This document shows positions 1-64,000 of a stretch of DNA of 64,000 nt, piece after piece. The stretch is taken from positions 186,001 through 250,000 of the IMG/VR virus record IMGVR_UViG_3300023174_000042. One strand, written 5' to 3'. The notes under the pieces are model-generated. The model did not search any database and was not told where the DNA came from. It saw nothing but the letters and a program-made list of their open reading frames with translations. The translations under genes were made by a program, and so were the position numbers. How positions within the stretch are numbered: the stretch's first letter is position 1; each line of letters starts with the position of its first letter.

Positions 1-245
1 GTTGGTTGAATTTTATTTATCAAATTTTCGTAAGCAATAATTGATTCGTTTACAAACTCAACGGCCATATTTTCTGATAAACCTTTTTTTGTTGATAACT
101 CATCATACAAGAAAAAAAGTTTAGAAATATTTTTATTTTTTAAAACCAACTCTTCAAAAATAAAAAAATTATCTTTAAATAAATTTTTCTTGTAAGACTC
201 AGTAAGTTGATTTTCTATTTTTGATTTTATTTCACCAAATTTCAT
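1..245 (-). CDS. hypothetical protein, 5' part only (runs off window start)
   Basis: ATG at 245 opens MKFGEIKSKIENQLTESYKKNLFKDN... with no stop before position 1; preceded by the TATTTATA motif. Confidence 0.7.
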   Translation of the reverse strand, partial: MKFGEIKSKIENQLTESYKKNLFKDNFFIFEELVLKNKNISKLFFLYDELSTKKGLSENMAVEFVNESIIAYENLINKIQP

Positions 246-268
246 TTTTTTTGTTTTTTTTATAAATA

Positions 269-727
269 TCAACTTATTTTATTTATTTCATCTATTTCCG
301 TTTCACTAGTTTCTTCATCATATTCGTCTCGGTCAATCATCTCACCATTCCACCAATCATATCCACCAAACCAAGAAGTATAATCTTCAACACCTTCTAT
401 GTCATCAAAGTAGCTTTCATATGTATTTTTCCAATACTCTATAACTTGAATACTTGCATATCTTTTTGTTACAATTTCATATTCGTGTAACTCAGGTATG
501 TTAATTTCTTCAGTTAAATAATTTGGGTTATCTCTATAGAGCGCAAAAACAAACTCAATATCTTTATTATTAATATTCATTCCAATATCATTAAAAATGT
601 CCCTTACGATTTTTTGATTTGAGCTGGATATTAATTGTCTTCCATCACCAAATTGTTCAATACCTTCATTCATTCTTTTTAGAATAAACTTTAAATTTTT
701 TTGTGGTAGTTTTTCTAATTTACTCAT
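269..727 (-). CDS. acidic hypothetical protein, paralog of 44760..45236
   Basis: 152 aa; shares the MxKxExxPxKxLxxIL start and the P-L--YEI...NTY-SY...GE-ID pattern with 44760..45236. Confidence 0.75.
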   Translation of the reverse strand: MSKLEKLPQKNLKFILKRMNEGIEQFGDGRQLISSSNQKIVRDIFNDIGMNINNKDIEFVFALYRDNPNYLTEEINIPELHEYEIVTKRYASIQVIEYWKNTYESYFDDIEGVEDYTSWFGGYDWWNGEMIDRDEYDEETSETEIDEINKIS

Positions 728-738
728 GTTAATAAATA

Positions 739-2547
739 TTAGTCACCAAGAAGTTTTGAAAGATGGTCGTCTAAATCACCTAGTGTGCTATTAACTTTTT
801 GAAAATCCAAAAATTCATCTTCATCAAAATCATCATCCAAAGATTCTAAAATCAATTTATTTTTATCTTTTTTTATCGACTCTGGTACTGGGGGTGGTGC
901 CCCTCCTTCAGGTCCAGATGGAGGTGGTGGTGGTGCTCCACCGCCCGCTTCTTCACCAGCAGGGGCCGCTCCTCCACTAGTGGGTGTTCCTCCTGTTACT
1001 GGTTGATAAAGTCTATCTACGGTGCTAAAAATACCTGTCTTAGTGATTATTGTCGCGGTGTTATCGAGTTCTGCAGAAACCGCTCTTTCCATTCTAATTT
1101 GTAATAATTCATTTTTAATTTCATCATCAGAAAAACCAAAAATATGTTTTTTAGCCCAAGTTGCTGAAGTTGGTTGAATTGATTTAGCGATTTCACTAAC
1201 CATATCTTTATACAACGTTACTTTTTCTTTCCAAACATCAATCATTAGAAGGTCCGCTTGTTTTGATGGATTTGTAAGTTGTAATGTAAAATTTGATAAT
1301 TCATCTTCAAAACCCATTAAATATAAATGAATAATTGCGATTTTATTCATTTCGGCAATGGCCGATTTTTGAATTCTATTAATCGTTCTAGCAAATCTAA
1401 TATCCAAAAGAGAAAGATTTTTTCCATCACCAACTGGTTCTTCAAACCCAAGATACGCTTTAGGAACCCTTAATGCCGTGACCAATTTCTTTTGAATATA
1501 TTCAATATCAGCAATTTCAGAAAGGTTTGTTGCTCCCGGTAATGTATCAATCGGACTTGCTTGAGTGGCATCACGAACAGGTATGAAATAATCTTGATCC
1601 ACCGCCATTTGATTAAAACGTAAATCAACGTTTCCGGTTTTTCTATCAACAACCTGATCTCTTTTAAATTTGTTGGCAACTCTTTGAACATATGGTTCAA
1701 CATCTTTATCATCCATGTTCCCAACAAATACTTTAAACACCCTTCTTTCAGGAGCTCTTGATGTTCTATAAATTAACATCGCATCTTCAGATAAAACCAA
1801 TTGTTTCCAAATACGACGTGCTTTTTCTAACATTGACGTTCCATAAGGAAGTTTTCTATCATCACCCAATAATCTAAAGTGAGCAACTTCCCAAGTGTTA
1901 AACTCGGCGTCTCTTGCTTTCCATGAAAACTTTAAAGCCTTTCTGTTAACGTTTATTGTTGATTGAAAAGTTCTAGAATCCATACCCCTTTCTAATCTTT
2001 CAATTTCAATATTTGGTAATTGTAAACAACCTGTAACACCTTTTTCGTGATCTAACTTTAGATAAACAAAATTATCACCATATTTACACATATTTCTAAT
2101 CCACATAGGTAGATTAGTGTTAATATCTAAAACATTAACAAACAAATCGACTAAAATACTTTTGATTCTTTTTGACTCTGAATAAACTTGTAAAATGTAT
2201 CCATTTTGATCGGGTGTTGTTGATTCTTCGGCATATATGTCCAAAGCTGTTGAAATTTCAGGAGTATATTCCATCGATTCGTAATCATAAAACGCAGCCA
2301 ATCTTGTTGGTTCATAGTAAACGGCTTGTGTATAAAGATTATTTTCTACTTTAGCCCAATTGGTGCTAAGATATAATGATTGTTGATTTTGTAACTTAGC
2401 CCTTTCGTATTCGGCCTTATCTTGTGTTTTTAAAAGTTCTTTTTTATCTAATTTGTAATCTGGTTGCCCTTGACCTAAAGTAGAGTCAGGACCAAAGGTT
2501 TTTGCCAATCTTTGCCAAACCGTAAGATTTTGATTATTATTTTCCAT
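739..2547 (-). CDS. portal protein (T4 gp20-like)
   Basis: 602 aa with gp20-type motifs SMLEKARRIWKQLVLSEDAMLIYRTSRAPERRVF, DYFIP, IDTLPG and DIEYIQKKLVTALRVP; Pro/Gly-rich C-terminal tail; near TerL. Confidence 0.93.
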   Translation of the reverse strand: MENNNQNLTVWQRLAKTFGPDSTLGQGQPDYKLDKKELLKTQDKAEYERAKLQNQQSLYLSTNWAKVENNLYTQAVYYEPTRLAAFYDYESMEYTPEISTALDIYAEESTTPDQNGYILQVYSESKRIKSILVDLFVNVLDINTNLPMWIRNMCKYGDNFVYLKLDHEKGVTGCLQLPNIEIERLERGMDSRTFQSTINVNRKALKFSWKARDAEFNTWEVAHFRLLGDDRKLPYGTSMLEKARRIWKQLVLSEDAMLIYRTSRAPERRVFKVFVGNMDDKDVEPYVQRVANKFKRDQVVDRKTGNVDLRFNQMAVDQDYFIPVRDATQASPIDTLPGATNLSEIADIEYIQKKLVTALRVPKAYLGFEEPVGDGKNLSLLDIRFARTINRIQKSAIAEMNKIAIIHLYLMGFEDELSNFTLQLTNPSKQADLLMIDVWKEKVTLYKDMVSEIAKSIQPTSATWAKKHIFGFSDDEIKNELLQIRMERAVSAELDNTATIITKTGIFSTVDRLYQPVTGGTPTSGGAAPAGEEAGGGAPPPPPSGPEGGAPPPVPESIKKDKNKLILESLDDDFDEDEFLDFQKVNSTLGDLDDHLSKLLGD

Positions 2548-2614
2548 ATTAATAATTTAACTATAGATATAAATATTTCAATAGTAATTTGTCTTTTATG
2601 ATATTTTCCTTATG

Positions 2615-3949
2615 CTATATGGCGTTGATATAAGTATTCCATGCTGTCACAAATGCGGTGTTTTGACTACCCAAATAACCACCCATAGCATATCCAGCAA
2701 CAATATGATTTCCGAAGTTGATTCCTGATCTTCCGATAAACTGATTGTTGTTCTGAACGGATGTTACAAATGACAATCTGGCAGTTATAGATGTTCCATT
2801 AGAAAGTCTAAGAGATTGACTACCAAGTCTTTGAATTGATTTAACTGATGGAATGTTTTTTGGTCCACTTGGGTCGTTTAGATAATTAAACGCAGTATTA
2901 AGATCAAAAGGACCTTGGTTAATTCGTTGTGCTAACGAATTTCCTAACTGAAAGCTGTTTATATATGAATTTGGTGTTGTTCCTATACCATCAAAAACTC
3001 CAGACGTTACCGAATATGGCATAAAATACCTTGATGATTGTGAAGTTTGATAATTGACACCACTTGTAAATGGATTGAACTGAGTATCAATATAACCACT
3101 CACACCATCTAAAGAGAATCCTTGGTTCGGAATAAACGTATAACCACTGTAAGCGACCGAGTTTCTGGTGTTAGTTTTCCAATCAGTTAGGGCATAAAAC
3201 TCATCTCCGTCTGTTGCACAAACTATGAAATAATCTAACTTAGCCCAAGCGCCAGATGATTTAACACCTAACATTAATTGATTTTGTAAAATACTTTGTC
3301 CAACCGAAGGAGGTCCTATTGTGTATCCTGTGTAAATTGCATAATAATCACTATCGTAAATATAATTGGTGTTATTACTGCTATTAGCAACTCCACTACC
3401 ATATAGATTTATTGCCGTTACTTCACAATAAACGTAAGTGTTTGCTTCAGATTGTGTTAGTAAGTAAGAAGAATTAGTCGCTCCTGTTATTAAAGTAGGA
3501 CTTCCACCTGAATAATTTACACTATACCACTGATAAGTAAAAGATGTTGGTGAATTACTCCACGTCCCGTTAGAGGTTAATAATACCGAACCAACTGAAT
3601 TTACTCCTGAAACCACAGGGATACTAATGTTTGTTGGAGGTAAAGGTATAGGTGGTGTTGGAGTTGGGGTTGGTGTATTTGTCGGGGTTTGTGTTGGTGT
3701 GGGTGTATTAGTTGGTGATTGTGATGGTTGAGGGGTATTAGTTGGTGTATTTGTTGGTGTCACTGATGGAGTTGGTTGGGGTGTTAAAAACGGCAATATT
3801 TGTTCTAATAAATCTCGATCGATTGGTGCTGATTTTTTGTTTTTAAAAGTTGGCTCAAAAACTTTTTGTCCAAGATACTGCTGACCAGGAACAATAAGTC
3901 TTGATCCGTTGGCTATTTTTCCATTTTTCTTTCTATAACTTAGTCCCAT
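2615..3949 (-). CDS. PT-repeat, Ig-like-domain virion or surface protein
   Basis: Pro/Thr repeat linker followed by an Ig-like module (G-W...TYQW...GATNSSY...CEVTA-N-YG) and a beta-rich C-terminal domain. Confidence 0.6.
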   Translation of the reverse strand: MGLSYRKKNGKIANGSRLIVPGQQYLGQKVFEPTFKNKKSAPIDRDLLEQILPFLTPQPTPSVTPTNTPTNTPQPSQSPTNTPTPTQTPTNTPTPTPTPPIPLPPTNISIPVVSGVNSVGSVLLTSNGTWSNSPTSFTYQWYSVNYSGGSPTLITGATNSSYLLTQSEANTYVYCEVTAINLYGSGVANSSNNTNYIYDSDYYAIYTGYTIGPPSVGQSILQNQLMLGVKSSGAWAKLDYFIVCATDGDEFYALTDWKTNTRNSVAYSGYTFIPNQGFSLDGVSGYIDTQFNPFTSGVNYQTSQSSRYFMPYSVTSGVFDGIGTTPNSYINSFQLGNSLAQRINQGPFDLNTAFNYLNDPSGPKNIPSVKSIQRLGSQSLRLSNGTSITARLSFVTSVQNNNQFIGRSGINFGNHIVAGYAMGGYLGSQNTAFVTAWNTYINAI

Positions 3950-3953
3950 TTTT

Positions 3954-5732
3954 TTATCTTCTTATTCCCCCAAATAACCAACCATATTTTTGATAATCAT
4001 CTCTGGTTGGTCCATTATTTTGAAATCCCGCTCTTTCTCTCAATACGTTATCGTTAGGTATTGTAGGATTAAACTCTATTTCTTTTTTTACCGAATCGTT
4101 ATTTACAACCGCCCAAGAATCAATCATTGATTTTGCTTGTTCGGTTGCTTTTTCTAATCTTGAAAAAGAAGACTCCCCAACATAAATAGCCATCGACATT
4201 CCCATGATTAAATCATCATGTTGTCCTTTTTGGTGATCAGGTCTTCCATTAACATAAACAAACGTGTTCATTTCACTAAATAAACGAACACTTTTTACTT
4301 TAAATTTGTGTCTTATTGCTTCTTCAAAGGATGCAATAATCTGAACTCTTTTATTATTAAAATTAATTCCCGGTATTTTTTCACTATTACCTTTGTTTGA
4401 TGACCAAACATTAAAAGCATCGACACCATCCACATATAAGTTTCTATATCCAAGTTCTTGCATTTTTCTTACAGTTGTAATACCCATACCTCCTGTAATA
4501 TCGACAACGACAAAACAATTATACATAATACCCCACTTGTATGCAACTTCTGCTAGTGTGTCAGGTGGAATTTTTCCAACATATTCTAAAACTTGTTCTC
4601 TATCATCAAAATCAATAATTTGAATAGTTGAATAATCCTCGCTGTCGCCACGAGATACGTCAACACCCATTATATATTTGTGACCTTCAATCGGATCTTT
4701 CCAAATCCAAAGCGAATTTCCCATAAGTTTTGATACTGGATCTTGTAAAAAATCATTTTTTATGTCCTCAAGTTGTTTGTTGTCAAATACGTTATCTCCC
4801 GAACCCAAGAATTCACAATTTAACTCTTGGTTTATTTTTCGTTTGTCGTATTTAAGTTTTTTAACCATTTTTTCATACCAAGAAGAACATGGTTTATATC
4901 CTTGTTTGAAAAAATGTTTTAATTCTTCATAATCTCTTTCATAGGGATCTATGTGTGAAAGGGAAATATTTTTTGAATCATCATATTCTTCTCGATTCAA
5001 AAGATAATGAACTAAATCTTCTGTTGGAACTAAATATAAATCCTTTGTATATCTTGGATCTCTATACCAAAACATTTCAGAAATTTTAAATTGGTTCATT
5101 CCTTTTAATGCCTGATCGTATATGTCGTGATAAATTGCATCATATCCGTTTGGTGTTGATATTACAATTACTTTACCACCCGTAGATAGGGACGCCATAC
5201 AAGCGGCCCAAAAGTCACCATCGGCCTCAATAAACGCCGCCTCATCAAAAATAAGTATTGTTGGTGTAAACCCACGAAGAGCGTCTTTTGAAGTCGCTAC
5301 CGCCTTAACCTCGGAACCATTATTTAATTTATAATGTCTTTGTGAATTTTTCTCGGCAGAAAATCCAGCACCAACCCAAGATGGCCATTGATCAACAAAT
5401 GTTCTAATTTTATTTGACATCTCCATCGAGGTATCAAGTTTGTTGGCAATTATTAGAATTTTTTCAGGTTGTGTTTTTTTTGCAAATACCAGTCTTTTTG
5501 AAATCCAAGCGGCTGTTACCGTAGATACTCCCGCTTGTCTATATTTTAACGCAATATTTTCTTCGTATTCTTCGTAATCTTTTAATAAAGAAATTTGATC
5601 AGGGAATAGCTCCAAAGGAACGTATTTTGACACGGTATTATCATATGTTTGTAAATATGTTCTAAGAGCATATGGAGTGTCGCTCATACATTTAGCATAT
5701 TCAATTAAAACTTGTTCTTTAGATAAACCCAT
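3954..5732 (-). CDS. terL: terminase large subunit (T4 gp17-like)
   Basis: Walker A-like KYRQAGVST, Walker B LIFDEAAF, coupling motif ISTPNG, nuclease motifs MGVDVSRG and HDDLIM. Confidence 0.95.
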   Translation of the reverse strand: MGLSKEQVLIEYAKCMSDTPYALRTYLQTYDNTVSKYVPLELFPDQISLLKDYEEYEENIALKYRQAGVSTVTAAWISKRLVFAKKTQPEKILIIANKLDTSMEMSNKIRTFVDQWPSWVGAGFSAEKNSQRHYKLNNGSEVKAVATSKDALRGFTPTILIFDEAAFIEADGDFWAACMASLSTGGKVIVISTPNGYDAIYHDIYDQALKGMNQFKISEMFWYRDPRYTKDLYLVPTEDLVHYLLNREEYDDSKNISLSHIDPYERDYEELKHFFKQGYKPCSSWYEKMVKKLKYDKRKINQELNCEFLGSGDNVFDNKQLEDIKNDFLQDPVSKLMGNSLWIWKDPIEGHKYIMGVDVSRGDSEDYSTIQIIDFDDREQVLEYVGKIPPDTLAEVAYKWGIMYNCFVVVDITGGMGITTVRKMQELGYRNLYVDGVDAFNVWSSNKGNSEKIPGINFNNKRVQIIASFEEAIRHKFKVKSVRLFSEMNTFVYVNGRPDHQKGQHDDLIMGMSMAIYVGESSFSRLEKATEQAKSMIDSWAVVNNDSVKKEIEFNPTIPNDNVLRERAGFQNNGPTRDDYQKYGWLFGGIRR

Positions 5733-5770
5733 ATTACATAAATATCAATCTTGGGTTTTTGTTGTAAAGA

Positions 5771-6631
5771 TTACTTTTTACCAATAGAAAACATTTTACC
5801 GATTGGTAATTCCATGGGTGCTTGGTCAGAAAACATTGTCAATTTTTTTGGTTTACGAATAATCATAGAATCAGATTTTTTTATTTTTTTTTTGATTGTA
5901 TTAACCAAATCTTTTTTTGACATTTTTGGTTCAATATTGTTTTCAACAATATTTTCAATTTTATCTTCCAAATATTTTTGTAAACTTTCTTTAGTTTCAC
6001 TTTTTTTATAATTTACAGTTTTCTCGGGATGTTTTTTTTCTGGCATGTTTTTATATTCTTTTTTTGTTGTAGAATCAGAAAACTCTTTTGCCATTTTACA
6101 CCATTTACAATTTTTAGAAGAACATTTATTACAACGAGCCCAAAATAAACCTTGTTGGGCTTTTGATTCGAACTTTTCGTTTAATTTAGATTCCGCAATT
6201 CCTTCATTACCTCTATCATTACAAGAATCATCGTCCATACCATCACAGGCTTGATCATTAGCATCATGAGGAGCTTCTTGCCCTGTATATGATTGTAAAG
6301 ATAAATCACCTAAAGCGTTTGAAGATGTAACATCATCAGTTTCATCTTCTTGTATTTCTTCAGTTGGGGTTGCTTTTATACCTGTGTTTGTTTTTTGAAT
6401 TACCATTTTTTTACCTGGAACTTCAGGTATTGTAGTTCCTTTTTCTAAATCGGCGTTTGGTATTTCATAACTGGTTGTAACTTTTTGTGTAACCGCTTCT
6501 TTATTTTCTCTTTTGTTTAGTTTTTTGAACTTTTCAACCAACAAACCAAATTGTTTATTAGACAATGACGAAATTGTATTAGAAGATAATCCGTTCTCAA
6601 GCAAAAATAAAATATTTTTTTTAGTTTTCAT
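5771..6631 (-). CDS. hypothetical head-associated protein
   Basis: Probable start MKTKKNILFLLE at 6631; acidic middle, Cys cluster (CNKC...CKWC), internal (I/L)xE motifs; directly upstream of terL. Confidence 0.6.
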   Translation of the reverse strand: MKTKKNILFLLENGLSSNTISSLSNKQFGLLVEKFKKLNKRENKEAVTQKVTTSYEIPNADLEKGTTIPEVPGKKMVIQKTNTGIKATPTEEIQEDETDDVTSSNALGDLSLQSYTGQEAPHDANDQACDGMDDDSCNDRGNEGIAESKLNEKFESKAQQGLFWARCNKCSSKNCKWCKMAKEFSDSTTKKEYKNMPEKKHPEKTVNYKKSETKESLQKYLEDKIENIVENNIEPKMSKKDLVNTIKKKIKKSDSMIIRKPKKLTMFSDQAPMELPIGKMFSIGKK

Positions 6632-7028
6632 AAACCACTTTTTTTTCAAATTGTAATACTATATCTCTTTCATATAGTTTGTTTTTAACATCTTCTTCAG
6701 ATTCTCCAAAGTGAAAAACTAAACGTTTTACTAATGAAAAATCAATGTTATCGGTTTCAACCTCCCAACCCATAGCAATAACTCCATCCATAGAATCAAT
6801 CAAAGAAAATACATCTGAATTTTGAACCAAATCAAAAGATATTTCTTCATTTATCATAGTTCCAACTTTTCTGATATATTCTAAGTCAGGTGGTGATGGA
6901 TAACCATTTGCTGGTTTTGATTCCCAATTTTCACCAAAAACTTCCAAAGTGTCGGAAAAAATAAATTCATAAATATTGTCCCCTTTATAGTTTGGACCTA
7001 AACCATTAATATAAATCAATCGATTCAT
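6621..7028 (-). CDS. hypothetical protein
   Basis: 135 aa ORF overlapping both neighbours, consistent with translational coupling. Confidence 0.7.
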   Translation of the reverse strand: MNRLIYINGLGPNYKGDNIYEFIFSDTLEVFGENWESKPANGYPSPPDLEYIRKVGTMINEEISFDLVQNSDVFSLIDSMDGVIAMGWEVETDNIDFSLVKRLVFHFGESEEDVKNKLYERDIVLQFEKKVVYEN

Positions 7029-8518
7029 ATAATATCACCATTTTTTGTGATTTTAGTTTCGTTAAGTCCGTCTTTAAAAATTAAATTTCCTCTTGTTGAT
7101 AATCCTATCAATCTTGTTCTTGGATTTTGTTTAATATAATTCAAAGAAACATCTAATTGATTTCCTGATTCAGAAAGTCTAATAACATTTTCTTTATTTT
7201 GTTTGTAAAGTTGGTTTGTCTTAGTTTCTTTTGATTTTTGATAGTTATTGTTGTCATCTTCATTTGTAAGAAAATATTTTGACAAAACTTTATCTACTTT
7301 GGATTCGGCAAAAGTCCCATGTTCAAATCTATCAACATTGGGATAATTTTTTCTTCCCCTTCTTCTTTCTCTGTGATATTCGTCTTGATCATCAAATTCG
7401 TTATCAAAATGATGTGTCATAGACTCAGTTTTTTCGCCTTGCATATTTCTGATTGCGATATTAGAATATGCCCCACCTAATAGGTCTTGGAATGCGTCGC
7501 CAAAATTGTCATATCCTTCGGCCATTTCAGGTTCTTGTGGTGGTTCAGGAGCCACATCTTCATTACCCATTTCAGGTTCTTCTATTTTTTTCTTTCTAAC
7601 TTTTATTTCTTCTTCATCTCCTTTTTCTTCACCTTCTTCTTCAACCCCCTCAAGTTTAGAAATAATTTGTTCAATATCGTCTTCGTCTAAAGCATCAACA
7701 TCAATCGCAGATAAAATAGAGTTAATAATATATTTTATGTCTTTAGCGTCCAATTCTTTTTCTTCCTCATACGATCTTATTTTTTGGGCTAACTTACCTG
7801 TTAAAATTTGTATTCTTTTAAGTTCTGATACCTTTTTTTCTTTTGGTTTTTCTTCAACATCAACTTCTTCCTCTTCTTCTTCTCCTCCCATATCAGGTGC
7901 CGGCATTGGTTGTTCTTCTCCTCCCATATCAGGAGCCGGTTCTTCCATTGGTGATCCTCCCATATCAGGAGCCGGTTCTTCCATTGGTGATCCTCCCATA
8001 TCAGGTGCTGGCATTGCTTGTTCTTCTCCACCCATATCAGGTGCGGGAGCAGGTGCTTCTGGTGCGGGTTCAGGAGCAGGAGTTGCGGGAGCGGGTTCTG
8101 TGGTTTCTGATTCAGGACCTTCCGTTGTTTTTGGTTTTTTACTTTTCAGTATGAACTTTTTTTTTTGCTCCCCTAAAAGTGGTGTCCCTTCTTCATTTTC
8201 AAAAAGAGTATTAATTTCTTTTGTCATTAGATTTAATCTCTTTAATGCTTGTGAATATGAAGAATAATATTTTCTTCCTTTAATATTGTCTATGTATTCA
8301 GTTTCAGACTCATTAATAGTTTTTTTAATGATATATCCTTGTCTTTCTTTGATAATCTCATAAGAATTACCATCCGCCAAACTGATTTTATACTCACTTG
8401 ATTGAATATCATTATTTCTTTGTGGGATATTTTCATTATAACGAGCAATTTCCATTATTCGTCTTAATTTGTCTGTTCCTTGAAGTTTTTCACTTCCGAT
8501 AGGTTTAATTCCTGCCAT
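7025..8518 (-). CDS. acidic Pro-rich repeat protein, possible prohead core or scaffold-associated protein
   Basis: 497 aa, Glu-rich, five PAPDMGG repeats, multiple xxE motifs; lies in the head gene cluster. Confidence 0.55.
   Translation of the reverse strand: MAGIKPIGSEKLQGTDKLRRIMEIARYNENIPQRNNDIQSSEYKISLADGNSYEIIKERQGYIIKKTINESETEYIDNIKGRKYYSSYSQALKRLNLMTKEINTLFENEEGTPLLGEQKKKFILKSKKPKTTEGPESETTEPAPATPAPEPAPEAPAPAPDMGGEEQAMPAPDMGGSPMEEPAPDMGGSPMEEPAPDMGGEEQPMPAPDMGGEEEEEEVDVEEKPKEKKVSELKRIQILTGKLAQKIRSYEEEKELDAKDIKYIINSILSAIDVDALDEDDIEQIISKLEGVEEEGEEKGDEEEIKVRKKKIEEPEMGNEDVAPEPPQEPEMAEGYDNFGDAFQDLLGGAYSNIAIRNMQGEKTESMTHHFDNEFDDQDEYHRERRRGRKNYPNVDRFEHGTFAESKVDKVLSKYFLTNEDDNNNYQKSKETKTNQLYKQNKENVIRLSESGNQLDVSLNYIKQNPRTRLIGLSTRGNLIFKDGLNETKITKNGDII
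7883..8047. repeat. coding tandem repeat (~36 bp unit) encoding PAPDMGG...
   Basis: Recurring cccatatcagg(a/t)gc core, with two identical cctcccatatcaggagccggttcttccattggtgat units. Confidence 0.85.
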
Positions 8519-8595
8519 AATTATTTTTTGTATTATGAATTATTTTTTTCTTAATAAATATATCAATAAATATATTTGTTTGAAATTCTGATTAA

Positions 8596-9330
8596 TTATT
8601 GTTTCATTGACAATCCCTTTTCTAAAATCTTGTGTGATGCTTCACTTAATTTTTCTAAATATCCATTTCTTCTTAGGATTTTAAACACCAAATTTTCTGA
8701 AGAATATTCGCCTCCTTTTTGAAGACCACAAGTTCTGAATTTTTTTAATTTGTCCTTGTATTTGGAAATTAATTCTTTAGCATCTTCAATATCTTCACCT
8801 TCAATATTTTCCAACACTTTATCAATATTGTCCATCCACTGCTTTGCCTTTCTTTTAATTGTGTTTTTATCTATTTCTATATCTTCTTTTTTTGGTTTGT
8901 TTTGCCAATCATTATATAATAATGAATATATACCGCTTGAAAAATGTGCTTCATCTTCCGATTCTACATATAATTCTGTTTCATAACCAAAAATTCTAAT
9001 GTCGTGATCTTTGTTAAAGATCGCTTTTTTTAACATAAATAATTCTTTATACAAGTCGATTTGGGAAGGTAGAAACTGATTGAAATTTGCAATTATGTGA
9101 ATGTCAAAATCAGAATATTTTGACCAATTATAATTTGCTAAAGAACCTGTTAAAACAATATCTGTAACAATTATGTCTATTTTAAGATATTCTATAAATT
9201 GATTGGCGATTTCCAACAAACGATTTCTTACTTCGGGTTTCATAGTATATGAATTACCCTCTTTAATCCATATTTTAGGATTTAATTCTTTTTGTGGTTC
9301 AAAACTTTTAATTAGTTCTGTTGTATTCAT
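8596..9330 (-). CDS. Pol-beta-superfamily nucleotidyltransferase
   Basis: Signature hGS...DhD: IVLTGSLANYNWSKYSDFDIHI, with a third acidic residue in ETELYVE. Confidence 0.8.
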   Translation of the reverse strand: MNTTELIKSFEPQKELNPKIWIKEGNSYTMKPEVRNRLLEIANQFIEYLKIDIIVTDIVLTGSLANYNWSKYSDFDIHIIANFNQFLPSQIDLYKELFMLKKAIFNKDHDIRIFGYETELYVESEDEAHFSSGIYSLLYNDWQNKPKKEDIEIDKNTIKRKAKQWMDNIDKVLENIEGEDIEDAKELISKYKDKLKKFRTCGLQKGGEYSSENLVFKILRRNGYLEKLSEASHKILEKGLSMKQ

Positions 9331-9349
9331 ATAGATAAATACTTTCTAA

Positions 9350-9592
9350 TTATAGTTTCTTGTATGGATAAGTTTTAGAAATGTTTTTATTAAAATAATT
9401 TCCTTGTGATTGAGCTGATCTAAATTCGGTATATTTTTGATGTGGGACATTATCATACTCATATCTCATACCATTTTTGAATTCCGCAATCATTTTTTTT
9501 GTTGATGTATCGTATTCAGTTCTAACGATGTTAGATGACTCTACTTCATTTAAAATTGTAAATCCACTAATTATTTCACTTGTAATTGCCAT
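9350..9592 (-). CDS. KTSC domain protein
   Basis: VESSNI--EYD...EFKNG-RYEYDNVP...SAQSQGNYFNKNI matches the KTSC pattern. Confidence 0.9.
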   Translation of the reverse strand: MAITSEIISGFTILNEVESSNIVRTEYDTSTKKMIAEFKNGMRYEYDNVPHQKYTEFRSAQSQGNYFNKNISKTYPYKKL

Positions 9593-9645
9593 AACATTTT
9601 TTTATAAAAAGTTATTTTAAGAAAAACAAAAGTGAATAAAAAAAA

Positions 9646-10152
9646 TTAATTGTCGTAAAGTGGGGTTGTAGCCTTCCAAGAAAAGTTTTGTTTTGGGAAA
9701 TTTGCAACACAGTATCTTTTAAACATTAATTTTGAATTATCTGTTAACGGCAAATTAGGTCCACCAATAAAACTATTTAATTTACCATAATTTGCGTTCC
9801 CTTTATTTTCAATTTCATCACAGTCAACTACCCATGAACCTCCTTTTTTTCCTGTGACTGTTACTACATAATCTACTAAACTTTGATCAACATCTGAAAT
9901 TTTAGAAAAAACACCACCTCCTGTATTATCAACAACTTGGTTATTGTAGGCTTGAGACAAAAGTTGACCATATGTTGCATTTTTTTTTGTTGCATCATTA
10001 TACGTAGGTATGTCTTTTCCGTTAATTTTTACGGTTTTTCCTTGATCTAAATTTTGTGAAGGAGTATCACCAGTTGGATTTTGTTCAAATAATAAAGGTT
10101 TGACATTACCTAACTTTGATTCTAATAATTGTTTAAATCTATTCACATTCAT
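9646..10152 (-). CDS. tagged hypothetical protein
   Basis: Probable start MNVNRFKQLLESKLGNVKPLLFE at 10152, just downstream of a TATTTAT motif. Confidence 0.7.
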   Translation of the reverse strand: MNVNRFKQLLESKLGNVKPLLFEQNPTGDTPSQNLDQGKTVKINGKDIPTYNDATKKNATYGQLLSQAYNNQVVDNTGGGVFSKISDVDQSLVDYVVTVTGKKGGSWVVDCDEIENKGNANYGKLNSFIGGPNLPLTDNSKLMFKRYCVANFPKQNFSWKATTPLYDN

Positions 10153-10217
10153 AATTTTTTGTGTTTGATAATAAATATACACATATAAAAAAAAATCCAC
10201 CATAAAGGTGGATTAAA

Positions 10218-10580
10218 TTACTTAAGAGATTTTATTTGGTCTCGATATTGTATCGCTTTTTCAAAGTCTTGGGTTCGAATACATTCGTCCAATTTAAATT
10301 TCAACTTTGATAACTCTTCTTTGTTTTTTTCTAACTTTTTTATCTCATCTCTTAAATTTACCGCTTCTTCAAAATTTTCTTCTCTAACCGCCAAGTTTAA
10401 CTTTTCTTTTAACACATATAATTCATCAGTAGGTTTTTCATTATTAAAATTTCTTGTCATAAAAGACATAGAATACAAACCATCTTTTGATCTATAAGTA
10501 TTTTTAGTCCAGTTTTTATCATCGAAAGATGAAGAAAAAATTTCATTTAATAATTTGTCAAATTCGTTCCAATTAAACAT
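10218..10580 (-). CDS. tandem UVR (UvrB/C coiled-coil) protein, candidate ClpC adaptor
   Basis: Two UVR motifs, LNLAVREENFEEAVNLRDEIKKL and LDECIRTQDFEKAIQYRDQIKSL; divergent from clpC. Confidence 0.8.
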   Translation of the reverse strand: MFNWNEFDKLLNEIFSSSFDDKNWTKNTYRSKDGLYSMSFMTRNFNNEKPTDELYVLKEKLNLAVREENFEEAVNLRDEIKKLEKNKEELSKLKFKLDECIRTQDFEKAIQYRDQIKSLK

Positions 10581-10647
10581 TTTTTTTATTTTTTTTATAG
10601 GTTTATTTTGATTTTTTTATATGAAAAATTATACCAACCAATATTAT

Positions 10648-10702
10648 CTGACAAATTGTCAGTAAAATAATAATTTAGAAAAAATAAACTGACATTATGA
10701 CA
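10648..10702. promoter_or_regulatory. CTGACAnnnTG(T/A)CA inverted-repeat operators in the divergent promoter
   Basis: CTGACAAATTGTCAG at 10648-10662 and CTGACATTATGACA at 10689-10702. Confidence 0.6.
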
Positions 10703-10749
10703 ATTATGGACTTTTTATTTTATTAATATTATTATTTATAAAAAAAATT

Positions 10750-12792
10750 ATGTTAGAATTTATGGACGAAGGAAATGACAAATCTAAAAAAAAGAGTGAT
10801 AGCACAACTCCTGTTTTAGATAATTTTAGTAAAGACTTGAATAAGTTAGCACAAGAAGGAAAATTGGATCCTGTTATCGGAAGAAAAAAAGAAATTTTAA
10901 GAATTGCTCAAATTCTTTCAAGGAGGAAAAAAAATAATCCAATCATAATCGGTGAACCTGGAGCAGGAAAAACGGCAATTGTAGAAGGTTTAGCAATGAT
11001 GATTCATAATGGTGAATGTCCCAAAAATCTTATGGATAAAAGAATTGTATCATTAGATATGAATTCATTAGTTGCCGGAACTAAATACAGAGGTCAATTT
11101 GAAGAAAGAATGAAAGTAATTATTGAAGAATTACAATTGGCTCCAAATATTATTTTATTTATAGACGAAATTCACACCATTGTAGGAGCAGGAAATAGTT
11201 CAGGTTCGTTAGACGCTTCAAACATCTTCAAACCAGCACTTTCAAGAGGAGAAATTCAGTGTATTGGTGCCACAACACTTGACGAATACCGAACAAACTT
11301 TGAAAAAGACGGAGCGCTTGAGAGACGTTTTCAGAAAGTTATAGTTGATCCATCTTCAAAAGAAGAAACATTAGAAATTTTAATGTTAAGTAAATCAAAA
11401 TATGAAGATCACCATAAAGTTACCTATGATGAAAATACTTTAAAAATATTCGTTGAATTAGCAGATCGTTATATCACAGACAGAGAATTTCCTGACAAAG
11501 CATTTGATATATTGGATGAGGTTGGAGCAAGAATGCAAATTGATGTTAAATTACCAAAAGAAATAGAAGATTTAAAAGAAGAAGCAAATAAAATCAAACA
11601 AGAAAAAATAGACGTAATTAAAAAACAAGATTACGAACAAGCGGCCGAACTTCGTGATCGTGAAAGAAATGTTATTTCTAAACTTGATTTAGAGAAGAAA
11701 AAATTTGAGGAATTTTTAAAAAATAGCAAACGAAACATACCGGAAGAACTAATTTATGAAGTAGTATCTAACATGACAAAAATTCCTATTTCTAATATTA
11801 ATGTTGATGAAAAAAATAATTTAATTAATTTGAGTTCAAATTTGAATTCGAAAGTTATTGGTCAAGAAATTGCTGTTAACAAGATTTCAAAAGCAATCAG
11901 AAGAAACAGAATGGGAATCAAAGACCCAAATAAACCGATCGGTTCGTTTATATTTTTGGGGTCAACTGGTGTTGGTAAAACTTATTTAGCAAAACAATTA
12001 GCAAAAGAAATCTTTGGAAGTCCTGATAATATGATTCGAGTTGATATGAGTGAATACCAAGAAAAACACACAATATCGCGGCTTATTGGATCACCTCCAG
12101 GGTATGTTGGTCATGATGATGGGGGTCAATTAACAGAACAAGTAAAAAACAAACCTTACTCTGTTATATTATTTGACGAGATAGAAAAAGCACACAAAGA
12201 CATTTTCTCAACACTTCTTCAGTTGTTAGATGATGGTCATATTACAGATTCATTAGGTCGTAAAATTAACTTCAAAAATTGTTTAATTATTATGACTTCC
12301 AACATTGGAGTAAAAAAATTACAAGATTTTGGAACTGGAGTTGGTTTCAAGACCACAAAAAGTGATGTCGTTTTAGAAGAAGAAAAACAAGACGTTTTGA
12401 AAAAAGAACTAAAAAAGTTTTTTGCACCTGAGTTTTTGAATAGAATTGACGATGTTATTATTTTCAATAGTTTAGAAAAAAGTCATATTGATCAAATTAC
12501 AAAACTTGAAATTGATAAACTATTAAGTAGAGTTTTAGAAAAACATTATATCTTTTCTTACAACGATGATTTAATTGAATATATTTCTAAAGTAGGTTTT
12601 GATGAAACCTTTGGAGCAAGACCAATCAAGAGAGCAATTCAAGAAAAAATTGAAGATTTAATTTCAGAAAAAATATTAATGTCGGAAATTGAAGAAAATA
12701 AGGAATATGTTTTCAAAGTTGAAAATGATGAAATCATCGTAGTTGAAAAAGAAGAAAAACCAAAAAAAAGAAGTAGGAAAAAAAGCGAATAA
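10750..12792 (+). CDS. clpC: ClpC-type AAA+ chaperone lacking the N-terminal Clp repeat domain
   Basis: LDPVIGR, Walker A GEPGAGKT and GSTGVGKT, pore loops AGTKYRG and GYVG, UVR middle domain QDYEQAAELRD, ClpP-docking-type VGF loop, FGARP. Confidence 0.93.
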   Translation: MLEFMDEGNDKSKKKSDSTTPVLDNFSKDLNKLAQEGKLDPVIGRKKEILRIAQILSRRKKNNPIIIGEPGAGKTAIVEGLAMMIHNGECPKNLMDKRIVSLDMNSLVAGTKYRGQFEERMKVIIEELQLAPNIILFIDEIHTIVGAGNSSGSLDASNIFKPALSRGEIQCIGATTLDEYRTNFEKDGALERRFQKVIVDPSSKEETLEILMLSKSKYEDHHKVTYDENTLKIFVELADRYITDREFPDKAFDILDEVGARMQIDVKLPKEIEDLKEEANKIKQEKIDVIKKQDYEQAAELRDRERNVISKLDLEKKKFEEFLKNSKRNIPEELIYEVVSNMTKIPISNINVDEKNNLINLSSNLNSKVIGQEIAVNKISKAIRRNRMGIKDPNKPIGSFIFLGSTGVGKTYLAKQLAKEIFGSPDNMIRVDMSEYQEKHTISRLIGSPPGYVGHDDGGQLTEQVKNKPYSVILFDEIEKAHKDIFSTLLQLLDDGHITDSLGRKINFKNCLIIMTSNIGVKKLQDFGTGVGFKTTKSDVVLEEEKQDVLKKELKKFFAPEFLNRIDDVIIFNSLEKSHIDQITKLEIDKLLSRVLEKHYIFSYNDDLIEYISKVGFDETFGARPIKRAIQEKIEDLISEKILMSEIEENKEYVFKVENDEIIVVEKEEKPKKRSRKKSE

Positions 12793-12842
12793 AAAGATAG
12801 TAATTCAAAAAATTTTTATAAATTTGTTTAGTAACTTTACAA

Positions 12843-13355
12843 ATGAAAACATTATCAATTTTTATCTTCTTTATTTTCTTTCACAACTTTGGTCAAACTG
12901 TAAATGATATAATCATTAAAAAAGTTAATCAATATCGAAAAGAATATAATTTAACACCATTAAAATATTCTTCAGAGGCAAAATTAGCAAATACACAGAT
13001 GCTAAACTATATGGTCGAGACATCAACAATGCCAGTTGATCACTCCCAAAAGATTCCATCTTCTTTTGGAAAAACTTTTGATAATTTTTCTGATCGAATT
13101 ACATACCTGTATGGTTACAATTATGAATATATTGGTGAGAATTTATGCACTTTCGATGATAAAAAAACAGATGAAGAAAGAGCAAATAAAGTATTAGAAA
13201 TATGGAAAAAATCTCCAACACATAACGCTCTTTTACTTAGTCTTAAATATGATGGTGTTTGTGTTGGGTCTAAGATATCAAATACAATTTATTATGGTAA
13301 TTTGTATTATGAAAACACCCCAACCTTTTATTGTGTTTTAACAATGTATAAGTAA
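12843..13355 (+). CDS. secreted CAP/SCP domain protein
   Basis: Signal peptide; VNQYRKEYNL-PL, IGENL and WKKSPTHNALLL motifs. Confidence 0.85.
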   Translation: MKTLSIFIFFIFFHNFGQTVNDIIIKKVNQYRKEYNLTPLKYSSEAKLANTQMLNYMVETSTMPVDHSQKIPSSFGKTFDNFSDRITYLYGYNYEYIGENLCTFDDKKTDEERANKVLEIWKKSPTHNALLLSLKYDGVCVGSKISNTIYYGNLYYENTPTFYCVLTMYK

Positions 13356-13432
13356 AAATATATCAAATTTTTTAAAAACATTTTTTTTCTTTAATTAATT
13401 TTTATATATTTGTAGAAATAAACAAATACAAC

Positions 13433-13855
13433 ATGAAAACATTTCTTTTAACCTTCGGTCTTTTGTTATCTTTATTTAGTTTTTCTCAAAAATTAGTAAT
13501 TGAAATTTTCGAAAGACAAGAATTAATTTCTTATAGAAATACAACTTTAGATTCTGTAATTATGAGTCCTGATGTGGTTAGTGATCTTGAGGTTACAAAA
13601 ACAACATATGTCATTGATTTAGATGAAAAGACATCTTCTTACTTTGTTGGTGAAGAACTTTTAAGTGTTTTACCTGTTGATGTAATTCGTGGTGGTGATG
13701 GACTTTTTGTTGTAAAAATATTGGAAAAAGGATTTGATTACGGTTTGATTGTTCACATTGGAAATGATGGTGATAATGTTTTGTGGTACTGGAATGCCGA
13801 TCAAATGACCACAGTTAAAAAAATGATCAAGTTTAATATTGTCAAATCTTCATAA
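13433..13855 (+). CDS. secreted hypothetical protein
   Basis: Bacteroidetes-style signal peptide (SFS-Q); TATATTTG promoter upstream; paralog of the next ORF. Confidence 0.75.
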   Translation: MKTFLLTFGLLLSLFSFSQKLVIEIFERQELISYRNTTLDSVIMSPDVVSDLEVTKTTYVIDLDEKTSSYFVGEELLSVLPVDVIRGGDGLFVVKILEKGFDYGLIVHIGNDGDNVLWYWNADQMTTVKKMIKFNIVKSS

Positions 13856-13864
13856 AAAATCAAA

Positions 13865-14281
13865 ATGAAAAAACTTTTTTTAATCATCAGTTTGTTATTT
13901 TTTTTAATTTCCTTCTCTCAAAATATTATTATTGAGGTATATGAAACTCAACCATTTTACGGAGATACTTCACAGAAAATTGACGAAATTTTTGATAGTA
14001 ATTTGTATGATAAAATTTTACCGGCAGGTTGTAAATACTTTATTAATACAACACAAAATTATTTAGATTTTTATAGGAACGATACATTAAAAATGACATA
14101 CCCTATAAAAACGTCAAAAAATCAAAATTTTATTCAAATTGACATCTTGGTTAAAGGATTCAATGTAGGTTTGATCCTGAACCTAAATCCATTCAATGAA
14201 ATTGCGGCGTATTTTAACATACAGGAATCTTATGTAATTTATAACAAATTTATAAAATACAAAATCATCAAAGAGCAATGA
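13865..14281 (+). CDS. secreted hypothetical protein (tandem paralog of 13433..13855)
   Basis: Shares SFSQ---IE--E-Q and IL-KGF--GLI with the previous ORF. Confidence 0.75.
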   Translation: MKKLFLIISLLFFLISFSQNIIIEVYETQPFYGDTSQKIDEIFDSNLYDKILPAGCKYFINTTQNYLDFYRNDTLKMTYPIKTSKNQNFIQIDILVKGFNVGLILNLNPFNEIAAYFNIQESYVIYNKFIKYKIIKEQ

Positions 14282-14297
14282 AAAAAATTTTTGTTGA

Positions 14298-14783
14298 TTA
14301 TTTAACAGCGGCTCTAACTTTATCCATACCACTTCTAATTGCTGTTTGAATGTAATTAGATGTATTTGCGTCTGTAAAAGTAGTTTTAACAGAATCTATA
14401 AATGTAGATTGAAAAACTGATAATTTATAGGTAACATCATTAGATTTATATATGGGGTCTACTGCAGGTGATGGAGTTGCCGGACTTTCTAAAACTTTAG
14501 TTATTGCAACACCAAAATCTCTTGGAGATGTAACTTTTACTTTTCCATTTTCAAGTATAGAAATAGTTCCGTGATAATCATCAATACCCTTGTTATAGTT
14601 TGCGGTGTATGTTGCCATAGTAGTATCACCCTTTTTATATGCTGCCATAACACGGTTGAATTCATTTACAAACAAAGTTGCTGTATCACTTGCCCCTTCC
14701 ATCAAATATTGTCTTGATGTTGCATTTTGATGCATTTCCAAAATTCTTTGTTTTTCTTGTTCTGAGATTATAAATTGTTTCAT
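14298..14783 (-). CDS. tagged hypothetical protein
   Basis: Starts MKQFIISEQEKQRILEMH...YLME. Confidence 0.75.
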   Translation of the reverse strand: MKQFIISEQEKQRILEMHQNATSRQYLMEGASDTATLFVNEFNRVMAAYKKGDTTMATYTANYNKGIDDYHGTISILENGKVKVTSPRDFGVAITKVLESPATPSPAVDPIYKSNDVTYKLSVFQSTFIDSVKTTFTDANTSNYIQTAIRSGMDKVRAAVK

Positions 14784-14795
14784 AGTTATTTTAAT

Positions 14796-15305
14796 TTATT
14801 TTTGAGTTGGTGTTGCGTTATAGTCGGCAATTTGAAAAGATGCGTATTTACTATCACCGCTAAAATTGATAAACATTTTTTGAGAACCGGCTTGCATAGG
14901 TTTACCAAGTTCTACTTTTAATTTGTCATACATTTCTTGAGTTAATCCAAATGAACCTGAAATATTTCCATTACTTGTGTCCGTAGCTTTAGTTGTAATG
15001 CCAACCGCAGCAACATCATCAAACGCCATGGCGGTTATTTTTTTATATTCATCAGTATTAAAACCTCCACCAGGTGTTTTTTGCCCAATTATTGTAAATT
15101 TTGCTCTTCCAAGTGGATTGTATTTTTTAGATTGGTTTTTTGGATCTAACGTATATGGTAAATAAATATATATGGTTGGGGTATTTGATTGTGTTATACC
15201 TTCGTCTTCCATCAACAAATGTCTTGATTTTTCTTCTAGTCTTCTACTTTCTAACATCAAGTTTGCTTCTTGAATGTGTCTAATTTTGCTAAAACTTTTA
15301 TTCAT
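14796..15305 (-). CDS. tagged hypothetical protein
   Basis: Starts MNKSFSKIRHIQEANLMLE...LLME; TATTTAT upstream. Confidence 0.75.
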   Translation of the reverse strand: MNKSFSKIRHIQEANLMLESRRLEEKSRHLLMEDEGITQSNTPTIYIYLPYTLDPKNQSKKYNPLGRAKFTIIGQKTPGGGFNTDEYKKITAMAFDDVAAVGITTKATDTSNGNISGSFGLTQEMYDKLKVELGKPMQAGSQKMFINFSGDSKYASFQIADYNATPTQK

Positions 15306-15377
15306 AATTTTGTAATTTATTTAATAAATACTTTGTATAGTCAAAAAATAAATCTATATTTGTAGAAATAATATAAA

Positions 15378-16409
15378 ATGAATATAGAAAAATTTAAAGA
15401 ACTCTTATCTGTCCCAACCAAGACTTATAAAGAAAGTAAAATGGTTGAATACATATTGTCAGTTCTTGAGGGTATGGAAGGTGTGATTTATAACTACGAT
15501 GATCATAATAACATATACGCAACAAAAGGCTCATTAGAAGATGACGAGTTTTATCCCATGTTTATTTCTCATACAGACACGGTTCATGAACTTGTTGAAA
15601 AAATAGTTGTTAAAGAAGAACAACTTGTTCGCCCATTTACATTTGGAAAAGATTTCGGAAAAGATCAAGTTTTATGTTTAAAAGCATATGATAAAGATGA
15701 TAAACCAACAGGAATTGGTGGTGATGACAAATGTGGAATTTATATTTGTTTGGAACTTCTATCTCAATTAGACAAAGTTAAAGTGGCATTTTTTGTTTCA
15801 GAAGAAACGGGTTGTCACGGATCAAAATTTGTTGATAAAGAGTTTTTAAAAGACGTTGGTTACTGCGTTCAATATGACGCACCAGGAGATCATTTAATTT
15901 CTCAATCTTGTTTTGGAACCACTTTATTTGATAAAGAAGGAGAGTTTTTTAAATTATCACTTGAAGCGATCACAAAAGGGTTTGGTAATGAAATGATGGT
16001 TCAGTCTCATCCATATACCGATATTATGATGATTAAACAACAATCTGATCTATCTTGTATCAATATGTCATGTGGTTATTATAATATGCACACAGCAAAC
16101 GAATTTGTTTGTATCGATGACGTTCAAAGAGCAATTGAATCAGGAAAAAACATGGTAAAAGATCTTGGTTTAAAAAAATATGAATTTAAATATAATGAAC
16201 CAAAACCAACAAAATCTTTACTACCGTTTGATGATTTCGATGAAAACCCATTTTATGATGATGTTCATCAATTAACTTCGATTGACATAATTGAAGATAA
16301 AGATGGTATTATAATCTCGGATATATACGATGAAAACCAATTTTTTATTGATGATGAAGATGGTTACAAATTATATGAGATTTTAAAAGAACGTTATCGT
16401 CTTAATTGA
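15378..16409 (+). CDS. M20/M28-family zinc peptidase
   Basis: Metal ligands SHTDTV, GGDDKCG, EETG and the C-terminal GYYNMHTANE; TATATTTG promoter. Confidence 0.85.
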   Translation: MNIEKFKELLSVPTKTYKESKMVEYILSVLEGMEGVIYNYDDHNNIYATKGSLEDDEFYPMFISHTDTVHELVEKIVVKEEQLVRPFTFGKDFGKDQVLCLKAYDKDDKPTGIGGDDKCGIYICLELLSQLDKVKVAFFVSEETGCHGSKFVDKEFLKDVGYCVQYDAPGDHLISQSCFGTTLFDKEGEFFKLSLEAITKGFGNEMMVQSHPYTDIMMIKQQSDLSCINMSCGYYNMHTANEFVCIDDVQRAIESGKNMVKDLGLKKYEFKYNEPKPTKSLLPFDDFDENPFYDDVHQLTSIDIIEDKDGIIISDIYDENQFFIDDEDGYKLYEILKERYRLN

Positions 16410-17527
16410 CCTGGATCAATTCTAAACTCAGTTGGGTTAAATAAACCTGGCTGAGTTACCATTTGAATTACCTCATTAGCAGACGCCAAACCATATTTAC
16501 GATCACCAAAATAACTACCTGAACCGATTAAATATTTTACCTTTAATGTTTCAGGATCAACTGACTCCACTTTTATAAATAAATTTTTTTGACCTGGAAT
16601 TTCTTTTCTATAAAATAAATTCAAAGATGAAAGCTTATCTATAATTTTTCTAAATTCAGAAGAAAATTCTTCTTGGGCTCTTTCTATATATTCATCAATC
16701 AAATCAACTAATTTTTCACAAGACTCAGATTCAAACATTTCATCATCCATTACATAATATTCCATTTCGTAATGTTCAGGAAGACCATGTATAAATTTTT
16801 TATATATTTTTTGAATTAATACGTCAAGAACTTTTCCATCAAATTCACCATCTTCAATAAATAACTGTACCAGATTACCCCAACTTATAAAGTATAATCC
16901 AAAACACCACTTACCCCATTTTTCAACTCCAAACTGACTAAGTGTTTCACAATATTCTTTTTCGATTGCTTCTTTAGCTCCCGATTCAGTTGCATTCGCT
17001 TTAGCAGAACATATAATCTCATCTATTTCATCTGCAATATGTTGAAAGTATTTGTCTAATACACTTGTAATCGCACCTTCATCATCAATTCTACCGTTTT
17101 CATGAATATTATCAACAAGGTTAGGTGAGATTATTTTAAGTAATTCTTTTAATCTGATTTTTGCTTCACGACAAAGATATCCTAAAGTATATCCCTCACT
17201 CCAATCGTCGTATGCTCGATCTTGACACTCACTATAAAAATCATAAGAACCATAATACATACGATCATAGTTAATAGCATCCCACTCACCGTCAGTTCCT
17301 TCTTCAAATGTAGGATAATGAAAAAACTTTAAAAACTGTTCTAAATCATCAAAATCAAATAATAGACCATCAGGTTTTACTTGAACATGATTTAAGTTCA
17401 AACCTTCATGATTATCACTTTTGAATTCAACATCATCGGAAGACAACTTTCTTTTATTTAAAAGAAGAATTTTTTGAAAGTCCGTCATTTCTGAAACATC
17501 ATTTTCTACTAAAAGTCTTTTTTTCAT
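16394..17527 (-). CDS. acidic hypothetical protein with a short tag
   Basis: 377 aa; starts MKKRLLVE; TATTTATA upstream. Confidence 0.75.
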   Translation of the reverse strand: MKKRLLVENDVSEMTDFQKILLLNKRKLSSDDVEFKSDNHEGLNLNHVQVKPDGLLFDFDDLEQFLKFFHYPTFEEGTDGEWDAINYDRMYYGSYDFYSECQDRAYDDWSEGYTLGYLCREAKIRLKELLKIISPNLVDNIHENGRIDDEGAITSVLDKYFQHIADEIDEIICSAKANATESGAKEAIEKEYCETLSQFGVEKWGKWCFGLYFISWGNLVQLFIEDGEFDGKVLDVLIQKIYKKFIHGLPEHYEMEYYVMDDEMFESESCEKLVDLIDEYIERAQEEFSSEFRKIIDKLSSLNLFYRKEIPGQKNLFIKVESVDPETLKVKYLIGSGSYFGDRKYGLASANEVIQMVTQPGLFNPTEFRIDPGQLRR

Positions 17528-17594
17528 ATATTTATAAATATATTGGATAATACAAATCTTTGTATTATATTTGTATAGAAGTTATTTGACATAT

Positions 17595-18002
17595 GGGCCT
17601 ATATCGGAATTGACGGGCGTTGGTTGAATAAAAGAAGCATGTAGGGACTAAGTTAATCTCTTTAAAAACTGACTTAGAAAACAACTGGCAATGTGCTAAA
17701 CAAAATGGAAACTCTTGGTTTACTAAGAGGTTCTGAAGTTACTGTAGCTTAAGAAGTTTACGGAAACGCGAGCCGGTTCACATACGCTCAGGAACAGAAG
17801 TGATGAAGGTGAAATACAACTGAACCATAAATCGAGTTGTCTATTGGTTTTTAATTTACGATAGTGAAGAACAAATTAAAATTGTTTTTGATCAAGTAAA
17901 AATCAAATATTTTGGGGTATTAGAAAATACCAACCTAAACATGTAGTTGTCTTTTAGACAAAACGAGCCGGACGAGGGAGTCGGAGCCCTCTAGGTCCAC
18001 CA
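17595..18002 (+). ncRNA. ssrA: tmRNA
   Basis: 5' GGGCCTA pairs with 3' TAGGTCC-A-CCA, giving the G3:U70 Ala identity pair; GGAATTGAC D-loop analog; internal tag ORF at 17687-17752; TATATTTG promoter upstream and terminator downstream. Confidence 0.93.
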
Positions 18003-18007
18003 ATTGA

Positions 18008-18040
18008 TCCCACTATTTAATTATGGTGGGATTTTTTTTG
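18008..18040 (+). terminator. intrinsic terminator after tmRNA
   Basis: ATCCCAC...GTGGGAT hairpin followed by a T run. Confidence 0.75.
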
Positions 18041-18059
18041 TGCCTTAGTTTTAAAGCAT

Positions 18060-18095
18060 AAAAAAAGGGATCAATTGATCCCTGAATTTTTTTTG
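18060..18095. terminator. bidirectional terminator
   Basis: A-tract, GGGATC-AATT-GATCCC hairpin, T-tract, between convergent RNA genes. Confidence 0.7.
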
Positions 18096-18132
18096 CCGGT
18101 TTTTGCTCCATTTCTAAAAAAGAAAAATAAAA

Positions 18133-18940
18133 ACGCTGAGATTACACGTCGTGTTTGAGAACCTTTAGAGTCATTATTGTTTCTACTCTTATCCACTTTC
18201 TTTTGGAAAGTATTTCTCAGTGCTGGTTATTTAGGTGAACCACTCCTTGAGATCTTATCTACTCTCTTACTACTCGATACTCTTCGAGGATGCCTCCCCA
18301 ATTGATCCTTGCGGGACTAGAGATCTTTTGTAAAACTACACTCGGTCTTGGGAACCTAATGTGCCACGGACAACCCGTGACTAAGTAAGCACCTTTCAAC
18401 AAGATCTGACGGACACTTTTCCTTATTTATAATTAATTGTTTAATGATAATTAAGTTTTGTGTCGTGGATTGTCGAAGTAGTGGTCCGCCACCAGAGCCA
18501 ACCCATCTTTTGAACGAGTCGATACTCAACTACTCCGTGAAATGTCCCCATTTCCATACTTCAAGAACTCTTCGAATTATTACCTTGGTGGGTAATTAAT
18601 AAGGACGATGTCAGCACCACCTGTTACTCATCTTGTCTTTCGACGTTAAGATTCCTTTGATATTGGAACTCGCAATTAAAGTGTTGGAGCACTTAGTTTT
18701 GCAAAAATCCCTACGAGTTATTCCTATTGGTGTCCCCACCTCAATTAGACGACCCACATCGCCCAATCATCTAACCACTTTCCCTACAGCGTCGCCCTCG
18801 GTACTAAAGGTTAAACGGTATCCCGCTTGTGTACTCGACCTCAATTATCCGAAGACAACTAAGACGCAAACCATATAACACAAATGGTTCACTTTATCCC
18901 ACTTTCGTGGTTTATTTTAATGGACCATACACGGCCCAAT
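18133..18940 (-). ncRNA. large structured ncRNA, GOLLD-like
   Basis: ~810 nt, GC-richer than its flanks, no credible ORF, dense hairpins with GNRA loops on the minus strand (CCAC-GAAA-GTGG, GTC-GAAA-GAC, TCCC-GCAA-GGA); own promoter and boxA. Family assignment rests on size and context only. Confidence 0.65.
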
Positions 18941-19022
18941 ATCTTCATCAATCAAAGAAGAGAATTCCATCTCAATTACTTGCCAAATAATCTGACAAAA
19001 CTTATCATGAACGGATAGTCAT

Positions 19023-19094
19023 TTTTTCAAAGAACGTTATCGGACGTTTCCGATTTGTTTTACAAAGATAGGACATTTATTTTAATTTGTCAAA
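19023..19094 (-). promoter_or_regulatory. Bacteroidetes sigma-A promoter plus boxA-like element for the large ncRNA
   Basis: Minus strand TTTGACAAATTAAAATAAATGTCCTATCTTTG (-33 TTTG, -7 TAnnTTTG), followed by GTTCTTTGAAAA. Confidence 0.75.
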
Positions 19095-19115
19095 CTTTTC
19101 TTTCACTTTTTTTTT

Positions 19116-19205
19116 GGTGGTTTCGGATTTTTACCGAAGTTAAGGAAGTTTACGTTTCCTTTTACAACCTCACGTTAGGCTTGTGTTTCATACACTCCCA
19201 CCCCC
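19116..19205 (-). ncRNA. candidate small multibranch ncRNA
   Basis: GGTGG...CCACC closing stem around four short hairpins, immediately after a TATATTTG promoter. Confidence 0.45.
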
Positions 19206-19235
19206 AAATTGTTCTACAAATATAAATACTTTATT

Positions 19236-19412
19236 TTAATTAATCAAGTTTTTTAACTCAATTTTTTCAACAAAAACATTATCTGTCCCTTCTTTACTTG
19301 CTCTAAGTTGAGCGAACATCAAATTGGATGTCCAAAGTTTAATTCCGTTTACCATATAATAATACATTTCAACTTCTTTAACTTCTGTTAATTGTTTAAT
19401 TTCTTCGTTCAT
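19236..19412 (-). CDS. small hypothetical protein (58 aa)
   Basis: Manually translated MNEEIKQLTEVKEVEMYYYMVNG...; below the ORF-track length cutoff. Confidence 0.5.
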   Translation of the reverse strand: MNEEIKQLTEVKEVEMYYYMVNGIKLWTSNLMFAQLRASKEGTDNVFVEKIELKNLIN

Positions 19413-19468
19413 TTGTTTATTTATTACAATTGAAATGATAGTGTTTTAATTTTGTTAAGTCAAATATC

Positions 19469-20770
19469 TTAGAGAACTTTTTTCATGATATTTTTTATAT
19501 TATGGATTTCATAAATTAATTCTTCATTTATTTCTTTTACTTTTGAAGTTGAAATTGCTGGAGGTGCAATATTTTTTGTCGTCAACGTTCTTTTGATACC
19601 TTCACCAGTTCCCCATTTTTTTAAATCTGAAGAACAATTCGTTGCTATGTTTATTGCTCCAATATCTTTCTTTAATCCATTCACAATACAACCATAATTA
19701 CCATTCATCAAAGTTTGAGCCGTGGCATCAATACCATCAGACTCAGATTTATAATTTCTAACGCCACCTAAACATTTTCCTTCTTTTCTTTTTAAACAAT
19801 TCCAAAAAGAAGATCCTTCTTTTTTTTGTGTTGTATTAAAAGGGTTAAATGTTGATTTAGCACCTTCGGCTTGTCTCCATGCGTAAAAAAATAATAAATT
19901 TTGTGGTGACTCAGGTGCCCCAATTTTTTTTAACACTTGAGAGTAAAACTCATCATCTGTTTGTGCGGGTTTTGTTATTTTATAATCACTTATAGACGTT
20001 GTTTGACTTGTTTGACTTGATTGGTCAGAATCTAATGTTTGCTCTTCTTTAGATGACACAGAAGTGGTCGGTTGATCTTTAAATCCAAAAAACTTTTTCC
20101 ATTGATCACTACCTTTTGAAACACGGTCACTAATACCAAGACTTGAAGTAATCTGACTTACAAAATCGTTAATTGAAAAATCTTTTGTTTTTTTATCTTG
20201 ACTTGATTGACTTGATTGATCTTGACTTGATGTATCATCAGATTCAGGTGCTGAAGTATCTACAGTGATTTTTTCTTTCAAATATGAGTCACAATTTTTG
20301 TCTCTGTTTGGTCCTGATCCACAGAATGTAAAATGCCAAGGTTCTCCAACCGCCTTTCCCTCTCCCCATGTCCAACCATATTTTTCTCCATTCTCTTTAA
20401 TCCATTTTTGAACGTTTGATGGCGATATATCAATTGCTCTACCCCATCCGTGATTTGAACTTCCAGGATAAGCCGCCGCAGTTCCTGCTGTCCCCTTTTT
20501 TCTTTTTTTTCCCGTTTTTTCATAATGGTCAAAATCAAAAATTTTACACTGAACATTCAAAGGTCTATAAGAATCTGATAATTTAACTGAACTTTTTATT
20601 TCACTTGGCATATCAGAATACATTTTTATAAATGCGTTTGCTGCGTCTGTTTGTAATTTATGATTACCAATACCAAGAGATTTTAGTTGGGAATTACTAA
20701 TACATCCACTCGCATCTCCAAAACCTGAGCATGGATCGGAAGAACTACAAGCCGATTTTGTAACTTTCAT
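19469..20770 (-). CDS. two-domain peptidoglycan hydrolase (M15B/VanY-like peptidase plus lysozyme-like domain)
   Basis: SYR...AAYPGSSNHGWGRAID...EPWH (M15B); Ser/Gln linker; AWRQAEG...FNPFNTT...GVRNY C-terminal domain. Confidence 0.8.
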   Translation of the reverse strand: MKVTKSACSSSDPCSGFGDASGCISNSQLKSLGIGNHKLQTDAANAFIKMYSDMPSEIKSSVKLSDSYRPLNVQCKIFDFDHYEKTGKKRKKGTAGTAAAYPGSSNHGWGRAIDISPSNVQKWIKENGEKYGWTWGEGKAVGEPWHFTFCGSGPNRDKNCDSYLKEKITVDTSAPESDDTSSQDQSSQSSQDKKTKDFSINDFVSQITSSLGISDRVSKGSDQWKKFFGFKDQPTTSVSSKEEQTLDSDQSSQTSQTTSISDYKITKPAQTDDEFYSQVLKKIGAPESPQNLLFFYAWRQAEGAKSTFNPFNTTQKKEGSSFWNCLKRKEGKCLGGVRNYKSESDGIDATAQTLMNGNYGCIVNGLKKDIGAINIATNCSSDLKKWGTGEGIKRTLTTKNIAPPAISTSKVKEINEELIYEIHNIKNIMKKVL

Positions 20771-20791
20771 ATAAATAAATACTCTGTTATT

Positions 20792-21259
20792 TCAAAACCA
20801 TTCAGGAATTTCTCTATTTTTCCATTTAGCAAACTCTTTTTTTGCCCCACGATAATAATTTCTGTAGGATTCTACCACATCACCAACTTTATATTCGTCA
20901 GGCATTGCTTTAGGTGGTGTGGTGAAGTTTTTATCTGCGATATTTGGTTTATTAGACAAGCACCATTCTATAACATCTTGTGACTTGTGTCTTTTACCAT
21001 AACGATATGTATATTCTTTACACAACTCTAAACCAAGATCACATAAATAAAGATAATTAGATAATGACTCACGAACCCATATGGCACAAGGATGATTTTT
21101 ATGTGATAACTTGTAGGGAACTTGGGGGGTAACTTGGGGGGTCATATGGTGAACTCCACATAAAAGTTGTGCGGTTTCCAATATCATTTTAACAACGTGT
21201 TTATCGCAATGATATTTAGCACATTTATTAGTGTCAAAATCCAAAAAGAAAATGTTCAT
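20792..21259 (-). CDS. pyrimidine-dimer DNA glycosylase / endonuclease V-like family protein
   Basis: MNIFFLD...CDKHVVKMILETAQLL...HKNHPCAIW...EYTYRYGKRH. Confidence 0.75.
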   Translation of the reverse strand: MNIFFLDFDTNKCAKYHCDKHVVKMILETAQLLCGVHHMTPQVTPQVPYKLSHKNHPCAIWVRESLSNYLYLCDLGLELCKEYTYRYGKRHKSQDVIEWCLSNKPNIADKNFTTPPKAMPDEYKVGDVVESYRNYYRGAKKEFAKWKNREIPEWF

Positions 21260-21282
21260 ATCACAAAGATATGAAATGTTAT

Positions 21283-21885
21283 TTACTTATTCAAATAACT
21301 CATTAAAACACCACCAACGGAGGAAGCATGAACTAACAGATGATTTACAGATTCAATATCTAAAACGGTTTTCTTTTTTGTGTAATCGACCGAAAGAATA
21401 CCTATAAACTTATCTTCAATTGTTTTGATAGCAAATAAATAAGACGATTTAGATCCACATTCTTCTGCAATGTATTTAAGACCAAAAGTTGCAACTTTTT
21501 CGTCTTTGAAGTCTGGAATTTGAATAATATCGTTTTGGTAAAGTTCGTTAATTGCTTTTGAAAAAAGTTGGACTGGTATATTTTGAAAACTTGTCTGAAT
21601 AGATTGTGCGTTTGCTCCGACTGATTCATAAACAATAGAAAATTTAGCCATAGACTTTCCTGTTGGATAAAAATTTCCACCATTGTGAAATTGTGAAATC
21701 CAAACACGATCTGCTTTGAATTCTTCTTTGATATGATCAATTTTTTGATTCACTAACTCGCTCACTCTAAGAGTGTCGGTAACCATATCAGGTTTTTTCT
21801 TATTTTTGTTTAATAAATTTTTTATAAGTAGAATACTAATTGGTCCCAAGACTCCAGTAATAAATGCAATTATAATCTCTGCCAT
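21283..21885 (-). CDS. membrane-anchored GAF-fold protein, possible T4 gpT-like holin
   Basis: Probable start MAEIIIAF at 21885; single N-terminal TM helix, then ADRVWISQFHNGG...IGILSVDY; near the PG hydrolase. Confidence 0.6.
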   Translation of the reverse strand: MAEIIIAFITGVLGPISILLIKNLLNKNKKKPDMVTDTLRVSELVNQKIDHIKEEFKADRVWISQFHNGGNFYPTGKSMAKFSIVYESVGANAQSIQTSFQNIPVQLFSKAINELYQNDIIQIPDFKDEKVATFGLKYIAEECGSKSSYLFAIKTIEDKFIGILSVDYTKKKTVLDIESVNHLLVHASSVGGVLMSYLNK

Positions 21886-21948
21886 ACAAATTATTTTATA
21901 CAAATAAATATCCCCCACTTTTATAAAATAGGGGATACTTTTTTTTCT

Positions 21949-22122
21949 TTAGGCTTTGTTTTTAGAAATAACTGACCAAATTGTTCCTGTTAGTGTTATA
22001 ACACCACCCACAATTTCAGTCACAGTAGTCTCATCAATAAGACCTTTCATTACTAAAATACCACCAATAAAGGTAAGGGCATGTCTTGTAATTCCTAAAA
22101 TTTGTTCTTTTGTAAGTTTCAT
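21949..22122 (-). CDS. small two-TM holin-like protein (57 aa)
   Basis: MKLTKEQILGITRHALTFIGGILVMKG...IVGGVITLTGTIWSVISKNKA; not in the ORF track; TATTTAT upstream. Confidence 0.7.
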   Translation of the reverse strand: MKLTKEQILGITRHALTFIGGILVMKGLIDETTVTEIVGGVITLTGTIWSVISKNKA

Positions 22123-22374
22123 TTTATTAAAGTTTTAATTTTAATTTTTTTAATAAATACTTAACATAAAAAAAATTATTAAATAAATTTTATTTTACAA
22201 TTTTTTTCTATTGTCATTTACTGTTGCTAAAATTAAAACAGTAACAAAGACAACAATTGGAATTGATACTGCGATGATTGTTTCTATACTCATAATTTAA
22301 TTTTTTTAATTGACGAACAAAAAATAAAAACTCTTTTTGCAAATGATTATTCACTATTATTGATAGAGCAAAGT

Positions 22375-22578
22375 TTATTTTTTATTTTTTTTAAATAAAC
22401 TAAGAATTCTAATTTCCCACCTTTCAATAGCCGGATATACAATAAAAAATCCTATAACACCTAAAAGAATGGTCACCACAGAAATTTCTTTTTGTGAGTA
22501 TAAACTCATAAGATAACCACCCAACATTACTATACCAGTCGCTATAGATCCAACAAAAAAATCTACTATCTTATTCAT
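22375..22578 (-). CDS. small two-TM membrane protein
   Basis: 67 aa, two hydrophobic stretches and a basic C-terminus. Confidence 0.6.
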   Translation of the reverse strand: MNKIVDFFVGSIATGIVMLGGYLMSLYSQKEISVVTILLGVIGFFIVYPAIERWEIRILSLFKKNKK

Positions 22579-22581
22579 AAT

Positions 22582-22812
22582 TTATGCATTTACTTTGTGT
22601 TTTGACATTAATTCAGTTGCTTTTTCTGTTGCGGTCACTTTATTTGAAAATCCGTGTTGAATTAATTTTTTTGAATGATAAATTAAATATTCGGTTTTAG
22701 CAACCTGTGGTTTTGATCCACGACCTGATTGGGGTTTCATTGTGTCTTTTGCGTAGATATCATAAAAACCAACTTTACAAATATAACGCCCTTTAGTTTG
22801 TCCTTTACTCAT
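22582..22812 (-). CDS. small basic hypothetical protein
   Basis: 76 aa ORF in operon orientation. Confidence 0.6.
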   Translation of the reverse strand: MSKGQTKGRYICKVGFYDIYAKDTMKPQSGRGSKPQVAKTEYLIYHSKKLIQHGFSNKVTATEKATELMSKHKVNA

Positions 22813-22848
22813 TTTTTTTCTTTTTTTTTAATTAAACAATATTTTTTG

Positions 22849-22935
22849 CGGTCTCGAAGGGAGTCGAACCCTCTTTTTCGTTTACCTACTTGCTACCGTG
22901 ACAGGGTAGTGCACCAACCATTATGCGCCGAGACC
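22849..22935 (-). tRNA. tRNA-Asp(GTC) with an unusually long variable region
   Basis: Acceptor GGTCTCG/CGAGACC, G73, anticodon arm CTACC-CTGTCAC-GGTAG, T-loop TTCGACT, ~19-nt variable region. Confidence 0.85.
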
Positions 22936-22940
22936 AATTA

Positions 22941-23219
22941 TTATATCAAAGCGTCCCATTCAGACACAATAAATTCAAGTTTTAAAAGACCCTCAACTGA
23001 AATGTAGGTTACATGAAAACCTCCTGAAGCAACATCTGTTTCACTTTCTATTGCTTGAGTTAAAAGTTGTCTTGCTTTTTCTCTAATTTCACCTTGACAA
23101 GGAATTTTTTCTTCACTACCTACCCATTCCCAACGAAGAGCTTTCATAGTTTTATGAACTTTTTCAAAGTCAAACCAATCCATAATGTTGTCTATCGCTT
23201 TTCTTTGTTCTTCTGTCAT
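22941..23219 (-). CDS. hypothetical protein
   Basis: 92 aa; FDFEKVHKTM...W-W...SGGF pattern. Confidence 0.7.
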   Translation of the reverse strand: MTEEQRKAIDNIMDWFDFEKVHKTMKALRWEWVGSEEKIPCQGEIREKARQLLTQAIESETDVASGGFHVTYISVEGLLKLEFIVSEWDALI

Positions 23220-23242
23220 GTTTTAAACATAATAATATTTTT

Positions 23243-23713
23243 TTATAATGATTGCACTTGTTCCATAATTTCTGATACTTCATGAGGTTCTAAATAACCA
23301 ATCACATCGTTTGTCACAGAAGTTTCATAAGTTAGTTTTCCATCTTTATCTAAAACAGCAACTTCAAACAAACCATCTTTACCACCGTAAGAAAATGTGT
23401 GAGACACAACACTAACACCAAATCCATTATCAAACTGTAGTCTTGCTTGTTTTCCAACCATGTGTGGAGCATCATCAAGCATTTCAAATTCCAGATCTTC
23501 AAATTTTTTCATAACTTTTATTTTTTTTGTTTCTTTTAATACTGTTTTTGCACAAGCTTTGCCAAATGAAAATCCACCTTGACTTTCATGATTTGTAGGA
23601 AAACTATTTGAGTCATAATAATTTCCGTCAGTTAAAGATAATTCTAACCAAACGGCAGTTTTTGGATTTATCTTGTCTCCACATTTTTCACAATAAATTA
23701 TTTTGTCATTCAT
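23243..23713 (-). CDS. hypothetical protein (possibly two fused small domains)
   Basis: N-terminal CxxC...C part and a C-terminal FDNGFGVSVV...SYGG...FEVAVL...DVIGYL domain; TATCTTTG promoter. Confidence 0.7.
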   Translation of the reverse strand: MNDKIIYCEKCGDKINPKTAVWLELSLTDGNYYDSNSFPTNHESQGGFSFGKACAKTVLKETKKIKVMKKFEDLEFEMLDDAPHMVGKQARLQFDNGFGVSVVSHTFSYGGKDGLFEVAVLDKDGKLTYETSVTNDVIGYLEPHEVSEIMEQVQSL

Positions 23714-23784
23714 TAAACAAAGATAAATAGAATATTTTATACTATCAAATTTTTTACAAAAAAAAATTTACAATTTAAGGTTTG

Positions 23785-23856
23785 TAGCCCATCCCGGTAA
23801 CGCTCCGAGATTTGTTGGATGAAAACCAACTGTCCTTACTTTTAGACGAATGGGCC
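23785..23856 (-). tRNA. tRNA-Glu(TTC) with a non-canonical T-loop
   Basis: GGCCCAT/ATGGGCT acceptor, GTTGG-TTTTCAT-CCAAC anticodon arm, T-loop AGCGTTA. Confidence 0.8.
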
Positions 23857-23863
23857 GTAAATT

Positions 23864-23924
23864 AGGGTAGACACGGGCTTAGCTAGCCGTCTTTCAGGAA
23901 AAGCCCTTTTTCATATTCTACCCT
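23864..23924 (-). ncRNA. candidate ~60-nt structured RNA between tRNAs
   Basis: AGGGTAGA/TCTACCCT closing stem with an inner GGGCTT/AAGCCC stem. Confidence 0.45.
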
Positions 23925-23929
23925 ACTTG

Positions 23930-24002
<73 letters not shown>

Positions 24003-24007
24003 ATGTG

Positions 24008-24081
24008 TAGTTAATACTGGACTCGAACCAATGACCTATTCCGTATCAGGGAATCGCTCTAACCAACTGAGCTAATTAACT
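24008..24081 (-). tRNA. tRNA-Ile(GAT)
   Basis: Canonical cloverleaf; anticodon arm ATTCC-CTGATAC-GGAAT. Confidence 0.92.
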
Positions 24082-24094
24082 ATTAATATTTTCG

Positions 24095-24175
24095 TACTGA
24101 CGGTTGGATTCGAACCAACGTTTTCAACTTACCACTACAGGTATAGATGATATAAGCATCCACTGGTACGCCAGC
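24095..24175 (-). tRNA. D-armless tRNA-like RNA, apparent anticodon TAT
   Basis: Acceptor GCTGGCG/CGTCAGT and a perfect T arm; only 7 nt before the GGATG-CTTATAT-CATCT arm; 25-nt variable region. Confidence 0.6.
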
Positions 24176-24182
24176 TTATTTG

Positions 24183-24254
24183 TGGTATGGGAGTGGATTC
24201 GAACCACCGGCACAAGTTTTTCACACTTTGCTCTACCTACTGAGCTACCACACC
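24183..24254 (-). tRNA. tRNA-Phe(GAA), aberrant
   Basis: Canonical D and T loops; 4-bp anticodon stem AAGT-GTGAAAA-ACTT; one extra C between T stem and acceptor stem. Confidence 0.65.
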
Positions 24255-24359
24255 ATTTTTTTGTAATTAATAGTTGATACACACTCTCGTTTCACCATCT
24301 TGTATCAACAGGTTAATGTACTTTACGAGTTTCCCTTTTCTTACAATCACAATATTTTT

Positions 24360-24466
24360 AAATCAAAGAACTTTTTCCCTTTTGTGGTGGGGGTGAGACC
24401 ACCATCACACTTTCTCACCCCCTTGTTTGTTATACAAATATATGTAGTTTATTTTAAACTGACAAA
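24360..24466 (-). promoter_or_regulatory. promoter, leader hairpin and boxA-like element of the tRNA operon
   Basis: TTTG...TATATTTG promoter, GGGGGTGAGA/TCTCACCCCC hairpin, then GTTCTTTGAT. Confidence 0.7.
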
Positions 24467-24554
24467 TCTTTATTAAACTTTTTTTTAATTTGTCTAAAAA
24501 TAAAAAACCCCACCTCTTTTCGAAGATGGGGTCGTAAAAGGTCATAAATAAAAT

Positions 24555-25304
24555 TTAAATAACTTCTCTTGTGTCAATATGTGCCTCATACATTAATCTT
24601 CTTGTTGATAAAGATCTGTAATAATAATAGTCTTCCAAAATAGACTCAAACAAACCGCTCACAAATCCTGATGCCGCATCCCAAGCATTTGAAAGTCCTT
24701 TCCCAACTGCCTGTGCCCCGCTTTGAATAGCGCTTCCTACCGCTTGAGCTCCTTTTTTAATTCCTTGTCCTACAGCTTGAACACCACCTTTAACAAAGTT
24801 GTATGCTTTATTCAACATGTTTCCTGCAAATTGTTTTACGTAAGACCAAAGTTCAGCAATTTTTGAGGCGGCGATAACTGCGGCCCCCCAAGCGGCTTGT
24901 CCTAATTTCCATATGGCATCAAACATAGATTTAAAAAATTGTAATATGTTTGTAGATGCTTTACTGATAAAACTAGAAATTTGATTTGCGGTATATTTAA
25001 TGGTTTGAGCGGCACCAATTACTATACCTTTAACTTGTTTTGCAAGTGCGGTTAAAAAACTCAAAATAACATTTCCAATTGCCTGTGCCACTTTAAAAGT
25101 AGCCTGACCAAGTTTAATTCCAACAATTGCAGGAAGAAAAATGATTGTCAATGAAATTTGACCAATTTTAATTACCGTTTGTTTGACAGCTTTACCAGCC
25201 TGAAAGCCAGCTTTGAATGCCGCGCTTTGGACATTTTGTTCTGAAATAACTTGTTTGATAACTTTTATCAAATCATTTTCAGTTAATTTTATTACCTTTT
25301 TCAT
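24555..25304 (-). CDS. tagged amphipathic Ala/Gly-rich helical-repeat protein
   Basis: MKKVIKLTENDLIKVIKQVISE tag; 11-residue GAQAVG repeats; hydrophobic segments. Confidence 0.75.
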   Translation of the reverse strand: MKKVIKLTENDLIKVIKQVISEQNVQSAAFKAGFQAGKAVKQTVIKIGQISLTIIFLPAIVGIKLGQATFKVAQAIGNVILSFLTALAKQVKGIVIGAAQTIKYTANQISSFISKASTNILQFFKSMFDAIWKLGQAAWGAAVIAASKIAELWSYVKQFAGNMLNKAYNFVKGGVQAVGQGIKKGAQAVGSAIQSGAQAVGKGLSNAWDAASGFVSGLFESILEDYYYYRSLSTRRLMYEAHIDTREVI

Positions 25305-25360
25305 AACTTTTTTTATTTATAAATACATCGTAAGTTGAAAAAATTTTGCAAAAGAAAAAA

Positions 25361-25816
25361 TCATCGACAATGGTAATCTGCAGCTCTTGTTGCGATTTGA
25401 TTATCAGGTTTTATATTTGCCTTATAACCCAATGACGTAACCAATCCAACGGCAGGAGATACGAGTTTTGAACTAAAATGTTTTTCTTGTGAATTATAGT
25501 CCAAATCGATCTCAATTTTTACACTTATTTTACTTGACAACCAATTTGCGACCTCAACAGAATGTTCACATTCAGTCCAAAGACGTGTCCATTTATCTTT
25601 TATTTTTCTTACCTTTTGTTTATGATAAATGTAATGAACACCCCTGTTTCCAAATCTATATGCAATTGCTGTTACATATACAGTATTTCTTCTGTGATTT
25701 TGTGAATCAGTTCCTATATGGATTTCTACATATGGACATTCTTTTAAAATATCAATTGTATGATTTACTATATCAAAAACAGCGTCTCCTTCTACTTTTT
25801 TAAATACCCTGTTCAT
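25361..25816 (-). CDS. RNase H-like YkuK (DUF458) family protein
   Basis: IHIGTDSQ...RLWTE---SVEVA...EIDLDYN...IKPD--IA--AAD. Confidence 0.85.
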   Translation of the reverse strand: MNRVFKKVEGDAVFDIVNHTIDILKECPYVEIHIGTDSQNHRRNTVYVTAIAYRFGNRGVHYIYHKQKVRKIKDKWTRLWTECEHSVEVANWLSSKISVKIEIDLDYNSQEKHFSSKLVSPAVGLVTSLGYKANIKPDNQIATRAADYHCR

Positions 25817-25917
25817 AAATTGATTTGGGTGAGAAAATTCAAAATTTTATTATAATTTCTGTTGTATGAAATATTTGACTATCGATCACTCCTTTTATAA
25901 ATAGTATTAACAAAATA

Positions 25918-26526
25918 CTAATAAACAAAATCAACAAAAAAATAAAAAATTCCATTGTCATAAAAAACACAAGTTGCCGCAATTGTGTTTGATTTATATC
26001 CTTTATCTAAAAAGTAAGTGTTATGTAATAAAGATCTTTGTGTACATCGGTGCATATATGATTTTTCCCAACACATAATCATGTGATCTGCCAATTGTTC
26101 ATATGTATCCATTTTATATGTCGTATACCCACAATTTTCACTTAGAGTTAATTTAAATCCTTTGTTATTTGTTGGGTAAACTTCATCTAAAAATAAAAAT
26201 TGATTATTTTTATCACTCCACCAAGATGATCTATCAACATGAAATAATTTTTTTTGTTTTACATTTTCAAGGGCATTTGGTAAAACAATAGTATCATATA
26301 AAAGTTCTGACCAAATAAGTTTCATCAACTGATTGTTATTTTCCAACATAGGCCAAGCGGATAAAAGATTTTTACCATAACCAGTTGTAGTTATGGTGTC
26401 TCTGAAAGCGTTTAACTTGTCGAATAAAACTTTCGATGCGTGTTTAGAATCAAAATTGTTGTAGTCAATATTTTGTGAAAAAGAAATGTGACCAATAAAA
26501 AGAAGGATTGTTAGGATATTTTTCAT
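25918..26526 (-). CDS. secreted divergent CAP-like protein
   Basis: Signal peptide; LNAFR, LFH, SENC and WEKSYMH parallel the CAP motifs of 12843..13355. Confidence 0.6.
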   Translation of the reverse strand: MKNILTILLFIGHISFSQNIDYNNFDSKHASKVLFDKLNAFRDTITTTGYGKNLLSAWPMLENNNQLMKLIWSELLYDTIVLPNALENVKQKKLFHVDRSSWWSDKNNQFLFLDEVYPTNNKGFKLTLSENCGYTTYKMDTYEQLADHMIMCWEKSYMHRCTQRSLLHNTYFLDKGYKSNTIAATCVFYDNGIFYFFVDFVY

Positions 26527-26543
26527 ATTACAAATAAAAAAAA

Positions 26544-27041
26544 TTATTTTACTTCAAAAGCACATCTCATAATTTTTTTTGTTTTAACAGAATCCTCGAA
26601 GTTTCCTATAACAACACCATCTTTGATTGTAAATGCGTGTTGTCTAACTAAAACAAAAAATGTACCTTTTGGGTTTTGTTTAATAAAAGTCCCAACGGTC
26701 ATTTGTCTTAATTTGGTTTCACCTTTGATTGTAACATTATAAGACAAAGAATTAATCAATGTAGAACTTTTCCTTACTCCAACTGTGTGAATTTTTTTAT
26801 TATTGATTAATGTATTATTATCAACCATTTTTAAAAGTTTTGTTATAGTCCCAAAAGTTCCTTTTTTTGGTTTTCTTTGAAATTCTTTTGCGACATATTT
26901 GTGAGCGTCATCATAAGGAATTTCAAATGAAGATGCAAATGCTCTAACAACACAATCGTTTGTTTCTGATTTTGCGATTACAGATTCAGAATATCCTTGA
27001 ATCGCTTTTGATGTGGCTTCGTATGGGAGTTTGTTTTTCAT
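26544..27041 (-). CDS. hypothetical protein (DCVVRA...H motif, papain-like dyad possible)
   Basis: NDCVVRAFA...RQHAFTIKDG; probable start MKNKL directly after TATCTTTG. Confidence 0.65.
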   Translation of the reverse strand: MKNKLPYEATSKAIQGYSESVIAKSETNDCVVRAFASSFEIPYDDAHKYVAKEFQRKPKKGTFGTITKLLKMVDNNTLINNKKIHTVGVRKSSTLINSLSYNVTIKGETKLRQMTVGTFIKQNPKGTFFVLVRQHAFTIKDGVVIGNFEDSVKTKKIMRCAFEVK

Positions 27042-27173
27042 ACTACAAAGATACAAAAAATTTTTAAATCAAACCATATTGGTGTAATTCATATAAAAAT
27101 TTTTCATATTCCTCTGAGTTTATAAACTCTTCATGTAGTTGATAAAATATTTCTTCCATAATTTTAATATTTG

Positions 27174-27450
27174 TGATCCCGAATGGATTCGAACCATTGA
27201 CCTACTGCTTAGACATACCACTATAGTTTTCACTACCAACTTAATTGTTGTTTGTGGTCTGGACTTTCTCTTTACCTTATCTTTCGACTTAGGCACTCAC
27301 CGTCAAGTCTCTACACCTTCTTCTTTTCAGAAGCTTGGCTCGGGATTACCATTTTACAGGCTTCCCCGAATTTGATGAGTTCTATTTAATCGTTTCCAAC
27401 TAAACGCCCCCTTTGAGGCAGTTGCTCTATTCCAGCTGAGCTACGGGACC
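27174..27450 (-). tRNA. tRNA-Arg(TCT) interrupted by a group I intron
   Basis: 5' exon 27450-27416 and 3' exon 27213-27174 join to give ACTGC-CTTCTAA-GCAGT and a canonical cloverleaf. Confidence 0.92.
27214..27415 (-). mobile_element. group I intron (IC3-like, 202 nt, no ORF)
   Basis: P AAATTCGGGGAA, Q AATCCCGAGC, R GTAGAGACTTGACG, S AAGAGAAAGTCC; P1 GCCT^C/GGGGC with a U:G pair; terminal G. Confidence 0.9.
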
Positions 27451-27465
27451 ATATTTTACATTTAG

Positions 27466-27550
27466 CAGAGGAGGAGGGATTCGAACCCCCGGATCCGTAA
27501 AGATCAACGGTTTTCAAGACCGCCTCATTCGACCGCTCTGACACTCCTCT
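27466..27550 (-). tRNA. tRNA-Ser(TGA)
   Basis: GCGGT-CTTGAAA-ACCGT anticodon arm, long variable arm GATC-TTTACG-GATC, G73. Confidence 0.93.
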
Positions 27551-27588
27551 AACATTTTCAAAGAACACTAACCTACTTGATAAGTATA

Positions 27589-28353
27589 CTAGTTATTATA
27601 TAAAATATCAATCACTTCTCTATCAATAGGTGCATATTCTGTGTTACTATTTGAATTTTGATAGAAAATGCTTTCTGGATATTTTTCTGAATCATTAAAA
27701 AATCCTAATGATTGTGTAAGTTCTTCTCGTAAAATACTTTTTTGTGAAATTGTATCATCACCAGACCCAACCATTTCAACATACATTACAGATCCAGACG
27801 AAGGATATACTTCAAAATATCCCCAATTTCCTCTTAGATTTTCTTCTTGAATTTGTGGATATAAAGTTTTGAACCCTTCTTTTGAGCCTAAGAAAATAAA
27901 TGTGTTTGCTTCACTACGATTTTTTACAATCTTGATTTCAATCGTATTAATAATTTCATTGAGGTCTTTCACAATTTTATCTAATTCATCCATCATGTAT
28001 TGAGGACAAGATCCATGAACATAGATTTTAACGTCTCTTTTCCATTTGAACGCTTTATTTACACCACCGTATTCATCACGAAGACATATTTCTTTATAGT
28101 AATCCAATGCTTCCGAGGAATACGAATGTTGGTTTTGATTTTTTTGATAATCAAATGAATCTAATGAACTTCCATTTGATTTTGATAATTCTTTTTCTGT
28201 TGTTTCTAAAACACGCCTAAGAGATCCTTCATTTAAATTGAATAAAACTTCGCCAGACTTGAGGACGCGATTTTTTATTTCTTTTGTTGATAAACAGAAA
28301 GCAATTACCATAATTGCTATTAATCCTAAACTGTAGTTTACTAAATTTTTCAT
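27589..28353 (-). CDS. DUF2927-like zincin-fold protein with N-terminal anchor
   Basis: KWKRDVKIYV...SILREELTQSLG--NDS...SIF...DREVI-ILY. Confidence 0.8.
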   Translation of the reverse strand: MKNLVNYSLGLIAIMVIAFCLSTKEIKNRVLKSGEVLFNLNEGSLRRVLETTEKELSKSNGSSLDSFDYQKNQNQHSYSSEALDYYKEICLRDEYGGVNKAFKWKRDVKIYVHGSCPQYMMDELDKIVKDLNEIINTIEIKIVKNRSEANTFIFLGSKEGFKTLYPQIQEENLRGNWGYFEVYPSSGSVMYVEMVGSGDDTISQKSILREELTQSLGFFNDSEKYPESIFYQNSNSNTEYAPIDREVIDILYNN

Positions 28354-28405
28354 ATTTGTTTGTTTTTATTTCTACAAATATAGGAAGTTTCTTGATACAA
28401 AAAAA

Positions 28406-29539
28406 TTAAAACCTGAATTTTTTTAGTTCTTCATTTAAAAAAATATTAATCTTTTTCTCAATTGAACTTTCTTTGATATTTCCATATTTTGCTTTACCTA
28501 CGACTCTTCGTAAATTAGCAATTCCATAAGGACCACCATTAAGTTTGATTCTATCAAATTCATCTTCTAAACCAAAAATACCACCAATTTTTGGGGATTC
28601 ACATCTTAAAGCGATAAATTTATTTTTAAACAAATCAACACCACAGTCTCTTGCTGTGTCTGAAGTTATACAATTATAAAGTTTTTTGATCGTTGTTCTA
28701 CAGGTTTTTTTATCAGGATATAATATTTCATTCATAGGATAAATTACATCATTATCTCTTCCAACACCAGCTTGAGAGGTTAAAGCTGGCCAATCATTTT
28801 TAATGTCTTTGAAATAAAACGAATATTTATTTTCATCCGACTCCGGATTTTCAGGTTCAGTAGTTGTAAAGTTTTGTTTTGTTAACATGGATTCAATCTG
28901 ATCCATTTTACCTTGTGTTGTTTGTTTTAAACCAACTTTTCTCCACAAATATCCAGGTCCAGTATAATTAGGTAAAATAGGTTGTCCAGTACTTGTGTTT
29001 TTCAAATCTTTATATAATACTTCTTCGTATTGACTTGGATTTTTTGGATCAAACCTGACATAAACTCCGCCAGAATTATCAACAAATTCTTGTAATGTTG
29101 CCTCATCTTTTGGACCTAATGATGCAATTCCTAAATTCTCAAGTGCCTTTAATTGTTCACATTGACTTCCTAACCCATTAGGAACCCTACTTGCAGGCTT
29201 ATCATATGTTATTCTATAGGATAGAAGTGCTGTTTGAGGTGCTTTATCATCTTTAACACCAAATACCATATAATAATCACCTTGACCTCCTGTTGGTTGA
29301 CTTGATATATAAAAGGCACTTTCTAAACCTTTACTTTGTAATTCTGGAAAATAACTCCAATATTTTTTTTCTAATTCTTTGATTGGTCTGTTTTTTAAAA
29401 AATCTAAAAAAGAACAATTGTCTCGAACACCTTCTAACATTCTTTTTTGATCGTTATAGTCTAGACCTTTAACGGTTTTGTTTTTTTGAAGTTCATCGTC
29501 TTCTAATAAAACTTTTCGAATAATTTTTGAAATTTCCAT
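28406..29539 (-). CDS. tagged hypothetical protein
   Basis: N-terminal MEISKIIRKVLLE and C-terminal IKESSIEKKINIFLNE. Confidence 0.8.
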   Translation of the reverse strand: MEISKIIRKVLLEDDELQKNKTVKGLDYNDQKRMLEGVRDNCSFLDFLKNRPIKELEKKYWSYFPELQSKGLESAFYISSQPTGGQGDYYMVFGVKDDKAPQTALLSYRITYDKPASRVPNGLGSQCEQLKALENLGIASLGPKDEATLQEFVDNSGGVYVRFDPKNPSQYEEVLYKDLKNTSTGQPILPNYTGPGYLWRKVGLKQTTQGKMDQIESMLTKQNFTTTEPENPESDENKYSFYFKDIKNDWPALTSQAGVGRDNDVIYPMNEILYPDKKTCRTTIKKLYNCITSDTARDCGVDLFKNKFIALRCESPKIGGIFGLEDEFDRIKLNGGPYGIANLRRVVGKAKYGNIKESSIEKKINIFLNEELKKFRF

Positions 29540-29542
29540 TTT

Positions 29543-30661
29543 TTATAATTCTGCTAATGTTGACCCCAAACCTGACCTACAAATATATTTTATGTCGTCT
29601 TTGGTAAAAGATATTTGATTTATTTTTTTTGATAATGCGGTTTCCGTTTCTTTATTGAATAACCCTGTTACTTTAACACCCAAACAAGATTGTGCTTTAG
29701 ATATTAAATCTTCAGACCCTTTTGGTGTTTTACACCCAATATAATATTCTTTTGTGCAATCTCTATAAACATTACCGTCTTCATCGGTTATTTGTGTTGG
29801 ATCATCATCACTTGATCCTTTTTTTACACAATCATTTTTTTCAACACTAAACTCATAACCTTCTTGTTCACATTCTATTTTGGTATTTCCTTTTTTCTTG
29901 AAAAAAAGATACCAAACCCCAACACCAATACCTGTTAAAAGTGCTAATTTGATAAGTGCTTTGGCTTTAATAACTCTTTTAACAGGATCCCAAATGCCTC
30001 GTCTTTCTAACCAATCTAAAACTTTATTTGGTTTTTTATCTATTTCTTTTTTCAAGTCAATAATCTCTTCTTTAGTTGGTGGAACTTCTTCTATGGGTTT
30101 TGGTTCAGGTTTTGGTTCAGGTTTTGGTAAATCACGTTCACCTTTCCAAGTATCCAAGTCTTTTAGTCGTCTTTCATTTGCATCAAAAATGGCCTTTAAT
30201 TGTTCATCGGGAAGCTTTGGATTTTTTTGTTTTAATTTTAAAAACCTATCACCACTAGTCCCAAAAGAATAATTATCTTTAAATGTTTTTGTATCAACAA
30301 TGTCTTCAGCAATTGCCGAAATTAATTTTTTATTTTTTGTATTGGTGTATACACTCCACTTTACTTTCATTCGTTCGGCGTTGGATAATTTACCATCTTT
30401 AAGTGCTCCTATAATTTCATCAATACTTTTGAGACTTTTTCCGTCTTTAGTCATTACACCACCAAATTTTAGAAGTTGTTTCTCAACTGATTGTAGTTCG
30501 GTTCTAAATTCTCTTGCTAATTCGGCATCTCCACGTAAAGCATCAATCAATCCTCTTACTTGTTCGGATATAATTGTAAAATTTTCTTTGGATGTTTTTG
30601 ATAAATCATATCCACTTAAAAATTTAATCCTGTTAATTTCCTCTATTATAATATTTTTCAT
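29543..30661 (-). CDS. tagged membrane protein with C-terminal peptidoglycan-binding-like domain
   Basis: MKNIIIEEINRIKFL tag, PKPE repeat, TM helix, AQSCLGVKVTGLFNKETETAL. Confidence 0.7.
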   Translation of the reverse strand: MKNIIIEEINRIKFLSGYDLSKTSKENFTIISEQVRGLIDALRGDAELAREFRTELQSVEKQLLKFGGVMTKDGKSLKSIDEIIGALKDGKLSNAERMKVKWSVYTNTKNKKLISAIAEDIVDTKTFKDNYSFGTSGDRFLKLKQKNPKLPDEQLKAIFDANERRLKDLDTWKGERDLPKPEPKPEPKPIEEVPPTKEEIIDLKKEIDKKPNKVLDWLERRGIWDPVKRVIKAKALIKLALLTGIGVGVWYLFFKKKGNTKIECEQEGYEFSVEKNDCVKKGSSDDDPTQITDEDGNVYRDCTKEYYIGCKTPKGSEDLISKAQSCLGVKVTGLFNKETETALSKKINQISFTKDDIKYICRSGLGSTLAEL

Positions 30662-30668
30662 AATTTTT

Positions 30669-31865
30669 TTATTTTATATACGCACTGAAATCATCTTCTC
30701 CTTTATTTTTTTCTAATGCTGCGATTAATTCTTTTTCATCAGATTTATTTGATGCAACTTGTTTTTCTTTTTGATATTCCCCATATGTTCCTATAGCAGA
30801 CAACAAACCTAAATTAATTAAAACGGGTTTAAGTGCTGGACTTTTGAACAAACTTTTAATACCATTTATAATTGTTTTAATAAAACTTGAAATACCAGAA
30901 AGTGCCTTTGAAAATAATTTTGAAAAGAAGGTTCCCTCCTTGAAGTATTTAGCAGCACTTGTAAACTTTGATGGTAAAGATTTTAGAGCATCAATTCCTG
31001 TTTTTAACATTTCCATAAATCCTCTGTTTTTTGCTAAAGATTTCCCAACTTCCCCACTTGCTTTAGCGGCACTAATCGCACCTTTTGCGGATATTTTGGC
31101 CGCTTTTGCGGCACTTCCAGCAAAAACTAAACCAATTACATCTATAATAAAAAATACAATTCTCATCCACATTGGTTCGGTTGGATCTTCATAGTCTCCT
31201 GTAACTAGTTCATATATATCTAAACCTACGACTATTGCCCAAACAACTAACTGAGGCACTTTACCTATACCAGTCGCAACTAAAATAGTATCTATAATAA
31301 TACCAACAGGACTATAAACTGCTTGTCTAATTTTTCTAGCCAACCATTTAGCACCTTTTTTTGCCAACATTAAAATTTCGTTCCAATCCCCTTTAGATAT
31401 GGCCAATCCTAATTTTTTTATACCATCCCAAGAATCAACAACAAAATCAGAAACGCCTTTTACTGTTGATTTTGCGGTATCAGAAACCCAACTTGTAAAG
31501 TTATCCCACAAATTTTCTTGTAGATAACTTTTTACTAATGGTTTTATTGAAGATAGATCAACATCATTTTCGACCAATAAAAGGTTGTCAAAAACATTTC
31601 TTGCCTCTTCTTTTATTGATTTTTTTAAACTTGAAACTCTAAAGGTGTGTTCTAAAAAAAGAATTAAATTGTCAGGTCTTTCCCAAATATTTCCTAAACT
31701 TTTTCCTTCTTTAAGATCAATAAGATCATCTAAAAAAATTACATATCTTTCATCAGGAGACAACCAATCCGTAAAAACCAAATTTTCCAACATAATATCT
31801 TTAGTATTTACATACTTAGATAAAATTCGTTGTTTTTCAGATTCTTGAATTATTATTTTTTTCAT
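30669..31865 (-). CDS. tagged protein with hydrophobic hairpins
   Basis: MKKIIIQESEKQRIL tag; three hydrophobic segments and an Ala/Lys-rich helix. Confidence 0.75.
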   Translation of the reverse strand: MKKIIIQESEKQRILSKYVNTKDIMLENLVFTDWLSPDERYVIFLDDLIDLKEGKSLGNIWERPDNLILFLEHTFRVSSLKKSIKEEARNVFDNLLLVENDVDLSSIKPLVKSYLQENLWDNFTSWVSDTAKSTVKGVSDFVVDSWDGIKKLGLAISKGDWNEILMLAKKGAKWLARKIRQAVYSPVGIIIDTILVATGIGKVPQLVVWAIVVGLDIYELVTGDYEDPTEPMWMRIVFFIIDVIGLVFAGSAAKAAKISAKGAISAAKASGEVGKSLAKNRGFMEMLKTGIDALKSLPSKFTSAAKYFKEGTFFSKLFSKALSGISSFIKTIINGIKSLFKSPALKPVLINLGLLSAIGTYGEYQKEKQVASNKSDEKELIAALEKNKGEDDFSAYIK

Positions 31866-31894
31866 TTTCTTTTATAAATATCAATATTAATGGA

Positions 31895-32128
31895 TTATAA
31901 TAAAGTATTTGCTTTACCTCTTGTAATTTTATTTAAGTCTTTCCACTTAGCCTTATAATCTATTTGGTTTGCAACACCCCTTGTCAAACCCGTTTCCCAT
32001 TTTGTTACAGTAGGATAAGTTGTTCCTCCTGCTCCACCAGCATCACCTTGTTCATCTATTTCAGAATTTTTTTGTTTTTCTGAACGAGTATATGTTTTCA
32101 ATAAATAAATAATTTCGTCTAAATCCAT
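31895..32128 (-). CDS. small hypothetical protein with internal repeat
   Basis: KWETGLTRGVANQI / KWKDLNKITRGKANTL repeat after an EIDE site. Confidence 0.7.
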   Translation of the reverse strand: MDLDEIIYLLKTYTRSEKQKNSEIDEQGDAGGAGGTTYPTVTKWETGLTRGVANQIDYKAKWKDLNKITRGKANTLL

Positions 32129-32189
32129 TTTTTTTATAAATATTATAATTAGAATAAAAAAATATTTATATTTGTAGAAAGAAACAATT

Positions 32190-32693
32190 ATGAAAAATTT
32201 ATTTTATTTATCGGTATTGGTTTTGGTTTTTTCATCTTGTATGAAATACGCAGAACCACAATTATTAAGTCTAAGTGGTGAGTATCGAATTGACAAAATT
32301 ACTTATGAAAATAGAGATAACTCTGGTTTGAATCAGGTGTTTTATCCTGGTGATTTATATGTTAATCAAAGTGAAACCAAACCTTTAGACTCAATTTCAG
32401 TCGGGTTTACTCGTATGGCGTTAGACTATTCTGTGATTTATTTTAATCCGATTGATGATCCAAGCACCGGATCAACAACATGGACCAAAAAGTTCACATA
32501 TACAATTCAAGGACACCATAGCGTTTATGATTTAGGATATATTGTATTTAATTACGACGGCACAAGACGTGTATGGAAAATTATCGATGATGGAACTGAA
32601 AGTCTTGTAATTAGAACTTCGGGAAGTTATGATTATGGAAACAGCACCAGTGGAGAAACAACCACAATGTATTTAACTCGAGTTGGTCCTTAA
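32190..32693 (+). CDS. lipoprotein, lipocalin-like beta-barrel
   Basis: Lipobox VFSSC, LSGEYRI start, terminal TMYLTRV; TATATTTG promoter. Confidence 0.7.
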   Translation: MKNLFYLSVLVLVFSSCMKYAEPQLLSLSGEYRIDKITYENRDNSGLNQVFYPGDLYVNQSETKPLDSISVGFTRMALDYSVIYFNPIDDPSTGSTTWTKKFTYTIQGHHSVYDLGYIVFNYDGTRRVWKIIDDGTESLVIRTSGSYDYGNSTSGETTTMYLTRVGP

Positions 32694-32989
32694 ATCAAGT
32701 CAATTTTTGGTAATTTGTCAGGATAAACAATATAGTATTCATTTAGAAATGATATTAAATTGTCTTCGTCGATTGATGTTGATTCGCCCCAAAAAAATTC
32801 ATCATCTTCTTCTTCGTCACCCATATCATGATCTTCCAAAATCAAGTCAAAACCAAAATCATTAACATCTGATAAATTAATTATGTCCAATCTAATTTCT
32901 TCTTCTGAGTCCGTGATTAAACGAAACTGAACTTCTATTGTATTATCAATTTCATGTAAATAATAAAATATTAGTTCAGAAACTTCCAT
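32690..32989 (-). CDS. acidic hypothetical protein
   Basis: 99 aa, D/E-rich. Confidence 0.7.
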   Translation of the reverse strand: MEVSELIFYYLHEIDNTIEVQFRLITDSEEEIRLDIINLSDVNDFGFDLILEDHDMGDEEEDDEFFWGESTSIDEDNLISFLNEYYIVYPDKLPKIDLI

Positions 32990-32993
32990 CTTT

Positions 32994-33587
32994 TTAATTG
33001 TATTTTTTAAATCTTTTAAACATGTCTAAAGATTCGTTTAATTTTGAAATAAAGTCAGGTAATATTTCTTCATCAATATTTGAATACATTTCTGAATCAT
33101 CAAATTCTTCTTCTTCGGTCTCTTCAAGTTCTTTTGACATGTCTTCCGAAGAATAATCTTCTAACTGGTCAATATCGTATTCGTATTGATCTTCGTTGTT
33201 GTCTAATTCATCTGTCATATTACCAAAAGAAATGTATTCTTCTTCATTCTCATTTGGTGACGGATAGATATCGTGCATAAATTGAGTATTTCTGTTGTCA
33301 GTATCTTCATAACTATCAATATCTACCGTTCCATTTTTTAAATCCATAGGGCCATCACCAATACGATCTAATGGTTGTTCGTTAATTCTAAAATTTGTGT
33401 AGTTTCCAATAGTTCCATCATTTTTTAATGAAATTCCATTTTTATCATTTGCCAAATCCTGAACATATAAAGGATATTGATTACTTTGTTGGTTATATTT
33501 TGTAACATACCCATCATAAACATGTTTATGTTGGTCTAAAATATTTTCTTTTTCTTGTTTATTCATTTTGAAAAAATATGCATTCAT
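32994..33587 (-). CDS. acidic hypothetical protein
   Basis: Probable start MNAYFFKMNKQEKENILDQH; internal RINE and KLNE motifs. Confidence 0.7.
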   Translation of the reverse strand: MNAYFFKMNKQEKENILDQHKHVYDGYVTKYNQQSNQYPLYVQDLANDKNGISLKNDGTIGNYTNFRINEQPLDRIGDGPMDLKNGTVDIDSYEDTDNRNTQFMHDIYPSPNENEEEYISFGNMTDELDNNEDQYEYDIDQLEDYSSEDMSKELEETEEEEFDDSEMYSNIDEEILPDFISKLNESLDMFKRFKKYN

Positions 33588-33700
33588 AAGTTCTTTTTTT
33601 TTTATAAATATCATTTGGTTCAACAAATATTTGAAATATTAATAATTGTTCTATTTTTAATTGAAATAAACTTTGTTTTGTTTAGATATTTATTATTGAT

Positions 33701-34321
33701 ATGAAAATAATTTTAACTGAGGATCAATATATTTCATTACTTAAAGAAGAAAAAGAAAATGAAATTGAACAAACTTTTACAAACTCAAAAAAATTTACAA
33801 AAAGATTATTAAGGGATGTTAAAAATCAATATGGGATTGATTTTAATTTTGCTTTAACTTGGGGTTCTGTAATCGGTGGTTTTGTTGGTCCAATATCAAA
33901 ATACTTAGAAGGAAAATATACAAATCTTTCAAAAACTGATATTACATTAATTTGTTTTGGAATAGTTCTAACTTTTTTTTCTGAAAACAAAGAAAAATTA
34001 CACAAAGTATTAGAATTAATAAAGGAAAACAAATTAATTACTTTTTTTGATCATGCTTTAATGAAAGCTTACGATTTAAAAGATGCGTTTTTTAATTTTT
34101 TGGAGTCTTTAAATATGACATTTTCAAAAGTTTCAAATATGGTCGCTTATACTTTTTTGGTCCCTCTGATTCCCTTATTAAAAAATTTGGCAGATATGGA
34201 TTTATCTTCAGATCAAATTCATTTATTGTCGATGGGCGTGTCCCACTATACAGGAACAATAATTTCTTCAAAAATAATTACCGAATTAATCAAAAAAATA
34301 ATTAAAAGATTTAGATCTTAG
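33701..34321 (+). CDS. tagged membrane protein
   Basis: MKIILTEDQYISLLKE tag, ATATTTATT upstream, hydrophobic segments. Confidence 0.75.
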   Translation: MKIILTEDQYISLLKEEKENEIEQTFTNSKKFTKRLLRDVKNQYGIDFNFALTWGSVIGGFVGPISKYLEGKYTNLSKTDITLICFGIVLTFFSENKEKLHKVLELIKENKLITFFDHALMKAYDLKDAFFNFLESLNMTFSKVSNMVAYTFLVPLIPLLKNLADMDLSSDQIHLLSMGVSHYTGTIISSKIITELIKKIIKRFRS

Positions 34322-34916
34322 AATTGTAATCTAAAATCATTTTAATAATATTTTGTTCTTCTTCGTTTGACAGGTGGTGAATGTCTTTGTGAGTTCTAAA
34401 CCAATTTCTTACCAACTCTTCAAATGGTCTCTTGGTTATTTTTTTCATTCTTCTAAATCCATAAACTTGAGCATCAATTTCTTCAGGACTAGAATAATAT
34501 TCAAAAGGTGTTCTATCATCATTATTATTCAAATCAAACATTTCGGTATCTCTTTGATGTAAATGTCTTAATTCGTGTGAAACTAATTCATTTAATTCAC
34601 CAATTAAATCATAAAGCAATTGATTTTTGTTTTTAGGGTTATATACGATTTTAATAGCGATAATATCATCATTTTTGTAAAATTCGGCATTTACCATAAA
34701 TCCATCTATGTCATAATCTTGTTCAATAATTAATTCAATTGAAATGGATATGTCTGAAAAGTTGTATTCAATTTCATCTTCTTTGATTTCTTCAGGAAGA
34801 TAATATTCACCTTCAGATTCTTTTTTGAAAACACTTATAATGTCTCTAACAATTTCTCTAATTAATGAATCGTTTTTTGAAGTTTCTAATATTAAACTTT
34901 TTTTAATTTCAATCAT
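34311..34916 (-). CDS. putative zinc metallopeptidase
   Basis: VSHELRHLHQ (HExxH) plus YYSSPEEIDA. Confidence 0.7.
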   Translation of the reverse strand: MIEIKKSLILETSKNDSLIREIVRDIISVFKKESEGEYYLPEEIKEDEIEYNFSDISISIELIIEQDYDIDGFMVNAEFYKNDDIIAIKIVYNPKNKNQLLYDLIGELNELVSHELRHLHQRDTEMFDLNNNDDRTPFEYYSSPEEIDAQVYGFRRMKKITKRPFEELVRNWFRTHKDIHHLSNEEEQNIIKMILDYNSKI

Positions 34917-34974
34917 ATTGATAAATATTGGTTTATAGTTTATTATTAGTATAAATAAAATGTAATTTAATTGT

Positions 34975-35943
34975 ATGAAAAAAAAATTTGATTTTGAAAA
35001 TATAACCTTGATTCCAAATTATAGTTATGTAGAAAGTAGAAGTGAGTGCAAAACAACTATTAAATTTGGTCATTTAGAGTTTAAATTACCAATAGTTCCT
35101 TCAAATATGGAAAGTATTATAGATTCTAATTTGGCTATCAAATTGGCGAAAAACAATTATTTTTATATAATGCACAGATTTAACATAAACCCTGTTGAAT
35201 TTACAAGTCAAATGCATCGTCTTGGTTTATATTCTTCAGTGTCTATTGGTGTTAATGAAGACTCTTACGAATATATTAATCAATTTGTAGAGTTAGGTCT
35301 TTGTCCTGAATACATTACAATTGATATTGCTCATGGTCATTGTGTTAAGATGAAAAAAATGGTGAAATACATTAAAGAAAATTTACCAAATACATTTTTA
35401 ATTGGTGGGAATGTTTCTACACCAGATGCGGTGGAAGATTTACAAAAGTGGGGTTGTGATGCGATCAAATGTGGTATTGGTGGTGGATCGGCATGCACAA
35501 CATACCATTCGACAGGTTTCGGAAATAGGGGATGGCAAGCAAATATGATTTTGGATTGTTCTAAAGTTTCAAAAGTTCCGATCATCGCCGATGGGTCAAT
35601 TAAAGAACATTCCGACATTGTAAAAAGTTTGGTTTTAGGAGCAACTATGGTAATGGTTGGGGGAATGTTATCCGGTTATGTTGATTCACCTGGAGAGAAG
35701 GTTAAAAACTTGGTGGATGGTCTATGGTATAAAGAATTTTGGGGGAGTGCTTCATCATCACAATCAGGAAAAACAAATAGAATCGAGGGTATTAGAAAAT
35801 TAGTTCCATTCAAGGATTACTCAATATTCACCAAACTAACTCAAATTGAAGAATCTTTACAAAGTGCTATATCATACGCAGGAGGGAATCACTCTAATTT
35901 AGAGTCTTTTAATAAGGTCGAATATTGTATTAAAATGAATTAA
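34975..35943 (+). CDS. guaC: GMP reductase
   Basis: PSNMES, YFYIMHRF, ITIDIAHGH, GNV, KCGIGGGSACTT, IIADG, EFWGSAS, LQSAISYAGG. Confidence 0.93.
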   Translation: MKKKFDFENITLIPNYSYVESRSECKTTIKFGHLEFKLPIVPSNMESIIDSNLAIKLAKNNYFYIMHRFNINPVEFTSQMHRLGLYSSVSIGVNEDSYEYINQFVELGLCPEYITIDIAHGHCVKMKKMVKYIKENLPNTFLIGGNVSTPDAVEDLQKWGCDAIKCGIGGGSACTTYHSTGFGNRGWQANMILDCSKVSKVPIIADGSIKEHSDIVKSLVLGATMVMVGGMLSGYVDSPGEKVKNLVDGLWYKEFWGSASSSQSGKTNRIEGIRKLVPFKDYSIFTKLTQIEESLQSAISYAGGNHSNLESFNKVEYCIKMN

Positions 35944-35945
35944 AA

Positions 35946-36533
35946 TTACCACGCTTTGCAGCTCCAATATCTTGCTTTCCATCTTGGTCCAGGATTATCA
36001 CAATTCATTCTTGCTCTAAAAGATTTTCTTCTTGCCGGATTATTTTTTTTGATAACCATTCGTTTTCCGTGTGCAGATTTACCACCAAAACCAAAATTTA
36101 CTTTAACAACATTTCCTTTGTCGTTTTTTACATATACTTTGAATTTTTTTATGTCTCCTTGCATTATCTTTCCAAGTTTTACTTCTCGACCTTTATATTT
36201 TGCTTCAGATAAATAAATTGGATCCTCCATAGGGATTTCTAAATAAACAACTTGACCATTTTCTAAAATAACTTTTTTACCTAAGTCAGACTCAACAATA
36301 AATCTGTCTTCATCATTTAAATCAATAAAATCAAAATTGTATAATCTTCTTACTTCGTTAATTAAGTTTATAAAGGATTTTGAATAATCTTTAAGCGGTG
36401 TTTCGCATAAAGGTATTTTTTTATCCAAGTGATATTTTAATTGATCTGAAACTTTAACATTTTCTTTAAGTTTCATAGGGTGATAAAAGATTTTTTCTAA
36501 AGATCTCCTAACAATATTTTCAACTATTTTCAT
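35946..36533 (-). CDS. conserved phage protein with basic C-terminal domain
   Basis: After YLSE: KKFKVYVKN...KVNFG...RRKSFRARMNC...ARYWSCKAW. Confidence 0.75.
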   Translation of the reverse strand: MKIVENIVRRSLEKIFYHPMKLKENVKVSDQLKYHLDKKIPLCETPLKDYSKSFINLINEVRRLYNFDFIDLNDEDRFIVESDLGKKVILENGQVVYLEIPMEDPIYLSEAKYKGREVKLGKIMQGDIKKFKVYVKNDKGNVVKVNFGFGGKSAHGKRMVIKKNNPARRKSFRARMNCDNPGPRWKARYWSCKAW

Positions 36534-36587
36534 ACTTAATGATATTTATTTATATAAATATTAAAAGTATTTAAAATTTGATGAATT

Positions 36588-37118
36588 ATGAAAATAAAAC
36601 AAATAACAGAAAGAGATATTAATAAAATTGTTAGATCTGTTCTTAAAGAAGATGATATGTCTTTTAAATCAAAAAAGAAAGATAAAAAACCAAGTTGTCT
36701 ACCTGAGAATGTGATTCCTCTTGACGAAATTGTCGGAAGATCTGATGAATACTCAAGATATACTCCAGGAATTACTAAAAGAATATCAGGAGTAAATTCT
36801 ATGGTAGACACATTAGGTATATTAAACAACTTACGATTGTTTAAAGATGTTAAAGATGGGGGATCTCATTTGGCTTACGAAATGATGAATCATTTAAATA
36901 GATTCAGAAATAAAAATTATTACGACGAAACAACCGGAAATTGTCACAAAGCAATGGATAAGATAATTGAATTGTATAAAGAAAATGAACACGGGACAGA
37001 ATTAGTAAAAGATATTGAGAGAGTTTTGAACCTTCAAACAAGAGAAGACGAATATACTCCGTCACCAAGAGCAAAAGAATATTTAAAGCAATCTATAAAC
37101 TTAGTAAAAGGAATGTAA
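36588..37118 (+). CDS. tagged hypothetical protein
   Basis: MKIKQITERDINKIVRSVLKE tag. Confidence 0.8.
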   Translation: MKIKQITERDINKIVRSVLKEDDMSFKSKKKDKKPSCLPENVIPLDEIVGRSDEYSRYTPGITKRISGVNSMVDTLGILNNLRLFKDVKDGGSHLAYEMMNHLNRFRNKNYYDETTGNCHKAMDKIIELYKENEHGTELVKDIERVLNLQTREDEYTPSPRAKEYLKQSINLVKGM

Positions 37119-37119
37119 A

Positions 37120-37371
37120 ATGAAAAGATTAAAAAGAATTGCAAGTTCTTATTGGGCACCTACACCAAAAAAGTGGAGAAAATTCGGAGATTCTTTATTA
37201 GCGGTAGCATCAGTTTTAGCGGTTGGTGGATTATGGCAATTTGACAATCTAAAAGATATATTTTCGCCATTTGAAATCAAAGCGATGATCGTTTCATCTA
37301 TTATTTTAGGGGTTTGTGGTAAATTTATTACCAACTTTTTTAAAGAAGACACTACAGAAAACTCTAATTAA
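37120..37371 (+). CDS. small two-TM holin-like protein
   Basis: WAPTPKKWRKFGD followed by two TM segments and GKFITNFF. Confidence 0.6.
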   Translation: MKRLKRIASSYWAPTPKKWRKFGDSLLAVASVLAVGGLWQFDNLKDIFSPFEIKAMIVSSIILGVCGKFITNFFKEDTTENSN

Positions 37372-37406
37372 ATCAAAAAACCCCTTAAAATAAAGGGGTT
37401 TTTTTG
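37372..37406. terminator. bidirectional terminator
   Basis: AAAAAACCCCTT...AAGGGGTTTTTTT between convergent genes. Confidence 0.75.
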
Positions 37407-37458
37407 TATATATGAAGACAAAAAAGACATTTTTTTGATCTTTTTTGAGGAGTTTTAC

Positions 37459-37752
37459 TTATTTTTTACCCATTTTTTTAGCAAATTCATTCATTCTTTG
37501 ACTAAAATCAGTTAATTTATTGTCAAAATTACCCATTTGACCCCCAAAATTACCCATATTTTTGTAAAAATCCTCTAAATTACCTAAATTTTCCATGTTT
37601 TCCATGAAATTTTGTGGATTTTGCATGTTTTTTAGGTCTTTTAGTGTTGAAAATAATGTTTTTCCATATTTTTTCCACCAAAATATAAATAAAATGATAA
37701 AAATTAGTATAATTATACTAAAAACGAGTAAAGAAATAGATAAAAGTGTCAT
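37459..37752 (-). CDS. membrane-anchored Met/Asn-rich protein
   Basis: N-terminal TM helix and MGNF-like repeats. Confidence 0.65.
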   Translation of the reverse strand: MTLLSISLLVFSIIILIFIILFIFWWKKYGKTLFSTLKDLKNMQNPQNFMENMENLGNLEDFYKNMGNFGGQMGNFDNKLTDFSQRMNEFAKKMGKK

Positions 37753-37796
37753 AATTTATGTGATTTTACTTAAAAATAGGTGTTTTTTTTATAAAA

Positions 37797-38453
37797 TCAA
37801 TAAAAAGACTTAATATACCACTGTAATATCTCTTTTGTGAGTCTATTTATCCTATTTGTTGCTGATTGCGGTGTAATTTCTTTATTTTGTCGTTCTAAAT
37901 CAGTAATTGACGCTGAAATCATAATATTTCTGACATTTTCACCCATATCTATGATTTTTTCGATCAATTCTTCGTCATTATCGTCTAAATCTCGTTGCAT
38001 TCGGTATAAATCGAAGTATTTTGTTAGATATTCTTTAGTTTGACCTAAAATTTGACCTGATTGTAGCATATTTACTACTCCTAACTCTCTAATTGCCATT
38101 AAAAAGTCTAAAACATATTGTAAATCAGCCTTTTTAAACAATTTTGACCACTCATGGTGTCTAATTAGATCATCTAAGTCAGTAAAACGGGCTTCTTGGA
38201 GGTTTTTTTGATTAAATTCAGGATCTAACATCCAAATATCACCTTGTGGGAGTAAAGATAAAGAAGAAATGACATTTCCATTGTCATCATACCACTCTAC
38301 ATCATACTTATAATTAAATTCTGACCCAAAACCAGGTTGTTCACCAATTTTTTTTACCTTTCCTTTGGTTCCTGTATCAAGATCTTCACCTGGCATGTAT
38401 ATTAATACAATACGATCACCTTCTTTTAACTTAGGATTTTGTTTTTTATTCAT
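37797..38453 (-). CDS. two-module hypothetical protein (SH3-like N-domain)
   Basis: LKEGDRIVLIYM...GTKGKV...VEW...LSLLP; NLQE linker; helical second module. Confidence 0.7.
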   Translation of the reverse strand: MNKKQNPKLKEGDRIVLIYMPGEDLDTGTKGKVKKIGEQPGFGSEFNYKYDVEWYDDNGNVISSLSLLPQGDIWMLDPEFNQKNLQEARFTDLDDLIRHHEWSKLFKKADLQYVLDFLMAIRELGVVNMLQSGQILGQTKEYLTKYFDLYRMQRDLDDNDEELIEKIIDMGENVRNIMISASITDLERQNKEITPQSATNRINRLTKEILQWYIKSFY

Positions 38454-38468
38454 ATAAATAAATATCTT

Positions 38469-40916
38469 TTATCTGATAAGTGTGAAATTTCCTAAAAACT
38501 CTTTAACTTCATCAGTTTTAGGAGATTTAAACCTTAATTTCCAAGTATATATCCCATCTTGACACATAAAATTGTTATAAGTCCCATCCCAACCTTCATA
38601 GGGATTAAAAGATTCCCAAATAATTTGACCCCAACGATTATAAATAACAAAAGTATAGTTAAAAATGTCCACACCACTAGTAATTACTGGTTTAAGTATA
38701 TTATTTCTTTCATCACCGTCAGGAGTAAAGGCATTTGGTATGTAAAATATTTCATTTGGACACAATTCTAAAGTAATTGTAAAGTTTTCTGGGTTAGAAA
38801 CACAACCATTATTCCATCTAACCCCTTGAAAAGTAAAAATTCCATCTGTATTCCATGTATGTGTTAATATATTTGAAGTAATTGTGTCTCCAAACACATA
38901 CCATTGGTTAAAACCTCCCCCAACTGACGATAAATTAAAGAAATCTGTTAGAGTGTCTCCTTCACAAATTTGATGATAAGTAAAATTTTGATCAGAAATA
39001 CCGTTTGTAATTGGTAAAACACTTGGTCTTGGGTAAACTTGAACATGAATGGAATCAAAAAACCAACATCCCGATTGATTATACATGTAATAAACGGTAT
39101 CAATACCAATAAATCCGTTATCAGGACAATATTGACTATTCCAAACATTCAAACCATTAAAAATTCCACCTTGAGGAGTTGCATTTAGGTTAATACAGTT
39201 ATTGTATTCGCAAAACGGACCCATAGGTGTTATATTTGGTATAACATTTAAGTCGTAAATTGTAAAAGTTTGTGGTTGAGATTGACAACCCAACTGATTA
39301 ACACCAATAACTGATAAAGTATTTGCGTAAAGTCCGCTATTTACACCTGAAACATTTAAGTTTATTGAATTTGGAGATTGACCTAAAGTTATAACCCCAA
39401 TTTGTGAAGTCCAATTATATGTTAAATTTAAAAAATTACTTGTAACGTTGTATAAATTACTTGTAGAATTGAAACACACTGTATCAAATCCAGTTATTGG
39501 GTTGATTGTAACTTGTGGTGGGTTATTTAATGTTGTTGTTTGATTAGAAACACACCCATTTAGGTCAGTAACAACAACAGAATAGTTTCCAAAACATAAA
39601 TTAGTCGCTGTTTGTGTTGTTTGACCATTACTCCATAAATAAGTATAAGGAGCAAGACCACTTATAGGGTTAACTGTTGCAGATCCATTACAATCATTAA
39701 AACAAACAGGATCTGTTGGCGTAATTGTTGGTTGTTGTAATGGTGGTGGATTATTTAAAGTTGTTGCTCCATTATAAACACAGCCGGATCCATCAGTTAA
39801 TGTAAATGTATAGTTTCCCGAACAAAGGTTATTTAAAGTTAATGTGTTTCCACCCATATTCCAAATAATATTAAATGGTTGAGTCCCCCCAATAGGAGTA
39901 ACAACAACAGATCCGTTGCAACCATTATTACACAAAGGATCAATTGGTGTAATTGTAGGGGGTGGTAAATTAGGGGTTAAAGTGACATGAATTGTGTCAG
40001 GACCTAACCCTACACCAACATTACAAACGGACCACCCAGCATTACAAGTTGGATATACAGGAATACAAGTATAATACGCTCCTTGTGGTGGAGGATTTAC
40101 AACTATTGATAAACCCGTTCCAATTGAATTAACATTTCCAACCTGAAACCACGTATAAGTCGGAGTTACAGTTGGTCCTTGTGGTGTATAACGATAAGAG
40201 TTATTAATTGTCGACCATTGTGTTGAATTTCTTCCTGGAACTGTAACTGCTGACGTTCCTAATAAATCGTGAATACCTTGAACTGCGGTTCCTCCTGCCC
40301 ACTGCGGACAATTTGGTTTATTTGCAATATGATTTTCAATAATGTTTGTTGATTCATATATTACAATATGAAATGTTCCTTGTAGATTAGTGCATGAAAA
40401 CATTGGGACTCCGACCCAACTAACAACTAATTTTCTACAAGGAGCTGTTCCTGAAACTTGATATTTAATTTGACCTCCAAGACCAGGATTCCAATCTTGC
40501 CAAGGTCCCATAATACAATTTTTTGGTATTGTAATTCCAGCATTCGGAATAGACGCTGATGTAAAAGTTGTTGGCTGATTTGAACTAAATGAAATCCACC
40601 CATTAGACCCGATATAAAATTGATTATAAGTCTGACCATAAAAACAAAAATTAAAACCAATGTTAAATGGACCTGTTTGCGAATCATCGGTTAAAAAAAC
40701 GTTTGTTCCTGTATTATTTTGAGCAACATAAGGGATATTTGTTACTCCGTAAGATGTGGTTTGTTTTGGTTGAGATCCAGGTCCACACTGAGATAAGTCG
40801 GCCGTTAATGTTGTTTGATTTACACCACAAGGTAAAGTTAAATCAGGCCCTAAATACGGACAATACTGTGAGTATATAAAAAGGGGAAACAAAAATAGAA
40901 TTAATAATTTTTTCAT
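38469..40916 (-). CDS. SprB-repeat adhesin with T9SS type-B (gliding-motility-associated) C-terminal domain
   Basis: Signal peptide; SprB-like repeats (C...CNGS..V...GG..P...W...L..G-Y...TD..GC); CTD YIPNAFTPDGDERN...IYNRWG...GWDGTY...GIYTW...FTLIR. Confidence 0.9.
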   Translation of the reverse strand: MKKLLILFLFPLFIYSQYCPYLGPDLTLPCGVNQTTLTADLSQCGPGSQPKQTTSYGVTNIPYVAQNNTGTNVFLTDDSQTGPFNIGFNFCFYGQTYNQFYIGSNGWISFSSNQPTTFTSASIPNAGITIPKNCIMGPWQDWNPGLGGQIKYQVSGTAPCRKLVVSWVGVPMFSCTNLQGTFHIVIYESTNIIENHIANKPNCPQWAGGTAVQGIHDLLGTSAVTVPGRNSTQWSTINNSYRYTPQGPTVTPTYTWFQVGNVNSIGTGLSIVVNPPPQGAYYTCIPVYPTCNAGWSVCNVGVGLGPDTIHVTLTPNLPPPTITPIDPLCNNGCNGSVVVTPIGGTQPFNIIWNMGGNTLTLNNLCSGNYTFTLTDGSGCVYNGATTLNNPPPLQQPTITPTDPVCFNDCNGSATVNPISGLAPYTYLWSNGQTTQTATNLCFGNYSVVVTDLNGCVSNQTTTLNNPPQVTINPITGFDTVCFNSTSNLYNVTSNFLNLTYNWTSQIGVITLGQSPNSINLNVSGVNSGLYANTLSVIGVNQLGCQSQPQTFTIYDLNVIPNITPMGPFCEYNNCINLNATPQGGIFNGLNVWNSQYCPDNGFIGIDTVYYMYNQSGCWFFDSIHVQVYPRPSVLPITNGISDQNFTYHQICEGDTLTDFFNLSSVGGGFNQWYVFGDTITSNILTHTWNTDGIFTFQGVRWNNGCVSNPENFTITLELCPNEIFYIPNAFTPDGDERNNILKPVITSGVDIFNYTFVIYNRWGQIIWESFNPYEGWDGTYNNFMCQDGIYTWKLRFKSPKTDEVKEFLGNFTLIR

Positions 40917-40983
40917 ATACGATTTACGATATTAAGTTTAGTAAGTTGTTTTTATATGTTAAATGAAAATCTATAAATATTAA

Positions 40984-41166
40984 TTACTTTGACTTCCATT
41001 CAAGATAAATAGTATGAATAACCATTAAATTAATCAATAAACAAAGAGAAGTTTCTAAAGCCCAATGCCAATTAACTTGTGTCATTCCTAAATGAACCCC
41101 AAACCACATAAATGATCCGTATTTGTTCATTACTGTAATATAAAAGTATCTTAAAAAATTTTTCAT
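40984..41166 (-). CDS. small membrane protein
   Basis: 60 aa hydrophobic ORF with TATTTATA upstream. Confidence 0.55.
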   Translation of the reverse strand: MKNFLRYFYITVMNKYGSFMWFGVHLGMTQVNWHWALETSLCLLINLMVIHTIYLEWKSK

Positions 41167-41226
41167 TTAATTATAAATATCATTTTACAAAAACATTTTT
41201 TAATAGTATGTTTATTAAAAAAAACT

Positions 41227-41652
41227 ATGAAAATTGTAGACGTAAACAGTTCCGTGACTGTTAATTACACGGGTAAATTAGAAGATGGTTCAATTTTTGA
41301 TTCTTCATTAAACGAAGGTCGTGAACCATTATCAGCAACTTTGGGTCAAGGTTCTTTAATTCCTGGGTTTGAAAAAGGATTACTTGGCATGACCGAAGGA
41401 GAAACCAAGACAATTACAATTCCTTTTTCTGAAGGTTATGGCGATATTAATCCTGATTTGATTGCTGAAGTCCCAAAAGACAGAGCACCTGAAGGCGTTA
41501 CAGAAGGACAGATGCTTCAAACTATGACTAATCAAGGACCATTAAATGTTATTGTAAAAGAAATCAAAGAAGAAAGTTTGGTAATTGATGGTAACCACCC
41601 ATTAGCAGGTAAAGATTTAATTTTTGATTTGGAGTTAATTTCCGTAGAGTAA
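41227..41652 (+). CDS. FKBP-type peptidyl-prolyl isomerase (SlyD/SlpA type, no His tail)
   Basis: VNYTGKLEDGSIFDSS...LIPGFEKGL...IF domain...DGNHPLAGKDLIFD. Confidence 0.93.
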   Translation: MKIVDVNSSVTVNYTGKLEDGSIFDSSLNEGREPLSATLGQGSLIPGFEKGLLGMTEGETKTITIPFSEGYGDINPDLIAEVPKDRAPEGVTEGQMLQTMTNQGPLNVIVKEIKEESLVIDGNHPLAGKDLIFDLELISVE

Positions 41653-41715
41653 TTTTTTTATTTCAATTTATTTTTATATATTTGTTTTATAACAACTATA
41701 AAAATATTTATTGAT

Positions 41716-42042
41716 ATGAATAATTTAAATAAAGAAATTGATTTATATAAAGACTTAAAAAAGAATGAACTAAAAAAAGTAATTCGACAATATAAATTTT
41801 TGTCTTTTACGAATAGTGAACTTTTTTATTTTTTATACACATTTCTTATATGTGGATTGGTTTTTTTCTTTTTTGTTGAGATATCTTTAAAGAATGTTTT
41901 TGTGTTAGTGTTATTTCACTATATTTTTATGTGGGAACTAATTTACAATTTAACAAAATTTAGATCTACAGATAAAAAAGAGAAAAAAGAGATAGATCAA
42001 ATAATCCATACTCTTGAAAAATATCTTAAAGATAAAAATTAA
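41716..42042 (+). CDS. two-TM membrane protein
   Basis: 108 aa, two hydrophobic helices. Confidence 0.6.
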   Translation: MNNLNKEIDLYKDLKKNELKKVIRQYKFLSFTNSELFYFLYTFLICGLVFFFFVEISLKNVFVLVLFHYIFMWELIYNLTKFRSTDKKEKKEIDQIIHTLEKYLKDKN

Positions 42043-42068
42043 AACCCCTTTTTAAGAGGGGTTTTTTA

Positions 42069-42596
42069 TTATCTACCTAATCTTGTGTCTCTATCTACTC
42101 GTCCTTTAAGCGCTAATAGTAATCCTGCAAATACCATTGCTGCGGATACTGGACCACCACCCATTTTGTCAACATAATCATGAACTTGGATCATAAGTTC
42201 ACCAGCGTCAGTATATCCCATTGCTTGACTAATCATACCCAAAGCACCGGCTCCCATCATACCTAATCCACCTCTCATCATTGCTTTTTCTTTGAATGAT
42301 TTCATTCTGTCTGAAATATCCTCTCTTAGAAACATTTCAGTTAAACCTTCAACTTCTTGATTGCTAACAATATCTTCCAAATCTTCAATTTCTTCGTCAT
42401 CCAATCTTCTTAATTTCTTTTCGAAAAAGTCAGCAATTGTGTTTACTACTTCAGATTTATCCATTTTACTGTAATCACTTTCATTATCCATTTCGTGATC
42501 ATCAGATTCCATGCCCATTTCATTTTGAGTTTCGATAATAATTCTTTTGATTAAAGAATGAAACTCTGATTCTGTAAGTCTAATTTTTCTTCCCAT
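42069..42596 (-). CDS. tagged protein with C-terminal hydrophobic hairpin
   Basis: MGRKIRLTESEFHSLIKRIIIE tag; Gly/Met-rich TM-like segments. Confidence 0.8.
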   Translation of the reverse strand: MGRKIRLTESEFHSLIKRIIIETQNEMGMESDDHEMDNESDYSKMDKSEVVNTIADFFEKKLRRLDDEEIEDLEDIVSNQEVEGLTEMFLREDISDRMKSFKEKAMMRGGLGMMGAGALGMISQAMGYTDAGELMIQVHDYVDKMGGGPVSAAMVFAGLLLALKGRVDRDTRLGR

Positions 42597-42649
42597 TTTT
42601 TTATTTTATTTATAAATATATTGTTATTTGAAATAAATTGGTATTTAAT

Positions 42650-43501
42650 TTATTTTTTTTGAATTGAGATTTTATATTTGTATTCGTTTGCTACACCCAA
42701 ATTCAAATTTTTCGATTTTCCCCATTTTTTAATTATTTGTTCAAGTTCTGAAACATAAATTTCAGGAACTTTGGTGGCAACTCTAATTTGTTTTACATTA
42801 GTTGGATTTGGTGTTGGATTTGGAATTATATCATTTTTTTTAGGAGCATTTTTTTGATATAAATAACCAGGAGTTCTTGTATTGTCACCAATGTCACCTT
42901 TAGGGTCAATATCTATCATTTTAGTTCCTGAAATAACCATATTAACATTTTGTGCAGTTTCTGGATTATCAAAATTTGAAACTTTAGCGGTGCCTTTTAC
43001 AATCTTTACGTTTGGTAAATTCAAACTATTTAAATATGCGACCATGTTGTCTCTTCTTTTTGCGGCTAACTCTTCATTTTTTTTCTTAGCCTCAGGAGAT
43101 CCTGCTTTGAAATTACCCCATTGTGTATCGGAACTTGATCCGTTCACTGTCACAGTTCCACCTCCTTGTTGATTTATATTTCGGATTTGAAAAACCGCAT
43201 CTTTAACTTTTTGTGAATTCGGGTCGATTTGATCTTGTCCCGATTTAAAATTGTTACTACCTTCAACTTTTATAACTTGTGGAATACTTCCTTTTTTTCC
43301 TAAAGCTCTCATTCTATCCACACTACTCATAGAACTATTTGGATAATTTGCGTAATCTGTTGTAGTCATCAGAGGCCCTTTGTAATTTTTGTCGAACATA
43401 TTTGTTTTATCATCTTCTGTTATTGATTTGCCAGACTTTTTAAACTCATGTAGGAGTAAAATTCTTTTTTTTTCGTAATTATCAACTTTTAAACTTTTCA
43501 T
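42650..43501 (-). CDS. tagged protein with OmpA-C-like domain
   Basis: YEKKRILLLHE...ITE tag; NFKSG...VTVNGSSSD...NEELAAKRRDNMVAYL. Confidence 0.6.
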   Translation of the reverse strand: MKSLKVDNYEKKRILLLHEFKKSGKSITEDDKTNMFDKNYKGPLMTTTDYANYPNSSMSSVDRMRALGKKGSIPQVIKVEGSNNFKSGQDQIDPNSQKVKDAVFQIRNINQQGGGTVTVNGSSSDTQWGNFKAGSPEAKKKNEELAAKRRDNMVAYLNSLNLPNVKIVKGTAKVSNFDNPETAQNVNMVISGTKMIDIDPKGDIGDNTRTPGYLYQKNAPKKNDIIPNPTPNPTNVKQIRVATKVPEIYVSELEQIIKKWGKSKNLNLGVANEYKYKISIQKK

Positions 43502-43548
43502 ACTTTTGTTTTATAATAAATATTCAGAAATTTTTATTTATTTATTGT

Positions 43549-44040
43549 TTATAATAAATCATTAAGATTTTTCCATTTTTTACATTTACTTTTTTTGGGA
43601 ATCATGGCCACAATGATAATGATTAAAATAAAAATTCCAATCGCAATTAAAATTCCAGGAGAGACCGCAATTGTTCCTATCATAATTGCCTCAGTTAGTT
43701 GTTCTTTTACTTCTTCCTTTTTCTGAGATTTTTTTAATGATAAAAAGGCATCCTTAACTTTTTTGAATGTTTCTTTCAATTTTGTTTTATTTTGTGGGTC
43801 ATGAGCCCAATCCCAAATTTTGGATAAAATTGTGTCATGTTCTTGATTTCCGGTTTTTGGAGGAGAGCAAATAGGATTGGATTTATCCAAAACATTTTTA
43901 ACTTCAACATTCAAACCTTCCAAATTTGACAAATTTTGTATTTTACTTAAATCCGATGCTTGATCTATTTTTGTTTCCTCTTCATTTAACAAACCCATCA
44001 TTTGTCTAATTGTATTTATTTCATTTAATAAATTATTCAT
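43549..44040 (-). CDS. tagged protein with C-terminal TM helix
   Basis: MNNLLNEINTIRQMMGLLNE tag. Confidence 0.75.
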   Translation of the reverse strand: MNNLLNEINTIRQMMGLLNEEETKIDQASDLSKIQNLSNLEGLNVEVKNVLDKSNPICSPPKTGNQEHDTILSKIWDWAHDPQNKTKLKETFKKVKDAFLSLKKSQKKEEVKEQLTEAIMIGTIAVSPGILIAIGIFILIIIIVAMIPKKSKCKKWKNLNDLL

Positions 44041-44062
44041 TTTGATTTTTTTTTAATAAATA

Positions 44063-44401
44063 TTACTTTTTTACAAAACAGAAAGGTTTTCCGTCTTTCA
44101 TTATTGTAATACCAAGTTCGTCTGAAGGTGCTTTAGGATCAAATGTTAAATCAACATTATTAACTCTCTTACTTTCTTCATCTTTTAGAGAGTGTGTGTT
44201 GAAAGAAACCATGGTTGTATCTGACTTCATCATCATAGAAAAACAATCAGGAAGTATGTTAAAATCAGGAATAGGTCGTCTGTAATCCATTTTATCGGGC
44301 TGAACACCTGGTAGGTTAGAAAATTCCATTTCATTTATTAATTGTCCTCTTTTGTAGTCAAGAAGATATTTGATTTGAGACAGTTGTTCTTGGATATTCA
44401 T
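44063..44401 (-). CDS. tagged hypothetical protein
   Basis: Probable start MNIQEQLSQIKYLLDYKRGQLINE. Confidence 0.75.
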   Translation of the reverse strand: MNIQEQLSQIKYLLDYKRGQLINEMEFSNLPGVQPDKMDYRRPIPDFNILPDCFSMMMKSDTTMVSFNTHSLKDEESKRVNNVDLTFDPKAPSDELGITIMKDGKPFCFVKK

Positions 44402-44412
44402 ATAAATAAATA

Positions 44413-44727
44413 TCACAAAGGTAGTTCTTCAAAAAAGTCAATATATTCAACTCCTTTAAAAATCATTTGTTCTGAATATCTTTCTTTAATCCAAATTGAA
44501 AATTGTTTAATAAATTCGTCTCGGTGAAGCGGAATAAAAGATGAAAAATCAAGTTCTATGTCCCTTAAAGTTTTAATTTCTTTAGTAGAAGGGTAATAAA
44601 CAATTAGAGGTGAATTTTTATTGTCTATTGTATAAAATATGAAAACCATTTTACCAAAAAATTTTGATTCTACGGGAAATAACTCACCGTAAACCAAATC
44701 AAATAATTTCATACTTGCCTTTTTCAT
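44413..44727 (-). CDS. hypothetical protein
   Basis: Probable start MKKAS after TATATTTG; no tag. Confidence 0.65.
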   Translation of the reverse strand: MKKASMKLFDLVYGELFPVESKFFGKMVFIFYTIDNKNSPLIVYYPSTKEIKTLRDIELDFSSFIPLHRDEFIKQFSIWIKERYSEQMIFKGVEYIDFFEELPL

Positions 44728-44759
44728 TCTAAACAAATATAAAATAAAAAAATCAAAAA

Positions 44760-45236
44760 TTAAACTTCTCTAATGTCGTCAATCCAATCATCAACCCAAT
44801 CAGAATCGATTACTTCTGAATCAATTTCTTCACCATTATACGGTTCATAAAAACCATCAGATTGCATTTCTTGTAACATACCTTTTGTTATTGGAATATA
44901 ACTATCATATGTGTTTAAATATGTGTCTTGAATTCTTGCGTTTCTTTCGTAAACATGAGTAATTTCATAACTTTTCAACTTAGGTCTTTTGATTGGTTCA
45001 GTTGCGAACTCAGGATTTTCAAGTAAAATGTAAATAATGTAAGTAACATCTTCGAACTCAGATTCTAAACCAAAAGTTTCTAATTCTGATTCAATTGGTC
45101 CGTAAGCCTCAATAAACCTATCTTCATAATCTTCAAGTAGATCATCTAAAGACACACCTTTATTTTCTAATGTTTCAACTATACTAATTAAAATTGGTCT
45201 AAGCGCTTTATCGGGATATTGTTCTATTTTTCTCAT
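44760..45236 (-). CDS. acidic hypothetical protein, paralog of 269..727
   Basis: Shared motifs listed under 269..727. Confidence 0.75.
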   Translation of the reverse strand: MRKIEQYPDKALRPILISIVETLENKGVSLDDLLEDYEDRFIEAYGPIESELETFGLESEFEDVTYIIYILLENPEFATEPIKRPKLKSYEITHVYERNARIQDTYLNTYDSYIPITKGMLQEMQSDGFYEPYNGEEIDSEVIDSDWVDDWIDDIREV

Positions 45237-45634
45237 AAATTGTCATTAATATTTTTAATTTTTTCATCGTATTCTTCACTAAATTGTATTTTAACAATTT
45301 TAATTCCAATGTATTCATCACCAAAAAAATACGACATTTCTTCTCTAATTAAATTAGTCAAATAATTATTTAATCTATAATCTTTATCTAAATTATTTTT
45401 TAATGCTTTAAACACATGAAAAATTTTTGTAGCTCTTTCATCACCATCAATAATTTCAACTAGCACATCTAAATAATCTTGATATTCTCCAACAGAAATC
45501 ATTCTTCTTTGACCTGTTATTATAAATTGAAATTGAAAATTTATTTTAAGATCAGTAACAATATCTCCGTCATAATCAAAAACCATGTCTTTGATTACAT
45601 TATTTATTTTTTTTATGTGTTTTTCTGAAATCAT
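45233..45634 (-). CDS. hypothetical protein
   Basis: 133 aa, coupled to neighbouring ORFs. Confidence 0.7.
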   Translation of the reverse strand: MISEKHIKKINNVIKDMVFDYDGDIVTDLKINFQFQFIITGQRRMISVGEYQDYLDVLVEIIDGDERATKIFHVFKALKNNLDKDYRLNNYLTNLIREEMSYFFGDEYIGIKIVKIQFSEEYDEKIKNINDNL

Positions 45635-45639
45635 ATAAT

Positions 45640-46500
45640 TTACATAAACTTACTTATATAGTAATCAATCAATTCCTTAATTGGCTCGATTAACAATTTA
45701 GGATATTCATTATTTAAAAAATTAATTAGTTCTGAAATAGACTCAAAACTTTTTGGGGTATAACTTGTTTGAAAACCTTGATTGTCATACATATCATAAT
45801 AATCACCAGATTCCCTATCTTCAAAATATCCTCCTTCAACAGGAGTTCTACACTCACCATTCCAATAAGGTGTTGCAAACCCACTTAACATGTAGTCTGG
45901 ATTGTAATATTCAAAAGTAATAGCACCACCAAAAGTGTCCCAATTTAGAACTAAATCTACAGTTCCGTCATCAAAACTATGTTTTTTATTTACTAAATCA
46001 GTATAATTAAAAAGTATTCTAACTAATTTTTCAGCAAAATCACAATTAATATGCATTTTTTTATCTTTTAATAAAAAAATTATTTGTTCTAAAGATAATC
46101 CTGTCAATTCTGAAATTTCTTTAAAATCCATACCATCATTATACATTTTATAAATGAGTTTTGAATTTTTATCAAAAGTTGATTCATTAATATTTTTTTC
46201 TAAACGAGACATAAAGTAATCTTTAATTTTCGTGTAATATTCATTTGTAATATATCGTTGGGTTTGGTTTCTTAATGTCACTTTTTCATCTCCTGTAAGT
46301 TTTGTTTGATTTGCAATTTCATTTGCTAATTTCATTACAACAGTGGATTCAAATGAACGGTAAAGTCTTTTGTCTAAAGGAGTGTTATAATTACCTTGTA
46401 AGTAACTGTAGACTAAATCCATAGTAGGATCAATTAATCTTTCAATTTCACCGATTCGTCTAATAAGACCAAGTTGATTTTCTGAAATTAATATTTTCAT
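45640..46500 (-). CDS. tagged two-module protein
   Basis: MKILISENQ tag; internal KNINE linker before an HTH-like segment (GMDFKEISELTGLSLEQI). Confidence 0.75.
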   Translation of the reverse strand: MKILISENQLGLIRRIGEIERLIDPTMDLVYSYLQGNYNTPLDKRLYRSFESTVVMKLANEIANQTKLTGDEKVTLRNQTQRYITNEYYTKIKDYFMSRLEKNINESTFDKNSKLIYKMYNDGMDFKEISELTGLSLEQIIFLLKDKKMHINCDFAEKLVRILFNYTDLVNKKHSFDDGTVDLVLNWDTFGGAITFEYYNPDYMLSGFATPYWNGECRTPVEGGYFEDRESGDYYDMYDNQGFQTSYTPKSFESISELINFLNNEYPKLLIEPIKELIDYYISKFM

Positions 46501-46556
46501 ATATTATAAATACAGTAGAAAACAAAAAACCCCACTTGTTATAAATGGTGCCAAAC

Positions 46557-46727
46557 TTAAAAAAAAATACTAAACAGAATATTTTTTAAATCAACCAAAA
46601 TAAATGGAAAGTATCTATAAACTAAGTAAATTCCTAGTATGATTAAAATTACACGATAAAATTTTTTGATTAGGTATCTAACTAAAAGAATTGCTAAAAT
46701 TAAAAAAATGATAAGAGAAATTGACAT
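46557..46727 (-). CDS. small hydrophobic peptide (56 aa)
   Basis: MSISLIIFLILAILLVRY... downstream of TATATTTG; not in the ORF track. Confidence 0.4.
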   Translation of the reverse strand: MSISLIIFLILAILLVRYLIKKFYRVILIILGIYLVYRYFPFILVDLKNILFSIFF

Positions 46728-46971
46728 TGTATGATTATATTTTTACAAATATAAATATTTTTTTTTATTCACAAAAAAAATCATTCATTTTTTTCATCAT
46801 TATCGTTTCTGACATTTTTTTTCACGATTTTTTTAAATTTTTTAAACTTAAGTGTGTCTTTTGATATTCCTGATGAAGAGTGTTCTCTAATTTTTGGTTT
46901 TTTCATTTCATTAGATAATTTAACATTAAATATTTAAGATCATCAAATGTTTTATTTTTTAAAAAGACCAA

Positions 46972-47060
46972 AAAAAAACCCGAAGGGTTCAGGTCAAAAA
47001 ATTTCCGACGTAGTCGGGAAGTGGTTTCCGGCACCCCACACAAAGGAAGAAAAATAAAAA
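46972..47060 (-). repeat. structured intergenic repeat, copy 1 (candidate small RNA)
   Basis: Three hairpins; near-identical to 48037..48121. Confidence 0.75.
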
Positions 47061-47234
47061 ACCCCCAATAATAATTAAAAATTTATGAATTATTTGATTT
47101 ATCATATATAATCCAAAAAACCCAATATAAAATTTGATAACAACCAATTAAATTAATTATTTGTTTTGGCAAATATATAAAAGAAACAATTGTTAAAACA
47201 ATTACAAAAAATATATATAAAAACTTTTTTAAAA

Positions 47235-47645
47235 TCACCATTTAATTCTTTTATTTTTTTTGACATTAAAATTGTATTTGACTAACACAGGATTTCCTAT
47301 AAGATCGGATTTTTTCTCATAAAAAAATTCAACACAATCAATATTAAGTTTTGTTTTTTCATTAACATAAGATAAAATGGTTCTTGAAAACATTTTTTTT
47401 CTTGTGATAGCTTTTGATATAAAACTTTCAATTTCATCTAAGATGTCTGTAGAAACATACATATCTTTTTTGCAACCTGGCATTCTTCCCGCTTTAGTAT
47501 AAACTGTAAAAATATCCTCACCATCCTTTGATATTATATGAATTATACTATCCTTTTTTTTATATGAAATGTTTGGTCCATAAAAATTATCTAATAATTT
47601 AAAAACCACTTTTTTATATTGATCTTCTGTAACAATAATTTTCAT
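47235..47645 (-). CDS. tagged hypothetical protein
   Basis: Probable start MKIIVTEDQY at 47645. Confidence 0.75.
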   Translation of the reverse strand: MKIIVTEDQYKKVVFKLLDNFYGPNISYKKKDSIIHIISKDGEDIFTVYTKAGRMPGCKKDMYVSTDILDEIESFISKAITRKKMFSRTILSYVNEKTKLNIDCVEFFYEKKSDLIGNPVLVKYNFNVKKNKRIKW

Positions 47646-47646
47646 A

Positions 47647-47970
47647 TTAATCTTTTGACATTTGTTTAACAAAATAAACATCTCGAATCGGATACCAAAA
47701 CTTATTTTGAATCCAAATTTTAATAACTTCTTTTGCTTTTTCTTCATCCAAGTCTGAGGTCATATCTATTAATTCATCAACATACTTTTTAAAAAAATAA
47801 ACATCTTCACTTCTTTCACTATAAGTAAAAATTCTAATATCCCCAATATAATATAGTTTATAACCTCTTTCAGATTTTTCTTTATTTAATTCAATACCTT
47901 TAAGTATTAAATCCAAACTCTTCAAGTAGAATAACAGATTTAGTTGCGATTCTGAAATAATAATTTTCAT
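47647..47970 (-). CDS. tagged hypothetical protein
   Basis: MKIIISESQ tag, TATTTAT upstream. Confidence 0.75.
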   Translation of the reverse strand: MKIIISESQLNLLFYLKSLDLILKGIELNKEKSERGYKLYYIGDIRIFTYSERSEDVYFFKKYVDELIDMTSDLDEEKAKEVIKIWIQNKFWYPIRDVYFVKQMSKD

Positions 47971-48036
47971 ATAAATAAATATAGTGTTCGACCTCTTTTT
48001 TTAATGAACCATTTTAATAAGTTATAATATAAAACA

Positions 48037-48121
48037 AAAAAACCCCGAAGGGTTTAAGTCAAAAATTTTCGACGAAGTCGTAGGGGGTTTCCGGCCCCCC
48101 ACACAAAGGAAGAAAATAAAA
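48037..48121 (-). repeat. structured intergenic repeat, copy 2
   Basis: See 46972..47060. Confidence 0.75.
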
Positions 48122-48151
48122 AAAAGTATTTTATTTTTTTATAAAATAAAA

Positions 48152-48457
48152 TTAATAATCTTCACCCATTTCATCACCCATAGGGTTTCTCAAACTTTCT
48201 GATCCCCAATTTGGATTTCTATGTTTGGAAGCAACTTCCATATTATTCATTTCTAGTTTGATTGCATGTTGTAAAGCCTTCAAATCATCCATAATTTCTT
48301 CAGGAGTTCTTGCCCCCAACATTCCACCTCTTTCTCTTAAAAAAGAATCTACCGCCTTCATAGCACTTGGTAAATTACTCATTTCGCCACTTTCTTTAAT
48401 TACACGTCTAACAATTCTTGTTAAATCTCTTTCGTTTAATCTTACAGTTCTTTTCAT
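48152..48457 (-). CDS. tagged cargo protein
   Basis: MKRTVRLNERDLTRIVRRVIKE. Confidence 0.85.
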   Translation of the reverse strand: MKRTVRLNERDLTRIVRRVIKESGEMSNLPSAMKAVDSFLRERGGMLGARTPEEIMDDLKALQHAIKLEMNNMEVASKHRNPNWGSESLRNPMGDEMGEDY

Positions 48458-48635
48458 AACTTTATTTTTTTTTATTATTTATTTATTTATAAATATATCA
48501 TAAAATAAAAAACCCCCACTTTAAGGGAGAGGATTTAATTTTCAATTATCCGATATACGGTGTTTTTTTTAAAAATTAGTAGAAATTTAAAATTGGTCTT
48601 TATATTTATCGATATCTGAAATAATTTGTTTTTTA

Positions 48636-49064
48636 CTAAAAATCTTGATCATCATCATTATACATATGATCTCCCCACTGATAAGGTTTTTCACTTTCAA
48701 CCCACATACGATTTTTACCGTGGGACCCCTTTCTAATTCCTATCTTTATACTTTTAATTCCATTTTTTGAAATACCTTTAACGATTTCAAAAAAAGTTTT
48801 TTTAACATCAGAAAAATCCATAGAAACCTTGTCTCTTTGATACATAATGTCAGCATCAGATTTATTCATATATGCGCCATATAAATCTTTAATAACATTT
48901 TTTAATTGTTGATCATTTGAATTTTCTACTTCATCCATGACATCTTCAATATCATCTTTTGAAGGTTCTCCCAAGAAGGTTCTTCTTAAAAAATTTGTTT
49001 CAGAAATAACACGTTTAACAATACGAGTTAAATCTCTTTCTGTTAGTCTTACAATTCTTTTCAT
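48636..49064 (-). CDS. tagged cargo protein
   Basis: Probable start MKRIVRLTERDLTRIVKRVISE at 49064. Confidence 0.85.
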   Translation of the reverse strand: MKRIVRLTERDLTRIVKRVISETNFLRRTFLGEPSKDDIEDVMDEVENSNDQQLKNVIKDLYGAYMNKSDADIMYQRDKVSMDFSDVKKTFFEIVKGISKNGIKSIKIGIRKGSHGKNRMWVESEKPYQWGDHMYNDDDQDF

Positions 49065-49131
49065 AATATTTTTATTTATAAATATATTATAAAACAAAAA
49101 ACCCCACTTTAAGGGAGGGGGGGTTTTTTTA

Positions 49132-49530
49132 TTATCCTTTATTAGCTGTTTTTTTAAATTTATAAGTTTTGTAATCTCCTAAATCTTTTAAAATTTTGTT
49201 GTGGTCTACAAGGTAATCAGGTGGTGATAAAGGGTATGTTTTATTTATTATGGTTTTTCCATTAACAGATACAATCAACTGTATCTTTTTAGAACTTGAG
49301 CTATAGTAGATATAAGCACCATTACTATCATCACCTTTACTTAAACCATTAAATACACCATCAGGACCAAGGACACTACTAGCATTATTTAGTTTTTCAA
49401 ACCCGTATGGGGTAAGTGCTTGAGCAAGATGATACATAGGACTATGTGTTCCACCTTCCATTTCTTCATTAATAACTCGTCTTACAATTCGAGCCAAGTC
49501 TGATTCTGTTAATCTTACAATTCTTTTCAT
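49132..49530 (-). CDS. tagged cargo protein
   Basis: Probable start MKRIVRLTESDLARIVRRVINEEM at 49530. Confidence 0.85.
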   Translation of the reverse strand: MKRIVRLTESDLARIVRRVINEEMEGGTHSPMYHLAQALTPYGFEKLNNASSVLGPDGVFNGLSKGDDSNGAYIYYSSSSKKIQLIVSVNGKTIINKTYPLSPPDYLVDHNKILKDLGDYKTYKFKKTANKG

Positions 49531-49644
49531 AATATTTTTATTTATAAATATATCAATCAAAAAAAAAAAACGATTTTTTTATAAAAATTTTTTTTCAGTA
49601 TTTGACCATATTTGAAATGGGGGGGTTAATTTATTTATAAATAT
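49458..49644. repeat. promoter+tag DNA repeat, copy 1
   Basis: Near-identical to 49975..50161 and similar to 52270..52420. Confidence 0.9.
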
Positions 49645-49705
49645 ATCATAAAATAAAAAACCCCACTGATGAGGTGGGGGATTTAATATGTTGTATGTTT
49701 AATTA

Positions 49706-50047
49706 TTATATTTTTGATGTTATTGTCGAATAAACTTTATCAACCACTCTATGATCTCCACTCACTGTACCATTTACTCCAGGTTTACCGTATCTGAACA
49801 CTCCTCTTAGATTCGATGGATTTTTAATATCAAAATGATAATATTGTACATAACTAGCATTTGGGTCTTTACCTTTTTGTAGCATTTCGTTTCCATCGGG
49901 ATCTGTAGAATATTTAAACCCTTTAGGTTCATAATGGTTTCTTAATTTTTTCCAAACGCAATCAGCGTCGCATCCCATTTCTTCATTAATAACTCGTCTT
50001 ACAATTCGAGCCAAGTCTGATTCTGTTAATCTTATAATTCTTTTCAT
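49706..50047 (-). CDS. tagged cargo protein
   Basis: Probable start MKRIIRLTESDLARIVRRVINEEM at 50047. Confidence 0.85.
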   Translation of the reverse strand: MKRIIRLTESDLARIVRRVINEEMGCDADCVWKKLRNHYEPKGFKYSTDPDGNEMLQKGKDPNASYVQYYHFDIKNPSNLRGVFRYGKPGVNGTVSGDHRVVDKVYSTITSKI

Positions 50048-50161
50048 AATATTTTTATTTATAAATATATCAGTCAAAAAAAAAAAACGATTTTTTTTAT
50101 AAAAATTTTTTTTGTATTTGGTGTTTATTTGAAAAGGTGGGGTTAATTTATTTATAAATAT
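49975..50161. repeat. promoter+tag DNA repeat, copy 2
   Basis: See copy 1. Confidence 0.9.
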
Positions 50162-50610
50162 CTTTCTCTTAGAGTTTCTCTAACAATTCTTTTAATTAAA
50201 GATTCATCAATCACACTTTCACCTTTTCTTTTTTCATCATAACCATAGACAGTTGTATAAACACTGAATGGTAGATCCTCCAAATACTCAAGATAAAAAT
50301 CATCTCTAAGTTCTTGAATATACCAAATGTCGTTATCATAACCACTATCGGCCCAAACAGGATAATAGTCCTCACCATTTTTTGTTATAGAATCAATAAT
50401 AGTATCTATATCACCAACGGCATCTATTCCTTCACCAATAACACTTCTAACGACAATATGAAATTTAAATTCATAGATGATATCACCAAGAACATAGTTA
50501 TATCCATCATAAACATCTTCAGTATCTGTGAGCGTCATTTCAAACTCCTTGTTTTCAAAGAGTTTCTTTAATAAATTTTTTAGTTTTTTATTTCCAATAT
50601 TTATTTTCAT
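50152..50610 (-). CDS. hypothetical protein with C-terminal tag
   Basis: Ends VIDESLIKRIVRETLRERYL. Confidence 0.75.
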   Translation of the reverse strand: MKINIGNKKLKNLLKKLFENKEFEMTLTDTEDVYDGYNYVLGDIIYEFKFHIVVRSVIGEGIDAVGDIDTIIDSITKNGEDYYPVWADSGYDNDIWYIQELRDDFYLEYLEDLPFSVYTTVYGYDEKRKGESVIDESLIKRIVRETLRERYL

Positions 50611-50939
50611 GGATCAACAAAATTAAACACCCAAACTGCGGTCCATTTACCATCTTTCTTTGGGAATAATGACTCAAACATCTCATCAATATCATTTGTT
50701 ATGGGTGAGTTATCTGATTCTCCATCATGAAATGATTGTTCATGATCATTTGTTTTAATATTAAACCTATACAACGGAACCTTATATGATTTCGGATGTC
50801 TAAACATAAATGGTTCAACTTTAACACCATCGATTCCTTCATACCAAGGATATTCAGATAGAATATAATCAATATATTTTTCAAATACTTTGATCTTTCT
50901 AAGAGACTCCGCTTGATCTTCAGTTATAATGATTTTCAT
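50607..50939 (-). CDS. tagged hypothetical protein
   Basis: MKIIITEDQ tag. Confidence 0.75.
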   Translation of the reverse strand: MKIIITEDQAESLRKIKVFEKYIDYILSEYPWYEGIDGVKVEPFMFRHPKSYKVPLYRFNIKTNDHEQSFHDGESDNSPITNDIDEMFESLFPKKDGKWTAVWVFNFVDP

Positions 50940-51331
50940 AAAAATAAATGAAATCCTCCGTTTAGTATTTGTTCAACATTTTGATCATATCTTTTATTGA
51001 ACCAATCAACTACCATTTGTTTATTAGGGATATAATCCATAATTGTGTTATATATATCTTCTCTAATATACAAACTTTTTGGATTTTCAATCGGCATAAT
51101 TCTACTTTGTGGGTCATCTGAATCCCAATAGGAACTTTTAAATGGTTCTACAACTCTAAAGAGCATTTTTTTTAGATGAGGATTATAATACCCAACACTA
51201 GTTTTATGAAAACTCCAAGGGTCTTTAATAACGTGAGATTCCAAATTATCTAAGTCCAAGTCAGAAAACATGGAGTCAAAGAATTTCTCAATAAGTGTTT
51301 CGTTAATAATTCTTTTAATTATATGATCCAT
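50936..51331 (-). CDS. tagged hypothetical protein
   Basis: MDHIIKRIINE tag. Confidence 0.75.
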   Translation of the reverse strand: MDHIIKRIINETLIEKFFDSMFSDLDLDNLESHVIKDPWSFHKTSVGYYNPHLKKMLFRVVEPFKSSYWDSDDPQSRIMPIENPKSLYIREDIYNTIMDYIPNKQMVVDWFNKRYDQNVEQILNGGFHLFL

Positions 51332-51416
51332 AATGATAAATAGTTAGGATTTTCTAAAATTTTTTCTGGAAATTTTTTTTCAGTATTTGACCATAATTGA
51401 AATGGGGGGTCATGTT

Positions 51417-51836
51417 TTAGAAATCCTCTTCTTTAAAATACATATCAATAATATCTGAGAATCTTAAACCCATTATTGCGATTCCAAGTTGTTCGGGTAT
51501 TTCATTTTCAATATATATATTTCCATTCTCATCAATAAACTTCTCATGATCCCCCACATCTAAATAAAGATATTTTTTCCCGTCAAGTTCAAAAAGATAC
51601 ATAGGTCCATATTTGTTTAAATAACGATTAATCAATCCAGGTGAAATATATCCAGCAAATTCCATTGGAATATCATAAGTTGAGGTTATTTGTTGAATGC
51701 CATTTGTAAAATCAATACCCAACTTGTTTTTTAAAAACTTTTTGTTTTTTTCTAACATAGAGTCATTTTCACTAATCACTCGTTTAACGAGGTTAGTTAA
51801 TTGTCCGTATTGATCTTCAGTTATAATGATTTTCAT
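51417..51836 (-). CDS. tagged cargo protein, standalone paralog of a module of 57199..60255
   Basis: MKIIITEDQY...VKRVISE, then LEKNKKFLKNKLGIDF...NRYLNKYGPMYL. Confidence 0.8.
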   Translation of the reverse strand: MKIIITEDQYGQLTNLVKRVISENDSMLEKNKKFLKNKLGIDFTNGIQQITSTYDIPMEFAGYISPGLINRYLNKYGPMYLFELDGKKYLYLDVGDHEKFIDENGNIYIENEIPEQLGIAIMGLRFSDIIDMYFKEEDF

Positions 51837-51909
51837 ATTAGATAAATATAATGGAAAATAAAAAACCCCACTCTTATGAAGATGGGGGTTTAGTAATAAC
51901 AATATGTTT

Positions 51910-52341
51910 TTAATTTAGTCCTTTAATTATTTTTTTTACTGTTGAGATAACATTTTGTGGGTTTGAGTAGTCTAATGTAAGGTCGTCTGTATAATATTTA
52001 CCGTCAAAACTAGGAGATTTACCGGTTAATGTTTCGTATGCATCGGCTGTGTCCTCGTCTTGAGTTCCAAACTTTAATCTTTGGTCATCTGAGGATACGC
52101 TAATACCCCATGGTTTTTTTTTCCCTGCATCACTATGGTTTCCCCAATTTAATGATGTGATTTTTTTTCCTTCATACGTAAAAGGAATTATTTTTGGGCT
52201 ATTTCCTGATACATCGGTAAATGATTTTAAACCCGAATAAATAATTGGCCAATTATCAGTAGCACCTTTCATTTCTTCTTTAATAACTCTTTTAACAATT
52301 CTTGCTAAATCCGATTCTGTTAATCTTATAATTCTTTTCAT
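51910..52341 (-). CDS. tagged cargo protein
   Basis: MKRIIRLTESDLARIVKRVIKEEM. Confidence 0.85.
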   Translation of the reverse strand: MKRIIRLTESDLARIVKRVIKEEMKGATDNWPIIYSGLKSFTDVSGNSPKIIPFTYEGKKITSLNWGNHSDAGKKKPWGISVSSDDQRLKFGTQDEDTADAYETLTGKSPSFDGKYYTDDLTLDYSNPQNVISTVKKIIKGLN

Positions 52342-52399
52342 AACTTTATTTTTTTTTATTATTTATTTATAAATATATCAATCAAAAAAAAAAAAAAAG

Positions 52400-54025
52400 A
52401 TTTTTTTATAAAAATTTTTCCATAAATTTTTTTGTGAATACTTTATAGAGGGGATTGAACCCCCCTTTGCCCCTGACAGAAAGTCACTTATGGGGGGGAT
52501 ACGGTAGGGGGGAGGGGGGTATATAATAAGGTAGGGGCCTATGCCAAACAAGAAGGGAGGGGATATGTAGGAAGGGGTTTTTATTAAAAGTTATAAACAA
52601 TAAAGCATAAAAAAATTCCCCATCTATTAGAAAGAGATTAGATTTAAAGATCCCCTCGTTTGAGAATCATATGTAATGTTGTTTTAAAAACCTCATCTTA
52701 TTTTTTACGTATCACTTGGATGACTAAATAACTAATTCCCAACTCCACTGGCGTGTCGGTCTTCGACACCGTGGGGAAAATAAGATTTCTATTAATAAAT
52801 ATATTATTGTTTTAAAAAAGATCAATGGTTTATTTGTTTATGTCAATTTTTTTATCTACCTTTATAATGACACTAAAAATAAAGGTTAAGTCGGGCTTGA
52901 GAGAACAACAAGATGGAGCTTCCATCAGAGGCAGCCTCTCTTATAATGTTTATTGTTAATCCCCAATGTTTTTTACTGATTGTAGTTTTGAACTTGAGAT
53001 AGTGAGTGATCACGTATTAGTTTATTAACTTCTTGAAGATTCTCACTTGACAGTGGGGAATTTAAGTGAATGAATTCTATAACATCCCCCATGTCTGTAT
53101 TAGTAAGTAACAATGCTTTTTGTTTAAATCTTTTAACAGTCCCAAACAATTTTGGAGAATTATTTACATCAATTAGTTTATATTCACAATAACCTGTCAG
53201 TGTGTCATGTTTATAATTGACAAATATGGAACCATTATTTTCACTAACCTCTGTATCGAACTTTTCTATCAGGTGTATCATTAAAGTTGGTTTTTAATAT
53301 TATTTTTTTATTAAATACTTGAATATGTCAAAATGTCAGTCGGAGGGTTGAACACGACACAATCCCCTTCCCCACTTTTTTACCACAAACTCCCACAATA
53401 ATCTACCACTATTTCCCACCATAATTGGTCCTGTTGCTATACTGAGAACAAAAAAATCCCTTTTCTTGCTATCTACAGGACCACTTTTTTTACTACTCAT
53501 GTTTTCCAGCTAAAAAAGTATAGTTATAGAACAAAGTGCGTGTATAGTCCTTTAGGACGTTAGAATACAACTTCAACGACCACTTTAGTGATTTATTAAA
53601 CCCCAACTTAGTGTCTTACTTAGATCCAACTTAACCTTCGACCCACAAATTATAGACACTTAATTAGACTTGTAAACCACTTAATTATTCATATTCATCT
53701 TATGTCTATTGACATATAAATAATATAAAACATAAGTTACTAATTGATCTACTAAAACAAAGTGGTAGTAAGTGGGAACCACAATATATAAAACTTTATA
53801 AATAGATCACAAATTAGTCTTCTTTATTTCTGTCACTCTTTAATGGGGGTCTTTAATTTTGGTGGGGGGATTACATTACTGTTTAATATATGTGGTAATT
53901 AGTGGGACATATCTTTTATAGAAATGTAAGAGTATAAGATAAATTTATGAGGTGAATTCTGAAACGGAGTGTAACGTAGTGAAAGACTATGAACCGAATG
54001 AATTGATCATATACTCTTACAATTA
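52400..54025. other. gene-poor region with G-tracts, phased GTGG repeats and hairpins (candidate origin or packaging/terminus region)
   Basis: Only one ~100-aa ORF in 1.6 kb; G-runs at 52492-52578; CCAC repeats at 53372-53419; inverted repeat at 53925-54021. Confidence 0.4.
52973..53281 (-). CDS. hypothetical protein
   Basis: 102 aa ORF, no recognisable motif. Confidence 0.5.
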   Translation of the reverse strand: MIHLIEKFDTEVSENNGSIFVNYKHDTLTGYCEYKLIDVNNSPKLFGTVKRFKQKALLLTNTDMGDVIEFIHLNSPLSSENLQEVNKLIRDHSLSQVQNYNQ

Positions 54026-54029
54026 CTTG

Positions 54030-54905
54030 TCATACAAAATATAACCTTAAATATTCTGATCTTATTGTATCTATGATTGGGTAACCGCCAATTGAAGAAA
54101 TTATAAGTTCTAATTCATTGTTTAAATCATTAAGTTCTCCTTTTTTTACGATTTCTCCTAGTAAAACTGGATTTTCGTCTTCCCATCCGCTGTTTGAAGG
54201 AAAAGGTTTATATTCATGATACTCTCTCCACCGTTTTTCTCCCCACTTTTCATCTACTTTTAATTTGCCGTGAATTGTTATTTTATGAAAGAATTCATCA
54301 TAACTAATATGATTTATTTCTATTTTTTTAAACCACTTAAATTTTTTTGGTATTATTTTATTTATTACCGTTTCTACATTAAAATCTTCTTCTGAATTTT
54401 TGGCTTCTTTTAATGTTTTATTTTTTTTTTTAACACAATTAGGGTATCTTTTACCAAACATAGTTTTCATTCCTTTTTGAGTATATCCTTTCCAACATTT
54501 TTCTGTAAGTTCGCCTTCTTTCATTTCTTGTTGGTTATCAGACATACTTCCCACTATTTGATTATATCTTTCTTTTATTCTACTACCATAATGTCTAAGA
54601 AGTGGTTTTCTAATTTTATCATAATAGAAATCGTCGTCCTCAAAATATATACGGTTATCATTGGTGAAATAATCTTGTTCTAAATATGTTACCATCTCGT
54701 CAATAACAAATTTCGCAAATAACCATAGAGTGGTTCCTTTTTCTTTATATATAACAGAATTTGGGTTTTCCATTGATTCACTCATTCTATCTAATGCGGA
54801 TTCAAATGCCTCTTCTATAATTTCAGTTGATATTCTTCTTATAATAACAGGAGGTATATGTGTTTCTTCTCTTAATACTTTTCTGATATGTTCTTGTAGG
54901 TTCAT
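54030..54905 (-). CDS. tagged multi-module protein
   Basis: MNLQEHIRKVLRE tag; internal CWKGYTQKGMKTMFGKRYPNCVK mini-module bounded by LTE and LKE. Confidence 0.8.
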   Translation of the reverse strand: MNLQEHIRKVLREETHIPPVIIRRISTEIIEEAFESALDRMSESMENPNSVIYKEKGTTLWLFAKFVIDEMVTYLEQDYFTNDNRIYFEDDDFYYDKIRKPLLRHYGSRIKERYNQIVGSMSDNQQEMKEGELTEKCWKGYTQKGMKTMFGKRYPNCVKKKNKTLKEAKNSEEDFNVETVINKIIPKKFKWFKKIEINHISYDEFFHKITIHGKLKVDEKWGEKRWREYHEYKPFPSNSGWEDENPVLLGEIVKKGELNDLNNELELIISSIGGYPIIDTIRSEYLRLYFV

Positions 54906-54906
54906 A

Positions 54907-55344
54907 TTAACAATCTCCTATACCATAAAAAATGCAGTCAATAAGTTCTGCATCATTTTTATCCCATATATAAACCATAGAATCATTATCATTCATTCTA
55001 TCCCTACATAATCTATGGTGTCCATCTACTACAATTAGTTTTCCCTTGTGTTTGTATAAATGAATATCTTTTTTATCATATGTTTCATCGGACATATCAT
55101 TTACGTAGTCCATATTAATATCTTTTTGAAGACTATAAACTTTTTTTGTTGGTGACAATCTTTGTTTTTTTGGGTTAAGTGTGTGTATTAATTCATCACT
55201 ATCATTTACCACCATATCAAAAATGTTTGTGGATTCTAAATCTTTTTTTAATTCAGGTTCGTATATAATTCCACAGTCTTTATGACTTTCGGTTATCATC
55301 CACATCATTGATTTCATTCTTGATATTTGTTCTTGTAGATTCAT
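54907..55344 (-). CDS. tagged ParB/Srx-like domain protein
   Basis: MNLQEQISRMKSMMWMITE tag; SLQ...LIVVDGHHRL. Confidence 0.75.
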   Translation of the reverse strand: MNLQEQISRMKSMMWMITESHKDCGIIYEPELKKDLESTNIFDMVVNDSDELIHTLNPKKQRLSPTKKVYSLQKDINMDYVNDMSDETYDKKDIHLYKHKGKLIVVDGHHRLCRDRMNDNDSMVYIWDKNDAELIDCIFYGIGDC

Positions 55345-55345
55345 A

Positions 55346-55942
55346 TTATAAATCACTTTTAACCATATTATAGAAATACTCACTAACCTTTTCAGGTGAG
55401 TTTATATTCATTCTTCTCATTTGATTTTTATGTTGTTGAACCATCATAGATACTTGTTGTATTGGAAGGTTCTTATACATTTGTGGTGATCTAAAATTTT
55501 TACTTATCAGATCTTTTTTTTGTAGTTGTCTTATTTTTCTTCCTGCGAACTCATCGGCAACTTCTTCTGTATGTTTCATAAAGTCGGCAGCTTCCTCATT
55601 GGATAGTTCCCCAATATAACAATCATACATTATATTTTCACCATACTTTTTAAATTGATATTGGTGAGAAATCTCGTGGAAGATAACAAATAACGCATCT
55701 TCCAATCTACGACTAAGAATTTGTTTGTTGATCAAAACAACATCGTGTAATGCCAAACCTAAAACAGGTATTTTGAAATTGGAAAACTCAATTTTTTTAC
55801 AATCTGAATTCTCAATAAATTTAACAACCTCATCTTTTAACTCATCTGAAATATTAAAAGCATCGGACAACTCATTTATAAAACTTGATATTCCTTCAGT
55901 TTCTTCCTTTAATATTCTTCTTATTTGTTCTTGTAGGTTCAT
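55346..55942 (-). CDS. tagged zinc metallopeptidase-like protein
   Basis: MNLQEQIRRILKE tag; VIFHEISHQYQ...EEVADEFA. Confidence 0.75.
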   Translation of the reverse strand: MNLQEQIRRILKEETEGISSFINELSDAFNISDELKDEVVKFIENSDCKKIEFSNFKIPVLGLALHDVVLINKQILSRRLEDALFVIFHEISHQYQFKKYGENIMYDCYIGELSNEEAADFMKHTEEVADEFAGRKIRQLQKKDLISKNFRSPQMYKNLPIQQVSMMVQQHKNQMRRMNINSPEKVSEYFYNMVKSDL

Positions 55943-55955
55943 ATCAAATAAATAT

Positions 55956-56213
55956 CTAAAAAACTTTAAATTGACAGGTGATATAAAAATCAAATGGAAA
56001 CATATTTGACATATCTTCTTCTAATTGTTTTAGTATATTCAACTCTCTTCCTTTTGTTCCAAAAAACTTATGAGCTTTTTGTGCTGTATTGCAGTGCAAA
56101 GTAATAAAAACAATTTTTTGATTGTCGTTATATCTAAATTTTAAATCATCATAATCATGTGGAACAATTAACTTAAAATAATCTAATATGACTTTATCTA
56201 ATTTATTTTCCAT
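55956..56213 (-). CDS. hypothetical protein
   Basis: 85 aa; FFGTKG may be a KH-like GxxG loop (weak). Confidence 0.55.
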   Translation of the reverse strand: MENKLDKVILDYFKLIVPHDYDDLKFRYNDNQKIVFITLHCNTAQKAHKFFGTKGRELNILKQLEEDMSNMFPFDFYITCQFKVF

Positions 56214-56500
56214 GATCCATATTTGTATTCTTTAATTATTGGTTTTATATCAATCTTTGGATAATTTATATATTCAACCAATAATTTAACTTTAAAATTA
56301 GGTAAGTATTTTTTTATTTGAACTCTGACATATCTAATGTCATCTTCGCTATTGTATTTTGCGTTATCGTATTTTATATTACTAAATTTAAGATCGTTAG
56401 TTAACACAATTTTATATGATCCATCTTCTTGTAAAGAAATTTGCATAGGTATATCAACGTCATCAAACAAGGATTCTATATATTTGGTTAAGTCTTTCAT
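56198..56500 (-). CDS. hypothetical protein
   Basis: 100 aa ORF. Confidence 0.6.
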   Translation of the reverse strand: MKDLTKYIESLFDDVDIPMQISLQEDGSYKIVLTNDLKFSNIKYDNAKYNSEDDIRYVRVQIKKYLPNFKVKLLVEYINYPKIDIKPIIKEYKYGSWKIN

Positions 56501-56606
56501 TATTGCTAAAATAAAAAAAATCCCCCAATTTTACAAGTGGAGGAATATAGTTATTTATCTTTTATTTTTTTGAAACAAAAAAAATATTTCTTTACTGAAA
56601 TTTATT

Positions 56607-57170
56607 TTAACTATCACGATCAAAATGATTTTTTATTTTTTGATAAGTTTTAGGAGAAAGAACCCATGAAATATTTTCCACCACATCTTCGGGTAACTCT
56701 TCTTCCATTTTATTATTTATTTCAGTATTTAAATAAGCCTTTATTCCATCAATAGAAAACCATTTAATATCGTCTTCATTAAAGTTTGATGTCATTCCGT
56801 ATAAAACATCTATTTTTTGATTTTTAGGTAAGTTTTCCACATTCGGTAAATCGATATATTCTGATGTTAAATTTTCAATTAATTTATTAACTTCATCACA
56901 TCTAACTTTTTTTACGTTACAATATTTTAGAATTTTTGATACTTCATCTTCATCAAGATCAAATGGATACTTATATTTTTTTGATACATTTGTTCCATAC
57001 TTTTGATCAAATTCTAATGCTGGTTTGCTATTAACATCAATCCAAGTTTCTTCATCCCAACTTGGTAAATCATCTTTTTTTGTTTTAAATAGATTTGAAA
57101 CAAAATCAAAAATTCCTTCATTTAATCCCATTAACTCTCGGGTCCTTTTTAATTCTTCATTTAAATTCAT
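56607..57170 (-). CDS. tagged hypothetical protein
   Basis: Probable start MNLNEELKRTRELMGLNE. Confidence 0.75.
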   Translation of the reverse strand: MNLNEELKRTRELMGLNEGIFDFVSNLFKTKKDDLPSWDEETWIDVNSKPALEFDQKYGTNVSKKYKYPFDLDEDEVSKILKYCNVKKVRCDEVNKLIENLTSEYIDLPNVENLPKNQKIDVLYGMTSNFNEDDIKWFSIDGIKAYLNTEINNKMEEELPEDVVENISWVLSPKTYQKIKNHFDRDS

Positions 57171-57198
57171 AACAATAAATATCTTTAAAATTATTAAA

Positions 57199-60100
57199 CT
57201 AATCCCAATAACCAATTTGAATTGTTTCCATCATCCAAGAAAGAATTGATAATAACTCTTCATTAGTTAAGCTGTTAATTGTTGTTAGGTATTGGTCTTT
57301 TGTTATCCTCTGACCATAATTATCTTCATAATATTCCCATATTTCAACAGCAATTTGGTCGCTATCTTGAACCATAATATCATAAATTAATTTGGTATTA
57401 CTTAGTCGTATTTTTAGACCAAAAAGAGAACCACTATTTTTACTACTCATCCCATCATGTTCTAAAACATATTCTCTAATATATTGTTTAATTATTTTTT
57501 TTGGATTGTCTATTTTATTTAAAATTGATTTGACTTGATTGAAGTCTAATCCTGACATTTCAATAAAGTTGTATAATCCGTCTTTTTCTATAATTTTTTG
57601 TAATGATTGTTTTTTATTATCCGATTCATTTATATTTTTATCAAAATGTATGTGATATTTGAAATTAAGTGGAAATATATCAAGATCCTCCATAACTTGT
57701 TTTCCTACTTTTTTAATAACTGAGTTAATTCCACCACCCAATTTGACGGACTCAACTGGATCAAAAAATATATTTACAATAACATCATCAAATTGTTCAT
57801 CGTAATATAACATGAATTTTTTTACACTCAGATATTCGTTGGAGTTTAAATAATCTTCTACATTTTGAATCAATTTATTAAACTTTCTTTCTTGTTTAGA
57901 TTCGTCAGATTCGTTTATAACATTACCTTCATCATCATATTTTATTTTTTGAACATCAATATAAAGGTCTGCATTTTTATATTTCCAATCCCAACCGTAA
58001 CCCCACCATGGAGATAAAATAACACCATCTCCTGTCAGTTCCATAATTTCATCTATTATTTTATGTGTAAACCAATTATCGTAGTTTGCTGCGGTATCTT
58101 CCACATCATGAAAGACTTTGATAAGTGGTTTTCCTTGATAATTTGTATCGACTTCAATAAATTCAACCTCATCAAAAAGATTATAAATCATTTCTTTTAC
58201 TAACTTAAGTTTTTTATCTTCTGATTTATTTTCTGATTCCATCAAATCATCTATTTTTTGACATTTTGTTGTGTCATACGCTAAATAAAGATTATCAACA
58301 ATTGGAAAAAAATCTTTTATCATTTTTTTTATCTCGGTTCTTGTTTCGTGAAATGTAAAAGGTCTAAATTTGTTTTTTTTGTATTTTAGAATCAATCTTA
58401 AAGAAGGTTTTTCAGAATATTTTGAATCAAAAAAACTATCTATTTCAATCCCACATAACAATTCTTTATCAACGACACTGTATACCATGTCATTTAAAAG
58501 TTTTTCATATTTTGAAAAGTCATTATGTTCAAATTTACTTTCTGATTCCACAAGTTCTGAATCTTCCCTTAATGTTCTTCTATTAGGTGAATCTTCAGGC
58601 CAAGAATTTAAAATATCTTCACTACTTCCTGTCCCTTCATATTTTAAAGTTATCGCCTCTTTTGGGATATCTTGAAATGTTACAATATGTTTTGACCTTG
58701 ACTCAAAATGTCTATCTTTAAACCATTTAACATCTGGAATCTTTGTTGTGTCAATAAACCAAATGTCGTCATCATATGTTGAATCAAACCAAGCTCTTTT
58801 GTTTGTTGAGTTGGTTGCAAAAATTGCTGGTTTACATTTAACCCCATAACCCACATATATTTTATAACATTCTCCGGCTCTTACTTTAAGACCGTTTTCC
58901 ATTATCTTATCTCTGAACTTTGGATTGGATTTATGGACAACAATCTGATTGGGTTTTACTTCTTTACCCGCCGGACTATAATCTTCGTTTTCGTTTAATA
59001 CTTCATCAGAATTTTCTTCATTAAAAAATAAATCCACAATAGTTTTAAGTGAAATTCCTGTGTGGTCAATTTTAATTTTTTCTGTATATTCTCGGTCTGT
59101 ATAATTTAAACCGTCTTCACTATCTATAACTAAACCTTCATCACCATTACCCGTAATATATAAAGGATTGTATAAGATATATTCTTTATTAATTTTCATT
59201 AGATAACAAGGACCATGATTGTTCATAAATCGGTTTAACCAATCATTTGAAATAAAATTAAAAGTTTGCCACGGTAAATCCCAAGCACTTTGAACTAATT
59301 CTATTTTACCATCGAAATCAATTCCTAATTTGTTTTTTATAAAATTCTTATTTTTTTCTTCTAACTTATTTTCATTTAAAAAACTATTTTCTTCTTCATT
59401 ACAGTTCGAAGTTTGTTCTCCACGAACACCAATTACTACTCCTGTATAAGTTGCAATTTCTTTTGAAATGTCATCTAAAACTTCAATATACATGTTTCTT
59501 ATACCTTGTGTCATGGGCCAAAGTTTTGTTCCGTAACCTCCAATAAATAAAACTGTAACTTCAGGTATATTAAAAACTTCGTTTAATGTGATTTCATAAG
59601 AACAAATGATATGATTATATTCAGGAAGTATTAGGTCTTCCATAATCATTTTTGTTATTTTTAAAAGTTTTTTTAAATCCTTTTCACTTTTGTTTGAACT
59701 TTCATTTAAACTTTCAGATTCACCATAAAGTTTGTTGTGTATTCTTATCACATCTTTTTTTGAAAAAGAATATTCATCCTCATGTATATCGACATCTTTT
59801 CCGTTTATTTGTTTAATATCAAAATAATTGGAGTCTTTAAAATTAAGTGTTTTTGTTTTTATTTTTCCTGTGGTATTATCGTTTTGAATTACGGCGATTA
59901 TGGATTTTAAAGTTTCATTTTCACTTGGACTTAATTTATCTTCGTCATAAATAAGATTTAATTCAGGCCAAGAATTTGTTTCCGATATATTTTTTCTAAT
60001 GTTTATTATTTCATACTGAAGTGGAAATACGATAGGTTTTGGGTCTCTGAAATAATCATATACTGAAAAATCAACAACACCTGTTAAATCATCTAATATT

Positions 60101-60255
60101 TCAGAAAATTCAGGATCATTCTTGAATGCTTTTTTGAGGTTTTTTAATCCTCCAACCATGTCAATAGCATCAAAGATACCATTATCTTCAATAACTTGTT
60201 TCAACTCTTGTTGGAGTCTATTTTCTTTTAAGATATGTCTAATCAGTTCTCTCAT
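57199..60255 (-). CDS. tagged multi-module polyprotein containing an ADP-ribosyltransferase-like domain
   Basis: 1018 aa; MRELIRHILKE tag; about eight modules separated by LNE/LRE/LME/INE linkers; VVHKS...IMENGL...IFAT...DIPKEAI. Confidence 0.8.
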   Translation of the reverse strand: MRELIRHILKENRLQQELKQVIEDNGIFDAIDMVGGLKNLKKAFKNDPEFSEILDDLTGVVDFSVYDYFRDPKPIVFPLQYEIINIRKNISETNSWPELNLIYDEDKLSPSENETLKSIIAVIQNDNTTGKIKTKTLNFKDSNYFDIKQINGKDVDIHEDEYSFSKKDVIRIHNKLYGESESLNESSNKSEKDLKKLLKITKMIMEDLILPEYNHIICSYEITLNEVFNIPEVTVLFIGGYGTKLWPMTQGIRNMYIEVLDDISKEIATYTGVVIGVRGEQTSNCNEEENSFLNENKLEEKNKNFIKNKLGIDFDGKIELVQSAWDLPWQTFNFISNDWLNRFMNNHGPCYLMKINKEYILYNPLYITGNGDEGLVIDSEDGLNYTDREYTEKIKIDHTGISLKTIVDLFFNEENSDEVLNENEDYSPAGKEVKPNQIVVHKSNPKFRDKIMENGLKVRAGECYKIYVGYGVKCKPAIFATNSTNKRAWFDSTYDDDIWFIDTTKIPDVKWFKDRHFESRSKHIVTFQDIPKEAITLKYEGTGSSEDILNSWPEDSPNRRTLREDSELVESESKFEHNDFSKYEKLLNDMVYSVVDKELLCGIEIDSFFDSKYSEKPSLRLILKYKKNKFRPFTFHETRTEIKKMIKDFFPIVDNLYLAYDTTKCQKIDDLMESENKSEDKKLKLVKEMIYNLFDEVEFIEVDTNYQGKPLIKVFHDVEDTAANYDNWFTHKIIDEIMELTGDGVILSPWWGYGWDWKYKNADLYIDVQKIKYDDEGNVINESDESKQERKFNKLIQNVEDYLNSNEYLSVKKFMLYYDEQFDDVIVNIFFDPVESVKLGGGINSVIKKVGKQVMEDLDIFPLNFKYHIHFDKNINESDNKKQSLQKIIEKDGLYNFIEMSGLDFNQVKSILNKIDNPKKIIKQYIREYVLEHDGMSSKNSGSLFGLKIRLSNTKLIYDIMVQDSDQIAVEIWEYYEDNYGQRITKDQYLTTINSLTNEELLSILSWMMETIQIGYWD

Positions 60256-60899
60256 TAATATAATCCTCTTAATCTATCATACTCAACGTTACGAAGTTTT
60301 TCTAAATATGTTTTTTCAATCCATCCTGGACTTTCTTCTTCTTGTTTCATTATGGCATCTCTTCTAAAAAGTGTGGTTTTAAGAATAAGTTCTATCATAT
60401 CCTCCTCAGTCACGCCTTCAGGTTTTGTCATTGGTGGAACACAAGTTTGAGCATCTCTATCATCTATATTAAATTCAGAAATATGAATGTCATTTCTACC
60501 CATCTTACTTTGAATTTCACCTAAATAGGTGTCGTCAAACCATTCTTCAAAAAGGTATTTTAAGTAACTTGCTCTAACAGGAATATCAGACATCAACTCT
60601 TTAAATATATCATTTGGAATATAAATTGAACCTGATTCAAAATCTCTTTCTTCAGTTTTTCTTCTATCGTCAAAAACATCACTATTATCTTCAAAAAATA
60701 ATATAAATTTCATTATTTCTTTTCCATGATTACACCATTCAAAATCATGTCTTGTTTCCCACGATTTGTCATGATACATTTTTGCACCATCAAAATAGTT
60801 GTTTAACCACCTATAAACAAGTTGTTCTACCTTTGGTGTAGGTTTAGAATATTTTCTAGTAACCTCATCTTCTAATATTAATTTAATTAAATTTCTCAT
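60255..60899 (-). CDS. tagged hypothetical protein
   Basis: MRNLIKLILE tag. Confidence 0.8.
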   Translation of the reverse strand: MRNLIKLILEDEVTRKYSKPTPKVEQLVYRWLNNYFDGAKMYHDKSWETRHDFEWCNHGKEIMKFILFFEDNSDVFDDRRKTEERDFESGSIYIPNDIFKELMSDIPVRASYLKYLFEEWFDDTYLGEIQSKMGRNDIHISEFNIDDRDAQTCVPPMTKPEGVTEEDMIELILKTTLFRRDAIMKQEEESPGWIEKTYLEKLRNVEYDRLRGLY

Positions 60900-61333
60900 C
60901 TAAATTTAAATCTATCTGGTTCTAATTTTTTTATATCGTTAAATTGATCTTTAACCGTTAAATGCTCAGGAAGCATTTCATAAATGTCATTTAATTCTTG
61001 TTTTATTTTTTTATAATCTTCAAACATTTCATCACTTGTCATTTCATTTTTAATATTTAATATTGAAACGGCATATGGATAATCTTCGTTGGATAATTCA
61101 TTTTGGTATCTTTTGTGATAGGGGTTTAAGTCACTATTATAAAATTCTTTTAGTTTTTTTATATCACAAATAATATTAATATCAATTGAAAAATTACCAT
61201 CATTACCTAATTCCCACCCAATGATAAATGGATAAGTTTTTTTTATTATTTTAATTACAAGGTCAATTCCTTTTTCAAGAGTTTTTGAATCATCCGTTTC
61301 TTCTTTTAATATATGTCTAATCAGTTCTTTCAT
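60896..61333 (-). CDS. tagged hypothetical protein
   Basis: MKELIRHILKEET tag. Confidence 0.8.
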   Translation of the reverse strand: MKELIRHILKEETDDSKTLEKGIDLVIKIIKKTYPFIIGWELGNDGNFSIDINIICDIKKLKEFYNSDLNPYHKRYQNELSNEDYPYAVSILNIKNEMTSDEMFEDYKKIKQELNDIYEMLPEHLTVKDQFNDIKKLEPDRFKFR

Positions 61334-61655
61334 TACACATTACTTGTTCTAAAAACTTTTTAATTGTTCTAACTATTTTTTGTCTGTCAGGATCATTCTC
61401 ATTTGAGAAATTATCAACAGGTTCAATAACATTATTTTCTTGTAACATATTCAAAATTTTTTGTATTTGTCTTTTTTTATTATCAAAATTAGAAATTGAG
61501 TAATATTTATCATCTATATTAAAGTAAATTGTTTCGAATTTGAATGTTTCGAGATCAATTTCTTTTTTTTGATATCTTCGAAGCAAAAAATTCATAACTA
61601 TCTGATCAATCTCTTCAGTTTCTTCTTTTAATATATGTCTAATTAACTCTTTCAT
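61317..61655 (-). CDS. tagged hypothetical protein
   Basis: MKELIRHILKEET tag. Confidence 0.8.
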   Translation of the reverse strand: MKELIRHILKEETEEIDQIVMNFLLRRYQKKEIDLETFKFETIYFNIDDKYYSISNFDNKKRQIQKILNMLQENNVIEPVDNFSNENDPDRQKIVRTIKKFLEQVMCNERTD

Positions 61656-62089
61656 TATGCGTCGTATTCGTCTTGAAATAATATAAACTCTAAAGTTATC
61701 ATAAATGGTTCATCGCCGTAACTATTCCATTTCATAGCAATTGGCATGCAACTCATAAACCAATCATTGTCAGGTCCTCTTTTTATTAAACCACCACTTT
61801 CAGTGAATGTATATTGTCCTTGTATTTTATAAACTTCGTCTTCCAATTTATCAATATGTTTTGCAATACCTCCAAAATCATGGTCTTCATAGTATGATTT
61901 TACAATAAGTTTTCCTTCAATATAAGGATGTTTTAAAATAAAACTAATATCTTTTATTTCTATAGAATCAATTTTAGAAGAAACATTACTTTCAAATATG
62001 TATTGAAGTTTTTGCATAGAGTTTTTGAACCTTTCTTCAAGATTGTTATCCTCATCTTCTTTTAATATATTTTTAATTAATTTTTTCAT
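61655..62089 (-). CDS. tagged hypothetical protein
   Basis: MKKLIKNILKE tag; TATTTATA upstream, heading the operon. Confidence 0.8.
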   Translation of the reverse strand: MKKLIKNILKEDEDNNLEERFKNSMQKLQYIFESNVSSKIDSIEIKDISFILKHPYIEGKLIVKSYYEDHDFGGIAKHIDKLEDEVYKIQGQYTFTESGGLIKRGPDNDWFMSCMPIAMKWNSYGDEPFMITLEFILFQDEYDA

Positions 62090-62140
62090 ATTTTATAAAT
62101 ACTTGAAATTATATAAAAACAAAAAAATCAATTTATGATT

Positions 62141-63637
62141 CTAACTGATTTGTCTAATAGCACTTTCTACTTTATCTTGATTTTTTAACTTGGTATTTTT
62201 TCTATCTTTGATTGCCAATTCAATTAATTGTTGATCCGATAGTCCGTTTTTGATTCCATTTTCCAAACTTTCAGCAAATTTTTTGAAAAACCCCGGTCCA
62301 TTCCAACAAGCATATGACATATGAAGAGTTAAACCTGGTATTGATTGAATTTTTTCTTTAGTTTTTGGATCTTTTACAAAATTTGACATATTTTTGTCAA
62401 AAGATCTTTTCATTATTTTAACTGCCAAATTTTTCAAAGATTGTTCTTTGTCTCCACCTCGATATAACCATTTCCATTCTTTACAAAAGTCATCCATGTT
62501 TGACCAAGTGGTATTTGGTCCAACACCATTTGATTTAGCCCCAGCACCATATTTTTCTCCATCTATAATTTGAAAAAATTCTTTACCTTCAGGTGATGAC
62601 TCAATATTTCCGTTATATCTGTCCAATCCAAACATTGTTTCTGTAGATTTTCCCATATTACCACCTGGATGCTTACAAAACGGATTCCAATATCCGCCTT
62701 CAAACTTATCAATCACAATTTTTGTAACATTTTCAAAATTTGACAAATCAACAGCAGATAAATTGTTTTCATCAGATTGACTTTCCTTACATATCTTTTG
62801 AACATCAGATACGTTAAATTCTTTTTTTCCTGTTTTTTCTTCCATAGCACTTTGAGTTTTAGGTCCAAAATATCCATCTTGATTTATACCCAAGCAACCT
62901 TGCACTTGATATATAATTCCATTAGTATTTGGAGATTTATATTTAGTTCCGACATCTTTACAACCTTTTTTAAAATTTGGTCCATCACAATCGGAGTATT
63001 TTTTTAATTTATCTGATATATCACTAACACTAGAACCACCACCTATAAGTGATATATCGTCACTTGTTTCGATTTCAGTTGGTTTGTCTGTCCTATTATA
63101 TTCACCTTTACCTTCATGTGGAGGATAGTTTTTTGGTAAAGAATATTTGTAAAAAAATTGTCTAATATAAACACCATCAGGGTTTTTGAAGTCTAATACT
63201 AATTTGATGTTTTCTGCGTCTTTTTTTTCTAATTTTCTAGTCAAATCATTTATTTGTCTTTCTGCTCTTATGTCTGCTCTGTTTCCTGCGGATCCTCGTG
63301 TAGAGATTCCCATATAAGCAATTCCATCTTTACTTTCATCAATAGTTGCTTCCCAATTTACAGTATAATTTGTAGAATCAACTTTTATATTCAAATTTGT
63401 AATGTCGGGATTAATTCCAGCATCGTAAACTTCTTTTAATTTTTCATTTATTTTTGTTGACATTTTTCCTCCAAAACCATCTGATTTTCTACTTTCAAAT
63501 GAATGTAATGCGTCCGCATCTCCTTTTGGTGCTGTATAACCACCTTTAACAACAATAGGTAATGAAATTGTTTGTTCTTTTAACAGTCCCATTATTGATT
63601 TAATTCTAAAAATTTCTTCGTTAATATAAGGTTTCAT
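62141..63637 (-). CDS. tagged multidomain peptidoglycan hydrolase (PG-binding plus GH108-like lysozyme)
   Basis: INEEIFRIKSIMGLLKE tag; VQGCLGINQDGYFGPKTQSAM; IDKFEGGYWNP...ETMFGL. Confidence 0.7.
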   Translation of the reverse strand: MKPYINEEIFRIKSIMGLLKEQTISLPIVVKGGYTAPKGDADALHSFESRKSDGFGGKMSTKINEKLKEVYDAGINPDITNLNIKVDSTNYTVNWEATIDESKDGIAYMGISTRGSAGNRADIRAERQINDLTRKLEKKDAENIKLVLDFKNPDGVYIRQFFYKYSLPKNYPPHEGKGEYNRTDKPTEIETSDDISLIGGGSSVSDISDKLKKYSDCDGPNFKKGCKDVGTKYKSPNTNGIIYQVQGCLGINQDGYFGPKTQSAMEEKTGKKEFNVSDVQKICKESQSDENNLSAVDLSNFENVTKIVIDKFEGGYWNPFCKHPGGNMGKSTETMFGLDRYNGNIESSPEGKEFFQIIDGEKYGAGAKSNGVGPNTTWSNMDDFCKEWKWLYRGGDKEQSLKNLAVKIMKRSFDKNMSNFVKDPKTKEKIQSIPGLTLHMSYACWNGPGFFKKFAESLENGIKNGLSDQQLIELAIKDRKNTKLKNQDKVESAIRQIS

Positions 63638-63669
63638 TTACATAATAAATATAATTATTTTTCAAGTTT

Positions 63670-64000
63670 TTATACAGAATAAACAAACCTTTCATTTCCA
63701 CAATTAAAAATTCTATAATATCCCAAAGTATTCATAATTTCCCGTTCAGTAAGTTTAGAATCATATCCCATTTTAACTAATTTATGTTTTTGATAATTAA
63801 TTCTATTTTTACGAACTTTATTTATGACATAACTATAGTTTGGTGGAGTAAAACCATGGGTTTCAAACCCTAACTTTTTATATAACTCCCCTGTTGCCCA
63901 AGAAATATCACAATAAGATAGGATTTTTTTTGGTTGATGATTGTTTAAAAAACATTTAAATAGTTTTGAAGCACCACCAACAACAGAAATTCCAAGTTTA
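63670..64000 (-). CDS. C-terminal part of a Hef-like homing endonuclease-associated protein
   Basis: Manually translated VVGGASKLFK...ILSYCDISWATGELYKKLGF...PNYSY...QKHKL...TEREIM...RIFNCGN; start lies beyond the window. Confidence 0.75.
   Translation of the reverse strand, partial: KLGISVVGGASKLFKCFLNNHQPKKILSYCDISWATGELYKKLGFETHGFTPPNYSYVINKVRKNRINYQKHKLVKMGYDSKLTEREIMNTLGYYRIFNCGNERFVYSV

Follow-up and report, generated by a model that had tools for sequence, protein, structure and literature searches.

Members of the ADP-ribosyltransferase (ART) superfamily share a triad of active-site positions: position 1, His or Arg, binds the NAD+ ribose; position 2, Tyr or an S-T-S motif, contacts the nicotinamide; and position 3 is the catalytic Glu, Asp or Gln. 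T4 Alt, a protein of about 70 kDa, belongs to the Alt/VIP2 family (PF03496) in the R-S-E clade, and T4 ModA and ModB are ARTs that act in the cell after de novo synthesis. To our knowledge, only a small number of head-packaged ART families are defined, nearly all of them from cultured phages. Packaging of ARTs in the phage head is known from T4 Alt and is predicted to be common in myoviruses, and large phages also encode KptA for tRNA repair (PMC9503650). The protease gp21 trims Alt at two sites, ITE-6 and LTE-619, while the T4 internal proteins use a capsid-targeting sequence (PMC5694885). In Tpt1, the HGT motif, which is also present in diphtheria toxin, binds the 2'-OH of the NAD+ adenosine ribose, and residues F107, I111 and G115 of CthTpt1 contact the adenosine (PMC6333775). 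Polyvalent proteins are large multi-module proteins of phages and conjugative elements, proposed to be co-delivered with DNA, in which ARTs are the commonest modifying domain (PMC5512222). Head-packaged phage ARTs are already known as a theme; what is added here is a large, unnamed ART-fold family.

The window analysed is a 64,000-nucleotide stretch from the genome of a large freshwater T4-like phage (IMG/VR record IMGVR_UViG_3300023174_000042). It contains a T4-type portal gene (gp20; 739..2547, minus strand), and just before the window, on the same strand, lie the genes for a Peptidase_S77 prohead protease of the gp21 type (G000 184046-184774, an 81-bit match), an acidic scaffold-like ORF (G000 182170-183693) and a gp23-type capsid protein (G000 180236-182143), which has I-N-E|A ahead of its own conserved core. 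About 55 kb from these head genes lies P0001, a modular ORF on the minus strand (57199..60255) whose translation is a single open frame of 1018 aa. Module borders were set from coverage by 119 homologues together with per-module BLAST and delimit eight modules at approximately aa 12-185, 186-295, 296-422, 423-547 (the ART-like module), 571-673, 674-782, 783-877 and 878-1018. The ART-like module is the only one of the eight with an assignable fold; the other seven matched no known family in Pfam, PHROGs or NCBIfam, and no peptidase module was detected in P0001 with the same three collections. Homologues of P0001 number 269 in metagenomes, on contigs of up to 285 kb, and tblastn of the whole protein against 50,697 GenBank phage records returned no match, and with it no cultured relative. 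Searches with P0001 and with the ART-like domain gave nothing significant in PHROGs, NCBIfam, PDB sequences (phmmer and profile) or Pfam, where the best match was DUF5820 (E 0.01-0.02; E 1.9e-4 reached in 9 of 105 domain members). A proposal that conservation in P0001 peaks in the ART module was rejected, its median identity of 78.5% being similar to that of the other modules. Two short contigs from an RNA library cover 58546-58875 only and are no proof of transcription.

The sequence-only reading had placed an ART-like module inside a polyprotein at 58580-58985, which corresponds to aa 424-559 of P0001. Stand-alone homologues set the borders of the domain at aa 423-547, a length of 125 residues (58615..58989, minus strand). 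The motifs cited in that reading, VVHKS (aa 439-443), IMENGL (451-456), IFAT (478-481), IWFID (498-502) and DIPKEAI (529-535), are all present within aa 439-535 and match the core that a genuine domain family conserves; conserved as they are across a 105-sequence alignment, they are not chance resemblances. In this alignment, which reaches down to 27-40% identity, H441, R448, I451, D497 and D514 are invariant, and conservation reaches 90% or more at S443, G455, F479, I501, W511, I530, L537 and G541. A zinc site formed by C463, C474, H516 and H523 was considered and abandoned, since the deeper alignment shows no conservation of the cysteines. The family comprises 549 clusters (50% identity) at E<=1e-3, with 312 cluster representatives at E<=1e-10, and all but one of its sources are phage or metagenome sequences. 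It is claimed by no Pfam, NCBIfam or PHROGs model and was previously uncatalogued. Its members are either stand-alone proteins of 134-147 aa or fusions, in which relatives are joined to ART-PolyVal and LPD38 (a polyvalent protein), HD, DUF3990 or GNAT domains; no fusion of the domain to MuF or portal proteins was found.

An AF2 model of the domain, built on 105 relatives, has a pLDDT of 90.4 and a pTM of 0.83. Foldseek against the PDB placed Tpt1/KptA structures at all of ranks 1-18, with E values from 2e-4 and TM scores by query of 0.49-0.57. In an exhaustive VIA-align comparison with 48,161 representative PDB chains, the best 50 matches all belong to the ART superfamily: Tpt1 proteins with Z scores of 10.0 (TkoKptA), 9.3 (mouse TRPT1), 7.7 and 7.5, and others including Scabin (7.2), TreX (6.7), pertussis S1 (6.0), DarT (5.7), Arr (5.5) and PARPs (3.8-4.6). 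In the TkoKptA alignment, model residues 1-117 correspond to chain residues 73-180, which form the NAD+ lobe. ESM Atlas and BFVD searches with the domain returned Tpt1 families as well, and the AF2 model, VIA, Foldseek against the PDB, BFVD and Atlas agree on the split beta-sheet core of the ART fold. The earlier proposal of an ART-like fold has withstood these structural comparisons, the 50 best VIA matches all being ARTs and the closest being Tpt1/KptA. Residues 423-547 make up a minimal ART-fold domain, and of the known proteins the Tpt1/KptA NAD+ lobe stands closest to it.

Alignment of the domain with Bacteroidota Tpt1 by hhalign gave probabilities of 91% (E 1e-6) and 93% (E 3e-7), of which only the first ~30 columns are trustworthy, since the register past the GL motif conflicts with the structural-alignment range. 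Within these columns H441, S443, F447, I451 and G455 align, gap-free, with H101, T103, F107, I111 and G115 of CthTpt1. The H-x-S and I-x3-GL motifs singled out in the earlier reading fall in this way on the Tpt1 HGT motif and the adenine-binding helix (PMC6333775). H441-K-S443 (58927..58935, minus strand) lies on the first core strand as the counterpart of HGT in Tpt1 and diphtheria toxin, supplying the H-x-[ST] of ART position 1, where His or Arg is found. The ungapped hhalign segment takes in the helix F447-R448-D-K-I451-M-E-N-G455-L456 (58888..58917, minus strand), in which the invariant R448 is without a Tpt1 counterpart. The strand A477-I-F479-A-T481 (58813..58827, minus strand) carries F479, the candidate aromatic residue of position 2; F479 sits on a strand in the AF2 model and in the region covered by a match of Pfam PARP (PF00644) to the domain in the relative P0381 (E 1.2e-5, 25.4 bits, just under the cut-off). 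This assignment is tentative because the strand register relative to Tpt1 is ambiguous, hhalign pairing it with one Tpt1 strand and the structural ranges implying another. At the canonical position 3 of ARTs, neither a Glu nor an ExE motif could be assigned in the domain. The candidates for a catalytic acid are two invariant aspartates: D497, within D495-D496-D497 (58765..58773, minus strand) at the start of strand DIWFID, a role that comes from no alignment, and D514 (58714..58716, minus strand), at the end of strand WFKD before the loop preceding strand HIVT, a role assigned by inference only.

The label "Tpt1/KptA-like" given earlier to the domain holds for the NAD+ lobe, in fold and in profile; it does not extend to family membership, since the likeness is to the NAD+ lobe only and the domain is therefore not a member of the Tpt1/KptA family (PF01885; PDB 9LD3, 6E3A, 7YW2, 7KW9). 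The PF01885 model matches neither P0001, the domain, the 105 members nor the whole genome, and one domain member matches the PHROG "RNA 2'-phosphotransferase" weakly (E 7e-4). Unlike Tpt1/KptA, the domain has no N-terminal winged-helix RNA lobe: it starts at the NAD+ lobe, stand-alone members having only a leader in front, and it therefore lacks three (Arg-His-Arg) of the four essential catalytic residues of Tpt1. The module at aa 296-422 was rejected as a replacement for the RNA lobe, as it shows no similarity to the Tpt1 N lobe. The invariant Tpt1 Arg meets a gap in the hhalign alignment, and R459 is not conserved in the domain family. The phosphate cage of CthTpt1 (R121, R139 and R140) is a further difference, being without a conserved counterpart in the domain. 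No conserved Arg pair precedes strand DIWFID, and D-D-D lies roughly at the place of two cage arginines, a placement read from strand order and not from residue-level superposition.

P0001 begins with an 11-aa leader, MRELIRHILKE (60223..60255, minus strand), which ends in L-K-E and resembles a capsid-targeting sequence. Motifs of the form [LI]xE are present at all eight module borders, and these sites coincide with borders that were defined independently. Predicted prohead-protease-type motifs, all on the minus strand, are L183-N-E185|S between modules 1 and 2 (59701..59709), L293-N-E295|N between modules 2 and 3 (59371..59379), L671-M-E673|S between modules 5 and 6 (58237..58245), I780-N-E782|S between modules 6 and 7 (57910..57918) and I875-N-E877|S between modules 7 and 8 (57625..57633). 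The ART domain itself is bracketed on this strand by predicted protease sites, L420-N-E422 directly upstream (58990..58998) and L562-R-E564 with L568-V-E570 downstream (58546..58572). The form [LI]xE-S occurs five times in P0001 against 1.07 expected, a count reached by 6 of 2000 shuffles. In all 63 distinct homologue contexts, the ART domain is flanked by [LIVM]xE, both upstream within 12 aa and downstream. LRE at aa 562-564 is the remnant of an internal leader, which reads LQESIRRILRE in relatives. With [LI]xE at its module borders in a genome that has a T4-type prohead protease, P0001 looks like the polyprotein it had been taken for.

The leader extends beyond this gene. P0001 lies in a tightly packed block on the minus strand (54030..63637), where 12 ORFs were read and 10 of them have such a leader with [LI]xE at its end, their genes starting at 54905, 55344, 55942, ~57170, 60255, 60899, 61333, 61655, 62089 and 63637; the short ORFs at 55956-56213 and 56198-56500 are without one. 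The same search in the reversed genome gave 0 matches, and the leader is conserved as a peptide and not as DNA. Stand-alone ART-like copies begin with the same type of leader, 11-20 residues long and ending in [LI]xE, and on an unrelated contig with such a copy the neighbouring genes also have it. Leader genes flank the capsid gene as well (G000 177477 and 179209). T4-type head-internal proteins are marked by such a leader paired with a Peptidase_S77 of the gp21 type encoded in the same genome, and both are present here. A literature search on the leader peptide found no paper, and PHROGs searches with ten neighbouring ORFs returned unnamed families only, for one ORF. The idea that the gene block is preceded by a T4 late promoter (TATAAATA) was considered and dropped, the octamer occurring only once in the block. 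Across the window the TATAAATA octamer is enriched, chiefly in the form TATTTATA immediately before start codons on the minus strand.

Because its fold is like the NAD+-binding half of ARTs and it lies between protease-like motifs, the ART module is probably a head-packed, injected enzyme, by analogy with T4 Alt. The explanation we propose as a whole, and favour with moderate confidence, is that of a new ART-fold domain, kin to the Tpt1 lobe, which uses NAD+ and is made in a polyprotein, released by a protease, packaged in the head and injected. The domain would be one module of a polyprotein made late and recruited to the prohead core by its 11-aa N-terminal leader. At every module border the T4-type prohead protease would then cut behind the [LI]xE glutamate and so free the domain as a piece of ~150 residues (aa 423-564 or 423-570), which would stay in the head and enter the cell with the DNA, like T4 Alt and the internal proteins. 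There it may bind NAD+ and either transfer ADP-ribose to a host macromolecule or hydrolyse NAD+, with the invariant aspartate D497 or D514 replacing the usual catalytic glutamate and the invariant R448 helping to hold the phosphates. We infer NAD+ use from the conservation of the Tpt1 adenosine-contact residues, and packaging and injection from the analogy with the T4 capsid-targeting sequence and Alt processing.

Other readings of the domain and of the leader have to be weighed against this explanation. The lack of an assignable canonical catalytic Glu and of a conserved arginine cage would fit an ART-fold adenine-nucleotide binder that is no transferase, acting as a decoy for, or an inhibitor of, host defence enzymes that process NAD+, or soaking up signals derived from NAD+. 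A viral cluster with Pfam Tad6 is among the look-alikes in both Atlas searches (TM by query 0.67; feature score 0.76), and Tad6 blocks the NAD+ site of ThsB (PMC13728456); however, the Atlas scores are leads only, and the Tad6 model matches no domain member. Invariance of H441, R448, D497 and D514 in 105 sequences down to 27% identity is more typical of catalysis, and we consider a pure binder unlikely. That the domain is instead an RNA repair enzyme of the Tpt1/KptA type, removing 2'-phosphates or capping 5'-phosphates in the infected cell and not injected as an effector, appears highly improbable. Tpt1/KptA is the best match by structure and by profile, and KptA is known in large phages for tRNA repair (PMC9503650), but the RNA lobe with the Arg-His-Arg of the essential tetrad is missing and the fourth Arg is not conserved. 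The small size of the stand-alone members and the preceding module, unrelated to the Tpt1 N lobe, argue against this role too, as does the failure of PF01885 to match the domain or the genome.

The remaining alternative concerns packaging. If P0001 were not packaged, the leader and the [LI]xE linkers would serve intracellular targeting, turnover or the assembly of a cytoplasmic complex, and the ART-like module would act after de novo synthesis. Packaging rests on sequence analogy, the gene block is distant from the head genes, and distant members of the domain family are without the leader, all of which would suit such a reading. Against it, [LI]xE fits the specificity of the genome's own T4-type protease and marks the module borders in every homologue context, the capsid protein itself has it ahead of its conserved core, and leader genes lie on either side of the capsid gene; an unpackaged P0001 is accordingly judged improbable. 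On balance, we retain the packaged and injected ART module as the preferred explanation.

A broader proposal builds on this explanation and is put forward tentatively, as possible and still doubtful. The leader ending in [LI]xE could be a general capsid-targeting and processing tag on injected cargo in widespread large freshwater T4-like phages, carried by at least 10 consecutive genes and by fused polyproteins in which internal leaders serve as cut linkers. The ART-like module would then represent the Tpt1 NAD+ lobe reduced to its essentials, its active site of the H/F/D type, and as soon as it enters the cell it would ADP-ribosylate a target of the host or its defences, perhaps the phosphorylated end of a nucleic acid. 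With the common leader and the [LI]xE borders as a guide, it might become possible to list from sequence alone what uncultured T4-like phages inject. The 549 clusters make up an unnamed ART-fold family that is almost absent from cellular genomes, and its kinship with the Tpt1 NAD+ lobe points to a way in which a minimal NAD+ module can be put to new use once separated from the RNA lobe. Polyvalent effectors could also arise by fusion of leader-tagged genes and be split again by the prohead protease, not by an embedded peptidase.

Among known ARTs, Tpt1/KptA shares with the domain the H-x-[ST] strand and the helix after it, in which F, I and G are spaced identically, as well as a similar number and order of strands. 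The domain differs in an extra helix (aa 462-468), an extra N-terminal strand and its occurrence almost only in phage and metagenome sequence. The small H-Y-[ED] ARTs, Arr and the PARPs, have the same fold and a similar H-x-[ST]...GL beginning, but in place of their Tyr the domain has the candidate residue F479. Profile alignments with them were not significant, at 0.1% probability for Arr (PF12120) and 3% for bacterial PARP-like proteins, the latter aligning the same H-x-S...GL stretch. In the genome, no Macro, other ADP-ribose-handling or Tpt1 gene accompanies the domain.

T4 Alt is likewise an ART-fold protein of a T4-type phage with [LI]xE motifs on both flanks, and the same life history of head packing, injection and early action is proposed here by analogy. 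The two belong to different ART clades and have no sequence relation: PF03496 matches neither P0001 nor the genome, and the domain has His, not Arg, on its first strand. Alt is a single protein, whereas the ART here is a 125-aa module of a polyprotein. Polyvalent proteins resemble P0001 in being large, multi-module phage proteins, and the distant domain-family members P0395 and P0352 sit beside ART-PolyVal (PF18760) and LPD38. Processing there is ascribed to an embedded MPTase, whereas the borders of P0001 carry prohead-protease-type motifs. The internal proteins IPI-III of T4 parallel this locus in that proteins unrelated in other respects share a short, amphipathic leader at the N-terminus, with [LI]xE at its end, and the genome encodes a gp21-type protease. 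The leader described here has a different sequence and a length of 11-20 aa, is found on far more genes (at least 10 consecutive ones) and, unlike that of IPI-III, recurs inside fusion proteins as a linker.

The sequence-only reading had placed a Tpt1/KptA-like ADP-ribosyltransferase (ART) module inside a polyprotein at 58580–58985, which corresponds to aa 424–559 of P0001, a modular protein of 1018 aa. Indeed, all five motifs that it quoted are found in this one open minus-strand frame (57199–60255): VVHKS at aa 439–443, IMENGL at aa 451–456, IFAT at aa 478–481, IWFID at aa 498–502 and DIPKEAI at aa 529–535. Stand-alone homologues of 134–147 aa set the borders of the ART-like domain at aa 423–547 (58615–58989, minus strand).

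Searches of Pfam, PHROGs, NCBIfam and PDB sequences returned nothing significant for the domain or for P0001, and tblastn of P0001 against 50,697 phage records gave no match. A word search retrieved 269 large modular P0001 homologues on metagenomic contigs of up to 285 kb; the ART-like domain is carried by 93 of the 120 listed. A search with the domain alone yielded 82 proteins, mostly stand-alone. When its profile was run against 1.84 billion cluster representatives, 549 matched at E≤1e-3 (312 at E≤1e-10), with the domain solo or fused within proteins of up to 2925 aa. Among 185,579 prokaryotic species, represented by one genome each, the single match was a 3.3-kb MAG contig, and the family is therefore almost confined to phage and metagenome sequence. 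In distant members the domain is joined to ART-PolyVal and LPD38 (together in one 2925-aa polyvalent protein), to HD domains (twice), to DUF3990 and, in an ESM Atlas cluster, to GNAT acetyltransferases; partners of these types are the usual company of injected phage effectors (PMC5512222, PMC9503650). Neither an Alt/VIP2-type ART nor a Macro domain was found in the genome itself.

A deep alignment of 105 sequences, reaching down to 27–40% identity, has H441, R448, I451, D497 and D514 as invariant residues; conservation reaches 90% or more at G455, F479, I501, W511, I530, L537 and G541. A metal site was considered and rejected, as two cysteines that look invariant in close relatives are not conserved in the deeper set. 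Nine of the 105 members gave weak, sub-threshold matches to DUF5820 (PF19137, of unknown function; best E 1.9e-4) over P0001 aa 470–530; DUF5820 may be a distant cellular or archaeal relative.

Modelling on 21 close relatives first gave a mediocre result (pLDDT 71), which nonetheless indicated Tpt1; the model from the 105-sequence alignment is confident (pLDDT 90.4, pTM 0.83). Foldseek against the PDB placed Tpt1/KptA structures at ranks 1–18 (E from 2e-4, TM by query 0.49–0.57), with ART toxins, DarT, TreX and Arr beneath them. In a stronger test, exhaustive comparison with 48,161 chains by VIA-align, the best 50 matches listed were all ART-superfamily proteins. The top match, TkoKptA (Z 10.0), aligned 95 residues to chain residues 73–180, the NAD+ lobe, and was followed by mouse TRPT1 (Z 9.3), Runella Tpt1 (7.7), yeast Tpt1 (7.5), Scabin (7.2), TreX (6.7) and CC0527 (6.5), although Z values of 7–8 are frequent even for models without clear relatives. 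PltA, pertussis S1, CARDS toxin, TreTu, DarT, Arr, pierisin, diphtheria toxin and PARPs ranked lower still. The uniformity of the best-50 list and the two Z values above 9 are the grounds on which the ART fold, proposed from the motifs, is assigned here with high confidence; the nearest kin of the domain is the NAD+ lobe of Tpt1. ESM Atlas and BFVD searches returned PTS_2-RNA and viral Tpt1 entries alongside unnamed phage proteins. Among the ESM Atlas look-alikes, both structural (TM 0.67) and feature-based (score 0.76), is a cluster whose viral proteins, 374 aa long, carry PF25188 (the Thoeris anti-defence family Tad6); no sequence link between it and the domain was found.

For profile–profile comparison by hhalign, eight Tpt1 genes of Bacteroidota served as the reference set. 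The domain matched full-length Tpt1 with a probability of 91% (E 1e-6) and the NAD+ lobe by itself with 93% (E 3e-7); the trustworthy part is an ungapped stretch that opens with the strand ahead of the His and closes with the G-L that follows the helix. Within it, residues that contact the adenosine in the crystal structure of Clostridium thermocellum Tpt1 (CthTpt1) have counterparts in P0001: H441 and S443 match H101 and T103, which hydrogen-bond to the adenosine ribose 2'-OH, F447 matches F107, which contacts ribose and adenine, I451 matches I111, which stacks on the adenine, and G455 matches G115, whose carbonyl accepts adenine N6 (PMC6333775). The HGT motif of diphtheria toxin plays the same adenosine-ribose role (PMC6333775). 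These counterparts are among the best-conserved positions of the phage family. As weaker, independent signals, the Pfam PARP model scores 25.4 bits, below its cut-off of 26.7, on the same region of the relative P0381, and one family member weakly matches the PHROG "RNA 2'-phosphotransferase" (E 7e-4). NAD+ binding, for which the residue correspondence gives good indirect support, is probable, and the balance tips slightly towards the domain being an active transferase or NADase.

As the sequence-only reading had it, P0001 does look like a polyprotein. The parts of it that are shared with the 119 other listed homologues divide it into eight modules, two of them rare (aa 296–422 and 571–673). 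An [LI]xE motif, followed by S or N, ends the 11-residue N-terminal leader (aa 9–11) and marks each module border (aa 183–185, 293–295, 420–422, 568–570, 671–673, 780–782 and 875–877). [LI]xE-S occurs five times against 1.07 expected, a count reached in 6 of 2000 shuffles. Such a motif lies within 12 residues upstream and shortly downstream of the ART-like domain in 63 of 63 distinct homologue contexts, regardless of the flanking modules. In T4, gp21 cleaves after the Glu of [LI]xE-type motifs, trimming Alt at ITE-6 and LTE-619 (PMC5694885), and cuts capsid-targeting sequences off internal proteins (PMC5694885, PMC3012670). This consistent sequence evidence moderately favours the view that the prohead protease would cleave P0001 and that the protein would be packaged in the head.

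Nearly all stand-alone copies open with a leader of 13–20 residues, typically M-N-L-Q-E-x-I-R-R-I-L-R-E, directly followed by the domain; P0001 begins M-R-E-L-I-R-H-I-L-K-E. In fusion proteins the leader recurs internally as a linker after the ART-like domain, the trace that gene fusion would be expected to leave. At least ten consecutive genes (54030–63637, minus strand) bear such leaders, as do genes at 29539(−) and 51331(−) and, in whole-record (G000) coordinates, at 27438(+), 177477(+), 179209(−) and 252778(−); of these four, the second and third lie close to the capsid gene. No match appeared in a reversed-genome control. Two versions of the leader occur, M-x-x-L-I-R-x-I-L-K-E-E-T and M-N-L-x-E-x-I-x-R-[IM]-K-x-x-M-G-x-x-x-E. 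The leader genes use different codons and have unrelated DNA upstream, so conservation lies in the peptide rather than in the DNA. On an unrelated 58-kb contig (L016) a stand-alone ART-like gene likewise lies within a run of leader genes. There, five small genes around it (L016:318–1275 and L016:6799–7454) carry a third leader, M-K-x-I-I-T-E-N-K-R, which contains I-x-E and also starts the ART-like proteins P0317 to P0319. Several P0001 modules begin (at aa 186–220, 674–700 and 878–900) with a K-K-L-K-L-V-K-E-M-I-like helix directly after an [LI]xE-S border, and relatives such as P0298, P0300 and P0306 have it immediately after the N-terminal leader, so leader and internal linker appear interchangeable. 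A literature search found no paper containing the leader sequence.

The virus record (272,576 bp, judged 93% complete; the window covers bases 186001–250000) encodes a T4-type portal (739–2547; PF07230, E 3e-76) and a T4-type large terminase in the window, whose GC content is 25–33%. Three head genes directly precede the window: those for a gp21-type prohead protease (Peptidase_S77, 81 bits), for a strongly acidic scaffold-like product and for a gp23-type capsid protein (G000 180236–182143, minus strand). The first 60 residues of the latter hold five [LI]xE motifs, the last of which (I-N-E followed by A) lies about 20 residues before a P-I-V-R-R-V motif, shortly ahead of the conserved core; this array would fit a T4-like propeptide cleaved off by the prohead protease. 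The closest cultured portals are those of Microcystis phage Mel-JY01 (42% identity), Flavobacterium phages (37%) and Rhodothermus phage RM378. An 815-aa protein (38469–40916, minus strand), unusual for a phage, combines SprB repeats, a PKD-like domain and a CHU_C type IX secretion sorting domain; the repeats and sorting domain hint at a Bacteroidota host.

DNA of the P0001 gene recurs across 11 studies of lake and freshwater metagenomes, and a separate freshwater DNA contig covers 57623–59001 with one difference. Only two short contigs from an RNA library (freshwater metatranscriptome) match the gene, both within the ART-like module (58546–58875); they are no proof of transcription and may stem from relatives or carried-over DNA. 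Elsewhere, the window encodes a full-length ClpB/ClpA-type double AAA+ chaperone (10750–12792, plus strand; AAA_2 E 1e-66, ClpB_D2-small) and a 433-aa protein with an N-terminal VanY-type D-Ala-D-Ala carboxypeptidase domain (19469–20770, minus strand), possibly an endolysin or virion-associated wall hydrolase. The sequence TATAAATA occurs 49 times window-wide against 13.8 expected (for example at 2568–2575, 20770–20777, 31873–31880, 38453–38460, 46505–46512, 47970–47977 and 62094–62101), reads mostly as TATTTATA on the coding (minus) strand, 0–25 nt 5' of start codons, and sometimes forms the near-palindrome TATTTATAAATA; it may be a phage promoter or translation-start signal.

The likeness to Tpt1/KptA held for the fold and profile of the NAD+ lobe and failed for membership of the Tpt1 family. 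Three of the four essential Tpt1 residues lie in its N-terminal RNA lobe (PMC6333775), which is absent here: stand-alone members have only the leader ahead of the domain, and in P0001 the module that precedes it bears no relation to that lobe. No conserved equivalent of the Tpt1 arginine cage exists in the phage family, and PF01885 matches nothing in the domain, the family or the whole genome. Beyond the G-L motif the hhalign register conflicts with the ranges of the structural alignment. There, the C-terminus of KptA is the partner of model residue 117, which favours I-P-K-E-A-I as the equivalent of Tpt1 V-P-x-K-Y-I and A-I-F-A-T as that of the Tpt1 V-H-L-S strand; both pairings are our reading of strand order and not a computed superposition. 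On this reading, F479 would occupy the aromatic second position of the ART triad. For the third, acidic position, profile comparisons with PARP-like proteins (3% probability) and Arr (0.1%) were not significant and gave no assignment; D497 and D514 are the candidates. The general idea of a head-packaged phage ART within a multi-effector protein is already established by published work; what this analysis adds is a new domain family, a leader tag and a protease-linker architecture. The domain shares with Tpt1 the fold of the NAD+ lobe, yet it is Tpt1-like without the RNA lobe that Tpt1 possesses, and hence not a Tpt1.
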